From: Torpedo marmorata
Lineage: Eukaryota
Assembly: GCA_977017645.1 (NCBI GenBank)
Contig: OZ360224.1
Coordinates: 98,146,001-98,210,000 of the forward strand
Direction: 5' to 3'
DNA length: 64,000 nucleotides
Shown: positions 1-64,000 of the stretch, piece by piece
Layout: each line of letters opens with the position of its first letter
Numbering within the stretch: position 1 is the first letter of the stretch
Program-made: the position numbers and the translations under genes
Notes under the pieces: generated by a model
What the model was told of the DNA's origin: nothing
Database searches by the model: none
Seen by the model: only the letters and a program-made list of their open reading frames with translations

Positions 1-959
1 ACTAAAAGAGATGTCAATAAATTTATTTCTCAAATGTATAAATTGTTTCAGAGGAAAATTCCTAAAGTAGGAATTCATAAATCAAGATTAAAATGGGAAT
101 TAGATTTGAATGTAATAATAGATGAAAATCATTGGAAAGAATTATGTAAATTAAGTATGACGAAGATTATTAATGTTAGATATAGATTAGTACAATACAA
201 TTTTTTTCATCAATTATATTTAACACCTAAAAAACTAAAGAAATTTAATCCGACATTATCAGGTTTATGTTTTAGATGTAATAAAGAGGAAGGTTCTTTT
301 GTACATTCTACATGGTTTTGTCCAAAAGTTTATGATTTTTGGTTGAAAGTTAAAAAATTTTTAGATAAAGTATTTAAGATTACATTTCCAATGGATCCTA
401 TGATATTTTTGTTCGGAGATATTAGAAAATTTAGTATTAAGATGAAATTAAACATGTATCAAATAGAATTTTTGCGAATTGCTTTAACTGTTTCAAAGAA
501 ATGTATTGCTATTACTTGGAAATCTGATTTAGGATTAGAAAGATGGCATGCAGAACTTCGTTCGTGTATACCACTTGAAAAAATTACTTATAAATTACGT
601 AACAAACATCATTTTTTCTTAAAAGTTTGAAGCCCATATATGAAAGTTGTTGGTTTAAGGATTTGAAGATCTCTGGGTATCGGATCTACTGGCATACCTG
701 ACCTCCATAATAGAATTAGTTTATAGATGTATGTTTTTTTTTAGATTGGCATTCTCGTTACTCTATCTTTTTCTTTCTTCTTTTTTTTTTCTTCTTTTTT
801 TATTTTTATTTTATATTTTTATTTTTATTAGATTAATGGGGTTGGGAGGGTTGGGGAGGGGAGGGTGGGTGAAAATGTATCACAAATATTTTGATAATTT
901 CATATTTTATTTTATGTATTTTGTGATTTAAAAATTTTAAATAAAATATTTTTAAAAAA
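1..959 (+). mobile_element. L1/Tx1-clade LINE 3' end (ORF2 C-terminal cysteine-rich region, 3' UTR, A tail)
   Basis: CFRC…GSFVHSTWFCP motif; nonsense codon at 628-630 where the sister copy at 57053-57586 has Trp; G-rich tract, AATAAA and A-rich tail. Confidence 0.85.
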
Positions 960-966
960 CAGCTTA

Positions 967-2847
967 CCGTATATTTCGGCGGATAAGTCGACCCCCCTTT
1001 TTCAGCCTCATTTTAATGGTTTTATGGTATATCTGGCGTATAAGTCGATCCCCAAAAATCGTGATGCCTGAGATGTTGCGCATTGACCGGCGTATAAGTC
1101 GACCCTCAAAAATCGCGATGATTGAGCTGCTGGGCGTTGACCGGCGTATAGGTCGACCCACAATGATCGCGCTGATTGAGCTGCTGGGCATTGGCTGGAG
1201 GTGATTGTTATCATGGAGGGTCAATTGAAACGACGAAAGTATGAGGCGAGTTTTAAATTGAAAGTTATAGAAATGGCCAAGAAAACCAACAACTGTGCTG
1301 CTGCAAGAAAATTTGATATATACGAGAAGTTGGTAAGAGATTGGAGGAAGAAAGAAGATACTTTAAGAAAAATACCAAAAAGGCAATGTTCGATGAGAAG
1401 AGGTATCACTCGTTGGCCAGAGTTGGAAAATCACGTCGCAACATGGGTACGTGAACAGAGGCAAGATTGCTACATAGTCACCCGAAATAAAATAAGAACA
1501 TTTGCACTGAACGGGGCAAAGTCGCACCCAGAACTCAGTAATGATTTTGAAGCTACAGTAGGCTGGTGCAACCGTTTTATGAACAGGAAAAATCTGGTAT
1601 TACGACAAAAAACTAAAATTGCTCAGAAACTACCAAAAGATCTTGATCATAAAGTTGTAAGTTTTCACCAGTTTATTTTACGTAACCGGCAGAAACACAA
1701 GTTTGCATTGGCAAATATTGGAAACATGGACGAAACCTCCATGAATTTTGACATGATAGGCAATAGAACAGTGGAATGGAAAGGTGTGAAAACTGTGCAA
1801 ACGAGGAGTACAGGACATGAAAGGACCAGGTTTACTGTGGTGTTATCGTGCATGGCCGACGGGACAAAGTTAAGACCCATGGTAATCTTCAAACGCAAAT
1901 TTAAACCTAAAATAAAATTCCCTGCAGGTATTTTTGTACATTTTCATGAAAAACGATGGATGAAAATAGTGTAAAACTATGGATAGACAATGTGTTGAAC
2001 AGGCAGCCAGGCGGTTTATGCAAGGAATGGAGTTTGCTGGTCTGGGATATGTTTCGTAGCCACTTAACTGAGAAGACTATAAGTAGATTAGCACAACATA
2101 ATACTTACATAGCGGTTATCCCGGGTGGTTTGACGTCTATATTGCAACCTCTCGATGTCTGCTTGAACAAGCCATTCAAAGACCATGTGCATGAAGAGTG
2201 GAATACATGGATGTCGAGTGCAGAAAAATCCTTTACAAAAGGCGGGGCAATGCGTGCTGCATCGCTTGATGTGCTGTGTGACTTCGTGCTCAAGGCATGG
2301 GTCAAAGTGAAAGTAGAGACTATAAATAAAATCGTTTAAAAAGTGCGGTATCTCTTGTGCAATTGATGGCACGGAAGATGATTTACTGTGGGACACTGAC
2401 GACGAAGCTGAAGACGCCTCATCAGATACAGACTGGGACCCGTATGATGACTGTTTAAACAGTGAGACCCCGGATATGCTTGCCGAGATCTTTGCCTCAG
2501 AGGATGATAGCGAAAGTGATTTTGAAGGGTTCTAAATGTCTTGTTGTTTTCAATAAAAATGTCAATGAAAATTTGTTGCAGTCGGGTTTTTTTTTGGTTT
2601 TTCAAGGGTCGACTTATACGCCGAATTGTGTTTTCAGGGGTTGACTTATACGCCGAATCGTGTTTTCAGGGGTCGACTTATACGCCGAATCGTGTTTTCA
2701 GGGGTCGACTTATACGCCGAATCGGCGTGAACTCGATTTTGAGCTGATTTTAAGGTCTCAAAAGTATATCCGGCATATAAGTCGACCCCCGTTTTTTGAG
2801 ACATTTTTGAGGGTTTCAAGGGTCGACTTATACGCCGAAATATACGG
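967..2847 (+). mobile_element. pogo-superfamily DNA transposon (POGK/Passer-like), full length, transposase frameshifted
   Basis: TIRs CCGTATATTTCGGCG(G/T)ATAAGTCGACCC at both ends; TA TSD at 965-966 and 2848-2849; internal transposase. Confidence 0.93.
1213..2535 (+). pseudogene. pogo transposase (Brinker-type DBD + CENP-B HTH + DDE), two frameshifts
   Basis: MEGQLKRRKYEASFKLKV…; IGNMDET; LVWDMFRSH; LQPLDVCLNKPFK; C-terminus …SDFEGF*. Frameshifts near 1955 and 2330. Confidence 0.9.
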
Positions 2848-3290
2848 TAATACTGATTACCTTGGTTCTGGAGTATAGTTGCTGTCAATTGAACAGTTTC
2901 CCATTGGTTCAGAGGTTTTGCTCTATGCCTGCAAGAAGGTTGTTGGAGGTGAGGGGCACCATTGTCCCAAGAATGACTGAGTTTGTTGCTCGCCTTCACT
3001 GTAATCAGTCCTGCTAAAGATCTTTCAGTTATGATCATGGCTTACATGCAGCCATGAGTAAATGTAAAATGAAAATGAATTTCTGTGGGCACCTGAAATT
3101 GATCAGTGTTCCAGACCATCCTAATTGATGGAGTTAAAGGCTTTAGTGAAGTTGAGAAAGGGCATATATTGTGGCCAGCACTGTTCCTTGCAGCCTGAAT
3201 GAGATAGATGGTCCAGCTGTCCCTTTCTTGAATTCTTTGTTTATTTGCTAATGTCTTGCATGCATAAATGGCCTTGGTATTCCTATGTGC

Positions 3291-4593
3291 AAGTTCAAGT
3301 TTATTTATCATCCGATTGTACAACCCTACAAAACAGCATTCTCTGGTCCACGGTGCAAAAACAGTGCAAACACACATAAAGAAAAACGATACATATACCT
3401 GTCTTATATACATATATTAAAAATAAATATTAATAAATAGTAGAGCCACAGGGAGTTGTTTCAGCAGTTCAACAGTCATTCAGCAGTCTCACTGTCCATG
3501 GGAAGAGCTGTTCCTCAGCCTGATGGTTCTGGCTCTAATACTTTGGATCTCTTCCCCGACGAGAGTAGCTGGAAGATACTGTTTGCAGCGTGGTAGGGGT
3601 CCTCAAAGATTTTGCGAGCCCTCTTCAAACAACAATCCCGTTAAATCACATCTATGGGGATGGGGTGGGGAGGGAGACCCCAGTGATCCTCTCCACTTTA
3701 CTGGTCCTGTGGATTGACCTCCGATCCGATGCTCTACAGCAGTGGTTTTCAAACTGCCCCCCTAAACTCACATTTCCACATTAAGCAATCCCTATGCCAT
3801 AAGTGCTCTGTGATTAGTAAGGGATTGCTTACGGTGGTATGTGAGTGGAAAGAAAAAGTTTGAAAACCACTGTTTTAATCGTACCTAATTGACTTGTTAT
3901 GTGCACGGTTTCATCAGTCCAAAGGAAATGGGCCAATGACAATTTTTCTCAAGCAAAACATTTCAGTAACAATTGGGTCTAGAGCAGTGGTTCTCAACCT
4001 TCCCTTCCCACTCACATACCACCTTAAGCAATCCCTTACTAATCACAGAGCACTTATGGCATAGGGATTGCTTAAGGTGGAATGTGAGTTTAGGGGGGCA
4101 GTTTGAAAACCACTGCTCTACAGCAGCCGTACCACATTGTGATGCAGCTGGCAGGATGCTCTTGATAGAGCTCCTGTAGAAAGTTGACAGAATATGGCTG
4201 GTTGTCTTGCCCACCTCAGCCTTCTAAGGTGCGCCTTCCTGACAAGTGAGGAGATGTTGTGTCCAGGATAGGTCACTTCTTAAGTGGAGTCCGAGGAACT
4301 TGGTGCTCTCCACTACCGAGCTACTAATGTGTAGTGGAGGGTGGTCTTCTCTGGTCCTCCTGAAGTCCACAATCATCTCCTTTGTCTCGTTCACGTTGAG
4401 ACTCAGGTTGTTATATTCGCACCATTTTATGAGATTTTCTCTTCTCTGTATTGCAACTCATCGTTGTCACTGATGATGCCAACTAGTCATGTCATCTGCA
4501 AACTTGATGACTCTGTTGGAGCTGGATTGGCATTGCAGTTGTGGGTCAGTAGCGTGAACAGGAGTGGGTTGAGCACACAGCCCTGTGGTGCGC
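3291..4593 (-). mobile_element. Rex1/Babar LINE fragment interrupted by a hAT MITE
   Basis: Degenerate GAPQGCVLSP and KFADD (ORF 4467..4658) plus a Rex1-type C-terminus and tail. Confidence 0.75.
3740..4115. mobile_element. Composite hAT (Charlie-type) MITE
   Basis: TIR CAGTGGTTTTCAAACT; 8-bp TSD CTCTACAG at 3732-3739 and 4116-4123; two inverted ~132-bp sub-units, each with its own TIRs. Confidence 0.9.
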
Positions 4594-5968
4594 CAGATCC
4601 AAACCAAAGCATAAATGCTGATTTCTATAAGCTGACTGATATCCAAATTAGTTGTCAAAAGTTATATGCCTTAATAATAGTTAACATCATCTCAATTTCA
4701 TGGTATGCATCACCTCAGAAAATACTTCAATCAATGTGTCATCTTCCGGACTAAATGCCAGTTTCTCAATGTTTTCATTTTCTGGTATTTACACCTTTGA
4801 AACCCTATAACTTTTTCTGAAGGTCATGTAGCATGAGGTCATGACCAGAAAGACACCTGATCTCATGTCTCGGCAAGAGTACTAATAATGTCTCTGTGCT
4901 TAAGGTCTATGACAACAATTTCAGTCGTAAACCATGTCTGGATCAAACTATTCTTCTTGAGCAATATTTTTCTTTTCAAATTTTCAGCAACCACTTTGAA
5001 TTATACCTTTTTTTCCCCAAAAAGGGGGGTCCATGGAGTCTTGTTAAACTCTAACACCAAAATACTATTAGATTGTAATGTGCTGACACAAGTGAGAGAA
5101 TATAAAAGCCTACAACAACAAACTAGAATTACTGCAAGTACTATTTTGGTACAATGTTCACAAACAATTACTTGGAGAATTCTATTTTGTACAAGTAGAC
5201 TATAAATAACAGTACGTTTGATGTTTCTCTGAGATTAGTCCTTGAAGCATTCTGTCTGATTCAGTATGATATCTGCAATTGTGAATACAAACAGAATGAG
5301 TTAAACCCGTTTAGCCAATGCTCACTGCAGTCAATTGTACATCATTAAAAATGCTCCCATTATTTTTAATTTATCAAGTGATCCTTGTGCAAAACAAATA
5401 ATTATTTGTTAGTCACAGCACTGAAGTGCAAAATGAGAAAAGTCAGATGTCCTGCCAATAATGTGCCTTTATTGAATTACGTATGAGTAACATACTCAAG
5501 ATATTTTAACATTCAAGAGATTTTCAGGTTCATAAAAACAGTAGCACAGGACACTGGGACAAAATAAGGCCATGCAGCCTCCAAATTTATTCCCCCATTT
5601 ATGCCTGACATGATCTTTGCCTGATCCTCAAAGTTCCTTACACCAAACACCCACTCCAGATTAGAAGCAAATTAATGACTAATCATCTACATTTTACCAG
5701 GGTGGCAAATCCCAAAGGTTCCTAACCTTTTGAGAAATTACTCCTCATCTCATTGTGAAGTGAGAGTGTGGCCAACCCCTTGTCCTATGACAGTGCCCCC
5801 GAGTTCTAGAATTCTGCAGCAGGGGAAATATTTTCACATCATCTGTCCTGTGAAGTCCCCTTTGAATCATGCTAATTTCAATAAGAACACATCACTTCCA
5901 AATTCCATGTAGCAAAGGGCTGTCCTGCTCAATTGTTTCCTCACAGGATAACCAGCTATTTCTAGGAA

Positions 5969-7725
5969 TCACTTTTCACACCGCCGATTACATGTGGGTT
6001 AACCCACCAATTTAGCGGGTCAAATCCCGCGAATCGCGCGGTGTGAAACGTCAAAACCGGGCAGGGCGAGTCAAAATCAACCGGGCTCTGACACTTGGTA
6101 GGGGCAAGTGTCAGAGCCCGGCCAAGTTAACTCACTAATCGCCTTCTGGCGGTGTGAGTGGTCTACTTGACTTACCAGGTACCATTAGTGACCTTAGTGC
6201 CTGCGTGCTTGCGTCAGTCTGGCAATTATATTTCACGGCGCGGCCGACTGTGAATGTCCTAACGGTTTCATTCGTGATGGCGTCACATCCCGCAAAGGCA
6301 CCAGCAACAAAATCAACAACAATAAAAATGCAAAATACACCATAATTTGCTTCCCGGTTATATCACAACCGGGGCTGTTCATAAAAATGTCCAGCGAGAG
6401 TGGAGAATGGTGTGAGGGAAAGATAGCAGTCTGAAACCTTGGGGGAATATGAACACAGAAATGTATCAATTACTTTCAAGAACGTTAATGCAAAAATACT
6501 ATCTGCAGAGAATGCGGCATTCACTATTTCCTGAACGTTGCTGCCGGACTCTGAAAATGCTCTTGTCAAGCAAGGAGGTCCTCAAACGTGGGGCAATAAT
6601 GAATGGTGAATCCCTCCGACCAACTGCATACACACACCAAATGCTATACGTAGAATCTGCGCTCTGATTTGTCCAGGGCCCATTGTGGGGATTGAAATCC
6701 TCAAGCCTTGTTTCAAATGAGAATGTCACTGCATTTTTCACTGTGATATTAAAATGTACTCTCAATTAATATGTGTTTTTTTCTGAGATGTTACATGATT
6801 TAACATTGTATTTCGTGCTAATCTGCCTGTTCTGAGTAGGTTGGTGAGATCGAAGCAGCTCAGGGTCAGGGCCAGAAAGAAGGACTGACAGATTGGGAGG
6901 CGGATTCCCGAGGAATCTGGTTTAGCACAAGTACAAAGGACCGAATGCATCCACGTGAAACTCAGCCTCCGAGACAACTACTGCAGAACATCTGTGAAAT
7001 CTATCTCACACTCAAAATTCCAACAGCAAAAGCCGTGCACACAGTCCACCTCTCTAATCTTGCCCGGTCTTCTCGCCTTTCATCCGACTCACGTTTATTA
7101 TTCATTTCATACATTTCATCTTCACTGTCACCAACAATCCATTTTAATTTTAAAGTTTCATCCCACTGAGATTCTATGCAAGATCCTATGCTCGGTGGAG
7201 TTATTGGCGTTTCGTATGACAAAACTTTGGATTTTTAATTCAGTCTAACCGCTGAACCTTCAAATGTCTGCGGCGTTTGGTGTGCCATTTACAAACTCTA
7301 CAAAATCCAGTTTGCATTTTTTTCTCTCTCAGGGGTTATTGAATCCAATGTCAGTTAATAAGGTGAAACTCCGCAGAAAAGAACATGTCATTTACATTCG
7401 TTTGCTCTTTATTTAGTTCTGATACACACGCACAAAATATTCCGAAATCTCTAATCTCATACCAATGTCTTATGTGTAGCGATTCAAATCGCTGTTCCAT
7501 GAATTAGTCGGTGGGGCTGTGAAATGTTACTGTGCAGTCAGCTGGGCTGTCAGAGCGCTGTACGTAATACGTCACTCGTGACGTCACTGCTGGAGGCGGG
7601 ACCCCCCTTAAAATCCCGAGTTGCCGAATTACCTGCAAATAATGGTGCAATGCGAAAGGCCTTCGAGTGCAGCATGCCCTGCAATTTTTCCCGCTTCCTA
7701 GGAGGGTTGGCAGTGTGAAAGGGGC
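5969..7725. mobile_element. Probable non-autonomous PIF/Harbinger-like element
   Basis: Degenerate TIRs (tcacttttcacaccgcc … ggcagtgtgaaaggggc), GAA/TAA flanks, CpG-richer ends, internal palindromes. No transposase recognised. Confidence 0.45.
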
Positions 7726-8145
7726 TAATGTAGCATATCATCTTTGCTGCTCTATCTTCATGGCTGCATATTTGTCATTGCTTCATTCAGCTTTGCTAAA
7801 TAAGAGTCACATAGAGGAAAAAAAAAGGTATTTTAAGCTGCAATAGTTTTAGTAATTGGTACTAAATTACTAAAGTAAGTGATGGGTTCAATTATGTATT
7901 GAGGTAAAGGACTCTCCTGGCTGCCAAAGGGATCAAAAGAATTAATTCGACTTGAACCTTCTGTAAATTGGGCTCCCATCGATTTCTTTTTGTGCTATCA
8001 TTATTGCTTCAATCAGGTGAAATTCTTTGAAAATACAGAGTTGGATAATGTGCATTTAACAAGATTTTTGCTCTTCATTATCTTTATTCAACAAAGCAAC
8101 ATGCAATGAGTGGAAGCCATTCGGAGCTGACTCTTAAGACTCACT

Positions 8146-8490
8146 TACCATTTTTACACAGAAGTAACGGGATTTTCCCGTCATCAATATGCATACTTAC
8201 CCTCCGGAGTGGCCGTTCACACAGGATGGACATTTACACTAACTTCCTGCGTTGTGGTGATTCCGGAGGGTGGACGTCGACTAGAACGTCGTATTCATTA
8301 GCCCATTTTTGCGGACCGCCTGCAGTTCAGTTTAGACTGCAGGCAGTCCGCAAAAATGTCTAGGGCTGCTGCAGGAAAAATGTCGGGACAGAAATTAGAA
8401 ACTAATTTCCGTCACGACATTTTTACACAGCCAGCATAACGGGAAATTTCTGAGAATTTCCTGTTATGCTGCGGCTGAGTAAAAGTGGTA
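8146..8490. mobile_element. Small TIR element (Harbinger-like MITE)
   Basis: ttaccatttttacacag … ctgagtaaaagtggtaa (15/17 inverted match); internal palindrome near 8432-8471. Confidence 0.55.
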
Positions 8491-9004
8491 AATGTCACAA
8501 AAGCCATGCAGACAAAAGAGTTTCTTGGGAGTTCCTTGTTAAAATTATCCCAATTACAAAGTTGCTTGTCTTTCGCAGAAACAGGCAAGTTGTTACTAGA
8601 AATGCAGGTCCTGAATGCATTTACTGGCAACAACCAAAAAAAAAGACATGCTAGAATCAGCAACAAGAGTTAAAGGTTTTGCCCAAACAGATCAAGCTTA
8701 TTAACAAGAATCAATAAATCACATTAAAACATACTCTGAATCTGGAAGTTAATATCAGGGACAATTATTCAAAACTTTGGTAAAAGATTTTTGAAATGGG
8801 TCAAAGAACTTTTTGCAGTAAAAACCCAAAACACTGGACATACTGTAATATTTTGACATTTACCAATTTTTTAAAGGGATAATGTAAACGAGATTTAAAA
8901 AAATCATTCATGGCATGTCAGTGTTACTGGATAGACCAGTAATTATGGCTTATCTTCAATTGACCTCGACAAGCTACCTTTTTGAATGCAAAGGAACTCA
9001 CAGG

Positions 9005-9862
9005 AGAGTGAAACAAGAAAGTCCGCAGAGGCTGTGATTGTAGTAAATACACAAAAGTGCTGAAGAAACTCAGCAGGTCCCACAGCGTCCATAGGAGGCA
9101 AAGAAAAATAACTAACGTTTCGGGCCTGAGCCCTTTGTCAAGGTATGAGCACAAAGCAGGCAGGTGCTTGAATAAAAAGGTAGGGGGAGGAGGGGTCAGG
9201 GGGAGGAGCATAGGACAACAACCAAAGGCAAAAGGTGGACGGATGGAAAGGAGGGCAGGAGAGAAAAGGTTAGAATTGATCAGGAGAGGGCAGGGTAGCT
9301 CTGTGAATGCAATGCTGGAGGAAAGGAGATAGAGGGATAGGGAAAGAGAACGAGACAAGGGGTGGGGAGCTGGAGGAAAAGAGACAGAGATAGGGAGCGA
9401 GAGAGGCAGGTGGGGGAGGGGGGAGGGGGATGCTAACGGAAACTAGATAAGTCAATGTTAATGCCATCTCGTTGGAGGGTGCCCAGATGGAATATGAGAT
9501 GTTGTTCCTCCAATTTACAGATGGTCTCTGTTGGGCAGTGCATGAGACCATGGACAAAATTGTCATGGGAATGGGGCAGGGAATTGAAATGGGTTACAGC
9601 AAACAGAGGGAAGGTGCTCAATGAAGCAATCTACCAGCCATTGTCCAGTCTCTCTGATGTACAGGAGGCCACAAAGAGAGCACCGGGTGCAGCCGATGAC
9701 CCCTGTAGATTCACAAGTGAAGTGTTGCTTCACTTGGAAGGGTCATTTGGGGCCCTAAATGGTGGTGAGCGAGGAGGTGTGGGCGCAAGTGTAGCATTTC
9801 CTGTGGTCACAGGAGTAGGTACCAAGTGGGTGATTGGTGGGAAGGGATAAGTGGCTGAGGGA
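9005..9862 (-). mobile_element. Penelope-like element 3' fragment (GIY-YIG endonuclease C-terminus + pseudo-LTR)
   Basis: …VTHFNSLPHSH…KLEEQHLIFHLGTLQRDGINID, then a purine/pyrimidine-biased tract and the ctgctgagtt…cagca terminal repeat. Confidence 0.75.
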
Positions 9863-10847
9863 ATAGCTTTTATGTAAGTACACTCAAATAAGGTCTGCAC
9901 AGGGCCCTAATGGATAAAAATATCACTAGCAATTTGTCCTGCACAAAACTGATGTGGATCAACTAGTCAGCACCATTTTAATGTTTCAGATGAGATGCAA
10001 CTTCTAGATCACTACTGGTTAATCTATAAGTTCCTAGTCAATAACTCCCACCATTAACAATTGCACCCTACCACGCTCACCAAAATGATCCCCGCTGCAG
10101 GACTCAACAATAAGAATGCTCAATGTTGCTTGCAATTTATCTACCCAAGTCAGAACATTTTTGAAAATAAATGGAATAGCTGAAGATGGTTGGGCCGTGG
10201 ACACTGACTTAAGGCACTCCTTCAGCAGTGTCCTGAAGGTGAATGTGTCCTAAAGCTGCCAAGAGTGGAACACATCTTGAAAGGACGATAACATTGGACA
10301 ATGTACATATGCACCAAAATTCCTATTTGCTGCAGCCAGACAGCTACTTCATAAAAAAGACTACAATAGTATACATAACTGAATTAAAAAGAGACTATAA
10401 ATACAAAAGATAGATAAAAAAATATTCAGTTATCCCAGTGCAGAAAAAAACAGAAGTGACTTTGCAATAGTTCAGATAGTCCTTTTGTAGTGTATTATTG
10501 TAACATGGGGAGGTTCAAGAGCCTGACAGCTGTTGGAAAGAAACTGGGGTACTGGTCTTCAGATTTATCACCTTTATGCCCGAAGGTAGCAGTGAGAAGA
10601 GGTTGTGACTAGGGCGATGGGTTGTGAAAGACCTGGCTAAGTTTGCTACCTTCTGTGATCCTGAGCATTCAAATTCCCATACCAGGCTGTGATGCAACCA
10701 GTCAGTATACATTCCACAGTGCACCTGTAGAAGTTGACAGATTATCAAATCTCTGCAGATTCCTTAGAAAGTAGGAAAGGTGTACCTTCTTAACAGTTGC
10801 CTTGATATGCTGGCTCCAGGAGAGGTCTTCTGAAATATGGACTCCCA

Positions 10848-12380
10848 TAGAACCACAGAACACTACAGCACAAAAACAGGCCTTTCGCCCATCTACAGAA
10901 TGTCGAACTATATTTTTCCTCCTGGTCCCAACGACCTTCACCCAAACCATGGTCCTCCATACCCCTCCAATCCTTTTAGCTATCCACCTTCTCTTAAATG
11001 TTGAAATTGAACCCACATGCACAACCTCTGCTGCCAGTTCATTCCACACTCACCACCTATGGAAACAGCACTTCTAAGGTCATTACACTGAGCACGGGGG
11101 CTCCCCAGGGCTGTGTGCTTAGTCTATTGCTGTTCACCCTACTGACTCATGACGGTGCAGTGAAACACAGCTCGAATCACATCATAAAGTTCGCTGATGA
11201 TACGACCGTGGTGGGCCTTATCAGTAAGAACGATGAGTCAGCATACAGAGATGAGGTGCAGTCGCTAATGGAATGGTGCGGAGCCAACAACCTGCATCTG
11301 AATGTAAACAAAACAAAAGAGTTGGTTGTCGACTTCAGAAGGGCCCGGGGGATCATTCTCCATTGACCATGGACGGCTCTACCGTTGAGGTCGTAAAGAG
11401 TACCAAGTTTCTTGGAGTGCACTTGGCGGAGAGTCTCAGCTGGTCCCTCAACACCAGTTCCATAGTCAAGAAAGCCCAGCAGCGTCTTTACATCCTGCGA
11501 AGGCTGAGGAAAGTTCATCTCCCACCCCCTATCCTTACTACATTCTACAGGGGATGTATTGAGAGTATTCTGAGCAATTGCATCACCGCTTGGTTTGGTA
11601 ACTGTACCATCTCGGACCGAAAGACCCTGCAGAGGATAGTGGGGTCAGCGGAGAAAATTATTGGAGTCTCTATCCCCACCATGACGGACATCTACAACAC
11701 ACGATGCATGAGGAAGGCTAAAAACATTGTGAAGGACTTCTCACACCCCTTTGGTAAACTGTTTTCCCTTTTGCCATCTGGAAGGAGGTACCGAAGCACT
11801 CGGGCTCGTACGTCCAGACTGTGGAACAGTTTTTTCCCCCAAGCCATCAGGCTCCTCAATTCATAGATATATATGTGTATTAGCATGTTATAGTTTTTCT
11901 ATTGTATTACGATATTTATGTACATCTGCCCATGGTCCTGGAGAAACGCTATCTCGTCTTACTGTGTATATGGTAATGAACGACAAATAAAGGTGACTTG
12001 ACTTGAGTGAAGAAGTTCCCCCGAATGTTCCCCTTAAACATTTTACCTTTCATCCTTAACCCATGTCCTCTAGTTCTTGTCTCACCCAACCTCAGTGGAA
12101 AAGGACTGTTTGCATTTACCCCTTATAATTGTGCATACCTCTATCAAATCTCCCCTCATTCTCCGACGCTCCAGGAATAAAATCCTAACCTATTCAACCT
12201 TTCCCAAAACTCAAGTCTTCAAGTTCCAGCAACATCCTTGTAAATTTGCTCTGCACTCTTTTAACTCTTTTAATCTAATTGATATCTTTGCTGTAGGTAA
12301 CTGACCAAAACTGCACACAATACTCCAAATCTGGCCTCAACAATGTCTTATACAACTTCAACATAACATCCCAACTCCTG
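10848..12380 (-). mobile_element. CR1 LINE 3' fragment, itself interrupted by Rex1
   Basis: Tail catagaaccacagaac; collinear with the CR1 at 59915-60905 across the 11058/12006 break. Confidence 0.8.
11059..12005 (+). mobile_element. Rex1/Babar LINE, 5'-truncated
   Basis: TGAPQGCVLS, KFADDTTVVG, KKAQQRLY…FFPQAIRLLN; tail gacaaataaa…(gactt)n. Confidence 0.88.
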
Positions 12381-13144
12381 TTACCTGAAACTTGAAGGTA
12401 TTAACCCTCTCCACCTCCATCCCAGGCGTGTGATCCTTCAGCCTAAAACCAACAATAAACACTTTGCTCTTGGTGGTGTTGAGAGCAAGACTGCTGTTCT
12501 GGCATTACCCAACAGACTGACATTCCACTGGTTCATGGTGGTCTATTGACATGTGATTAATCAATGTGAACAGATGAACTAAAACTTGATGCAAACTAGA
12601 AAAGCATTGTAAATAATTACGAGAAATAATGGGCAACAGGAATTTCATGAAAGCTATTGAAATAGTTATTAGTTTAGTACAAAAAAATGACTTGAGTTTA
12701 TTGACATGACTGTAACCACAATGCAATTCATTCGACACAAAGTGCCGTGGGACGTCTTTGAAAGATATGATGAGCTGCTGCTTAAATAAGTTTTCCTTTT
12801 CTGGGAGTGTAGGATGCTTGGAATGTAATATCTACAATCACATTGCACCACAATCAACACAAAATAAAATGATGAATCACAAAGCCAAAAATAAACTAGA
12901 AGTCATAATTAAACATTGGAGCAACAAGAAAAAAATTGCAGATGCTAGAAATTCAAACCAAAACCAAAGAGAAGATGCAAGGAACACCAAGGTCAGGCAG
13001 GAGCTGTATGACGAAAAACAGTATTCATGCTTTGGGTCAAGGACCTGCATCTGAAAACAAGCTTGTGACATATTGCAGAAAGAAGGAAAGGTGGAGAGAA
13101 GAGTGATACAAGTTTATTTGCCACAAAATATGTAGAACAGTCAG

Positions 13145-13510
13145 AAACACAAAAGATGCAGATGGTGGAATTTTGAGCAAACAGAGTTGCTGGAGGAACT
13201 CAGCAGGTCAGCCACCATCCATGAGTTTTTCTCCACCTACCCAGCCATCCCTCCTCCCCCTCTTTGCTGTTGTCCCCTCCCTCCTTTCTCCACCTATCAT
13301 CTCCTGCCTTTGCCACCCCCTTCCCCCTCACTCTTTTGTTCGGACGCCTGCCGGCATTTTCTAATACTTTGATGAAGGGCTCAAGCCCGAATCGTCGGTT
13401 ATGTATTTCTACCTTTGCTACATAAAAGACACTGTTTGACCTGCTGAGTTTCTCCAGCATTTGTGTTTTTTACTTCAACCACGGTGTCTACAGATTTTCG
13501 TGTTTTATTA
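13145..13510 (+). mobile_element. Penelope pseudo-LTR fragment with a hammerhead-like motif
   Basis: Same terminal repeat family as 9005-9140, 32560-32755 and 44683-44790; ttgatgaagggctcaagcccgaa motif. Confidence 0.6.
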
Positions 13511-14149
13511 TCCATGAGTAGAACTGGTCAGTCAACATTTCAGGTGTGAACCCTTTATTCATACTAATATCAAATTGGTAAAATTACATAAAGTGGGAAA
13601 GAAGCCAGGGGAAGTGCCCAGAGGTTTAAAAAAAGACTAAGTACGGGAGTATGTACGATGAGATGGGAACATAGAAAAATCAAGGTTCATGCTGTTAGGC
13701 TTAAGGTTGTCCAAGAGGAATACGATGTATTGCTCCTCAAGTTTACATTGAGTCTTGCCCCGACAGTGGATGAGTCCAAGGACAGACATGTCACTCTAGA
13801 AATGGATGGGGGGAGTTAAAATGGTGGCCACAGGAAGCTCAAGTTTAGACCCAAACACAGAGCTTAGGTGTTTGGCGAAGTGGTCACCCAATGCAGATTG
13901 GGGTGACCACTTAATCGGTGAGACCAAATTTTGCCCTGAGCCCTCATATGCAACCAGTTTAGTCACACAATAAGTGTTCTGAGCATACTTCCATACCAGC
14001 ATTTTCAAGAGCAAATGAGAGATCAGGGAGAGAATAACTTATTAATCCCGACTGAAGTTTTTGGCTTGTGACTAGTAAACTTCCTGCAATATCCTAAAAT
14101 CCTTTTGGAGTCTTTTAGGAAAACATCTGTTTTGAAAAATTCCTCATCA

Positions 14150-15030
14150 TCTTTGTTTATTTGTCACAAAATACCTAACAAGTGAGAAGAGTTATTTTCT
14201 GAACAGTCCAATAGGTTATCTCTAACATTCATACAGCCATGTAAAGAGCACAATTTTCAGAGTGGAGGATTACAATGAAAAGGAAGATCAATTAGCACCA
14301 AGCAAGGGCATAATAGCATTGTTATGGGGTTCATTCAGAAACCTGAAGGCTGTGGGGAACTGTCTTTGAGCCTTCTGGTACATGCTTTCACACTCCTGAA
14401 GGGTGGAGAGAAAACAGTGTGTCCGGGGTGTGATGAGTCATTCAATATCTTGGCTGCCTTTCCCAGGCAGTGGGAGATGTAGATAGAATCCTTGAAGGGG
14501 AGGGAAGTTTACATTATGTGCTGAGCTGCATTCAGCAACTTCAGTAGTTTCTTCTGATCTTGAGCAGAGCAGCACCCACACCACTCCGTGATGTATCCAG
14601 CAAGTATGCTTCCAATGGTGCACCTGTAGAAGTTGCTGAGTGTCAAGGGGGATATGCTGATTTTCCTCAGTCTTCTAAGAAAGTAGTCATTGGTGTGCTT
14701 TCTTGACCGTTGCATCAATGTGTTTGTCGCAGGTCAGATCATTGGAGATATTTATTGCTAAGAACTTGAAGCTATCTACTCATTCCACTTCAGCATCATT
14801 AATGTGGACTGGGGTGTGGACTCTGCCCCCTCTTCTGAAGTCAATGATCATCTCCTTCATCTTATTGAAGTTGAAAGAGAGGTTATCTTGGCACCATTCC
14901 ACCAGACTTTCAATCACTTTCCTGTGTTCCATCTTGTCGTTATTTGATACCCAGCCCACTATCATGGTGTTTATAGACAAATTTGGTGTTGGAACGGTAT
15001 TCAGTTGTACAGTCGTGGGTGCACAGGTGT
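14150..15030 (-). mobile_element. Rex1/Babar fragment, degenerate
   Basis: WCQDNLSFNFNKMKEMIIDFRR; YFLRRLRK…FYRCTI. Confidence 0.75.
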
Positions 15031-15208
15031 ACATCTTTTCTCAAACCTTACTCTATCCATTTAATTGAGTGTTAATCAATTTCCAAACAGAACATGGTAA
15101 AAATTATAAGAAAATTTGTTGCTCAGACAGTAAGATTTGAAAACCTTGCGAGCTAAAGGTTGAAATGTGCATCTTTACCAGTAACAGCAGGGTAGGTCTT
15201 CACAATTG

Positions 15209-16242
15209 AAGCAGTGGGAATAGATACATCTTGAGGGAAGCAGTGGGAGTGGATATATCTTGGGGAAGCAGTGGGAACGGATACATCTTGGGGGAAGCAG
15301 TAAGAGTGGATACTCTTGGGGGAAGCAGTGAGAGTGGATACATCTTACACAGAGAAGAGGTGGAATATCTCGTGATATGGTGCGAGAATAACAACTTGAG
15401 TCTCAACGTGGACAAGATCATCGTGGATTTTAGGAGTACCAGGAATGACCACCCTCCACACCAACAACTCTGTAATGGAGAGAGTAGAGAGCACCAAGTT
15501 CCTTGGAGTCCACATAACTAGTGACCTATCGTGTACACACATCTCCACACTTGTCAGGAAGACGCAACAACGGCTGCGCTTCCTGAGAAGACTGAAGCGG
15601 GCAAGGCTACCAGCCATCAGCACGTCGACCTTCTCCAGGAGCTCTTTAGAAAGCGTACTGGCCTGCTCCATCACAGTGTGGTATGGCTGCTGTAGGGAAT
15701 TGGATCGGAGATCAATCCACAGGACCATAAGAGTGGCAGAAAGGATCACTGGAGTCTCCAGCCCCTCCCCTAGCGACGTGATCTACTGGGATCGTTGTCA
15801 GAAGAGGGTGCGCAAAATCGTTGAGGATCCCAACCACCCTGCACACATCTTTCAGCTGCTCCCGTCGGGAAAGAGTTGCAGGAATATCAGAGCCAGACTA
15901 CCAGGCTGAGAAACAGCTTCTTCCCACGGGCAGTGAGAATGCTGAACGACCAAAGGAACTCCTCACATTAACCGTCAGAGTCTCTCATATTTATGAAACA
16001 ATACTTATCTATTTATTTATTTATTTGCTTGCATATATGAATACTTGTCCTGCATATATATTATTTGTCTGTATGTGTGTCTGGTTGTGTGTCTGCATGT
16101 TTTGCATCGAGGACCGGAGAACGCTGTTTTGTCGTGTTGTACTTGTGCAATAGGATGATAATAATTTTGAACTTGACCTTGAGGGAAGCCGTGGGAGTGG
16201 AAACATCCTGGGGAAGCAGAGAGAGTGGATACTTCTTGAGGG
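15209..16242 (+). repeat. 28-29-bp minisatellite (gaagcagtgggagtggatacatcttggg) split by a LINE
   Basis: Five units at about 15209-15346 and two more at about 16178-16242. Confidence 0.85.
15347..16177 (+). mobile_element. Rex1/Babar LINE, 5'-truncated
   Basis: WCENNNLSLNV; VESTKFLGVHIT; RKTQQRLRFLRRLK; tail …ttgaacttga. Confidence 0.82.
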
Positions 16243-18063
16243 AATATACAGAAAAAGTTACAAGAGGGAGAGCAGCAAGGTAGCAGACAGCTCTGGTTTG
16301 GGTTTGAGTCTGCAAGGGGTGCAGAGGCCGAAAGAACTGAAGAAAGAAATGGAGGTTGATGGGAGAGGAAGAGATGAAAAGAGAGTGAAAGTGTCAGGGC
16401 TTCCACACTTTTTCTCACATCTTTCCCCGTACTGCATTGTCTCCCTTCCAGAAAATCATTTTCAACCCTTCCCATCTTCCAATTTTTCTCTCCCCACCAA
16501 TGTCACCCTCTCTTGACTCTACAACATCCTTACACTTTCTCTTTTCCACTCCAGTACAATTCCGATTATCCAAAATGCTTTAGACCTGACCTATATCGGT
16601 TATATGGATTTTTTGGATAATCGAGAAATTTCTTTAAAGCAACCCAGTAGCATCAGCAGAATACTTGTATCGGCTGTCGCTGATCCCCGACACCCCCCCA
16701 CCGCCGTCGCCAATCCTGCCCGGGAGCCCGAGGTCCGCAGTGGTTGGCACCCAAGGAAAGGTAGACATTCATGGGAGGGAGGCCAGAAGGGTGGGGAAGG
16801 TTAGTTTGACAGTGAGTGGGTCTGAATGGACAGGAGGCTGGATGTACCCCTAATTGGTATTGTGACTCACAGTATGGAAAGGTTTACTGATATACACCCC
16901 AGTATACAAGACAACATCGCCCTCCTCACATATTATTTTGCACTCATTAAACAAAAACCCTGGAAAATCAATATTATGTAAAATTCAGTGTATCCCAAGG
17001 TGATTAGTGAGATACGAGAGAAGGCAGATACACTGTTTTTCTCCCTTAAATAGAAAATTAGTTGAATTACGACAGAAAGCCTTGCCTTCTAGGTTTTGTT
17101 GATTGCAATTCAAAAATAATCAATGAAAGGTAATTAATCTGAAACAAAGTTTCTCTAAATACAGAACTGTCAAAACTGTTCTTATTTCAGTTACTATCAG
17201 CAGTTTTATATTTTTGCTTTTCAACAAGCAGATACATTCTTGGCATGTCTTCAGTCACAATTCCATAACTTGTAAAAATCACAGACAAGTAGCCTGCATA
17301 GCAAAATAATGGGAGATAAACATACAGTCCCAGGATAAATTCTTTCCAATAGTTCCCAACAATCAGAAACTGCAAGAACTTATGTAAAATCACTGAATGA
17401 GAAAACAGCATTTTAAAATCTTCTTTCTAACAGATAGGTGCAAATTCCTAGCATTATTTATTCTTTCCCGTATACAGGATTTTGTACAAAATATCTGCAT
17501 AAAGAAACCATCGTGAACTCTAATCTGTGTCATTTATTAAAAATCTTTTTTCACATTCAAGTTTAATGCACACAACTTTAGAAAGGCAAACAAATGACAA
17601 AGAAAATGAGAAAAATATTGTTTGAAGCCTATAGTACCACACATAAACATGTAGCAGAAGAATAATCAGAACAAATGGGCTTTAAAATGGGGTGGCACAG
17701 TGGGTGAGCAGCTCCTCAACTTGGGATTGTTTCTGACCTCTTATTCTGTGGCTTCTACCCTGTGTGAAGTTTGCACGACCACGTTACATGTGGGTTGCAC
17801 CCAGGTAATCCAGCTTTCTCCCATATCCCAAAGAACCCTGGATTGGACAGCATGCTTTATGAAGAAAGACTGAGTGAACGGCATTTTCTCTTTGGAGCGA
17901 CAGAAGATTTGATAGAGTTGGATAAGATGATGAAAGGCATTGATCGTGTGGATGGCCAGAGAATTTTCCCAGGGCATAAATGGCTAACATGGGAGTAAGT
18001 GCGGGGGGGATGTAATAGGTAAGTTCTTCAGAGAGTGATGGGTGCATGGAATGGGCTGCCGGC

Positions 18064-18845
18064 AAGCGTACAGGAGGGAGATAGATCAGCTCGTTGAATG
18101 GTGTAACGACAACAACCTTGCGCTCAACGTCAGCAAAACCAAGGAAATAATTGTGGACTTCAGGAGGAAGTCAGGGGAACACGACCCAGTCCTCATCGAG
18201 GGCTCAGTAGTGGAGAGGGTCAAGAACTTCAAATTCCTGGGTGTCAACATCTCCAAGGATCTGTCCTGGAGCCTCCACGTTGATGCAATCACAAAGAAGG
18301 CTCGCCAGCAGCTATACTTTGTGAGGTATCTGAGGAGATTTGGTATGTCACCGAAGACTCTCGTAAACTTCTACAGGTGTACCGTGGAGAGCATTCTGGC
18401 TGGTTGCATCACTGCCTGGTATGGAGGCGCCAACTCTCAGAACAAGAATAAACTCCAGAGGGTTGTTAACTCGGCCTGTGACATCACAGGCACCAGACGT
18501 CACTCCATCGAGGACATCTACATGAGGCGGTGTCTTAATAAAGCAGCCTCTATCCTCAAAGACCCCCACCACCCAGGCCATGCCCTCTTCACTCTGCTAC
18601 CATCGGGAAAAAGGTACAGGAGCCTAAAGACGAGCACTCAACGGCACAAGGACAGCTTCTTCCCTGCTGCCATCAGATTCCTGAATAATCAATGAACCAA
18701 AGACACTGCCTTACTTTTCGTGCACTATTATTTATATTTTTTTATAGTAATGTCGTAAGATGGTTATAATATGAATATTTGCACTATGATGCTGCCGCAA
18801 AACACCGAATTTCATGACTTGTTCATGACAATAAATTCTGATTCA
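18064..18845 (+). mobile_element. Young Rex1/Babar LINE 3' portion inserted in an old CR1 fragment (about 17840-19010)
   Basis: ORF 18042..18695 is nearly identical to 63421..63969; tail gacaataaattctgattc. Confidence 0.9.
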
Positions 18846-20598
18846 ATAGGATCTTTTAAGAGACTATTAGATAGGTATATGGAACTGAGAAAAATGGAGG
18901 ATTATTCAGAAGCAGAGATTCTAGGCAACTGTTAGAATAGGTTATTAGGTCAGCATAAGGCTGTGGGCCGAAGGGCCGGTACTGTGCTGCAGATTTCTAT
19001 GTTCTATGTGCTAGCAGGTTAAATGGTTAGTGAATATCATATTGAGTGCAGATGGTGGTGGAGGAATCAGTGGGGAGCTGATGGGCATGAGAGAAATGTT
19101 TTAAGGAGATGAACGGGATTAATGGAATTATTCCAAGAGCTAGCATAGACTAGATGGGCTAAATTGACTACCCCTGTGTTGAAAGAAAATAAATATAATA
19201 AAACATGGTCTTGAAATTGGTCCAACTGTCAAAAATTAATGTCAAAGGAGTAACACATTAATGTTCTCAGTTTACTACCTGGAGCATCTAGTTCATTACT
19301 ACAGTGGTAAAATAGCAGTAACAAATTTATACTATGCTGCCCCCACCAGAAACTAATAAACACCTGAGTCAAACTTCCAATGTAGTGCATGTCAGGAATG
19401 ATACAACTTGTCTTGACCCAAAGCTTTCGAGGGAACCTTTCCCTCTGTAGCTCCTGCTCAAGAAATCTTGAACCAAGTATTGAAAATAAAGATTATTCCA
19501 CAACACTGCCCATAAATCAAATTCAGAGCTGGTGTTTATGCATTCATTTCAGAGCCATATTTGTTTATAGCTGGGTATGAGACCCGAACCACCATATCAG
19601 GACCAGATCTTTGCTAAACATTCCAAAGTTATTCCCTGCTCTCTGTCTATAATGCTGCATCTTGATACATACCTGCTTTCAGCTGTTTCTTTGCTGAACA
19701 AATCTATTTGAAGAAATGTCTCCAACCTCTTTCTTGTCCTCGCTTAGCATTAATAATTCCTTGTCATCAACTCTGCCAACCAAGGGAAATGATATTTTCC
19801 ATTCACAATATCAAAACCCCATTAATCAAAATAATGCATTTTGCAGCACTTAATGCTATCATAATTGGTAAAAGGTGGTGATGAACCTCCTTCTTGACAC
19901 AATTCCCAATTTTTTTTCAGTTAATTAAATTTAATTTTTTTCTATCATGTGGCCAATCTATACTGGTTTATGCTTTTACTCTACCTTGATTCAAGATTTC
20001 TTTATTGTTATGTAACAGTACAGAACGTAATATTACACAAAATTGCCTTCTGCCTGCCATAAGGCAGACAAAGATTCGCCCTTAGAGCAAAAGGAAAGCA
20101 AAAGAGAGTCCCTTCAGCTAAGCTAAACTCCACTCCTATTCATAGTTTGTTTATCTGAGGAAGACTGAAAACATTCTGGATAGAGATTCTGTCATCTCTT
20201 GTCTGATTCCTTTCAAAAGCCAATTATGCACAATTACTGGATTATGCTTATGAACAAATTACTTTGAATAATAATCCTTTATCATCTACAACCAAAAGAT
20301 TAGAGTTCCAGAGCAAGGGAACAGGCCCTTCAGCCCAACTTGTCCATTCCAATCAAGTTGTCTACCCAAGTTAGTCTGATTTGCATGTGTTTGGCCCCAA
20401 TCTCTCGTTAAACCTTTCCTTCTTTCATTCTTAATTATTCTTATAAAAACTATTTATCTCTATTCATAAAAACATTTCATTATGCCTTCAAATTTAAATC
20501 CCTTCCGATATTCTGATTTGATCAATCCGTTTTTTGTCTGATAGCAGTTTAACAAGTTGATACTTAGTCTCTTATTCAAAGATTCCCTGCTGTTAATT

Positions 20599-20795
20599 AA
20601 AAGGTAAAGGTTCCATTATTGTCACGTAATACTACATTTAGAATGTAACATACATGAAATTCTTTAATTTTTGTCTACCCTAAGTCAGACAGAGGGTCGC
20701 TACTTTGTCCAGCGCCCCTCACAGAAACCTACAGCACCTGTGTTCCTAGGCAGTCTCCCCTCCAAGTACTGACCAGTCCTGTGCCTGCTTAGCTT
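20599..20795 (-). mobile_element. 5S rRNA-derived SINE (SINE3-type), 5'-truncated
   Basis: The reverse complement of 20725-20795 (aagctaagcagg…agtacttggaggggagactgcctaggaacacaggtgctgtaggttt) matches the 3' 60% of 5S rRNA including boxes A/IE/C. It is followed by a tail ending gacaataatggaa(ccttta)n. Confidence 0.85.
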
Positions 20796-21768
20796 GTAGG
20801 GTCATTTGTAATCCCAGGAACTTTACGAAATGAGAATAATTTTATCAGGCAATCTCAATATACGTAATCAGAAGCCAAAAACTCACAATAAACCTATCAT
20901 TATTTTATCAATCCATTTCTACAACCCTTTACTGCTGATCCTCCAAAATGTTTTCCTTACAGCAAATTGTAATATTGTAATAATTCTTGGCCAACTTTTC
21001 CTCTCAGTTAATTTGAGTTACATCTTACTCTTCTAAACTTTTCCTTATTCCAAGAAGACCATTTGTATTTTTGATTATCCTCTAAAATGGTTGATATTTT
21101 CCAATATTCTTTCTCTATACACATATCAATTATTAACCTCACTGCATTTCGTGGAACTAAATCCAGAAGTGGCATAGTGGCAGGAGTCTTTGTTGCAGTC
21201 TTCAAAAAATACATGACAGCCAACGTATAAATAAATGATGAATGAGTTTATTGTCATCTACACAAGGACGAAAAATCTTGCTTGTTGCAGATGCACAGGT
21301 ACATAAAGTACACTGACAAACAAGTAGTACAAATTAAATTAATGCAAGAGAGAAAAAATAAGAGGATTGATAAATATTCACAGCTGCAGTTAGTGCAAAA
21401 AATGTGATGTAACGTGTTAGTTTTATGCTAATTTTGTAGTAATTACAATCTTTGTGCTAATTTTCTGAATTGTATGCAGATCTTTCCCACTATCTTTTTG
21501 TTTGATGGGCAGAACTAAAGCTTTTTTCCCCCTGTTCTTTAAGTTTGTCTCTATATAGGATCTCCCTGGGTTACGGATGACCTGCAAATTTTTCCATGTA
21601 CAGGTACTTTAACCATTTTTCAAGATTGTGTTAAATAATAATATGTTTTGTGGTGTTCATTAATGAATAGACACTGTATATATCCCATTAGTATAATTAG
21701 TGGGTAGTGTTAGTGTGAATATATGATGAAATGAAAGAATTAGAGCAAGTGAATAGAGGGACTCTTAC

Positions 21769-21843
21769 CTTGAGAAGGTATGTTGGGATATTGCTGAAAT
21801 CTACTGGCAGTTTCAAAAGGAAACGGGCAGAAAATTCACCTGT
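21769..21843 (-). CDS. BABAM2: BABAM2 internal coding exon, 75 nt (probably equivalent to human exon 6)
   Basis: ttcacag|ACAGGTGAA…CTCAAG|gtaaga encodes [25 protein letters not shown], the exact continuation after …KNNW in BRE. Phase 0/0. Not in the ORF track. Confidence 0.96.
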
Positions 21844-22384
21844 CTGTGAAAATGAAACAAATAATTATTATAGCGCCTAGAAGTATATCTACATCCACTG
21901 TGCAAGAAAAACTATGAAATCTTACAGCATATATCGCGTTTGTAGTTCAATGGAGAGCATTTCATGCAATATGTCTGGAGACAACTTCTGTTGTTTTTAC
22001 AGATGCCACTGATATGTTCCAGATAACTTTTTAATTTGCAGAACAATGTCACCACTCAAACTTTCGACTTGAATTGTTTATTATCATGTGTACCAATATA
22101 GTAAAAAGCTTTGTTTTGCATGCTATCCAGGTAAGTCAACTCAAACAGCAGGTAGTGCAATAGTAACAAATAAATATCAATATAGGGAGTGGTGTTATAA
22201 TAAGTAGTGCTGGGAATAGAGAAAATTACAGTTAAAAGATCTGTGCAAGGACATCATCTTTTACCAGTGAGAGATCCATTTAGAAGTCTGATAACAACAG
22301 GAAAGAAACTGCAATCAAAATTGGGTTTGTGTTTTCAAGCACTTTTATACTGAATATTCAATACCTGAGAGGACAGTTATACAC

Positions 22385-24872
22385 AAAAGAGGTCACAGTA
22401 ATTATGGGAGATTTTAATTTTCCACATATAGATTGGGAAACACATTCTGTGAAAGGGCTGGATGGGTTGGAGTTTGTGAAATGTGTGCAGGATAGTTTTT
22501 TTACAACAATATGTAGAGGTACCGACCAGAGAAGGAGCAGTGTTAGATCTACTGTTGGCAAATGAGATAGGTCAAGTGACAGAGGTTTGTGTTGGCGAGC
22601 ACTTCGGGTCCAGTGATCATAATGCCATCAGCTTCAATGTCATTATGGAAAGAGATAAGTCAGGGCCAAGGGTTGAGGTTTTTGATTGGGGAAAAGCTAG
22701 ATTTGAGGAGATGCGAAGGGACTTACAGGGTGTGCATTGGGACAATTTGTTTTATGGGCAGGATGTAGTAGAGAGATGGAAGTCTTTTAAAGATCAGATT
22801 TTGAGAGTGCAAAAGCTTTATGTTCCTGTTAGGTTAAAAGGAGGGGCAAAAGGTTTGAGAGAGCCGTGGTTTTCGAGGAATATTGGAAACTTGGTTCGAA
22901 AAAAAAGGGAGGTGTACATTAAGTATAAGAAGCATGGAAAGGAGATGTTTGAAAAATACATTGAATGTAAAAAGAATCTTAAGAGAGGAATTAGGAAAGC
23001 TAAAAGAAGGTATGAAGAGACTATAGCAAGCAGGGTGAGAATTAATCCAAAAGGTTTTTACAAATACGTTAATGGTAAAAGGAAAGCGAGGGACAAAATT
23101 GGTCCCTTAGAGAATCAGAGCGGAAAACTGTGTGTGGAGCCTAGAGAAATGGGGGAGATATTGAACAGTTTATTTTCTTCGGTATTCACCAAGGAGAAGG
23201 ATATTGAGATATGCAAGATAAAAAAAGCAAATTGGGTAAATATGGAGAATATAGGGATTACGAAAGATGTAGTGTTAGGGCTTTTGAGGCATATAAAGGT
23301 GGATAAGTCTCCGGGACCTGACGGGATCTTCCCCAGGACCTTGAGAGAAGTAAGCGAAGAAATAGCAGAGGCTCTGATGGTGATTTTCCAAATGTCATTA
23401 GAGATGGGGATAGTGCCGGAGGATTGGCGTATTGCGCATGTGGTTCCGTTATTTAAAAAGGGTTCAAGGAGGAAGCCTGGCAATTATCGGCCTGTAAGTT
23501 TGACGTCTGTGGTGGGTACATTAATGGAGAAAGTTCTCAGAGATAGTACTTATAAATATCTGGATAGACAGGGTCTGATCAGGAACTCTCAACACGGATT
23601 TGTGAGCGGAAGGTCCTGTTTGACCAATCTGATTGAATTTTTTGAAGAGGTGATTAGGAATGTGGATGAGGGTAGCGCGGTGGATGTTGTCTATATGGAC
23701 TTCAGTAAGGCCTTCGATAAGGTTCCACATGGAAGGTTAGTTAGGAAGGTGCAGTCTTTAGGTATAAATTCTGAGATAGTCAAATGGATTGAACATTGGC
23801 TGGAAGGGAGAGGCCAGAGAGTGGTAGTGGATAATTGTCTGTCAGGTTGGAGGCCGGTGACCAGCGGTGTGCCTCAGGGATCTGTATTGGGCCCATTGTT
23901 GTTCGTTATATATATCAATGATCTAGATGATGGGGTGGTAAACTGGATTAGTAAATATGCAGATGATACTAAGATAGGTGGAATAGTGGATAATGAAGAA
24001 GGTTTTCAAGGATTGCAGAGGGGGATTTGGGCTGCTTAGAAAAGTGGGCTGAAAAATGGCAGATGGAGTTTAATGCTGATAAGTGTGAGGTGCTTCATTT
24101 TGGTAAGAAGAATCAGAACAGGACATATGTAGTAAATGGGAGAGCATTGATGAATACAGAAGAGCAGAAAGATTTAGGAATAATGGTGCATCGTTCCCTG
24201 AAGGTGGAAACTCATGTGAATAGGGTGGTGAAGAAGGCTTTTAGTATGCTGGCCTTTATCAATCATTGCATAGAATATAGGAGTTGGGAAGTGATGTTGA
24301 GATTATATAAGGCTTTGGTGTGGCCTAATTTAGAATTCTGTGTGCAGTTTTGGTCGCCAAATTATAGGAAGGATATCAACAAGGTGGAGAGAGTGCAGAG
24401 AAGGTTTACCAGAATGTTACCTGGGTTTAAGAATCTCGAGTACAAGGAGAGATTGAGCATATTAGGTCTTTATTCTTTGGAGCGTAGAAGGTTGAGAGGG
24501 GATTTGATAGAGGTATTTAAAATTATGAAAGGGATAGACAGAGTGGATGTGGATAGACTATTTCCATTAAGAATAGGAGAGATTGAAACAAGAGGACATG
24601 AGCTAAGAGTTAAGGGGCAGAGGTTTAGAGGTAACATGAGGGGGAACTTCTTTACTCAGAGAGTGGTCGCGGTGTGGAATGAGCTTCCGGGAGAAGTAGT
24701 GGCGGCAGAGTCAATTTTATTATTTAAGAAAAAATTGGACAAGTATATGGATGAGAAGGAAGTGGAGGGTTATGGGCAGGGTGCAGGTAGGTGGGACTAG
24801 ATAGGAATGTTTGGTTCGGTGCGGACTGGAAGGGCCTAATGGCCTGTTTCCGTGCTGTAATTGTTATATGGA
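22385..24872 (+). mobile_element. CR1 LINE, 5'-truncated (endonuclease C-terminus + complete RT), two frameshifts
   Basis: MGDFNFPHIDW, GSSDH, KSPGPDG, NYRPVSLTS, YMDFSKAFDKVPH, GVPQGSVLGP, KYADD; frameshifts near 22500 and 24025; CR1 3' UTR. Confidence 0.95.
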
Positions 24873-26222
24873 TGTATGGTTAATCAGTGCATCCACAGAA
24901 CTGACTTGAGTGGGAGATTAGTTTCAGTATTCAACACCCACACATAATTGCAATTTTTTCTTTTAAATTTGTGCATATTCTCCGGTTTCCTCGAGTTACA
25001 TTAAAATCTAAATCCTTGAGATGAATAAATAAGCTAACGAACAACTCTATTTAACAATATAGTGGAATGGGGGGAGGGGATAGCATTCAAACTGCAATAA
25101 CAAGGCATAAGAACAAAACACTAGTAATTTCAACACATTCACATGGCTCAACTAGGCGTACTCTCGCGTTTCAGCTGTGCAGTTGGTGATTTAAGTTGTA
25201 CTGGAATTGAGTAAATATTCTGATATAGAATTGAAAACCTATAAATGAAAATAAAAATCTGATGATGCTGAAAATCTGAAAGAAAAGAAATGCTGGAAAC
25301 ACTCAGTAGGTCAGGTGGCATCTGAGGAATGAAAAACAGAGTTAATGTTTCAGGTCAAAGTCCCTACATCAGAAAATCTGTTGTTTGAGGGATGAAATTC
25401 TAAATAAATTGCTGAAACAAGGCAATGACTTATTCCAGTGGATTAGGACCCAAGGAAAAGATCAAGACATTTAAGGCAAGGAATTTCTGCTTCAATTCTT
25501 GTACTAGTCCTTGAATGATTGCCTTGCTAAGGCTGAACTCTGCATCTTAACCATCCCTAAATCAACAATTTTCTTTGAGAAATTGTGGCAGTTATTATCT
25601 TGTACTATGTAGGTATGATTACCGGTAGATCAAATTATTTTGATACAACCTTTCTTTAACAAATTAATACAGTATTCACAATCTTTGATTAACCTTTCTA
25701 CATTAGGGCTGATTTATGCTCTTTTCCCAATAAATTTCCCAACATTGATGACCTCTCCCTCTTTTTTTAAATATCAGTGGTCTTCCAGCCTTAATAACCA
25801 TTCCTGTATTTTCCCTGCTAAACATGGTGCTATTTCATTCTTTGGTGTTCTTTTACCCATTTTTAAGAATTTCTCTACATTTTTAAATATTTCACAACAT
25901 CCCCCTTTTTTGTGAAGACAGATGCAAGGTTATAATCGAGAACTGTTCCTCTGACTTCCATCTTCTGGCCATGTTACTTGAATATTCCTAATTTTCCTTG
26001 TAATCATTTTTCCCTTAACATTTTATGGTTTTCCTTGAATTTAAGCTTTGGCTGAAGGGCACACAAAGCCATCATTTATCTTTATTTATAGATTGGTTTC
26101 ATATTTCAAAGATTTTCCATGCAGAATTTAAAGGAACTAAAGTTTTGAACGGATGCAATAACAAGATAAACAGTCTCACCTGAGAATGCTACTTCTGCAG
26201 AAAGTTGCTTACAGGATAACTA

Positions 26223-26825
26223 CCGTATATACTCATGTAATCGTTGAATGTTTTGGACTACGTTTTTGGGCCAAAAAGGAGGGGGGGTGTTGACTTTTAC
26301 ACGGGTCAAACTTTTGACCTCGGTAAGTATCTGCGTCATTCAAGGCCTCGGGAGCTCGGATGGGCTGGTGAGTGAGGACCGGCGGTCGTGAATTTGGATG
26401 CACAGGCGGCTGGTGTGCCGAGAGTTCGGATGCGCGGCGGCCGGGGTGAGGACCCGCGGTCGGGAGCTCGGATGCACGGGTGGCCGGGAGTTCGAATGGG
26501 CGGCCGGCCAGTGCGTCTGGAGTTCGGATAGGCGGGCGGCCGGGACGTCGGCAGTTCAGAAGCGCGAGCAGCCGGGGCAAGGGCCTGCGGTCGGGATTTC
26601 GGATGCGCGGGCGGCCGGGGTGGAGGAACCACAGTCGGGAGCTAGGATGGGTGGGCAGCTGGGGCAAGAATGTGCGGTTGGGAGCTCAGCTGGGCGGGTG
26701 GTCAGGGCCAAAAATAGGTGGGTCGACTTTTAACCGGGTCATACAAAAACACCCGATTTTTGGGCCAAAAAAAAAGGGGGGGTTCGACTTTTACACAGTA
26801 TCGATGATTACACTAGTATATACTG
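26223..26825. mobile_element. Non-autonomous pogo-type MITE with a GC-rich tandem-repeat core
   Basis: Ends ccgtatatactc…gtatatactg flanked by TA; subterminal ggtcgactttt motifs like the 967-2847 element; internal gggagctcggatgcgcgg repeats. Confidence 0.8.
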
Positions 26826-27239
26826 TAATTTGAAGTTTAGTATCCTGATATTGATATTCAGACCAAGTTCCAGTTAAATTTTAATATGTGAATAATTTAT
26901 TATATCAGCTGAGATACTGCCTTATAGATACATGGAAATCAGTGAATTGGTGCTGCTGAATTTATGGCCAAGTTTGTTCTTTGGACTTCTACAGAAAACT
27001 GATTGCCTAAGCTCCTTACATACAAACGACCACTAGCTATCAGAGGCGGACATTCAATTCATCTGTCTTGCTTGGAATTGAACCTAGGATACATTGATGA
27101 AATCTTACATCTTTCCTCTTGAACTTACTGATAATCACAACTATCACGAAAAACAAGATCAAAGAAACCACTGAAATATGAAAGAGTAAACCTTAATATT
27201 TTCCAAAACAAGACTGATTTCTCTTTTTTATATGACCAA

Positions 27240-27430
27240 TTAACTGACTAGCCCTGTACATCTTTAGTGTGGTTGTGACAGTGGAGGAAGGAAACCGAAG
27301 TACCCGGAGGAAACCCACGGAGGTCATGGGGAGAACGTACAAACTCCTTTCAGACAGCGCTGGATTTGAACCTGGGTCACTGGTGCTGTAATAGCATTGC
27401 GATAACCTCTGCACTAACCATGCTGCTCTC
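27240..27430 (-). mobile_element. tRNA-derived SINE
   Basis: Same family as 43113-43364; B-box ggttcaaatcc on the minus strand. Confidence 0.7.
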
Positions 27431-27625
27431 AATACTGTAGAAATTCAGACATGTATAAATGGATAAAATATTTGTGGTTCCTTTTGTGTAAATCGGTAAA
27501 AAAAAATCTGAATGACATTAGGAGAATAAGTGGGTACATCTCCACAGGAATGCCAACAAAATTGCTTTATTGCCAAGCATTATAAAATTTATTACAATAG
27601 CTGCATTTGGTAATACTGTATGTTG

Positions 27626-27730
27626 ACCCTCTGTCTGCCTTACAGTAGACAAAAATTAAAGAATTTCATGTATGTTACATTCTAAATGTAGTATTACGTG
27701 ACAATAATGGAACCTTTACCTTTACCTTTT
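27626..27730 (+). mobile_element. Tail-only copy of the 5S-derived SINE
   Basis: Near-identical reverse complement of 20599-20700. Confidence 0.85.
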
Positions 27731-28633
27731 ATTCACAAATTAATTGGAGACTGCCATTCATTTGACAGTAGAAAAGTACATTGGACTGCACAGAAAAAAT
27801 AGAATTATTCTAAGTAGAAATTTGAGACATACAATTAGGGTATAACTGTAATCATGGGTGTCTTTAATCTACATCCAGTGCTCCCGTTGTGGTTTCCTGT
27901 ACATCGAGAGACTGGATGCATACTGGAATATCGCTTCGCTCAGCACCTTTGCTCTGTCCACTGCAATAGCAGGGATCTCTCAGTGGCAACCCATTTTAAT
28001 TCCCTGCCCCATATTCCGTCTGGGCACCCTCCAACCAGATGGTATTAACATCAACTTATCTGGTTTCCGTTAGTCCCCCACCCCCGCGAACTCCCCCCTT
28101 CCCCAATCCCTATTTCTCCTGTTACAAAATCAAACCAGCAACGACAGAAGACGCAATGCAAAAGGGGTAAAATTGAAATTATTATTTATTAAACACAAGT
28201 AAACATATAATTTCACAACAATTAACCCCACTATAAATGTCTATAAACTCTATTCTTATCTAAACGGTGTATGTGTGTGTCTCGTCTTCGATTAGGTGTT
28301 TCTATAACATAGGTGACCTCATTAATTTTTGACTTAACTCTATAGGGTCCTGAAAATCTAGCCCTAAGAGGATTTGAATGGATGGGAAACAGAACTAATA
28401 CGTTCTCACCAGGTTTAAAAGTTCTCATCTTCGCCTTTCGATCATACCAAACCTTCATTCTCTGTTGAGTGGCCTTTAAATTCTCCTTTGCCATCTCACA
28501 AGCACTATGTAACCGATCCTTAAATTTGGAAACATAATCTAACAGATTTAAATGCACATCACGATTAATCCACTGTTCTTTTAATAATCTTAAAGGACCT
28601 CTCACCTCATGTCCGAAAACTAACTCGAATGGA

Positions 28634-31375
28634 CTAAAACCGAGTGAAGTCTTGGACAGACTCCCTCGCTGCAAATAACAACAAATGAACCCCCTCATCC
28701 CAATCCTTTTCCTTCTCACAACAATAGGTTCTAATCATGGTTTTCAAAGTCGAATGGAACCTCTCCAAGACCCCTTGACTTTCTGGATGGTACGCAGAGG
28801 ATACAATCTGTTTAACTCCCAGTCCATCAACCACTTGTTGGAAAACGCCTGACATGAAATTACTGCCCTGATCTGATTGAATTTCCCTTGGCAAACCTAC
28901 CAAGGTGAAAAACTTTACCATAGCCTTTACAATTGACTTTGCTTTTATGTTTCTCAGAGGAATGGCCTCTGGAAATCTGGTGGCTGCACACATAATTGTT
29001 AACAAATACTCATTCCCCGCTTTGGTTTTGGGCAATGGGCCAACACAGTCCACAATTACTCTCAAGAAAGGCTCACTGAAAGCAGGGATAGGTTGCAAGG
29101 GTGCCACCGGGGGACCCTGATTAGGTTTACCCACCACCTGACAAGTGTGACAGGCCCGGCAAAAGCTTACAACTTCCCTTCTTAAACTGGGCCAATAAAA
29201 TTGTTTCATTATCTTCCTTATAGTTTTCTTCACCCCAAGGTGACCACCTAAGGGTGTACTATGAGCCAAAGTTATTATTTCATCCCTATATACTTTAGGG
29301 ATTACAACCTGCTGCACTACTGCCCATTCTTCATTGACAGGAACATCACGTGGTCTCCACTTTCTCATCAACACCCCATCTTTTTCATAATAACCTACTG
29401 GCACCTTTTTAATCTCCTCTTCAGAGAGAACCTTATCCCTCACCTCAGCAAGATCAGGATCGTCCTTTTGCCTTGCTATTAACTCCTGTCGGGATAGTGA
29501 CAAATCTGTGCCTTTAGGTGTCTTATCAGTGGATGGGTGTAACATAGGAGATTGCTCAACCTTTTCCAGGTTTTCTTGATTATCAGTGTCTTTTTCTTTT
29601 ACCAAGTTATTTTCCACTGCCTTCTCTACAGTGACATTTTTCTTAGACATGGCCCTGGTTATGGCACATGCCGGATAAATATCAGAGTCTTTCTCTGACT
29701 TATCAATGACTGGCTTAGTGGTCATTCGCACTGCAGGAACTACTTTACCCTTGGCCAAGTCATTGCCTAACAACAGTGAGACTCCTTCTACGGGCAACTC
29801 TGATCTCACTCCTATTATACCTGGTCCTTCCACCAAGTCTGAGTTCAATACTATTTTGTGCAAAGGAATGGACTCAACCTCACCACCAATTCCTTTTATT
29901 AAATTTATGTCACCGGTGTCAGTAGCTTCACAAAATTCCAAGACACTATCTAACACAAGTGACTGAGCAGCTCCAGTATCTCGCAAGATTTTCACTGGAA
30001 CTTGTTTTGATCCTGCCTTAACTGAAACAAAACCATCAGTCACAAAAGGTTTAAATACATCTTTAACTTTGTCAGTACATTTATCTCCTTCCTGGGTGTT
30101 ATGCATCTTCTCACTCTGAATACAAGCATTAGGTGTTGCATCCTTTTCTCTCTTCTTTTTCAACACTGGACAGCTTGCTAGCATATGACCAGCCTTTCTA
30201 CAGTAGTGGCAAATGGGACCTGAATTGTTTTCCCTTTTCCACTTTCCTTCATCCCTTTCCTTAACACCACTTCCAAATTTACTTTCCACTTGCTTCTGAT
30301 TATCCACTGTGACCTTTTGGAAAATTCTACCTGACGTCCACTTAGGCTTGTGGGTTAAAGCATATTCATCTGCTAACTTAGCTGAATTTTGCCAAGTTTT
30401 CACCTCCTTTTCATCTAAGTATACCTTAATATCCTCAGGAACACACCTTTTTATCTCCTCGATTATTATCAATTCTCTCAATTGATTGTAATCATTGTTT
30501 ACTTCCTTAGATGTGCACCACCGGTCAAAACACACAACTTTTTCATCGGCAAACTCTGTATAAGATTGGGTTGCTGATCTTTTTAAATTTCTAAACTTCT
30601 GTCTATAAGCCTCTGGAACTAATTCATAAGCCTGGAATATAGCCCTTTTCACCGTTTCATAATCAGCAGCTTGCTCCGTGGTAAGAGTAGAATAAGCTTG
30701 CTGAGCTTTTCCTTTTATTACACTTTGTAACATAAGAGACCATTGGTCTTGTGGCCATTTTAATTTCACAGCCACTTTCTCAAAATGTTGGAAGTACTTA
30801 TCTATTTCTGCCTCCTCAAATGGAGGAACCAACCTAACTTCTCTACTAGCCAAAAACCCCTCAGCAGGATGACGAATTTGATCTTGGCGCTCTCCTTGTC
30901 TCCTCTCATTTTCCAACCTCATCTTTTCCAGCTCATATTTCCTATTTTTCTCCTCGTTCTCATATCTCTTTTGTTCTCTGTCTATCTCCATGTCTAATCT
31001 CTTTCGTTCCAATTCCAATTCTAATTTCTTTTGTTCCCTGTCTGCCTCTAATTTCTTTTGTTCCCTGGCTGCCTCCAATTCCTTTTGTTCCCTGGCTGCC
31101 TCCAATTCTAATTTCTTTTGTTCTCTGGCTGCCTCCAATTCCAATTTCTTTAATTCCAATTGTATGTTTTCAGGTTTACCCTTGGGAAACTGCTCTAACA
31201 CGCTCTCTTCCAATTTTTTTTCTTTTATATAGTATTTGACAATTTTTCTCCCAACCTCTGCCTTTTTCATAGATGGTTTTACAGAAGCAATGCCCAACTC
31301 TGTTGCTATAGCCACTAACTGTTCCTTTTTTAAAGTATCAGATTCAGGTGATTCCAAAAAATGTTCTACATCCAT
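28634..31375 (-). CDS. Gag(SCAN-like capsid, CCHC)-protease-integrase polyprotein of the Gmr1-like element
   Basis: Uninterrupted ORF from ATG 31375: YELVPEAYRQKFR (SCAN-like), CHYCRKAGHMLASC, ILRDTGA, H..GGHLG…CHTC, VDCVGP/SDQGSNF/ESQGVLERFH. A frameshift precedes the GPY tail in ORF 28231..28719. Confidence 0.88.
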   Translation of the reverse strand: MDVEHFLESPESDTLKKEQLVAIATELGIASVKPSMKKAEVGRKIVKYYIKEKKLEESVLEQFPKGKPENIQLELKKLELEAAREQKKLELEAAREQKELEAAREQKKLEADREQKKLELELERKRLDMEIDREQKRYENEEKNRKYELEKMRLENERRQGERQDQIRHPAEGFLASREVRLVPPFEEAEIDKYFQHFEKVAVKLKWPQDQWSLMLQSVIKGKAQQAYSTLTTEQAADYETVKRAIFQAYELVPEAYRQKFRNLKRSATQSYTEFADEKVVCFDRWCTSKEVNNDYNQLRELIIIEEIKRCVPEDIKVYLDEKEVKTWQNSAKLADEYALTHKPKWTSGRIFQKVTVDNQKQVESKFGSGVKERDEGKWKRENNSGPICHYCRKAGHMLASCPVLKKKREKDATPNACIQSEKMHNTQEGDKCTDKVKDVFKPFVTDGFVSVKAGSKQVPVKILRDTGAAQSLVLDSVLEFCEATDTGDINLIKGIGGEVESIPLHKIVLNSDLVEGPGIIGVRSELPVEGVSLLLGNDLAKGKVVPAVRMTTKPVIDKSEKDSDIYPACAITRAMSKKNVTVEKAVENNLVKEKDTDNQENLEKVEQSPMLHPSTDKTPKGTDLSLSRQELIARQKDDPDLAEVRDKVLSEEEIKKVPVGYYEKDGVLMRKWRPRDVPVNEEWAVVQQVVIPKVYRDEIITLAHSTPLGGHLGVKKTIRKIMKQFYWPSLRREVVSFCRACHTCQVVGKPNQGPPVAPLQPIPAFSEPFLRVIVDCVGPLPKTKAGNEYLLTIMCAATRFPEAIPLRNIKAKSIVKAMVKFFTLVGLPREIQSDQGSNFMSGVFQQVVDGLGVKQIVSSAYHPESQGVLERFHSTLKTMIRTYCCEKEKDWDEGVHLLLFAARESVQDFTRF

Positions 31376-31480
31376 TGTTGCTGGTTTTTTGTTACACACA
31401 CTAGCTTTTAATTAGCTTTACCAAAAGGAATGCCTTAAACCAAACTGGGATTCCTTCAATTACCAAGATGGATTTTGATT

Positions 31481-31502
31481 CAAATCCCGCAACGAGCCCC
31501 CA
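31481..31502 (-). promoter_or_regulatory. Primer binding site, tRNA-Pro type
   Basis: TGGGGGCTCGTTGCGGGATTTG, 3 nt after the LTR end; resembles the canonical Pro PBS TGGGGGCTCGTCCGGGAT. Confidence 0.85.
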
Positions 31503-32829
31503 ATTTGTTACAAAATCAAACCAGCAACGACAGAAGACGCAATGCAAAAGGGGTAAAATTGAAATTATTATTTATTAAACACAAGTAAACATATAATTTC
31601 ACAACAATTAACCCCACTATAAACGTCTATAAACTCTATTCTTATCTAAAAGGTGTGTGTGTGTGTAAAGCCCAGACCATTACAGTCTGTGCCCAACCCT
31701 TATGTAAAAATGGAAAAACTTTCCCCAAAAACCCCAGGTCAGTCATAAAAAACAAGTCAGTCAAAAAAACAAAAGAATAATTCAGTCCACAAGATTCACT
31801 CTCTTAAGTTCAGGCTTCAATTCAGTTCTGGGTCTGGTAGAAGTACTTCTGAATGAACGTTGGAGAGAGACAATGACTGTTTATGCTTACAAATACTTGT
31901 TTTCTTCTCTGATGACGTCCCCTTCTTGTAGGTTCATAAGGATTGCAAGTTCCAGATCAGTATACCACTGATTTAGGCGTATGCTTGAATCTCACAGCTA
32001 GTCTCGCTGATCTCACTCCTGTTCTTCACAGAAGTTGCTTTTTCTCAGAATTTCTCTGAGACAGGAGGCCATGTGCTATTCTGTCAGTCTTTCTCTGACT
32101 TTGCACACACCTGGATTTGACTGTGTCTTGTAGCCTTGCAACTTACAACTGTGCTTTGCAGAGATCTGCCCCTGCTTTTTGCAGAAGTGAAACAAATGTA
32201 TCTTGTCTAGCCTGTCTCTCTCTCTCTGGTCTCTCTCTGTCTGGGTACACCAAGAGTGCAACAATGTATCTTGTCTGGGTACACCAAGTAGCTGGGGAAG
32301 TTAACTCTTTCAGTACCTGGCCCCAGTGTATACTCCAAAAGACTTCATCCTTCCTGCTGACCGTCCGCAGTCCAAATGGTCAGTCATGGTCCATAACACT
32401 CCTTTCCTCTCTTTCTCTCTCGCTTTCCCTTTCCCTCTGTTTCGTTTCCTCCAGCTCTGCATTCACAGAACCACCATATCCAATTATTGCCCTTTGTCTG
32501 TTGGCCTGTGCTCCCCCCCCCCCCCCCCCAACTACCCTAACCCCTTTCCTGCCTTCTCCCCCAGCCTTTTTAATCAGGCACTTGCCTACTTTTTGCTCAT
32601 ACCTTGAAGGCCTCCGGGCCAAAATATCAGTTCTATATCTTTACCTCCTATGGACGTTGTGAGACCTGCTGAGTTCCTCCAGCATTTCTGTGTTTTTACT
32701 ACAATCACAGCATCTGCAGACTTTCACAGCGTCTGCAGACTTTCATGTTTCACTCTTAATCTATATATAGATTGATCAAAACAAATTAGCAATAATACTG
32801 TGGAGGAATACTTCCTGGAGTGTGGATAG

Positions 32830-33500
32830 GATGTTTTTATGGACCAATATGTTGAGTAACCAACTGGAGAACAGGCTATCATAGGCTGAGTGTTGCACCA
32901 TGAAGAAGGGAATTGAGTATCGCGTACAGGAGTTGGGATGTTGTGGTGACATTGTATAAGACATTGGTGAGGCCAAATTTGGAGTATTGTGTGCAGTTCT
33001 GGTTGCCAAACTACAGGAAGGATATCAGTAAGATGATTTACTAGGATGTTGCTGGGTGTTCAGGAGTTGAGTTACAGGGAAAGATTAAACAGGTTTGGAC
33101 TTTATTCCTTGGAGCGTAGAAGAATGAGGGGAGATTTGATAAGAGGTTTACAAAATTAAAAGGGGAATAGACAGAGTAAATGCGAGTAGGCTCTTTCCAC
33201 TTAGATTGGGAGAGATAAATACGAGAGGACATGGTTTTAGGGTGAAAGGTTTAGGGGGAACATTAGGGGGAACTTCTTCACTCAGAGTGGTGGGAGTTTG
33301 GAACGAGCTGCCATCTGACGTGGTAAATGCAGGTTCACTCTTAAGTTTTAAGAATAAATTGGAAAGATACATGGATGGGAGTGGTCTGGAGGGTTATGGA
33401 ATTGGGTGCAGGTCAGTGGGACAAGAGGAATGATGTTTCGGCACAGACTAGAAGGGCCGAATGGCCTGTTTTCTGTGCTGTAGTTTTCTATGGTTCTATG
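32830..33500 (+). mobile_element. CR1 LINE 3' fragment, degenerate
   Basis: GEINTRGHGFRVKG…VWNELPSDVV; tail ttctatggttctatg. Confidence 0.8.
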
Positions 33501-34595
33501 GAATCATGGACAATCATGTTGTGTATGTGTGGTCTCTTAGGGAATGGTGACCATAGTCAGAAGTTTAGAATTCAGCAAAGGTCAAAAAGATTAAGAAGGA
33601 GGATGCTAGAATAAGTGCAAGGACCATAACAAAACCTATAAAAGTTTTTATAAATATGTAAAAAAAAAGTTATTGGACACATACGTCTCCTAAGTTCAGA
33701 AGCAAGATAAACTGCAATTGCGAATAAAGAAATGGAAGAACAACCAAATGTTCTGCTTTCAGAGGAATTACGCCCCAGATATATGAAGAAATGAAGGGTC
33801 TACTAGAGAGTGAAGACTTAAGGAGATTAGATAAACAGGCAGAGATTTTAAAGAGGCTTAAGGCCAATAAAACTCCAAGACTAAATCTACATCCCAGAGC
33901 ACCAAAAAAAAGGGCCCTAAAAATAGCAGAAGAACGAGGCGTGACTTTATTTAGGCCTTAAGCGGGCTTGACAGGATAGATGTTGAACAGGAGGAGATAG
34001 TTATGAAATAACCACGAGACAGAACAAAAGGGTGGCAGGCTCAGGCCATGAGTGCTGAAGGCTCCGGGGGAGCAGCAGACTGACGCAGAGCACCAGAGCG
34101 GGGGAACACCACCCTATCCCAACCGAGAGGGAGAAATCTGAAAGAAGATACTACAGGGAAGGAGATCACAGGAGCGGACCAGTGCAGGGCTCAGCGGCCA
34201 AAGTACTCACACCAGGCTGTGGGAGACTAGCTTGTGGGAACCAGGTATTGGGACTAGGAATGGTGAGCGGCCTCGGGTGCTGACAAGCTTTCTAATAGTA
34301 TTGGGGGAGGGGGGGGGGTTAAGAACTAGGTAGCCAAGGAGGATGAATTGGATGCCTGGATATCAGGCTCACCACTGGAACAGACAGAAGACCATGTAGC
34401 TACGGAGTTTACGGGGAAATTGAGGCGGCGGCATCGGAGGAGGTGGTGAAATTCAGGGACACTCGGGTGTCTCTTAAGGGACTCTTTTTGGCTTCTTTTT
34501 CTCTTCTTGGCAGGGGTGTTGGATGAGTGGGGCCTGTTTGCGTGCCTTTATGGGCAAACAAAACTTAACATATGTTGTCTATTGATGTGCATGAC

Positions 34596-37500
34596 TGTAA
34601 GAGCCGTAGGCTTGGTTACTTACCTTAATCGCGGCGTTCCGATGGTCTCAGCGGGTTTCGGAGGAGACACGGAGATTAGTAGGCCGTGCTGGGCCTATTT
34701 AGTACTCTGCGCATGCGCGGGAGTGCCGACGGGCGCATGCGCAGTGGGGAAGTGGCTGGAGCATGCGCAGTGGAGAAGTGAGTGCAGTATGCGCGCGGTG
34801 GAGTATGCACGTGGGAGCATGCGTGAATCGGGGGGAGAAGTAGTGGTATAAGAATATGGCAAGTTAGAGGAGGGTGAGTGAGATCGCCATAGCTTTCATT
34901 GACCGTTTAAAGGAACGTTTAAATGAGCGTTTGAAGAATCGTTATTAAGCATCGTTATTAAGAATTGCTTATATTTTGTTAAAGAAGATATTTAAGTAAT
35001 TGAAGATTGCTACAAGACATCGTGTGTAAATAAAGTTTTTGAACCTACTGGACTTGTTAGTAAATTAATTGAAACGCGTCAAGACCAAGTATCTCACCTT
35101 GCCTCCAAGTGACTATTTGTTGGATTGAAGTCACTGTATGTTTCGTCAATGAAAGTTTATTGTTTGGAACAGAAAATTGAAGTAAAGAAGATAGAATAAT
35201 CTCTGTGCTTTGGACTGATATTTAAAATAAAATGGTGGCCATCTTGGCGATGCCTCGAGCGAGGGGCAGTTTGTAATCCACATCCATCTGCCATGAGTAA
35301 CAGCCAGAGAGGGATATAGAGCTTCAAATCTTATAGTAAAGTGTCCTATAAATATGTTGGAGAAACCATTTCTTGAAAATCAGTGATATTAGTGACGGAT
35401 GCTGTGGTGGAAACTCGTTTGTGAATAGCAGCATATTACAGTCATCTGAAGTGGTAGGCATAAGTCTGTGGACTCCTGAGTAATTTTGGCAAGTTTGAAC
35501 ACAGATTGGATTTGCTGCCGCTAGTCCATTGGGGACTGTTGATTTGGCTAGTGTTGTGTATGCTTGAAGGACAGTGGAACAAGACGAGTAAAATGGCTGC
35601 AGCAGCCACTGATGTTGCTGTTGAGGACCAACGTATTGAAGACATGAAGGTTGTGGATCTTAAAGAAGAAAAGAGGCGACTGAAACTAGATACAAGTGGA
35701 AATAAAAAGGTTCTCATCGCAAGACTGAAGCTGGCAAAGGAAGAAGAGGCGGCTTCGTTTGATGAACATGAAGACAGCAAAGTGGAAATGGTTGAAAATG
35801 TGTCATCAAATGGTGATGAAGAAAACGAAGAGGATGAAGATGCAAAGGATGTACAATTCGGATTGGAGAAAGAGGTAAGTAAGAAGACAACATCTGAACT
35901 GCAGGATGAAATACAAGCATGTGACAGTGTCTCAAATGTTGAAAGCAGGAGAAGCAAACAAAGTTCTGGTTCGAGCTCCAGAGTTTCTCGTACTTCAAGT
36001 TCTGCATCGTCACTACAAAGGTTGAAGTTGACTTGGCCACTCTTCTTGCGCAACAAAAAACGCTTATGGATAAACATATTTTAGAACGACATGAGGAGCA
36101 GCTAAGGCAAAAGGAAGAGCAGCTAAGGCAAAAGGAGGAGCAGCTAAAGTTGCAGCTAAGGCAAAAGGAAGAGCAGCTAAGGCAAAAGGAGGAGCAGCTA
36201 AAGTTGCAGCTAAGGCAAAAGGAGGAGCAGCTAAGGCAAGAGGAGGAGCATCTAAGGCAGCAGCTAAGGCAGAACCAGGAGCAGCTAAGGCAGAGAGAAA
36301 GGAGCAGCAGGAGCTGGAAGCAAACATTACTATTGCCAAGGCAAAAAAAGAGGTACTGGAAAGCTTAATGGTATCTGGTGCTCGGAGTAAATTATCTAAA
36401 GTGTATGATGATAAGAAGTCATATTTTAAAAAAGAGTCACAGGAAAAGAAACCAACCAAAAGGGTAGATATTTTAGTACCAAGGGTACAAGACTTGCAAA
36501 TACAAGGACAAATCCTTCAAGAGCATAGTGTTATCAAAGTCACATGTACCACTGGTAACATCTGAAGACAAAGCTGTGGCATGGGTTCAGTCAAACGATG
36601 CAGCTCCCTTGGCATTTGAGTCAAGCATCAGAAATATGGGAGAAACTACACCAGTGAGGTTTCCAGATACATTACCTGTAACAAGAGGTGGTGAACAGAG
36701 CAATGTATTGTCATCCAAGGGAAGACAAAATGAAATTGCTACATCATTGATTCAGTTACAGTCTCTCTCTTCTTTGCCCAAGAAAAAGATACAAACTTTT
36801 GATGGTGATCCACTTCAGTACCAAGCGTTCATGAGATCTTTCAAACGCAATATTTAAAATAAATGCCAAGACCCTGATGAATGTCTTTATTATTTGGAAA
36901 TGTTCACAAAGGGACATCCAAGAGAACTTGTAAAGAGTTGTCAACATATGTCCTCAGAAAGAGGATTAGACAGAGCTAAGTCTTTACTAGAACAACATTT
37001 TGGCAACAAGCATAGAATTGCTTTAGCTTATATGGATAAAGCTCTTAAATGGACATCAATAAAACAGAATGATGTAAAAGCTCTACAAGCATATACTTTC
37101 TTTTTAAGAGGATATTGTAATGCCATGGAAGATATCGATAATATTCGTGAGCTTGAAGTGCCTGGTAATATGCGAATCATCTTAGAAAAATTACCTTACA
37201 AGTTGTGGGATAGATGGAGAAATTTGGCTTGTGATTTACAAGAAAATTACGTTCGAAGAGCTACCTTAAAGGATTTGGTAAATTTTCTTGAATGACAGGT
37301 CTACATTGAAACAGATCCAATATATAGAAATACCAAAGACAATTCAATGGGGAACAAAGATGTAAGGAGGTCTAACTCACAGCCTAGTCCGAAATTGAAA
37401 AGGAGTACTTTTGCTACTAATGTGTCAGTTATAAATAAAGAAAAAAAATAAAGTAAATAAGGAAAAGGAAAGTTTGACTAATGAGAAGAGTTGTTTGTTC

Positions 37501-40500
37501 TGTAAAGGTGGACATGCTTTGGAAATGTGTTTACGGTTGGAAAAGGAACATAATGAGAAGATCGCTTTCTTAAAGGAAAATGGAGTATGTATTAGCTGTC
37601 TGTGTAAAGGGCACATCAGTAAAAACTGCAAGAAGCGACTTAACTGTAACATATGCAATTTGAAACATCCTAGAATGTTGCATATCCATGAAAGAAACAA
37701 GGAATTGGAAAAGGAGCAAACAGAAACAAAGGAAACATCAGAAAACAATGTTATATCCTCGGTTCAGACAAGTGGTCTTACCAGGGCCGGTATAGATAAC
37801 TGCAAACTTTCAATAGTGCCTGTACAAGACCAAGAAATGGGATGCAACAGTACAAACATATGCATTTCTCGACCCAGGCAGCACTGCATCTTTTTGCACG
37901 GAAGGACGAATGAACAAACTTAGTATTCAAGGAAGGTCAAGAATTATGTTGAAAACCATGGGACAAGAAAAGGTCATTGAAACCAGCATTGTTTCAAGCT
38001 TAGAGGTTGCGGGATTGCATGGCAAAAAATCTTGTGATCTTCCAATGTTATACACTCAGAAGACTATGCCTGTGCATGAAGGAAACAACCCTCATCAAAA
38101 TGGTATTAAACGGTGGTCTTATCTGAAAAATGTTTGTCTACCTGTCATTAATTTTGAGATAGAAATGCTGATTGGTTCAGATGTACCAAAGGTTTTGGAA
38201 CCACTAGATGTAATACGGAGTGTGGGAGATGGACCTTACGCTGTTAAAACCATGCTTGGTTGGACAATCAATGGACCATTAGGAGGAAAAGGTGATAGTG
38301 CTCAGGAACAGTTAGCGATAAATGTTAACAGGATTTCGGTTATGAAACCTGATGAGCTGTGGGAACAGCAGTTCAAAGGTGACTTTCCTGAGTGCCTCAG
38401 TGATGACCAAGAACATTCAAGAGAAGATAGGCAGTTCTTGAATTTAGTCTTAGAATCTGCCAAGATAGTTGATGGACATTATTGTATTGGATTACCTTTA
38501 AAGATAAGAGAATTATACATGCCTGACAAAAGAAGTGTTGCTGAACAACGTACACTGAACTTAAGAAAAAGATTCAGGAGAGATTCTTCTTTTCATTCAG
38601 ATAATACCAATTTCATGTCTTGACATGATATCCAAAGGTTATGCAGAGAAAATAACAGATGATGTCTTGGGACGTAGTGATGGTAAAAAATGGTATATAC
38701 CACATCATGGGGTTTTACATCCACAGAATAAAAAACTTTGTGTTGTGTTTGACTGTGGAGCGACCTTTAGAGGAGTGTCACTAAATTCTCAGTTGTTACA
38801 AGGGCCAGACCCGACTAGTACATTGATAAGAGTCTTGGTTAGATTCCGTAAATAACCTTTTGTTATCACTGCTGACATTGAAGCAATGTTTCATCAAGTG
38901 AAGGTACCAAATGAAGACCGTGACTTATTACGGTTCCTCTGGTGGCCTAATGGAGACTACAGTCAGAATATGGTGAAATATAGAATGACAGTGCATTTAT
39001 TTGGAGCAACATCATCTCCAAGTTGTGCAAACTTTGCCCTTAGGAAGTGTGCTGAGGACAATGTGAAAGAGTTTAGCTCTCAAGCTGTAAGCACCATCCT
39101 GAACAATTTTTGTGGATGACTGTCTTACTTCTACAACTTCAGAAGAGGATGCATTATCTCTTTATTATGAGTTACGAAAGATCTGTTTAAAGGGTGGCTT
39201 TCTACTTACCAAATGGATAAGTAACAGTCATCGTGTGATGGCTGTCATACCTGAAGCAGATAGGGCAAAGGAAATGAAGAATCTGGATTTGGACCATGAC
39301 AATCTTCCTGTGGAGAGGGTGTTGGGTGTACAATGGTGTGTTCAGTCTGACGTTTTTAAATTCAAAATCATTTTGAAGGACAGACCTCTCACAAGAAGAG
39401 GGATTCTTTCAATGGTCAGTTCAATTTATGATCCCTTAGGAATATTGGCACCAGTAGTCCTAACTGCCAAGAAGATCCTGCAAGATTTGTGTAGAAAAAA
39501 GATAGGTTGGGATGATAAGATACCAGACTCCATTGTACAGAAATGGATGTGTTGGAATAGGGATCTTCATTTGTTGGAAGACTTCAAGGTTGACAGATGT
39601 TTCAAACCCATCAACTTTGGAAAGGTGACATTTGCTCAACTTCATCATTTTGCTGATGCATGTGAGGATGGTTATGGAACTTAGTTATCTGTTACTGCAT
39701 AGTAATAATGTTCAGATACATTGTGGATTTGTAATGGGAAAGGCCAGAGTGGCTCCATTAAAACCAGTTACTATACCTCGAATGGAGTTGACGGCTGCTG
39801 CCATGGTGAGTAGAATGGACACAGTGCTGAGAAAAGAGCTGCAGATGAATCTAGCAGACTCCATCTTTTGGACAGATAGCACATCTGTGCTTAAATACCT
39901 CAACAATAAGACAACAAGGTTTCGAACTTTTGTGGCTAACAGAATTGTTGAAATCGATAAAGTCTCATGTCCAATACAGTGGAGATATGTTAAGGCAGTT
40001 AATAATCCTGCTGATTTGGCTTCTCGAGGTTTGAAAGTCAAGTCTTTTCCAAAGAATAAAGTGTGGGTATCAGGGCCTCTGTTTCTTCTGCGGCCTCAAA
40101 ATGAGTGGCCCCAAAATCCTGATAAATTAAAGGAAATTTTATTAGATGATCCTGAAATCAAAAGAGAAGAACCCTACAATCAATCTAGAATTGGGATTAA
40201 AACTGCAAATGCAGTGCAGATAATATCTGAACAAAAGGATTGGATTACTTATTTAATCCATTGCTTTTCATTCTGGAATAGTTTGAGAAGGGCAATAGCA
40301 TGGTTGCTCAGATTTAAAAGATGGTATTTGAATCGTAACAAACGAACAAACAATGTTACTGAAACACAGGAAAGAGGACGTCTTACAGTTGAGGAATTAA
40401 TTGATGCTGAGATGGAGATAATCTGCTTTTGCCAGAAGAAAAGATTTGCAGACGAAATCTCAAGTTTAAAAAGGGGAACGAATGTTAAAAGGACAAGTCA

Positions 40501-42370
40501 TCTTCGTAAACTTAATCCCATTCTGGAGAATGGTGTATTACAGGTTGGTGGGCGACTTAGCAGAGCAGCAATGCCAGAAGAGATGAAACATCCTGTTATA
40601 CTGGCCAAGGATTTTTATATCTCTGATCTAATTCTTCGGCATATTCATGAAAAGGTGGGTCATGGTGGTCGCAACCATATGTTATCCAGACTACGACAAA
40701 AATATTGGATTCCTGGTGCCGCTGTGTTAACCTCCCTTCACATATGTTGGAGTCGATTATTTTGGGCCTTTTGAAGTGAAGCGTGGAAGGAGTATTGTGA
40801 AGCGCTATGGTGTTATTTTCACCTGTTTAGCTATAAGAGCAATTCATATTGAAGTAGCTTTGTCTCTTGACACAGACTCTTTTATCAATGCCCTTCGGCG
40901 TTTTATATCCAGACGTGGTCAAGTGAAGGAAATACGATCTGACAATGGCACTAATTTTGTGGGAGCTCAGCGCGAGTTGAAAGAGGCAATCGAAGGTTGG
41001 AATCAAGATCAAATACATTACTTCAGAAAGGAATCAATTGGAAATTCCACCCACCTACTGGTTCACACCATGGAGGTGTATGGGAAAGATTAATTAGATC
41101 GGTACGAAGGGTACTTAATTCCACCTTAAAGGTTCAAAGTCTGGACGAGGAGGGTCTTTGCACAGTTTTATGTGAAGTTGAAGCTATTCTCAATAGTCGT
41201 CCAATCACTAAGGCTTCTACAGATCCAAATGATCTTGAGGCACTTACCCCGAACCATCTTCTACTTCTTAAGACTAAGCTCTCAATGCCACCAGGGCAAT
41301 TTAAGAAGGAAGACGCATATGCTCGTCGGAGCTGGAGGCAAGTTCAGTATATGTCAGATTTGTTTTGGAAAAGATGGGTTAAAGAATATCTTCTTCAGCT
41401 GCAGGAACAGCAAAAATGGTTTAATCTCAGACGCAATTTTACACCAGGAGACATCGTGATTATTATGGACGATTCAGCTCCTCGAAACTCCTGGTTACTT
41501 GGAAAAATTATTGAGACTATTCAGGACATAAGGGGACTTGTGCGTCAAGTTCGAATCAAAACTAAAACCGGCTTCCTAAACAGACCTATTAACAAGATCT
41601 GCCTTCTTTTGGAGACAGAAGAACTTTGATAAATACAAACGGACTTTATTTTGTTGTTGTATACTACACAGGTTACAGACTTTTATTGATCCAGAGATAT
41701 GGTAAACTCTGGTCTTGCGAAGAAAGAAGATTTGTATATTGTTTGAATGTTATATGGTTATTGTTATTTGTAATTGATTGTGCAATTATTATTTAAGACA
41801 TTGCGTCTAATTATAATAATTAGGGGCTGGTGTAAGAGCCATAGGCTTGGTTACTTACCTTAATCGCAGCGTTCCGATGGTCTCAGCGGGTTTCGAAGGA
41901 GACACAGAGATTAGTAGGCCATGCTGGGCCTATTTAGTACTCTGCGCATGCGCGGGAGTGCCGACGGGCGCATGCGCAGTGGGGAAGTGGCTGGAGCATG
42001 CGCAGTGGGGAAGTGAGTGCAGTATGCGCGGTGGAGCATGCGCGTGGGAGCATGCGCGAATCGGGGGGGAAGTAGTGGTATAAGAATATGGCGACTTAGA
42101 GGAGGGTGAGTGAGATCGCCATAGCTTTCATTGACTGTTTAAAGGAACGTTTAAATGAGCGTTTGAAGAATCGTTATTAAGCATCGTTATTAAGAATTGT
42201 TTATATTTCGTTAAAGAAGATATTTAAGTAATTGAAGATTGCTACAAGTCATCGTGTGTAATTAAAGTTTTTGAACCTATTGGACTTGTTAGTAAATTAA
42301 TTGAAACGCGTCAAGACCAAGTATCTCACCTTGCCTCCAAGTGACTATTTGTTGGATTGAAGTCACTATA
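34596..42370 (+). mobile_element. BEL/Pao LTR retrotransposon, full length, inactivated
   Basis: LTRs 34596-35138 and 41831-42370; 5-bp TSD ATGAC at 34591-34595 and 42371-42375; PPT-like aattaggggctgg before the 3' LTR; Gag-PR-RT-RH-IN order. Confidence 0.95.
35593..41629 (+). pseudogene. BEL/Pao gag-pol with N-terminal SAP domain; multiple stops and frameshifts
   Basis: SAP-like N-terminus; TFDGDPLQY; triple Cys/His knuckles; FLDPGS protease; [30 protein letters not shown]; LHHFADA, TIPRMEL, FWTDS, NPADLASRG; [22 protein letters not shown]. Deletion in the IN zinc finger near 40725. Confidence 0.92.
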
Positions 42371-43112
42371 ATGACAAAAAAGGTTGGTACAGATATGATG
42401 GGTCGAAAGGCCTGCTCCTGTGTTGTATTGTTATATGGTAATGCACGCCATGATATAGCTGCATTTGGAATGGAATGTACTCACCTGATAAGTCTACATT
42501 TGTAAAGATAAAGGAAATGTTTTAATATATCCAAAGACATCTTGGAGCATTGGAACTGTTGAGTTTTAAAGAATCAAAAATAAAAGTTTTTGCAGAAAAG
42601 GTGGTGACACAAGGTAGGTAGCATTATGAGGCATTGAAGGGTACATGAATTTTATATACAGTCCAAGAACATCCTGGGACTGGGATTCTTAACAGTTTGC
42701 GAAGAGTTTTAAATCATGATAGGGGAGGGCATGAAATTCATTTTACCACTAGTGCAACAATTCAATGGATATAAGTACAAATTGGAGTCCTGCACCTCTG
42801 TTTAGAGCTAATGATCATTTTTGTTTCACCAAAAGCTTCCATCTTATCAAGGTTTAACAATTTTTTTAACTGAAAAACTGGAACTTAGAAAAGCAGTCTG
42901 ATAAAGCAGACAGTTTGGAGGTTTTGAAAGGGATAGGAGAAAATTAGAGCTCAGTGTCAATAGCATTGAATAAGAAAAAAAGGGTGAGGTGGGCAGGGGC
43001 AAATGAAGCTTGAGGGTTGAAGTTATTGCAGATCATCTGACTACAAATGGAGAGATACATGCATACACATTATTCCGAGTAAATACTAGTAAACAATTTT
43101 TCACTTACAAGT

Positions 43113-43364
43113 GGGGAGACATGGTTGGCGTAACGGTTAGCGCAATGCCTTTACAGTGCCAGCGATCGTGACCGGGGTTCGAATCCTGCGCTGTCTGTAA
43201 GGAGTTTGTACGTTTTCCCCATGTTTGTGTGGGTTTTCCCCAGGGGCTCCGGTTTCCTCCCACCGTTCGAAACGTACCGGGGGTGTAGGTCAATTGGGTG
43301 TAAATTGGGCGGCACAGACTCGTTGGTTGAAATGGCCTGTTAACGTGCTGTATGTCTAAAAAAA
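43113..43364 (+). mobile_element. tRNA-derived SINE with CR1-like tail
   Basis: A-box-like tggcgtaacgg, B-box ggttcgaatcc (43176-43186); tail aatggcctgtt..cgtgctgta shared with the CR1 3' UTR at about 24838-24860. Confidence 0.85.
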
Positions 43365-43952
43365 GTTGTCAGTATAGTTAACAGTAAAATTACTATATAA
43401 TTCGAGGATATATGTCCTGTTACTAACTGCTCTTAGTTGCCTTTGAAATTATCCATTTCCTTTTTCCTTTTTGCTGCATTGTAAGTTTGAGGAAAAATCT
43501 ACAAGGAAACATGCAGTTCAAAGGAAACACGAAAAAATGTGATAAAATATAAGCCACAGTTCCAGAAGACTCGCATGCACTTTGAAACATTTATTACTTG
43601 AAAGATATTTGACAATGTTCAAAGAACATTATATTATTGGCGACTCAACAAAGGAATTAGCTTGGCATTTGCCAAGAGTCTGAACAGAAGGAAATGCCAT
43701 TTTTCATTTTATGCTGGAAATTTTATACTCCTCCAACAATATAAATCTGAACAAAAGAGCCCGGAAAGAGCCCATAAAGTAACCTGTAGACCTGAATTTA
43801 TATACTGCATTGTAAAATGTCTCAGAAATATCACAAAATGCTTAATAAAATAAATTAATTTATGTAGTCACTGTTGTGTGGGTAAAACCATTTGACAACA
43901 CTGAAACCCATCAATTAATCCTGAATGAGATGGAAACGTTAACAAAATAGTA

Positions 43953-44174
43953 CAGGTATACCTTGCTTTACAAATACTTGCTTTACGTAAATTCGCTTTT
44001 ACAAAGAAACCTGTGTTCGCTATCCGGAAAAAAAAAAAAAAAAAAAAATTGAATGGTTTTCCACTTTTACGAAAATAGCCTTCAATAGTAGTGAATGGGT
44101 CTTCGCTTTACGCCATTTCGGCTTATGAAAGGTTTCATAGGAACGCTCTACTTTCGTAAAGCGGGGTATACCTG
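43953..44174. mobile_element. Tigger/pogo-type MITE
   Basis: TIR caggtatacc..gctttac; TA TSD at 43951-43952 and 44175-44176. Confidence 0.85.
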
Positions 44175-44184
44175 TACTTCAGAA

Positions 44185-44545
44185 CAGGGTCGGCGCCAAG
44201 GGGGGGCATTCGTGGGCATTGCCTCCTCCAAGCGAGGTGCTGTGCACCCATCGCTTGCAGCCAGACCCGCCCCCGCCAGCATCACTAGCGTCTAGCTTGA
44301 CACACGCTAGTGACTCTCCACCCGTCCCCACCGTGCGTCAAGTGTCACTAGCGCAGGCTAGTTACTCTCGACGCAATAAAAGTAGCGCTTTTGGCTGCTA
44401 CCGTCGGAGGAGGAGGTTTACGTCCATTCGGATGGTAGTCCACCAGCACCCCCCACCACTGAGTGGGTTTATGACTGTCGGAATGTGCCCCCCCCCACCG
44501 TTACCCTAATGCCCCCCTCTAACACTCGTTCTGGTGCCGACCCTG
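44185..44545. mobile_element. hAT MITE
   Basis: TIRs CAGGGTCGGCGCCA / TGGTGCCGACCCTG; 8-bp TSD CTTCAGAA at 44177-44184 and 44546-44553. Confidence 0.92.
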
Positions 44546-44682
44546 CTTCAGAACAATTGCAGAAATGAAATTATTTTCCAGCTGAATGAATGGAAAGAAA
44601 TGGATGAGACCATGATTTGAAAAATACCATCTCTGTTTTTGAATATTCCCTGAAATTAAACTGAGAGCCTAGATTCTGTTTA

Positions 44683-45355
44683 ATACACAAAAGTGCTGGA
44701 GAAACTCAGCAGGTCCTGCAGCGTCCACAGGAGGCAAAGATATATTACCAATGTTTTGGGCCTGAGCCCTTCTTCAAGGTATGTGCAAAAAAAAATATGG
44801 AGCCCATATATAAAAACTGTCGGTTTAAGGATTTGAAGATCTCCGGATATTGGATCTGACTGGCGAACCTGTGTTCCACAATAAAATTAGTTTATAGTTG
44901 TTTTGTTTAGAGTGACATTCTCCTTACTTTATCTTTTTCTTCTTTCTTTCTTTTTTTCCTGAGGGTTAGGGAGGGAGGGAGGGAGGGGGGGGTGAAAATG
45001 TATCACATGTAATTTGATAATTTTGCATTTTAAACTATGTAATGTGTGATTTAAAAATTTTAAATAAAATATTTTAAAAAAATGTAAGCAGTTGCTTGAA
45101 TAAAAAGGCGGGGGAGAAGAGAAGAAGGGGCAGGGGTAGGAGTACAGGCCAACACCCAAGAGGCCATAGGTGGACATGGATAGGAGGGCAGGAGAGAAAA
45201 GCTGAGTGGGTCGAGGGAGGGGGGGTGGCTCTGTGAATGCAGAGCTGGAGGAATGGAGACAGAGGGATAGGGAAAGAAAGAGATGGGGGTGGGGAGCTGC
45301 AGGAAAGGAGACATAGGGACAATCACAGCATCTGCAGACTTTCTTGTTTCACGCC
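44683..45355 (-). mobile_element. Penelope pseudo-LTR fragment with a short L1 3' end (about 44796-45082, + strand) inserted
   Basis: Collinear with 9050-9380 on both sides of an insert matching 627-959. Confidence 0.75.
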
Positions 45356-46689
45356 TAGAAACCATAACGTAATGAAGAACTTAGAATGCAAATTAAGCTT
45401 TGGCTGCATGCATGAACTTTCCCTACAGGTATCTTTTTCATTCCATACACATTTTAGCAAACTTATTAAGACAATGTATGGAAAATAAATAGCTTTCACA
45501 CCATCCATTCCATGCCCTAACATTAGCAACACATTTATCTAAATATGTTTCCAGCTCAAAAGAATAAGGAGCTAATAATTAAAAAATGATAAAAACAAGG
45601 GTGCCTGGAATGCATTGTCAAGGGTGGTGGTGGAGGAAGGTACAATCAGGACATTCAAAAGACTCTTGGATAGGCACATGGATGTGAGAAAAAGAGAGTT
45701 ATGGATGTGAGGTAGGGAAAAATTAAGATTGTTGTAGAGTATGTTTACTCGTACGCTAAAGGACCTGTACTATACTGTAATGTTCTAAGATTCCGTTCCA
45801 GAGAACTGTCTGTAAAACTAAATTTTCCCTGTCAGTAAAGATTAATTTTCCCAAACCCAAGATCTATGTACCGGTAGATATGACGATCTGACATATGGAC
45901 ACAGTAAAACAAACATCTTGGCAGCAGATTAGCAGCAAATTTCGTTTGAAATATAATGATAATAATTAATTGAATATCCATTTAAAAATGTGCTCTGTAA
46001 TTGTATTGCTGAGTTAAATTATAAATAACCTAATTCCAATTTTAACTGATGTTTGAACTAAGAATTTCATAAGGGGTTTTTGATTATTGTTTGATATGGT
46101 GAAGAAATATAAAATTAATTTTACTTGTGGGATGGTAATATTTCTGTTTTTCTTGTTTATGTGAGGTAACAAAAGAATGGGACGAACAGCGCCCTCAGAT
46201 TTCTATGCACATAATCACTGTTCTTTTCACTGTTGTGGGTTATAAGATAAGGGAAGAAATTACTCCATTTGGGAGATAAAAAGTGGCATTCTGAAGTTGT
46301 AGCCGCGCGCTACTCGAAAGAAGACACACACACGTAGTGTAGTCAGGTTAAGCTCTGTGTTTATTAGGGCTCAAGCCCGAATTTTATATTAACACAGTTC
46401 CCGCCGTGGCCTCCGTTTACTGATGTCACTTTATACATAACAAAAGCGGGTTTCCCGCGCGCGGGTACTTTCCTGCATAACAATACCTTCTTCCCCGCAC
46501 GTTGTCCCTGTCTGTTGGCTGTGCAGCAAGGCCAGCGCCATTTTGGGGTCGCTGCCCTTGCCGTTTACCTGCCGGTTTGCTTGCTGGGGCCAGTGCCGCT
46601 GCGCGGGCTGCTGGCCTTTAGTTGCGCTCGCCGCCCGGAGAGCCGGCTCAATCGCCGCGGTGGCGAGCCGCCACATGCCCCCCCCCCCC

Positions 46690-49600
46690 AGAACCGGTGG
46701 TATTGTCCTTGGTGCTCGGAGGCAAAGTCTCTGCAGCCTTCGGTGGCCTGCCTCTTCGGCGTAGTGCTGGTGTCTCGACTGGGCGCGCCGGGTCCAGGTG
46801 TGCCGGCTTCAGCCTGACTGTTGTGAAGACCTCCGTCTTGCCGCCGACCTCCAGCTCGAACGTGGCTCCATTGTTGCGGATGACCCGGAACGGACCCTCA
46901 TATGGCCTCTGAAGAGGTGGACGATGTGGATCTCTGCGAATGAAAACACTCACAGTCCTGTAGGTCTCTGGGTACGTTGGTCCTCGCGTGTCCGTGCCTG
47001 GAAGGTGGAATCGGGGCCAGGTTGCCGACTCTTTCCCTCAGCCTGCCGAGGAACGTTGCAGAGTCGTCCTGCTGCCCGCCTGGGGAAGGTACGAATTCTC
47101 CCGGGACCACCAGTGGAGCTCTGTAGACGAGTTTGGCCGAAGAGGTGTTGAGGTCCTCCTTGGGTGCTGTGCGGATGCCCAACAGCGCCCATGGTAGCTC
47201 ATCTACCCAGTTGGGACCTTGGAGTCTGGTCTTGAGCGCGGTCTTGAGGTGCCTGTGGAAGCGCTCCACCAATCCATTGGACTGTGGGTGGTAAGCTGTT
47301 GTGTGATGCAGCTGGGCACCCCACAGGCTGGCGAGGTCGGACCACAGACTGGAGGTGAACTGGGCCCCCTTGTCGGATGTGATGTGGGATGGTAAACCGA
47401 ACCGTGCCACCCAGGACGAGATGAGGGCCGTGGCACACGAGGTTGTAGACGTGTCTGCCAGCGGGACTGCTTCTGGCCACCTGGTGAAGCGGTCGATCAT
47501 CGTGAACAGATAACGGAAACTCTGGGTCCTACTATGTCCACGCGGATGTGGTCGAACCTTCGTTCTGCGGGCTCGAAGTGCTGAGGTGGGATCTTGGTGT
47601 GCGCCGCGTGTACCTTGGCTGTTTGGCATTGTGTGCACGCCTTTGCCCACCTGCTGACCTGTTTCCGCAAACCACGCCAAATGTATTTACTGGCCACCAG
47701 CCGGACCGTGGTCCTGACGGATGGGTGAGCCAGTCCGTGGATGGAGTCAAAAACCTGTCGTCTCCAAGCCGCCAGGACGATGGGTCTGACCTGACCGATG
47801 GCCACGTCGCACAGGAGGGTGGTGTTACCTGTGCCGACCGGGATGTCCTGGAGCTGTAGTCCTGATATGGCAGTCCTGTACTGGGGCATCTCCTTGTCTT
47901 TCTGCTGCGCCTCCGCCAGTGCTACGAAGTCCATTCCTTTCGATAGTGCATGGATACTTTGCCTGGACAGTGCGTCGGCCACCACGTTGTCCTTACCGGA
48001 GACATGCCTTACATCTGTGGTGTACTCCGAGATGTAAGACAGGTGTCGTTGCTGGCGGGCCGACCAGGGGTCCGAGATCTTAGCCAAGGCGAAAGTCAGG
48101 GGCTTGTGATCTGTGAACGCCGTGAAGGCCCTGCCCTCTAGGAAGTGTCTGAAGTGGCGGATGGCTAAGTACAGCGCCAGTAGCTCTCTGTCGAAAGCGC
48201 TGTACTTCAGTTCTGAAGGCCGCAGATGTTTACTGAAGAAAGCCAGCGGCCGCCAACTTCCTTCGATCTGCTGCTCCAGAACGCTGCCGATCGCCGGTCC
48301 TGAGGCATCCACCGTCAGGGCCGTTGGAGCGTCTGCCCTGGGATGTGCCAGGAAAGCGGCGTCCGCCAGGGCGTCCTTGGCCTTCATGAAGGCTTCCACT
48401 CAATCCTCGTCCCAGGTGATGTCCTTTGCCTTGCCTGCCATCCAGGAGAACAAGGGCCGCATAATCCGGGCAGCTGAGGGGATGAACCTGTGGTAGAAAT
48501 TGATCATCCCCATGAACTCCTGTAGTCCCTTGGTCGTGTTGGGTCTGAGGAACTTCCGGATGGCCTCCACTTTACTGGGTAGCGGTGTGGCTCCTTCCCT
48601 GGTTATTCTGTGGCCCAGGAAGTCGATGGCCTCCAATCCGAACTGGCATTTGGCTGGGTTGATCGTCAGGCCGAACTCGCTGAGTCGGGTGCAGAGGTTG
48701 CGGAGGTGCATCATATGTTCCGGTTTGTTCCTGCTTGCCACCAGGATGTCGTCCAGGTACACGAAGGTGCCATCCAGGTCTCGGCCCACCGCGTCCATGA
48801 GTCGCTGGAAGGTCTGTGCGGCGTTCTTTAGCCCGAACGGCATTTGGAGGAATTCGAAGAGGCCGAACGGGGTGATGATGGCGGTCTTGGGAATATCCTC
48901 GGGGCACACCGGAATCTGATGATATCCCCGAACGAGGTCCACCTTGGAGAAGATCTTTGCCCCGTGCAGGTTAGCTGCGAAGTCCTGGATGTGCGGCACG
49001 GGTTACCGATCCGGTGTCATGGCCTCGTTGAGCCGGCGGTAGTCGCCTCATGGTCTCCAGCCCCCAGTTGCTTTGGGTACCATATGCAGGGGAGAAGCCC
49101 ATAGGCTGTCCGACCGCCGTACGATGCCGAGCTCCTCCAGCTTCCTGAATTCCTCCTTCGCCAGCTGGAGTTTCTCCGGAGGAAGGCGTCTTGCCCTTGC
49201 GTGGAGTGGCGGGCCCTGGGTCAGGATGTGGTGCTGTACTCCATGTCGGGGCATCACTGTGGTGAATTGGGGGGTAAGCAATGCAGGGAACTCGGCCAGG
49301 ACCCTGGCGTACTCATTGTCCGACCTCTGTACGGAGTCCAGGTGGAGTGCTGGGAGCAGGGCGTCTTTGAGGGGGAAGGTTTGAAAAGTCTTGGCATGGA
49401 CCAATCTCCTTCCCTTGAGGTCCAGTATCAGGTTGTGGGCGCGCAGGAAGTCTGCCCCGAGGAGCGGCTGTTCCACTGCGGTCTGCGTGAACACCCACGA
49501 GAAGGGGCTGCCTCCCAACAGCAGTTGGGCCTTACGGGTACCGTAGGTCCGAATCGTGCTGTTGTTGGCAGCCCTCAGCATGGGGCCCGACTGCCTGTTC

Positions 49601-50405
49601 CTGGTGTCCTGTCCCGACGGGGGCAGGACGCTGACCTCTGCTCCTGTGTCCACGAGGAAGAGTCGTCCGGACTGGCGGTCCCAAACGTACAGGAGGCTGT
49701 CTTGGTGGCCAGCCGTCGTGGCTATCAGCGACGGCTGGCCCCGGCGTTTCCCTGAAACGTGCATGGCGGCCTGCACCGGTGCCTCATCTCTGGTGGCAGA
49801 AACACCACTGGTCGTCTGGATTGCCGCCTCTGGGGCGCTACTGTTCTCTCGGAAGCTCTGCCCGGGTCTGGCTGCGGGGTTTAGCACGAGGCCCACGGAC
49901 GCCGAGCACTCTCTCTTCTGTTTCACAGAATGTCCGCTCGTGCTGCAATTTTCCATGGGTCGCTGAAACCCGCGTCAGCCAGGAGCAGTTGGATGCCATC
50001 GGGCAGTTGCTCCAGGAATGCCTACTCGAACATAATACGGGGCTCGTGTTTACCCAGGAGGACCAGCATCTCGTTCATGAGGGCTAACGGGGGCCTGTCC
50101 CCTAAACCGTCCAGGTGGAGCAGACATGCGCCTCCCTCGCGCCGTGAGAGCCCGAAGGTCTCAATCAGCAAGTCCTTGAAGGCGGTATATGCGCCTTCCA
50201 ATGGGGGCTCCTGGATGAAGTTGGCCACCCATCCTGCTGTGTCCTGGTCCAGGGCGCTCACCACGTGGTAGTACCGGGTGGATTCTGCTGTGATCTGCCG
50301 GATCTGAAACTGTGCCTCAGCCTGGTCAAATCACACGCGTGGTTGATTCGTCCAGAAAGTCGGCAGCTTGAGAGCGACCACGTTGATTGCTGCCTGTTCG
50401 CTCAT
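46690..50405 (-). pseudogene. Gypsy gag-pol, disrupted
   Basis: Gag MSEQAAINVVALKLPTFW…; PR FLVDTGA; [16 protein letters not shown]; RNase H VDAS, DRELLA, TDHKPL, ADALSR; IN SDKGAQF, QSNGLVERFH; PLQRPYEGPF. Several stops and frameshifts. Confidence 0.92.
49707..49752 (-). promoter_or_regulatory. -1 programmed ribosomal frameshift signal (gag-pol)
   Basis: Slippery G_GGA_AAC (49746-49752) in the gag frame, 5-nt spacer, perfect 12-bp hairpin GGCCAGCCGTCG/CGACGGCTGGCC (49707-49740); the -1 frame is pol. Confidence 0.85.
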
Positions 50406-51319
50406 CGTTGGGTTTAGATGCTGTCTAAACCGTCAGGGTCACCAATTGTAGCCGCGCGCTACTCGAAAGAAGACACACACACGTAGTGTAGTCAGGTTAA
50501 GCTCTGTGTTTATTGGGGTTCAAGCCTGACTTTTATATTAACACAGTTCCCGCCGTGGCCTCCTTTTACTGATGTCACTTTATACATAACAAAAGCGGGT
50601 TTCCTGCGCGCGGGTACTTTCCTGCATAACAATACCTTCTTCCCCGCGCGCTGTTCCTGTCTGTTGGCTGTGCAGCAAGGCCAGCGCCATTTTGGGGTCG
50701 CTGGCCTTTGAGCTGCCCTTGCTGTTTACCTGCCAGTTCGCTTGTTGGGTCCAGTGCCGCTGCGCAGACTGCTGACCTTTAGTTGCGCTCGACGCCCGGA
50801 GAGCCGGCTCGCTCGCCGTGGGCCGCCACAAAGTGATTATTTTTCAAAAGCAGCCAAATTTATGCTCGACATGGGTGAATTTGCATAAAGTTGGATCTCC
50901 TTCAGTCAGATTTTTCATAACCCAGGGACTACCTGCATTCATTATAAGTTTCAACATTTTTGCAATATCAATGGGCCTTGGAGAGGAAGCTCTTAAATGT
51001 TGGAAGATTCACACCTTCATTGACACTAATTTAAAAAAATCTTTAATAGTCAATTAAAATTGTTATTGTATATTTTTTAGTTTCTATTACCATTTACTGT
51101 TTTATTAATATTCTTTGGATTTACAGATCAGTTAACATTTACAGGCTAACATTTAACACTCAATCAACAGGAAAACAAGTCTGGATGGTCATTTATTTTT
51201 ATAACCTGTTAGGGATGTCATAATTCTTGATGATTCCAGCTCTTTGCTATGTCACAAAACGAACAATACATCATTAGTATTTAATTTGCTGTGAAACTCT
51301 TTGGGTTATCCTTGAACCG

Positions 51320-51545
51320 TGGGTGGCACGGTTAGCACAATACTATTACAAGCGCCAGTGACTCGGGTTTGAATCTGGTACTGTAAGGAGTTTGTACATT
51401 CTCCCCATGCCTGCGTGGATTTCCTCCAGGTGCTCCGGTTTCCTCCAAAACGTACAGGGGTTGTAGGTTAATTGGAGTATTTAGGTGGCATGGGCTCGTG
51501 GGCCGGAAGGGCCTGCTACCGTGCTGTATGTCTAAATTTAATTGA
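51320..51545 (+). mobile_element. tRNA-derived SINE
   Basis: Same family as 43113-43364. Confidence 0.75.
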
Positions 51546-52783
51546 ATTTGAAGATGTGAAAAGATTTATTAAAATTCAAGTTCTTTCAATCTTTAAAATA
51601 TATTTACATCTTTAATATGCAACATTGGTGGATACTGATGCAGTCATATTTTAAAAGTGAGCGATTGAGGCAGACTTGATTCAGTTCTCTTCATTAAACT
51701 ACCATTTTTATTCAAACTGTCCATCCAATATCTTTCCTTTGTTTCACACGATCATTTAATTTCTCATTTTATCTCCATTTTCCAGCCCATCTCAGACCAA
51801 ACTTTTTGGTTCATCTCACTGTGCTTCGGCACTGTTTCAAATCTGTTACATTTGTAATATTTTACAGTTTCAATGAGAAGTCACAGGCATGAAATGCTAA
51901 CTTGCTTCTTCATAAGAAGAAATTTGTCCAGCATCGAGTATTTCCAACGTTTTTGTTTATACCCTTAAATTTAAAATCTGGTTCAAATAATCATGGCAGG
52001 AGTGATGAAGTAAATATATAGAACAGCACAAAAATACAGCAAGACCTGGATTTTTAAGTTCCATTATTTCGGTGGAACAGAGGGACATGACAGACCATGT
52101 TCAAATACAGTTGATGCTAATGGATTTTTTAAACTACCGGTAATTACCTGGTACAGTGAATTAGGCAAATCAAACAGCAATTTCACAGGTTTGAGAAAAC
52201 TCGCACGTTGTGTGCCTCCAGAACTCACTGACTGATTTGTCATCCAGATTGCCAGTACAAACCCAAACTTGCCTTAAACTTCCCATTTTTAAGAACTTTC
52301 TGGATTAGTGCATTAACTGGCCATAGAACTTTCTGCAAAAAAAGCAACTTTGGCAATTAAAAGAGCAAGGCCATTTTCAAAAATATGATGATTGTGAAGA
52401 CAATGCCAATCAACCTCTCCAGTTCAGAATGAAAACAAATTGTATTTAAACTTACTATTGTCAACTATTGTAAAAAATATATAAAATGGTTAATTTTAAA
52501 ATGTTATATCCTTGGATTTTTGCCCTGTTGTTCATTAAGATCTCAGATTATTCATACTTCTAATCACACTATCATCAGCAGAAAGGTGCACAAAGAAGTT
52601 AAGTTAATGGAGGATGCTACATGATATAATCTTTCACTTTCATAAGCAAAGACTACACAATGCAAAACATCAGATTTTAGTATGAATATGTTCTGGAGTA
52701 ATCATGCAAGTCTCCTTTCCTAAGAAACTGCCATTAAAGATATAATAAATTACATATATTTCCTATTATTTAAAAACGTTTAC

Positions 52784-52978
52784 CCAATTATTCTTTCTCC
52801 CTGCGTAGATTTCCATGTTGTCTCCGAATTCAGGCCCCTCTTGCAGTGCTGTATACTCAAACATAAGGCGCGAGCTCTCGTGGAGTCGATCACATTGATA
52901 TTTGTGGTACTGCTGCACCAGTTCTTTAATAACCAGCAGAAGACAATCTGGATTCTGAGAGTTCCAGCCATTTAAATG
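52784..52978 (-). CDS. BABAM2: BABAM2 (BRE/BRCC45) internal coding exon, 195 nt (probably equivalent to human exon 5)
   Basis: Translates [65 protein letters not shown], closely resembling vertebrate BRE (…[38 protein letters not shown]…MEIYAGKKNNW). AG acceptor at 52979-52980, GT donor at 52782-52783, phase 0/0. Confidence 0.96.
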
Positions 52979-53689
52979 CTGCACATTGATAGAGAGGGAA
53001 TAAAAACACATTTGTGTTAATGTTCCAGTGCTCCAGAGGTCAAGAAAAAAAAATCACTTCACTTAAACCACACTAACTTTTCTTCTACAAATGCTTTTAA
53101 TTTACTTAGTATTTTCATTGCAGGCACTGCAGTTGCGTTGCTCAAACCCGTTCGATCAAATTCCAGATATATGCCCAGTTTCAGGATCACACTGTGTAGT
53201 ACACAGATCCAGAGCCCTTCTCTTAATACGCCAACACACATTTTGGGAATCATCATCGAGTAAGAGAACTCTGCATCAAAGGTTGGCTGCATTTCTTTTC
53301 TGTAAACGTACCAGACAGCAACACCAATTTTATGGAGTAGGTTGCCACTCAGTCCATTATGCCATGATACTTTGAAACAGCGATCCAGTCTTCCAATCTT
53401 TCCCCACATCCCTCCTTTATTTTTCTTACCAAGTTGGTACCTAATTCCTGTGTGAAAGTTACGACAAAAACTGCTTTCCTACATTTGTTATATGAAATAG
53501 ATAACTTCTTCTTGTGGTCAAAGTTTCAAGCATGATTGCAGCAAGTTCAATGCACATTCATAATTAGCAAATTAATAGGGAGTCAGGTTAAAATTAGAAC
53601 CTCATGTTCAACTCAATATAATCAAGTGAGCAATTATTTGAATAAACAGGAAACAGAACATTGATGGCTTCATTAGTTCCACAGGAACT

Positions 53690-55048
53690 ATGGACAATTC
53701 AAAAGAAACATTCAATTCAGAAGAACCCTTCTCCCACCTGAAGCTTTCTTTATCCTCTTGGACACTCCATTCTGGCCTTTTGCCTGCTCTGAATCTTTTT
53801 ATTTCCAACTGCCGCTGAGACATCAACCATCTCAACTTCACCACTCCTCTCACTTATTCTAACCTCACCCCCTCAGAACGCACTGCCCTTCACTCTCTCT
53901 GCACTAATTCCAACCTCACTATCAAACCTGCAGACAAGGGTGGAGCTGTTATAGTCTGGTGCACTGACCTCTACCTTGCCGAGGCCAGACGATAGCTGTC
54001 AGTCACCTCCTCTTTCTTGCCCCTTGAACAGGACACCACCAAGAAATATCAAGCCACCGCTTCACATAATATCACTGACTTCACTTCTAGTCATCTCCCT
54101 CCCACAGCCTCTAACTTCATTGTTTCCCAAACCCACACTGCTGGTTCCATCTCCTACTCAAGATCAATAAACCCAATTGTCCCGGTAGACCCATTGTTTC
54201 TACGTGTTCCTGCCCCACCAAAATGGTATCGACCTTCAACTCCATTTTGTCCCCCCTGGTCCAGTCCCTTCTGACCTACATCCACGATACCTTACATGCC
54301 CTCCATCACTTCAACAACTTCCAGTTTCCTGGACTTGACTGCCTCATTTTCACTATTGGACATCCAATCTCTATACACCTCCACCCCCCTACTGAAAGTC
54401 TCAAAACTTTTCATTTCTTTCTCAACAACAGACACAACCAGTCCCCCTCCACCACCATCCTCCTCCACTTGGCAGAACTTGCTCTCACCCTTAGTACTTC
54501 TCTTTTGGCTCATCCCACTTTCTCCAAGACATTGATCCCAGCTGTGTCTGCCTTTTTGTTGGCGAAATGGAGCAATCCATGCTATAAGCCTACACAGGCA
54601 AGGCTCCTCAACTCTTCCTCTGCTACATCGACGACTACATTGATGCTGCACCCATGATGAGCTCATCAACTTTATCCACTTTGTTGCTTACTTTCACCCC
54701 GACCTCAAATCCACTTGGTCCATCTCTGACAACGCTCTCCCCTTTCTCAAAGTCTCTATCTCCATCTCAGGAGACAAACTCTCTACAGATATTTTCTACA
54801 AAGCTACCTACTCCCACAGTTACCTTGACTATACTTCTTCACACCTTGTCCTCTGTAAGGATTCTATTCCTTTCTCTTAATTCCTCCACCTCCGTCGCAT
54901 CTGCTCCCAGGATGAGATCTTCCATTCCAGGACATCCGAGATGTCCTCCTTTTTTCAAAAAAATGTGACTTCTCCACTACTGCCATCAACTCAGCCCTTA
55001 CCCGCATCTCCTCTATTTCCCGCACATCTGTCCTGGCCCCTTCCTCCC
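53690..55048 (+). mobile_element. Penelope-like element RT region, degenerate
   Basis: NLTPSERTALHSL…IKPADKGGAV, YIDD-like motif near 54625, LRRICS near 54890. Confidence 0.82.
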
Positions 55049-56801
55049 CTAGAAGAAATTCCTCATTGGTATCTTAATTGGTGCCACCTTGTTTGAACTT
55101 ATGCCCTCTAGTTCTTGATTCACCCACAAGGGGAAAATATACAGTATTTTCAACATATTACATCCACCTTCCTGAAAATCAACTTCTTTATACTGTTTCC
55201 AATGTACAGGTAAGTATATTCCAAAGAAGGTGACCAAACTATAGGCAGTACTGCAGGTACCAATGCCTTTTATAATTGTGGCAAGACTTCCCTACCTTTG
55301 AAATAAAGGAACAAACTGCATGACTATTTGATATGTTGACTTTATTTTTCACATAGAGGAACACCCACATCTATCTGCCATTATCTTTCTGTAGACACTC
55401 TATATTTAAATGATACTCTTTTTTTCTATGCTTTGCACTGCACCAAAGTGGATAAACATTTTTTCAGACATCACAGACCATCTACCAAAGTTTAAATGAA
55501 TATGCAAAAATGTCTTTACAGACTTTTTGTATCCATATCACAATTTGCTTGGTTATCTATCTTCAGCAAATTTGGCAACAATACACTTTGTTCCTTTATC
55601 TGTTTTTGATAAAGATGGTAAATAGTTGTGGCACCTGCACTGATCACTCTGCATGCCACTATTTTTCTGTCTCATGGTATATTGTGGTAATTTATGCTAT
55701 TGTTCTTTCACATTTATCTTGTGCATCTGTGTGGCTGTAGCAAGAATTTTGTTGGATCTGTACACTGTACACGTATATTTCATTTCATATTTCATATTTT
55801 TCCTAACTCTTTTCTGTTAGCCAATTCGCTATCCATGCTAATTTCTATACAACATGAGGGGGGTTCACTGCGTAAGGTGGCTCTCAGCACAACACCATCA
55901 ATCACATTCGAGCATTAATTTTCTTACAAAAAATTAACTGCAAGAGGAACTCAGCAGGTTGAACAATATTTCTGGGGGAAAGGAACTGTCGATGTTTTGG
56001 GTTGAGGCCCCACATCGACCTTGCTTTGTACTTCCTTGCTACTCCCCTGCCATATTCAGCTCTACATGAATTTAGAACAGTACATCACAGGAACAGGCCA
56101 GTCAGCCTTTGAGGTTAGTGCTGACCACAATGACAATTTAAACTATCCCCATCTGCTGCCATGATCCGTTTCCCTCCATTCCCCATGAATTGGTGGGTCT
56201 AAATACGTCTTAAAGGTGGCTATTGTGTCTGATTCTACCACCTCCTCTTGTAGATCTTCGAAAGCATCTACTACTCCCATGTAAAAGAAAATTTACTTCA
56301 GAATCAGCATTTGAATTCGGTGTTTTGCGGCAGCATCATATAGTGCAAACATTCATATTATAACCATCTTACGACATTACTATAAAAAAATATAAATAAT
56401 AGTGCATGAAAAGTAAGGCAGTGTCTTTGGTTCATTGATTATTCAGGAATCTGATGGCAGTGGGGAAGAAGCTGTCCTTGTGCCGTTGAGTGCTCATCTT
56501 TAGGCTCCTGTACCTTTTTCCCGATGGTAGCAGAGTGAATGTCACAGGCTGAGTTAACAACCCTCTGGAGTTTATTCTTGTCCGGAAAGTTGGCGCGTCC
56601 ATACCAGGCAGTGATGCAACCAGCCAGAATGCTCTCCACGGTACACCTGTAGAAGTTTACGAGTGTCTTCGGTGACATACCGAATCTCCTTAGACACCTC
56701 ACAAAGTATAGCCGCTGGCGAGCCTTCTTTGTGATTGCATCAACGTGGAGGCTCCAGGACAGATCTTCGGAGATGTTGACACCCAGGAATTTGAAGTTCT
56801 T

Positions 56802-59231
56802 TTTTAAAAAAATATTTTATTTAAAATTTTAAATCACAAAATTCATAAGGTAAAATATAAAATTATCAAAATACATGTGATACATTTTCACCCTCCCTCC
56901 CCTCCCTAACCCTCCCACCCCTTCTAATCTACTAAAATAAAAAAAAAGAAAGAAAGAAAAAGATAGAATAAGGAGAATGTCAATCTAAAAAATACATCTA
57001 TAACTAATTTTATTATGGAGGATAGCCAGTCGGATCCGATGTCCAGAGATCTTCAAATCCTTAAACCAACAACCTTCATATATGGGCTCCATATATTCAA
57101 AAAGAAATGATTTTTATTACGTAAATTATAAGTAATTTTTTCAAGTGGTATACATGTACGAAGTTCTGCATGCCATCTTTCTAACCCTAAATCTACGTCA
57201 GATTTCCAAGTAATAGCAATACATTTCTTAGATACCGCTAAAGCAATTAGCAGAAATTCTATTTGATACATACTTAATTTCATCTTAATACTAACTCTTT
57301 TAATATCTCCAAACAGAAATACCATAGGGTCCATTGGGAATGTAATTATTAATACTTTATCTAAAAAAAATTTAACTTTCAACCAAAAATCATAAACTTT
57401 TGGACAGGACCATGTAGAATGTACAAAAGAACCTTCCTCTCTATTACATCTAAAACATAAGCCTGATAATGTCGCGTTAAATTTCTTTAACTTTTTAGGT
57501 GTTAAATATAATTGATGAAAAAAATTATATTGAACTAATCTATATCTAACATTAATAATCTTCGTCATACTTAGTTCAAGATTCAAGATTCAATTTATTG
57601 TCATAGTAATAAGACAGTGTCATATTCCATGAAATTTCTTTTTGCCTGCTGCAAGGCAGACAGATTTGCCACCGGCAGAAATTGCCTAAGCGCCTCTAAC
57701 ATTCCTTATAGTCAGAGAAAGAGAAGCAAAAAAAGTCCCCCCAGAGTCACCAAGTGTCCATAGATTCGCCTCCAGCTCTTCCGCAGCCACACAGAGTCCA
57801 GATCAAACCATCGGCATCCCAATCTCCAGATCCGAACCTCCAACACGGTCAGGTCGCCCTCGGCACCCCCTCGCATCCTGGTTCCGATACCTGGTACTCC
57901 TCCAGCCAGTTTGAGCCAGCCTCCAGCAGTCCGCAGCCCGGCGTGAGTCCCCCAACAGCAGTCTCCAGCAGCCCACAGCCTCCGCGGGTTCCTCGCCTCG
58001 AGTCGCCAGCAGCCCGCCGCATGCACTGGTCCTTCAGCCTCAGATCCCCTCACCGGTCCGCCGCCCTGATCACCGTCCCGCGGGTCGTCTCCTCCGCTTC
58101 TCCTTCTCAGATGGGGGTGATCTTCCCGTCCTCTGGTGCCCTGCTCCAGTCCTCCGCTTCCCCAGAATCTGTAGCCCCTTGTGGCTGCTGCCGGTTAAAA
58201 GGCGCTGCCATCTTGGTCGCAGACCCCGCGGTCGCGGGATCTTAAATAAAACCATCGTCGGCTCCTTTAATGGGCCATTCAAAGCCCGTGCGGAACCGAC
58301 AGCAGTCGACTGTGCGGCTGGACCCCGCGGGAGCGCTGTATCTCTGCTCCCAAGCTCCCCACGGGTCTGCACCAGCAGCAGTGCTGCCGCTACAGCGGCT
58401 CCGGCAGCGCCGCCATTTCATAATTCTTTTCAATAATCTTCATCTATTGTTACATTCAAATCTAATTCCCACTTTAATCTTGATTTATGAATTCCTACCT
58501 TAGGAATTTTTCTTTGAAACAATCTATACATTTGAGAAATAAATTTATTTACATCTCCGTTAGTAACTAATAATTCTAATTCACTCTGTCTTGGTAAAGT
58601 CAAACTATAGCCTTATTTCCCAACCAAAAATGCTCTAATTTGATAATAAGCAAAAAGTGTATTATCCAATATATTAAATTTATCTTTCATTCTTTGAAAA
58701 GTAATAAATTTACCAGCTTCAAAACAATCATTTATTTTCTTAATTCCTTTTTGAAACCAAATTTTAAATAATTGATTATTAACAGTAAATGGAATAAGTT
58801 CATTTTGATATAAAGGCATTCTTGGTGAAATCAACCCTTTTCCTCCTATTTCCTTATCCACCCTATTCCATATTTCTAGCAAATGTTTAAAAATAGGATA
58901 ATTCTTCCTTTTTGTTAATATTAATTTAGAATTCCATTTATAAATAACTTCTTCTTTGGAATCTTCTCCTATATTATTTAACTCTATTCTAATCCAAGCG
59001 GAAGACTTAGTTAAATCAAAAAGTTCATTAACAAATTTTAGTTGAGCTGCTTTATAATAATTTTGAAAATTAGGAAGTTGTAAACCACCCATTTCATAAT
59101 TCCAAGTTAATTTCTCTATATCTACTCAAGCCAACTTTCCTTTCCACAAAAACTTCCTAATAATTAAGTTTAAATCTTTAAAAAAATTTTGAGGAATTTC
59201 ATAAGGAATTGATTGAAAGAGATATTACATT
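56802..59231 (-). mobile_element. L1/Tx1-clade LINE, 5'-truncated, with 15-bp TSD
   Basis: TSD GAATTTGAAGTTCTT at 56787-56801 and 59232-59246; GGLQLPNFQNYYKAAQ; C-terminus homologous to 34-666. Confidence 0.9.
57575..58417 (-). mobile_element. GC-rich non-autonomous retroelement nested in L1
   Basis: Interrupts the L1 ORF2 at …KELC/KLSM; starts aaatggcggcg; ends gacaataaa(ttgaatc)n. A degenerate relative lies at about 34000-34595. Confidence 0.75.
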
Positions 59232-59914
59232 GAATTTGAAGTTCTTGACCCTCTCCACTACTGAGCCCTTGATGAGGACTGGGTCGTGTTCCCTAGACTT
59301 CCTCCTGAAGTCCACAATCATCTCATTGGTTTTGCTGACGTTGAGCGCAAGGTTGTTGTCGTTACACCATTCAACGAGCTGATCTATCTCCCTCCTGTAC
59401 GTTTCCTCATTGCCACATCTCCTTTAAACATTTCCACTCTCACCTCAAACTTGAGCCTTCTTGTATTTGACATTTGCACTCTGGGGGAAAAGGCTCTACC
59501 AACACGATGACCTCAATATTTTATACACTTCTATCAGATGGGCATCAATCTCCAACGCTCCACAGAAAACAATTCCAGTTTCTCCAACTTCTCTTTATAG
59601 CTAATACATTCCAATCCAGGTAATATAATGGTGAACCTCTCCTGCACCCTCTACAAATCTTCCACATCCTTCCTATAGTGTGAGGACCAGATTGCACACA
59701 ATCCTCCAAATGTGGCGGAACCAAAGTTTGATACAGCTGCAACATGACTATCCCCCGATCCTCCTAAAACTCACCCACAGCAGGGCTAATTTATACCAGT
59801 CAATTATCTACTAGTCATCTTTGGGATGTGGGAGAAAACCCAGGCAGTCACAGGGAGAATGTGCAAATTATCCCAGGATCAAACTCCGGTCACTGGAGAA
59901 ATGGGGCTGCAGCA

Positions 59915-60905
59915 TTAGAACCATAGAACGCTACAGCACAGAAAACAGGCCATTTGGCCTCTCTAGTCTGTGCTGACAACTATTTTGCTAGTCCCATTGA
60001 CCTGCTCCCATTCCAGAACCCTCCAGACCTCTCCCATCCATGTATCTATCCAATTTATTCTTAAAACTCAAGATCGAGCCTGCATTCACCACACCAGATG
60101 GCAGCTCATTCCACACTCCCACCACTCTCTGAGTGAAGAACTTCCCCATATGTTCCCCCTAAACTTTTCCCCTTTCAGCTTAAAACTATGACCTCTCGTA
60201 TTTATCTCCCCCAATCTAAGTGGAAAAAGTCTACTTGCATCCACTCTGTCTATACCTCTCATAATCTTGTAAACTTCTATCAAATCTCCCCTCATTCTTC
60301 TTCGTTCCAAGGAATAAAGTCCTAACCTGTTTAATCTTTCCCAGTAACTCAACTCCTGAAGACCCGGCAACATCCTAGTAAATCTTCTCTGCACTCTTTC
60401 AATCTTATTGATATCCTTCCTGTAGTGAGGCGACCAGAACTGCACACAATATTCCAAATTTGGCCTCACCAATGTCTTAAACAACTTCAACATAATATCC
60501 CAACTCCTATACTCAATACTTTGATTTATATAGGCTAAGATGCCAAAAGCTTTCTTTGCAACCCTGTCCACCTGCGACGCCACCTTCAGGGAACAATGTA
60601 TCTGTATTCCCAGATCTCTGCTCCTCCGCACTCCTCAGTACCCTACCATTTACTGTGTATGTCTTACCTTGGTTTGCCCTTCCAAAATGCATACCTCATA
60701 CTTGTCTGCATTAAACTCCATCTGCCCATTTTTTGGCCCTTCTCCCAGTTGGTACAGATCCCTCTGCAAGCTTTGAAAATCTTCCTCGCTGTCCACAACA
60801 TCTCCTATCTTTGTGTCATCAGCAAACTTGCTGATTCAATTTACCACATTATCATCCAGATCATTGATATATACAACAAACAACAATAGATCCCTGAGGC
60901 ACACC
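59915..60905 (-). mobile_element. CR1 LINE 3' fragment
   Basis: ORF 60086..60631 LVRPNLEYCVQFWSPHYRKDI…LERRRMRGDLIE. An older CR1 remnant lies at 59414-59750. Confidence 0.88.
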
Positions 60906-61184
60906 ATTGTGAGGCATTGAGGAGTATACATTATTCACATGCCATGAACACTCATCCTTCATGTAGCGCCTTATCAAATACAACATGAAATCTAAATTCA
61001 GGGCTAATATCACTCTAGAAGATGATAGTGCCAACTTTATCTACAAAGATCTTCAAGTGCTCATATTTTTTCAGAGAATATGAGCAGTGCAAAGAAAAAT
61101 TAAATATTCCCTGACACGGTTCAGCATGTTTGTTGAACTGTTGGAGATTTTAAGAAAGTTAATCATATTTTAAATTACCGGTAA

Positions 61185-61410
61185 ATTTAAATTAGATGTA
61201 CAGCACAGTAACAGGCCCTTCTGGCCCACGAGCCCGTGCCACCCAATTACACCCCGTATGTTTTGAAGGGTGGGATGAAACCGGAGCACACGGAGGAAAC
61301 TCACACAGACGGGGAGATCGTACAAACTCCTTACAGACAGCACTGGATTCGAACTCGGGTCGCTGGCACCGTAATAGTGTTGCGCTAACCGCTAAGCTAA
61401 CCGGACCGCC
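61185..61410 (-). mobile_element. tRNA-derived SINE
   Basis: Same family as 43113-43364; B-box agttcgaatcc on the minus strand. Confidence 0.75.
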
Positions 61411-61651
61411 AAATTATCTACATTTATCCAATTAATTCACCATTTTGAAAGAAAAAGGAAAAAGCCCTTCACAGTGAACAAGTGTTTCAAGATCCTTCTC
61501 TCTCAAACTTGTTAAGTGACCATTGTTTCATTAGCTGCTCTACAAAATACATAGAAGAATCCAGTTTGGACTGCCAAAATTGATTGGGACCTCACCACAT
61601 TATTCTAAAGTGGAAAATCATTTGGCTTTCATTTAAGTAATACAGTACTCA

Positions 61652-62030
61652 GAATCTCAGAATCAGAATTTATTGTCATGAACATGTCACATAATTCATT
61701 GTTTTGTGGCAGCATCACAGTGCAAACATTTATAAAAACCACCTTACAAAATAAATAAAAATAATAGTGCAAGAAAAAGTCAAAGTAAGGCAGTGTCTGT
61801 GGTTCATTGTTCATTCAGGAATCTGATGGCAGAGGGGAAGAAGCTGAAAACGGAGTTCTCATCTTCAGGCTCCTGTACCTTTTTCCTGGTGGTAGCAGAT
61901 GAAGAATGCATGGCCTGGGTGGTGGTGGTTCTTAACACACCGCATCTTGTAGATATCCTTGATGGAGTGAAGACTGGTGCCCGTAATGTCGCTGACCGAG
62001 TTAACAATCCTCTGGAGTTTTTTCTTATCC
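61652..62030 (-). mobile_element. Rex1/Babar 3' fragment, degenerate
   Basis: FFPSAIRFLNEQ and the gacaataaattctgattc tail. Confidence 0.75.
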
Positions 62031-62157
62031 TGAACGATAATTAACAATACCCCCAACTATAGGCCACTATTCAAAAATGTTTGAGCTACTGACATCTAAG
62101 TGGTGTTTACATCATGTTTTCTGTTCTTAGCATTTTGACTTTCAATAGACTAACATT

Positions 62158-64000
62158 CTATGAATATGCAACAGGTGTCACCGACTTCATCAAGACCTGC
62201 GTGGAGGAGTGTGTGCCCACGCGCAAATACCGGGTGTTCCCCAACCAGAAGCCCTGGATGAATCAAAGAATTCGCAACCTGCTGAGGACGAGAACAAGGG
62301 CGTTTAAGGCCGGGGACCGGGATCTTTACAAAAAGTCCAGGCACGACCTGCGGAAGGCCATCTCTGAAGCAAAGTGGCAATTCCGGAGGAAGCTAGAGAC
62401 AGAGACAGACACACGCCAGCTATGGCAGGGAGTTCAGGCCATTACAGCCTACAAAGCGAGGGCGAACACTATAGACGGCTGTGATGCTTCACTACCCGAT
62501 GAGCTGAACACCTTCTGTGCCCACTTTAAGAAGAAGGACCAAACAGTGCCTACTAGAATCCCTGAAAAGGCTGAGGACCCTGTGATATCTGTCTCTGAGG
62601 GCGACGTCAGAACATCATTCAAGAGGGTGAACCCTCGCAAGGCGTCAGGCCCTGACGGCGTACCTGGCAGGGTACTGAAAATCTGCGCCAACCAACTAGC
62701 TGGAGTGTTCACGGACATTTTCAACCTCTCATTGCGGCAGTCAGAGGTTCCCACCTGCTTCAAAAGGGCATCAATCATCCCGGTACCCAAGAAGAGCAGT
62801 GTAAGCTGCCTCAACGACTACCGCCCAGTAGCACTAACTCCTATTGTGATGAAATGCTTTGAGAGGCTGGTCATGGCCAGAATTAACACATACCTAAGCA
62901 AAGATCTGGACCCACTGCAATTCGCCTATCGCCACAATCGCTCCACAGCAGATGCAATATCGCTGGCTCTCCACTCAGCTCTGGATCACCTCGAATTCAG
63001 CAATTCATACATACGGTTGCTCTTCATCGACTACAGCTCGGCCTTCAATACCATTATTCCCTCAGTGCTGGTCAAGAAACTACAAACTCTAGGCCTCTGT
63101 ACCCCCCTCTGCAACTGGATCCTTGACTTTCTCATTGGAAGACCACAGTCAGTACGAATTGGAAACAACGTCTCCTCCTCACTGATTATCAACATAGGCG
63201 CACCCCAAGGATGCGTGCTTAGTCCACTGCTCTACTCGTTATACACTCATGACTGCGTGACCAGGCACAATTCCAATGCCATATACAAGTTTGCGATGAC
63301 ACCACAGTTGTTGGCAGAATCACAAACGGCAATGAGGAAGCGTACAGGAGGGAGATAGATCAGCTCGTTGAATGGTGTAATGACAACAACCTTGAGCTCA
63401 ACTTCAGCAAAACCAAGGAGATGATTGTGGACTTCCGGAGGAAGTCAGGGGTACACGACTCAGTCCTCATTAAGGGCTCAGTAGTGGAGAGGGTCAAGAA
63501 CTTCAAATTCCTGGGTGTCAACATCTCTGAGGACCTGTTCTGGAGCATCCACGTGGATGCAATCACAAAGAAGGCTCGTCAGCGGCTATACTTTGTGAGG
63601 TGTTTGCGGAGATTCGGTATGTCACCAAAGACTCTCGTAAACTTCTACAGGTGTACCGTGGAGAGCATTCTGGCTGGTTGCATCACTGCCTGGTATGGAG
63701 GCGCCAACTCCCAGGACAAGAGTAAACTCCAGAGAGTTGTCTACTCGGCCTGTGACATCACAGGCACCAAACTTCACTCCATCGAGGACATCTACATGAG
63801 GCGGTGTCTTAAAAAAGCAGCCTCTATCCTCAAAGACCCCCACCACCCAGGCCATGCCCTCTTCACTCTGCTTCCATCGGGAAAAAGGTACAGGAGCCTA
63901 AAGGCGAGCACTCAACGGCACAAGGACAGCTTCTTCCCCGCTGCCATCAGATTCCTGAATAATCAATGAACCAAAGACACTGCCTTACTTTTCGTGCACT
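62158..64000 (+). mobile_element. Rex1/Babar LINE with nearly intact RT (one frameshift near 63295); runs off the window end
   Basis: KASGPDG, DYRPVALTP, LDPLQFAYR, FIDYSSAFNTI, GAPQGCVLSPLLY, KFA/DD; stop at 63969. Confidence 0.93.

What the first reader, a model, noticed from the sequence alone, without database searches (positions are those of the whole stretch)
35593..35880. BEL/Pao Gag begins with a SAFB/SLTM-like SAP domain (possible host-domain capture)
Seen: inside the LTRs, ATG 35593 (aaaATGG) opens MAAAATDVAVEDQRIEDMKVVDLKEEKRRLKLDTSGNKKVLIARLKLAKEEE, then an acidic stretch, then the usual Ser-rich and coiled-coil BEL Gag. Known: this fits the SAP helix-loop-helix and, from memory, resembles the N-termini of SLTM (…[38 protein letters not shown]) and SAFB, including the Ala-rich start and acidic follow-on. 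SAP binds AT-rich/SAR DNA, and SAFB-family proteins restrain retroelement RNAs. Inference: this lineage may have captured the 5' end of a host SAFB/SLTM gene, giving Gag a chromatin tether for integration targeting or a decoy of a restriction factor. SAP-like Gag N-termini occur in some invertebrate elements, so novelty must be tested. This is the best candidate for an undescribed system here.
Basis: partly seen in the sequence, partly recalled or inferred. Interest (0 to 1): 0.75.

Follow-up and report, generated by a model that had tools for sequence, protein, structure and literature searches.

The report
DNA-binding SAP domain on retrotransposon Gag
An abundant family of BEL/Pao jumping genes has swapped the usual front end of its coat protein for a small DNA-binding domain that most resembles the start of the host chromatin proteins SAFB and SLTM, which may let its particles cling to chromosomes.

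Summary
Confirmed. A decayed 7.8-kb BEL/Pao element (34596-42370; LTRs 3.4% apart; 5-bp target duplication) opens its Gag with a true SAP domain (Pfam 34.7 bits, cut-off 23.9). The SAP belongs to the family, not just this copy: 35,839 contigs of one run, and three more runs, cover it as evenly as its flanks. It is derived: 0 of 37 related loci and 0 of 11 related proteins have SAP; 32 of 37 loci carry a three-helix bundle there instead. The closest relative shows that SAP replaced the first half of that bundle, leaving a 52-nt remnant. Among 1.84 billion proteins the best single-SAP matches are all SAFB/SLTM, and the likeness runs 11 residues past the domain. But identity is only about 50%, SAFB and SLTM fit equally, unrelated SAPs reach similar core scores, and most animal SAP paralogues and transposon SAPs could not be compared: donor SAFB/SLTM about 60%. 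Likeliest role: a multivalent chromatin tether, as in foamy-virus Gag (inferred, untested); a decoy role is unlikely. No report found in the papers searched; Repbase and Dfam were not available. New variant of a known kind.

The parts
34591..34595 (+). left target-site duplication (5 bp)
   Evidence: identical 5-mer on both sides of the element
34596..35138 (+). 5' LTR, 543 nt; begins TG, ends TA
   Evidence: 522 of 543 columns match the 3' LTR, K2P 0.034
35139..35592 (+). leader; 35520-35547 is a motif shared with the leaders of relatives L032 and L035
   Evidence: local alignments above all 300 shuffles; primer-binding site not identified
35593..35634 (+). start codon and Ala-rich N-terminus of Gag (residues 1-14)
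   Evidence: BLASTP alignment with ray SAFB1 starts at Met1; tandem length variants in other copies (table 5c)
35635..35730 (+). SAP domain (residues 15-46)
   Evidence: Pfam PF02037, 34.7 bits, cut-off 23.9
35734..35766 (+). SAFB-like flank behind the SAP (residues 48-58)
   Evidence: 6 of 11 identical to shark and sawfish SAFB1, shuffle p 2-3e-4; at most 3 of 11 for 30 other SAP flanks
35767..35826 (+). acidic linker, origin unknown
   Evidence: no significant match to SAFB1, SLTM or relatives
35827..35878 (+). remnant of the ancestral helical N-terminal domain
   Evidence: aligns with L032 2492-2544, score 50 against a shuffle maximum of 40, 0 of 300
35888..36007 (+). conserved BEL Gag motif and Ser-rich stretch
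   Evidence: 80% identical over 120 nt to L032; motif present in the relatives
36020..36365 (+). Gag coiled coil, expanded by a 21/12-nt tandem repeat; frame changes at both ends
36858..37292 (+). Gag capsid core (DUF1759)
   Evidence: Pfam 26.1 bits; 53-59% identical to 11 proteins
37492..37689 (+). three zinc-knuckle-like motifs (nucleocapsid)
   Evidence: pattern search
37817..38620 (+). protease region
   Evidence: LDPGS motif; weak Asp_protease_2 match
38565..39880 (+). reverse transcriptase and RNase H-like (Peptidase_A17) region, in pieces
40628..41626 (+). integrase: zinc finger, core, DUF5641; in pieces, with a gap of about 38 codons
41831..42370 (+). 3' LTR, 540 nt
42371..42375 (+). 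right target-site duplication

Best explanation
An ancestor of this BEL/Pao family replaced the first part of the helical domain that its relatives carry at the Gag N-terminus (the matrix position) with a start codon plus SAP domain, and lost the rest of that domain by deletion (shown by sequence comparison; about 0.9-0.95). The incoming piece most likely came from the 5' coding end of a host SAFB/SLTM-type transcript, long ago (inferred; about 0.6). Kept by selection, the SAP gives Gag a weak double-stranded-DNA binding site; displayed in many copies on the particle or on Gag oligomers, it tethers the particle or integration complex to chromatin when the nuclear envelope opens, as the chromatin-binding signal of foamy-virus Gag does (inferred by analogy; about 0.5-0.55 given a functional SAP). 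The confidence below is for 'selected SAP that acts as a chromatin tether', whatever the donor.
For: SAP above cut-off. Even cover of leader, SAP and Gag motif in 4 of 4 runs laid; joints that skip SAP have depth 13-55 against about 1e6. 0 of 37 loci and 0 of 11 proteins with SAP; 32 of 37 loci carry the helical domain, 9 of them not used to build the profile. The element is nested among bundle-bearing relatives in the protease tree (SH-aLRT 96) and RT tree (97/94 for a 7-row set). Three collinear anchors with L032 delimit the swap: 351 nt replaced by 279 nt, then 308 nt reduced to 9 nt. The replaced domain folds as three long helices, pLDDT 87; the N-terminal domain of a belpaovirid Gag is called matrix and predicted as a helix bundle, and the capsid N-terminus faces outward (bioRxiv 10.64898/2026.03.22.711591, passages). 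Donor: 8 of 8 single-SAP hits among 19 hits in 1.84 billion proteins are SAFB/SLTM N-termini; per domain 38-40 bits against at most 24 for the other hits and 15.6-20.5 for MKL1, hnRNPUL1 and SARNP domains in the PDB; flank 6 of 11; residues 14-58 score 117 against at most 102 for 30 other SAPs. Function: all 8 columns conserved in 70% or more of the unrelated SAPs are kept, although half the residues differ from SAFB/SLTM; the lysine that SAFB2 needs for DNA binding (K53) is kept as K38 (PMC9958909, Results). Gag-borne chromatin tethering is known from foamy virus (PMC7828637, passages).
Against: No binding, localisation or integration-site data. No dN/dS could be computed (only 40 of 133 variant sites shown, no codon linkage). 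Three residues that matter in SAFB2 differ: S54 (K39 here), S31 (E16) and R45 (L30), whose loss unfolded SAFB2 SAP, although Leu is found in that column in 39% of other SAPs. On the 37-column core the best score against SAFB/SLTM is 101, and 2 of 31 unrelated SAPs reach 100 and 98. At columns 16, 18, 19, 25, 30, 31 the element has residues seen in 0 of 12 SAFB/SLTM but in 19-48% of other SAPs. One SAFB-like residue (V21) is not shared by most copies. With the variable columns and 48-50 left out, one unrelated SAP scores 85, inside the SAFB/SLTM range 81-88. The 37-column tree is unresolved and also pulls in an unrelated repeat family. The Atlas ranked a SAFB cluster first only at 0.86 for the whole piece and generic SAP clusters first for the domain alone. 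Base composition of the SAP region is like the rest of the element, so no trace of a recent capture.
Confidence: 0.5

Rival explanations
1. Origin rival: the SAP came from another mobile element (Zisupton-type DNA transposon, or another LTR element with a SAP-like Gag start) or from another host SAP gene, and resembles SAFB/SLTM because these lie near the centre of SAP sequence space.
For: Unrelated SAPs reach 98-100 against SAFB/SLTM on the core; six columns have non-SAFB residues; identity only 48-52% although SAFB itself hardly changes from sharks to mammals; SAP occurs in Zisupton and in one Penelope-like element (PMC8557442, passage). Recalled, from no call: SAP-like starts on arthropod Gypsy Gags in database annotations.
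Against: No other single-SAP protein reached E 0.001 in the whole library of representatives; flank match beyond the domain; alignment from Met1 to residue 58 with ray SAFB1, 28 of 61 identical. SAFB2 shares only 36% with the SAF-A-type SAP (PMC9958909, Discussion part 1), less than this element shares with SAFB.
Confidence: 0.4
2. Function rival: SAP holds Gag on chromatin at sites of transcription so that it can pick up its own genomic RNA, or it binds the element's own cDNA inside the particle; it does not steer integration.
For: Nuclear passage of Gag for RNA selection has been proposed for foamy virus and Rous sarcoma virus (PMC7828637, passage); SAFB2 SAP binds dsDNA with little sequence preference.
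Against: The same review notes that this view is challenged. The matrix position should face away from the cDNA if the capsid is built as in Atlas virus (inference).
Confidence: 0.2
3. Function rival: the matrix position is dispensable and SAP is a tolerated passenger that came in with a start codon.
For: Gag N-termini of LTR elements are highly variable and unrelated to each other (PMC11011659, section 9); linker and Ala-rich start vary in length among copies; no selection test done.
Against: The fold-defining columns are kept while half the others changed (the comparison set was chosen by likeness to this domain, so this is weak); the helical domain it replaced is conserved in 32 of 37 relatives, so the position is normally used.
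Confidence: 0.17
4. Function rival: SAP is a decoy that blunts SAFB-family repression of the element.
For: SAFB proteins suppress L1 and, in mice and flies, LTR elements through adenosine-rich coding RNA (PMC10901741, abstract and passages); this element's coding strand is 30-40% A; SAFB2 SAP tends weakly to dimerise.
Against: That repression rests on RNA binding; SAFB2 SAP does not bind RNA; no RRM or other SAFB part was captured; 50% divergence from a nearly invariant host domain is poor mimicry.
Confidence: 0.08

Closest known systems
Fish-type BEL/Pao (Belpaoviridae) elements with a helical Gag N-terminal domain: loci L032, L035, L005, L009/L011; proteins P0002-P0012
   Same: LTRs, target duplication, Gag motif, coiled coil, DUF1759, knuckles, PR-RT-RH-IN-DUF5641 order; 64-74% nucleotide identity over long stretches, 80% at the Gag motif of L032.
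   Different: They begin with a conserved three-helix bundle of about 105 residues; here it is replaced by SAP plus an acidic linker, with a 52-nt remnant. The superfamily within BEL/Pao (Suzu, Sinbad, Dan and others) was not determined.
SAFB1/SAFB2/SLTM N-terminus
   Same: SAP close to the start codon after an Ala-rich stretch (19 residues to the anchor column; 17-24 in fish and shark proteins); 21-23 of 44 identities; similar flank; the DNA-binding lysine.
   Different: Half the residues differ, among them the S31, R45 and S54 equivalents; no RRM, no ER-rich coiled coil; no likeness beyond residue 58.
Transposon-borne SAP domains: Zisupton DNA transposons; Chlamys-1_pPol Penelope-like element (PMC8557442)
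   Same: A SAP domain used as an accessory part of a mobile element.
Foamy-virus Gag chromatin-binding signal (PMC7828637); recalled: MLV p12, chromovirus integrase chromodomain, PHD fingers on some BEL Gags
   Same: A chromatin-binding module carried by a structural or integration protein of a reverse-transcribing element.
   Different: Different fold and position; those are tested, this is not. The recalled examples come from no call.

Membership tests
BEL/Pao LTR retrotransposon (Belpaoviridae; features from PMC8742986, whole text) | LTRs of 0.2-1.2 kb, genome 4.2-10 kb | tested here: met
   543 and 540 nt, 7,775 nt in all, 5-bp duplication
BEL/Pao LTR retrotransposon | Gag with capsid and nucleocapsid; Pol order PR-RT-RH-IN | tested here: met
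   DUF1759, three knuckle-like motifs, LDPGS, RVT_1, Peptidase_A17, Integrase_H2C2, rve, DUF5641 in that order
BEL/Pao LTR retrotransposon | Pol related to BEL/Pao rather than Gypsy or Copia | tested here: met
   Pao-specific Peptidase_A17 86.6 bits; 48-85% identity along the intact polyprotein of L005
BEL/Pao LTR retrotransposon | 18-nt primer-binding site for tRNA-Arg or tRNA-Gly; polypurine tract of about 10 nt | tested here: inconclusive
   No clear site after the 5' LTR (no tRNA set to compare); a short purine-rich run precedes the 3' LTR
SAP domain (PF02037) | Profile match above the curated cut-off | tested here: met
   34.7 bits against 23.9
SAP domain (PF02037) | Helix-loop-helix fold | tested here: inconclusive
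   Single-sequence AlphaFold gave one long helix, pTM 0.39; no alignment-based model was made
SAP domain (PF02037) | Binding to double-stranded DNA | not testable with these tools
   K53 equivalent kept; S31, R45, S54 equivalents changed
SAFB/SLTM-derived SAP | Best match among all SAP proteins | tested here: met
   8 of 8 single-SAP hits; 38-40 against at most 24 bits per domain
SAFB/SLTM-derived SAP | Likeness beyond the domain | tested here: met
   Residues 48-58: 6 of 11 with shark/sawfish SAFB1, 4-5 of 11 with SLTM; window chosen after seeing the alignment
SAFB/SLTM-derived SAP | Supported clade with SAFB/SLTM against other animal and transposon SAPs | tested here: inconclusive
   37-column tree groups it with SAFB/SLTM and one unrelated repeat family; animal paralogues and transposon SAPs missing from the set
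SAFB/SLTM-derived SAP | Subfamily-invariant residues kept | tested here: not met
   Columns 18, 19, 30 are invariant in 12 of 12 SAFB/SLTM and differ here; so at most a diverged derivative
SAFB/SLTM-derived SAP | Nucleotide likeness to the host gene's exons or 5' UTR | not testable with these tools
   No host genome held

The most novel reading that the evidence does not exclude
A vertebrate BEL/Pao lineage captured the first two exons' worth of SAFB, a host repressor of transposons, put it in place of its matrix-position domain, and thereby gained a multivalent chromatin tether that biases its insertion sites and helped it multiply to thousands of copies, far above the largest BEL/Pao family in the published survey.
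Probability: 0.22. Interest if true: 0.8.

Novelty: new variant of a known kind. Interest (0 to 1): 0.55.

Why it matters
Almost nothing is known about how BEL/Pao elements reach chromatin or choose sites (replication 'poorly understood', PMC8742986). Here a natural swap sets two kinds of close relatives side by side: one with the ancestral helical domain, one with a DNA-binding SAP in its place, with the breakpoints visible. That makes the role of the Gag N-terminus testable from genome data alone, by comparing insertion sites and copy numbers. If the donor is SAFB/SLTM it is also a clear case of a retrotransposon taking a working domain from a host chromatin protein and fixing it, and from a family that represses transposons. 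Surprise is tempered because accessory domains on mobile elements, SAP among them, are known.

Tried and rejected
No host genome held, so no copy census, insertion-site analysis or host-gene DNA comparison. Word-indexed search with residues 1-60 among longer proteins: 135 candidates, none at E 0.001; weak, since true SAFB matches score just under that bar. Mixed SAP + BEL-motif profile: the 120 listed of 1,612 hits are all SAFB/SLTM, which is circular because five of the 11 rows were SAFB/SLTM; the other 1,492 were not shown, so it says nothing on SAP-bearing BEL Gags. Viral contigs: 66 pattern matches, none confirmed. Single-sequence fold of residues 1-60: one helix, not informative. The ancestral helical domain: no consistent Pfam family among 19 members, no Foldseek match at E 0.001 in PDB or BFVD; RecA hits come from tandem fusion constructs and were rejected. 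The profile of that domain finds nothing in the window (best 6.3 bits); the remnant shows only at DNA level against L032. Gag-core tree leaves the element unresolved in a 29-row set; the protease tree is the quick version. Expression: no RNA holder listed; X3 is only guessed to be RNA. Rejected: SAP as a private insertion in this copy; SAP as a chance match in an acidic region; recent capture (composition; divergence). 'BEL Pao' phrase searches may miss the spelling with a slash and are not counted as negatives. Earlier scan notes: nothing by sequence, place or the first word set.

Full report
Pfam SAP matches residues 15-46 at 34.7 bits against a cut-off of 23.9. The ORF lies inside a BEL/Pao element at 34596-42370 with LTRs of 543 and 540 nt (18 mismatches in 540 columns, K2P 0.034), a 5-bp target duplication, and capsid, knuckle, protease, RT, RNase H-like and integrase parts in the BEL order. 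The copy is dead: the SAP frame ends at 36084, and there are seven frame changes and a gap of about 38 codons further on. The host was not established by any search; the surrounding repeats look to me like those of a cartilaginous fish (recalled).

SAP is a family trait. Contigs of four runs from four studies and four organism labels were laid on 35139-36090 (4 of the 12 holders listed). All 30 bins are covered in all four, SAP about as deeply as the leader and the Gag motif; joints that skip SAP have depth 13-55 against about a million. No single contig spans SAP and the Gag motif, but overlapping ones do, and the window itself does. X1 may be the sample behind the window, and X2 and X3 show nearly the same variants as X1, so they are not proof of wide spread; X4 differs at several sites. 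X1 gives 35,839 contigs on 952 bases, roughly 1,200 different 31-mers per position if their length is the run's mean. This is a rough sign of at least a thousand diverged copies, not a count; the largest family in a survey of 62 genomes had 397 copies (PMC3118150, passages). The odd lysine at 27 is private to this copy, codons 21, 28 and 34 also differ in most copies, and contigs in all four runs show a length difference at the first frame break, so that break too looks like decay of this copy.

SAP is a replacement. A scan of metagenome contigs gave 37 loci with related Gag cores, 34 with at least 1,300 nt upstream. A SAP profile that scores the window at 51 bits finds nothing above 8 bits in any of them, nor has any of 11 related proteins a SAP. 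Instead 32 of 37 carry a conserved helical domain upstream of the core, 9 of them held out from the profile; several loci are near-identical, so the number of families is smaller. AlphaFold models it as three long helices (pLDDT 87) with no specific structural match. A belpaovirid Gag has a predicted helix bundle at this place, named matrix by position (bioRxiv 10.64898/2026.03.22.711591, passages); homology to that bundle was not tested. Trees from separate unbroken pieces nest the element among bundle-bearing relatives L035, L009/L011 and L005. L032 is the closest at DNA level and aligns at three collinear anchors: a leader motif, a 52-nt piece from the middle of the helical domain, and the Gag motif, each above all 300 shuffles. 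Between the first two, 351 nt of L032 correspond to 279 unrelated nt holding start codon, SAP and acidic linker; between the last two, 308 nt have shrunk to 9. So SAP replaced the first part of the domain and the rest was deleted.

The donor is probably, not surely, SAFB/SLTM. HMMER over 1.84 billion representatives gave 19 hits at E 0.001: 8 single-SAP proteins, 10 proteins with several SAPs, and one repeat protein without SAP. All 8 are SAFB or SLTM starts, 3 by name and 5 by near identity to named ones. Per domain they score 38-40 bits, the others at most 24, three solved animal SAPs 15.6-20.5. BLASTP aligns Met1 to residue 58 with ray SAFB1 at 28 of 61. Residues 48-58, outside the Pfam match, share 6 of 11 with shark and sawfish SAFB1 (p 2-3e-4 against shuffles of the element's own acidic stretch, window chosen after the fact); 30 other SAP flanks share at most 3. 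This flank appears to cross an exon junction, because two predicted proteins leave the SAFB/SLTM sequence right after the domain (P0020, P0032; inference), which fits capture or processing at the RNA stage. Against: identity is 21-23 of 44 with both SAFB and SLTM; on the core alone two of 31 unrelated SAPs score as well against SAFB/SLTM as this one does; six columns carry residues never seen in 12 SAFB/SLTM domains but common elsewhere; the tree is unresolved; the Atlas gives only leads. ACIN1, CCAR1, HNRNPU, Zisupton and Gypsy SAPs were not in my set except as unseen members of the library. Composition matches the rest of the element, so any capture is old. I put the donor at about 0.6.

How it most likely works. 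Shown: position, replacement, fixation, retention of the columns that define SAP. From the literature: SAFB2 SAP binds only double-stranded DNA, with micromolar affinity and a slight AT preference, needs K53/S54, and does not bind RNA (PMC9958909, Results and first part of Discussion). Here K53 is kept and S54 is replaced by a second lysine; S31 and R45 differ. Inferred: one such domain binds weakly, but Gag assembles in many copies and the capsid N-terminus faces outward in Atlas virus, so a particle or Gag oligomer would bind chromatin by avidity, as foamy-virus Gag tethers to chromatin when the nuclear envelope breaks down (PMC7828637, passages). That would aid nuclear retention and could bias insertion. 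Rivals are capture of genomic RNA at chromatin or cDNA binding (0.2), a passenger (0.17) and a decoy of SAFB (0.08); SAFB represses transposons by binding adenosine-rich RNA (PMC10901741, abstract and passages) and no RNA-binding part was taken.

What is known. SAP is reported in Zisupton transposons and one Penelope-like element (PMC8557442, one passage). Searches for SAP domain + retrotransposon + Gag (12 papers, 11 listed), Pao + retrotransposons + SAP + Gag (4, listing only), SAP + Gypsy + Gag + LTR retrotransposon + SAF-A (0), SAP domain + Zisupton and SAP domain + KDZ (0) showed no LTR Gag with SAP. The word SAP does not occur in the main text of PMC3118150, PMC12440569, PMC11011659 or the Atlas preprint; their supplements were not read, and those of the preprint are closed. 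PMC12498223 (passages) and the listing gave nothing on BEL in sharks or rays. The library lacks most subscription papers, and Repbase and Dfam were not available, so the family may be catalogued. I recall SAP-like starts on arthropod Gypsy Gags in database annotations; no call tested this. Gag N-termini of LTR elements are known to be diverse (PMC11011659, section 9).

Verdict: a real, family-wide domain swap in an abundant BEL/Pao lineage; a member of BEL/Pao and of the SAP family; a probable but unproven SAFB/SLTM derivative; function inferred. New variant of a known kind, interest 0.55.

Noticed in passing
window 28120-31666 (-): A 3.5-kb LTR element (161-nt repeats, 158 identical) with a 924-codon frame holding a SCAN-like Gag, a knuckle and an integrase but no Pfam RT match. 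Its Gag starts with a weak Rho_N match (E 0.023, below cut-off), a helix-pair motif akin to SAP: a lead that such domains recur at Gag starts.
   Followed up: partly
window 46297-50830 (-): A Gypsy-type LTR element with protease, RT, RNase H and integrase pieces, G+C about 58% against 42% for the window.
   Followed up: partly
window 36098-36313 (+): A 21/12-nt tandem repeat lengthens the Gag coiled coil of the BEL element.
   Followed up: no
window 35598-35615 and 35814-35840: Other copies carry short tandem duplications in the Ala-rich start and the acidic linker (tables 4 and 5c).
   Followed up: no
window 35137-35138 and 42369-42370: Both LTRs end in TA, not the usual CA, as bounded by the target duplication; the 5' LTR is CpG-rich (observed/expected 1.23).
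   Followed up: no
L035:749-1153 and 31 other loci: The conserved three-helix N-terminal domain of fish-type BEL Gags has no consistent Pfam family and no specific structural match: an unnamed domain.
   Followed up: partly
window 1180-1974 (+): Piece of a pogo/Tigger-like transposase (BrkDBD, HTH_Tnp_Tc5, weak DDE_1).
   Followed up: no
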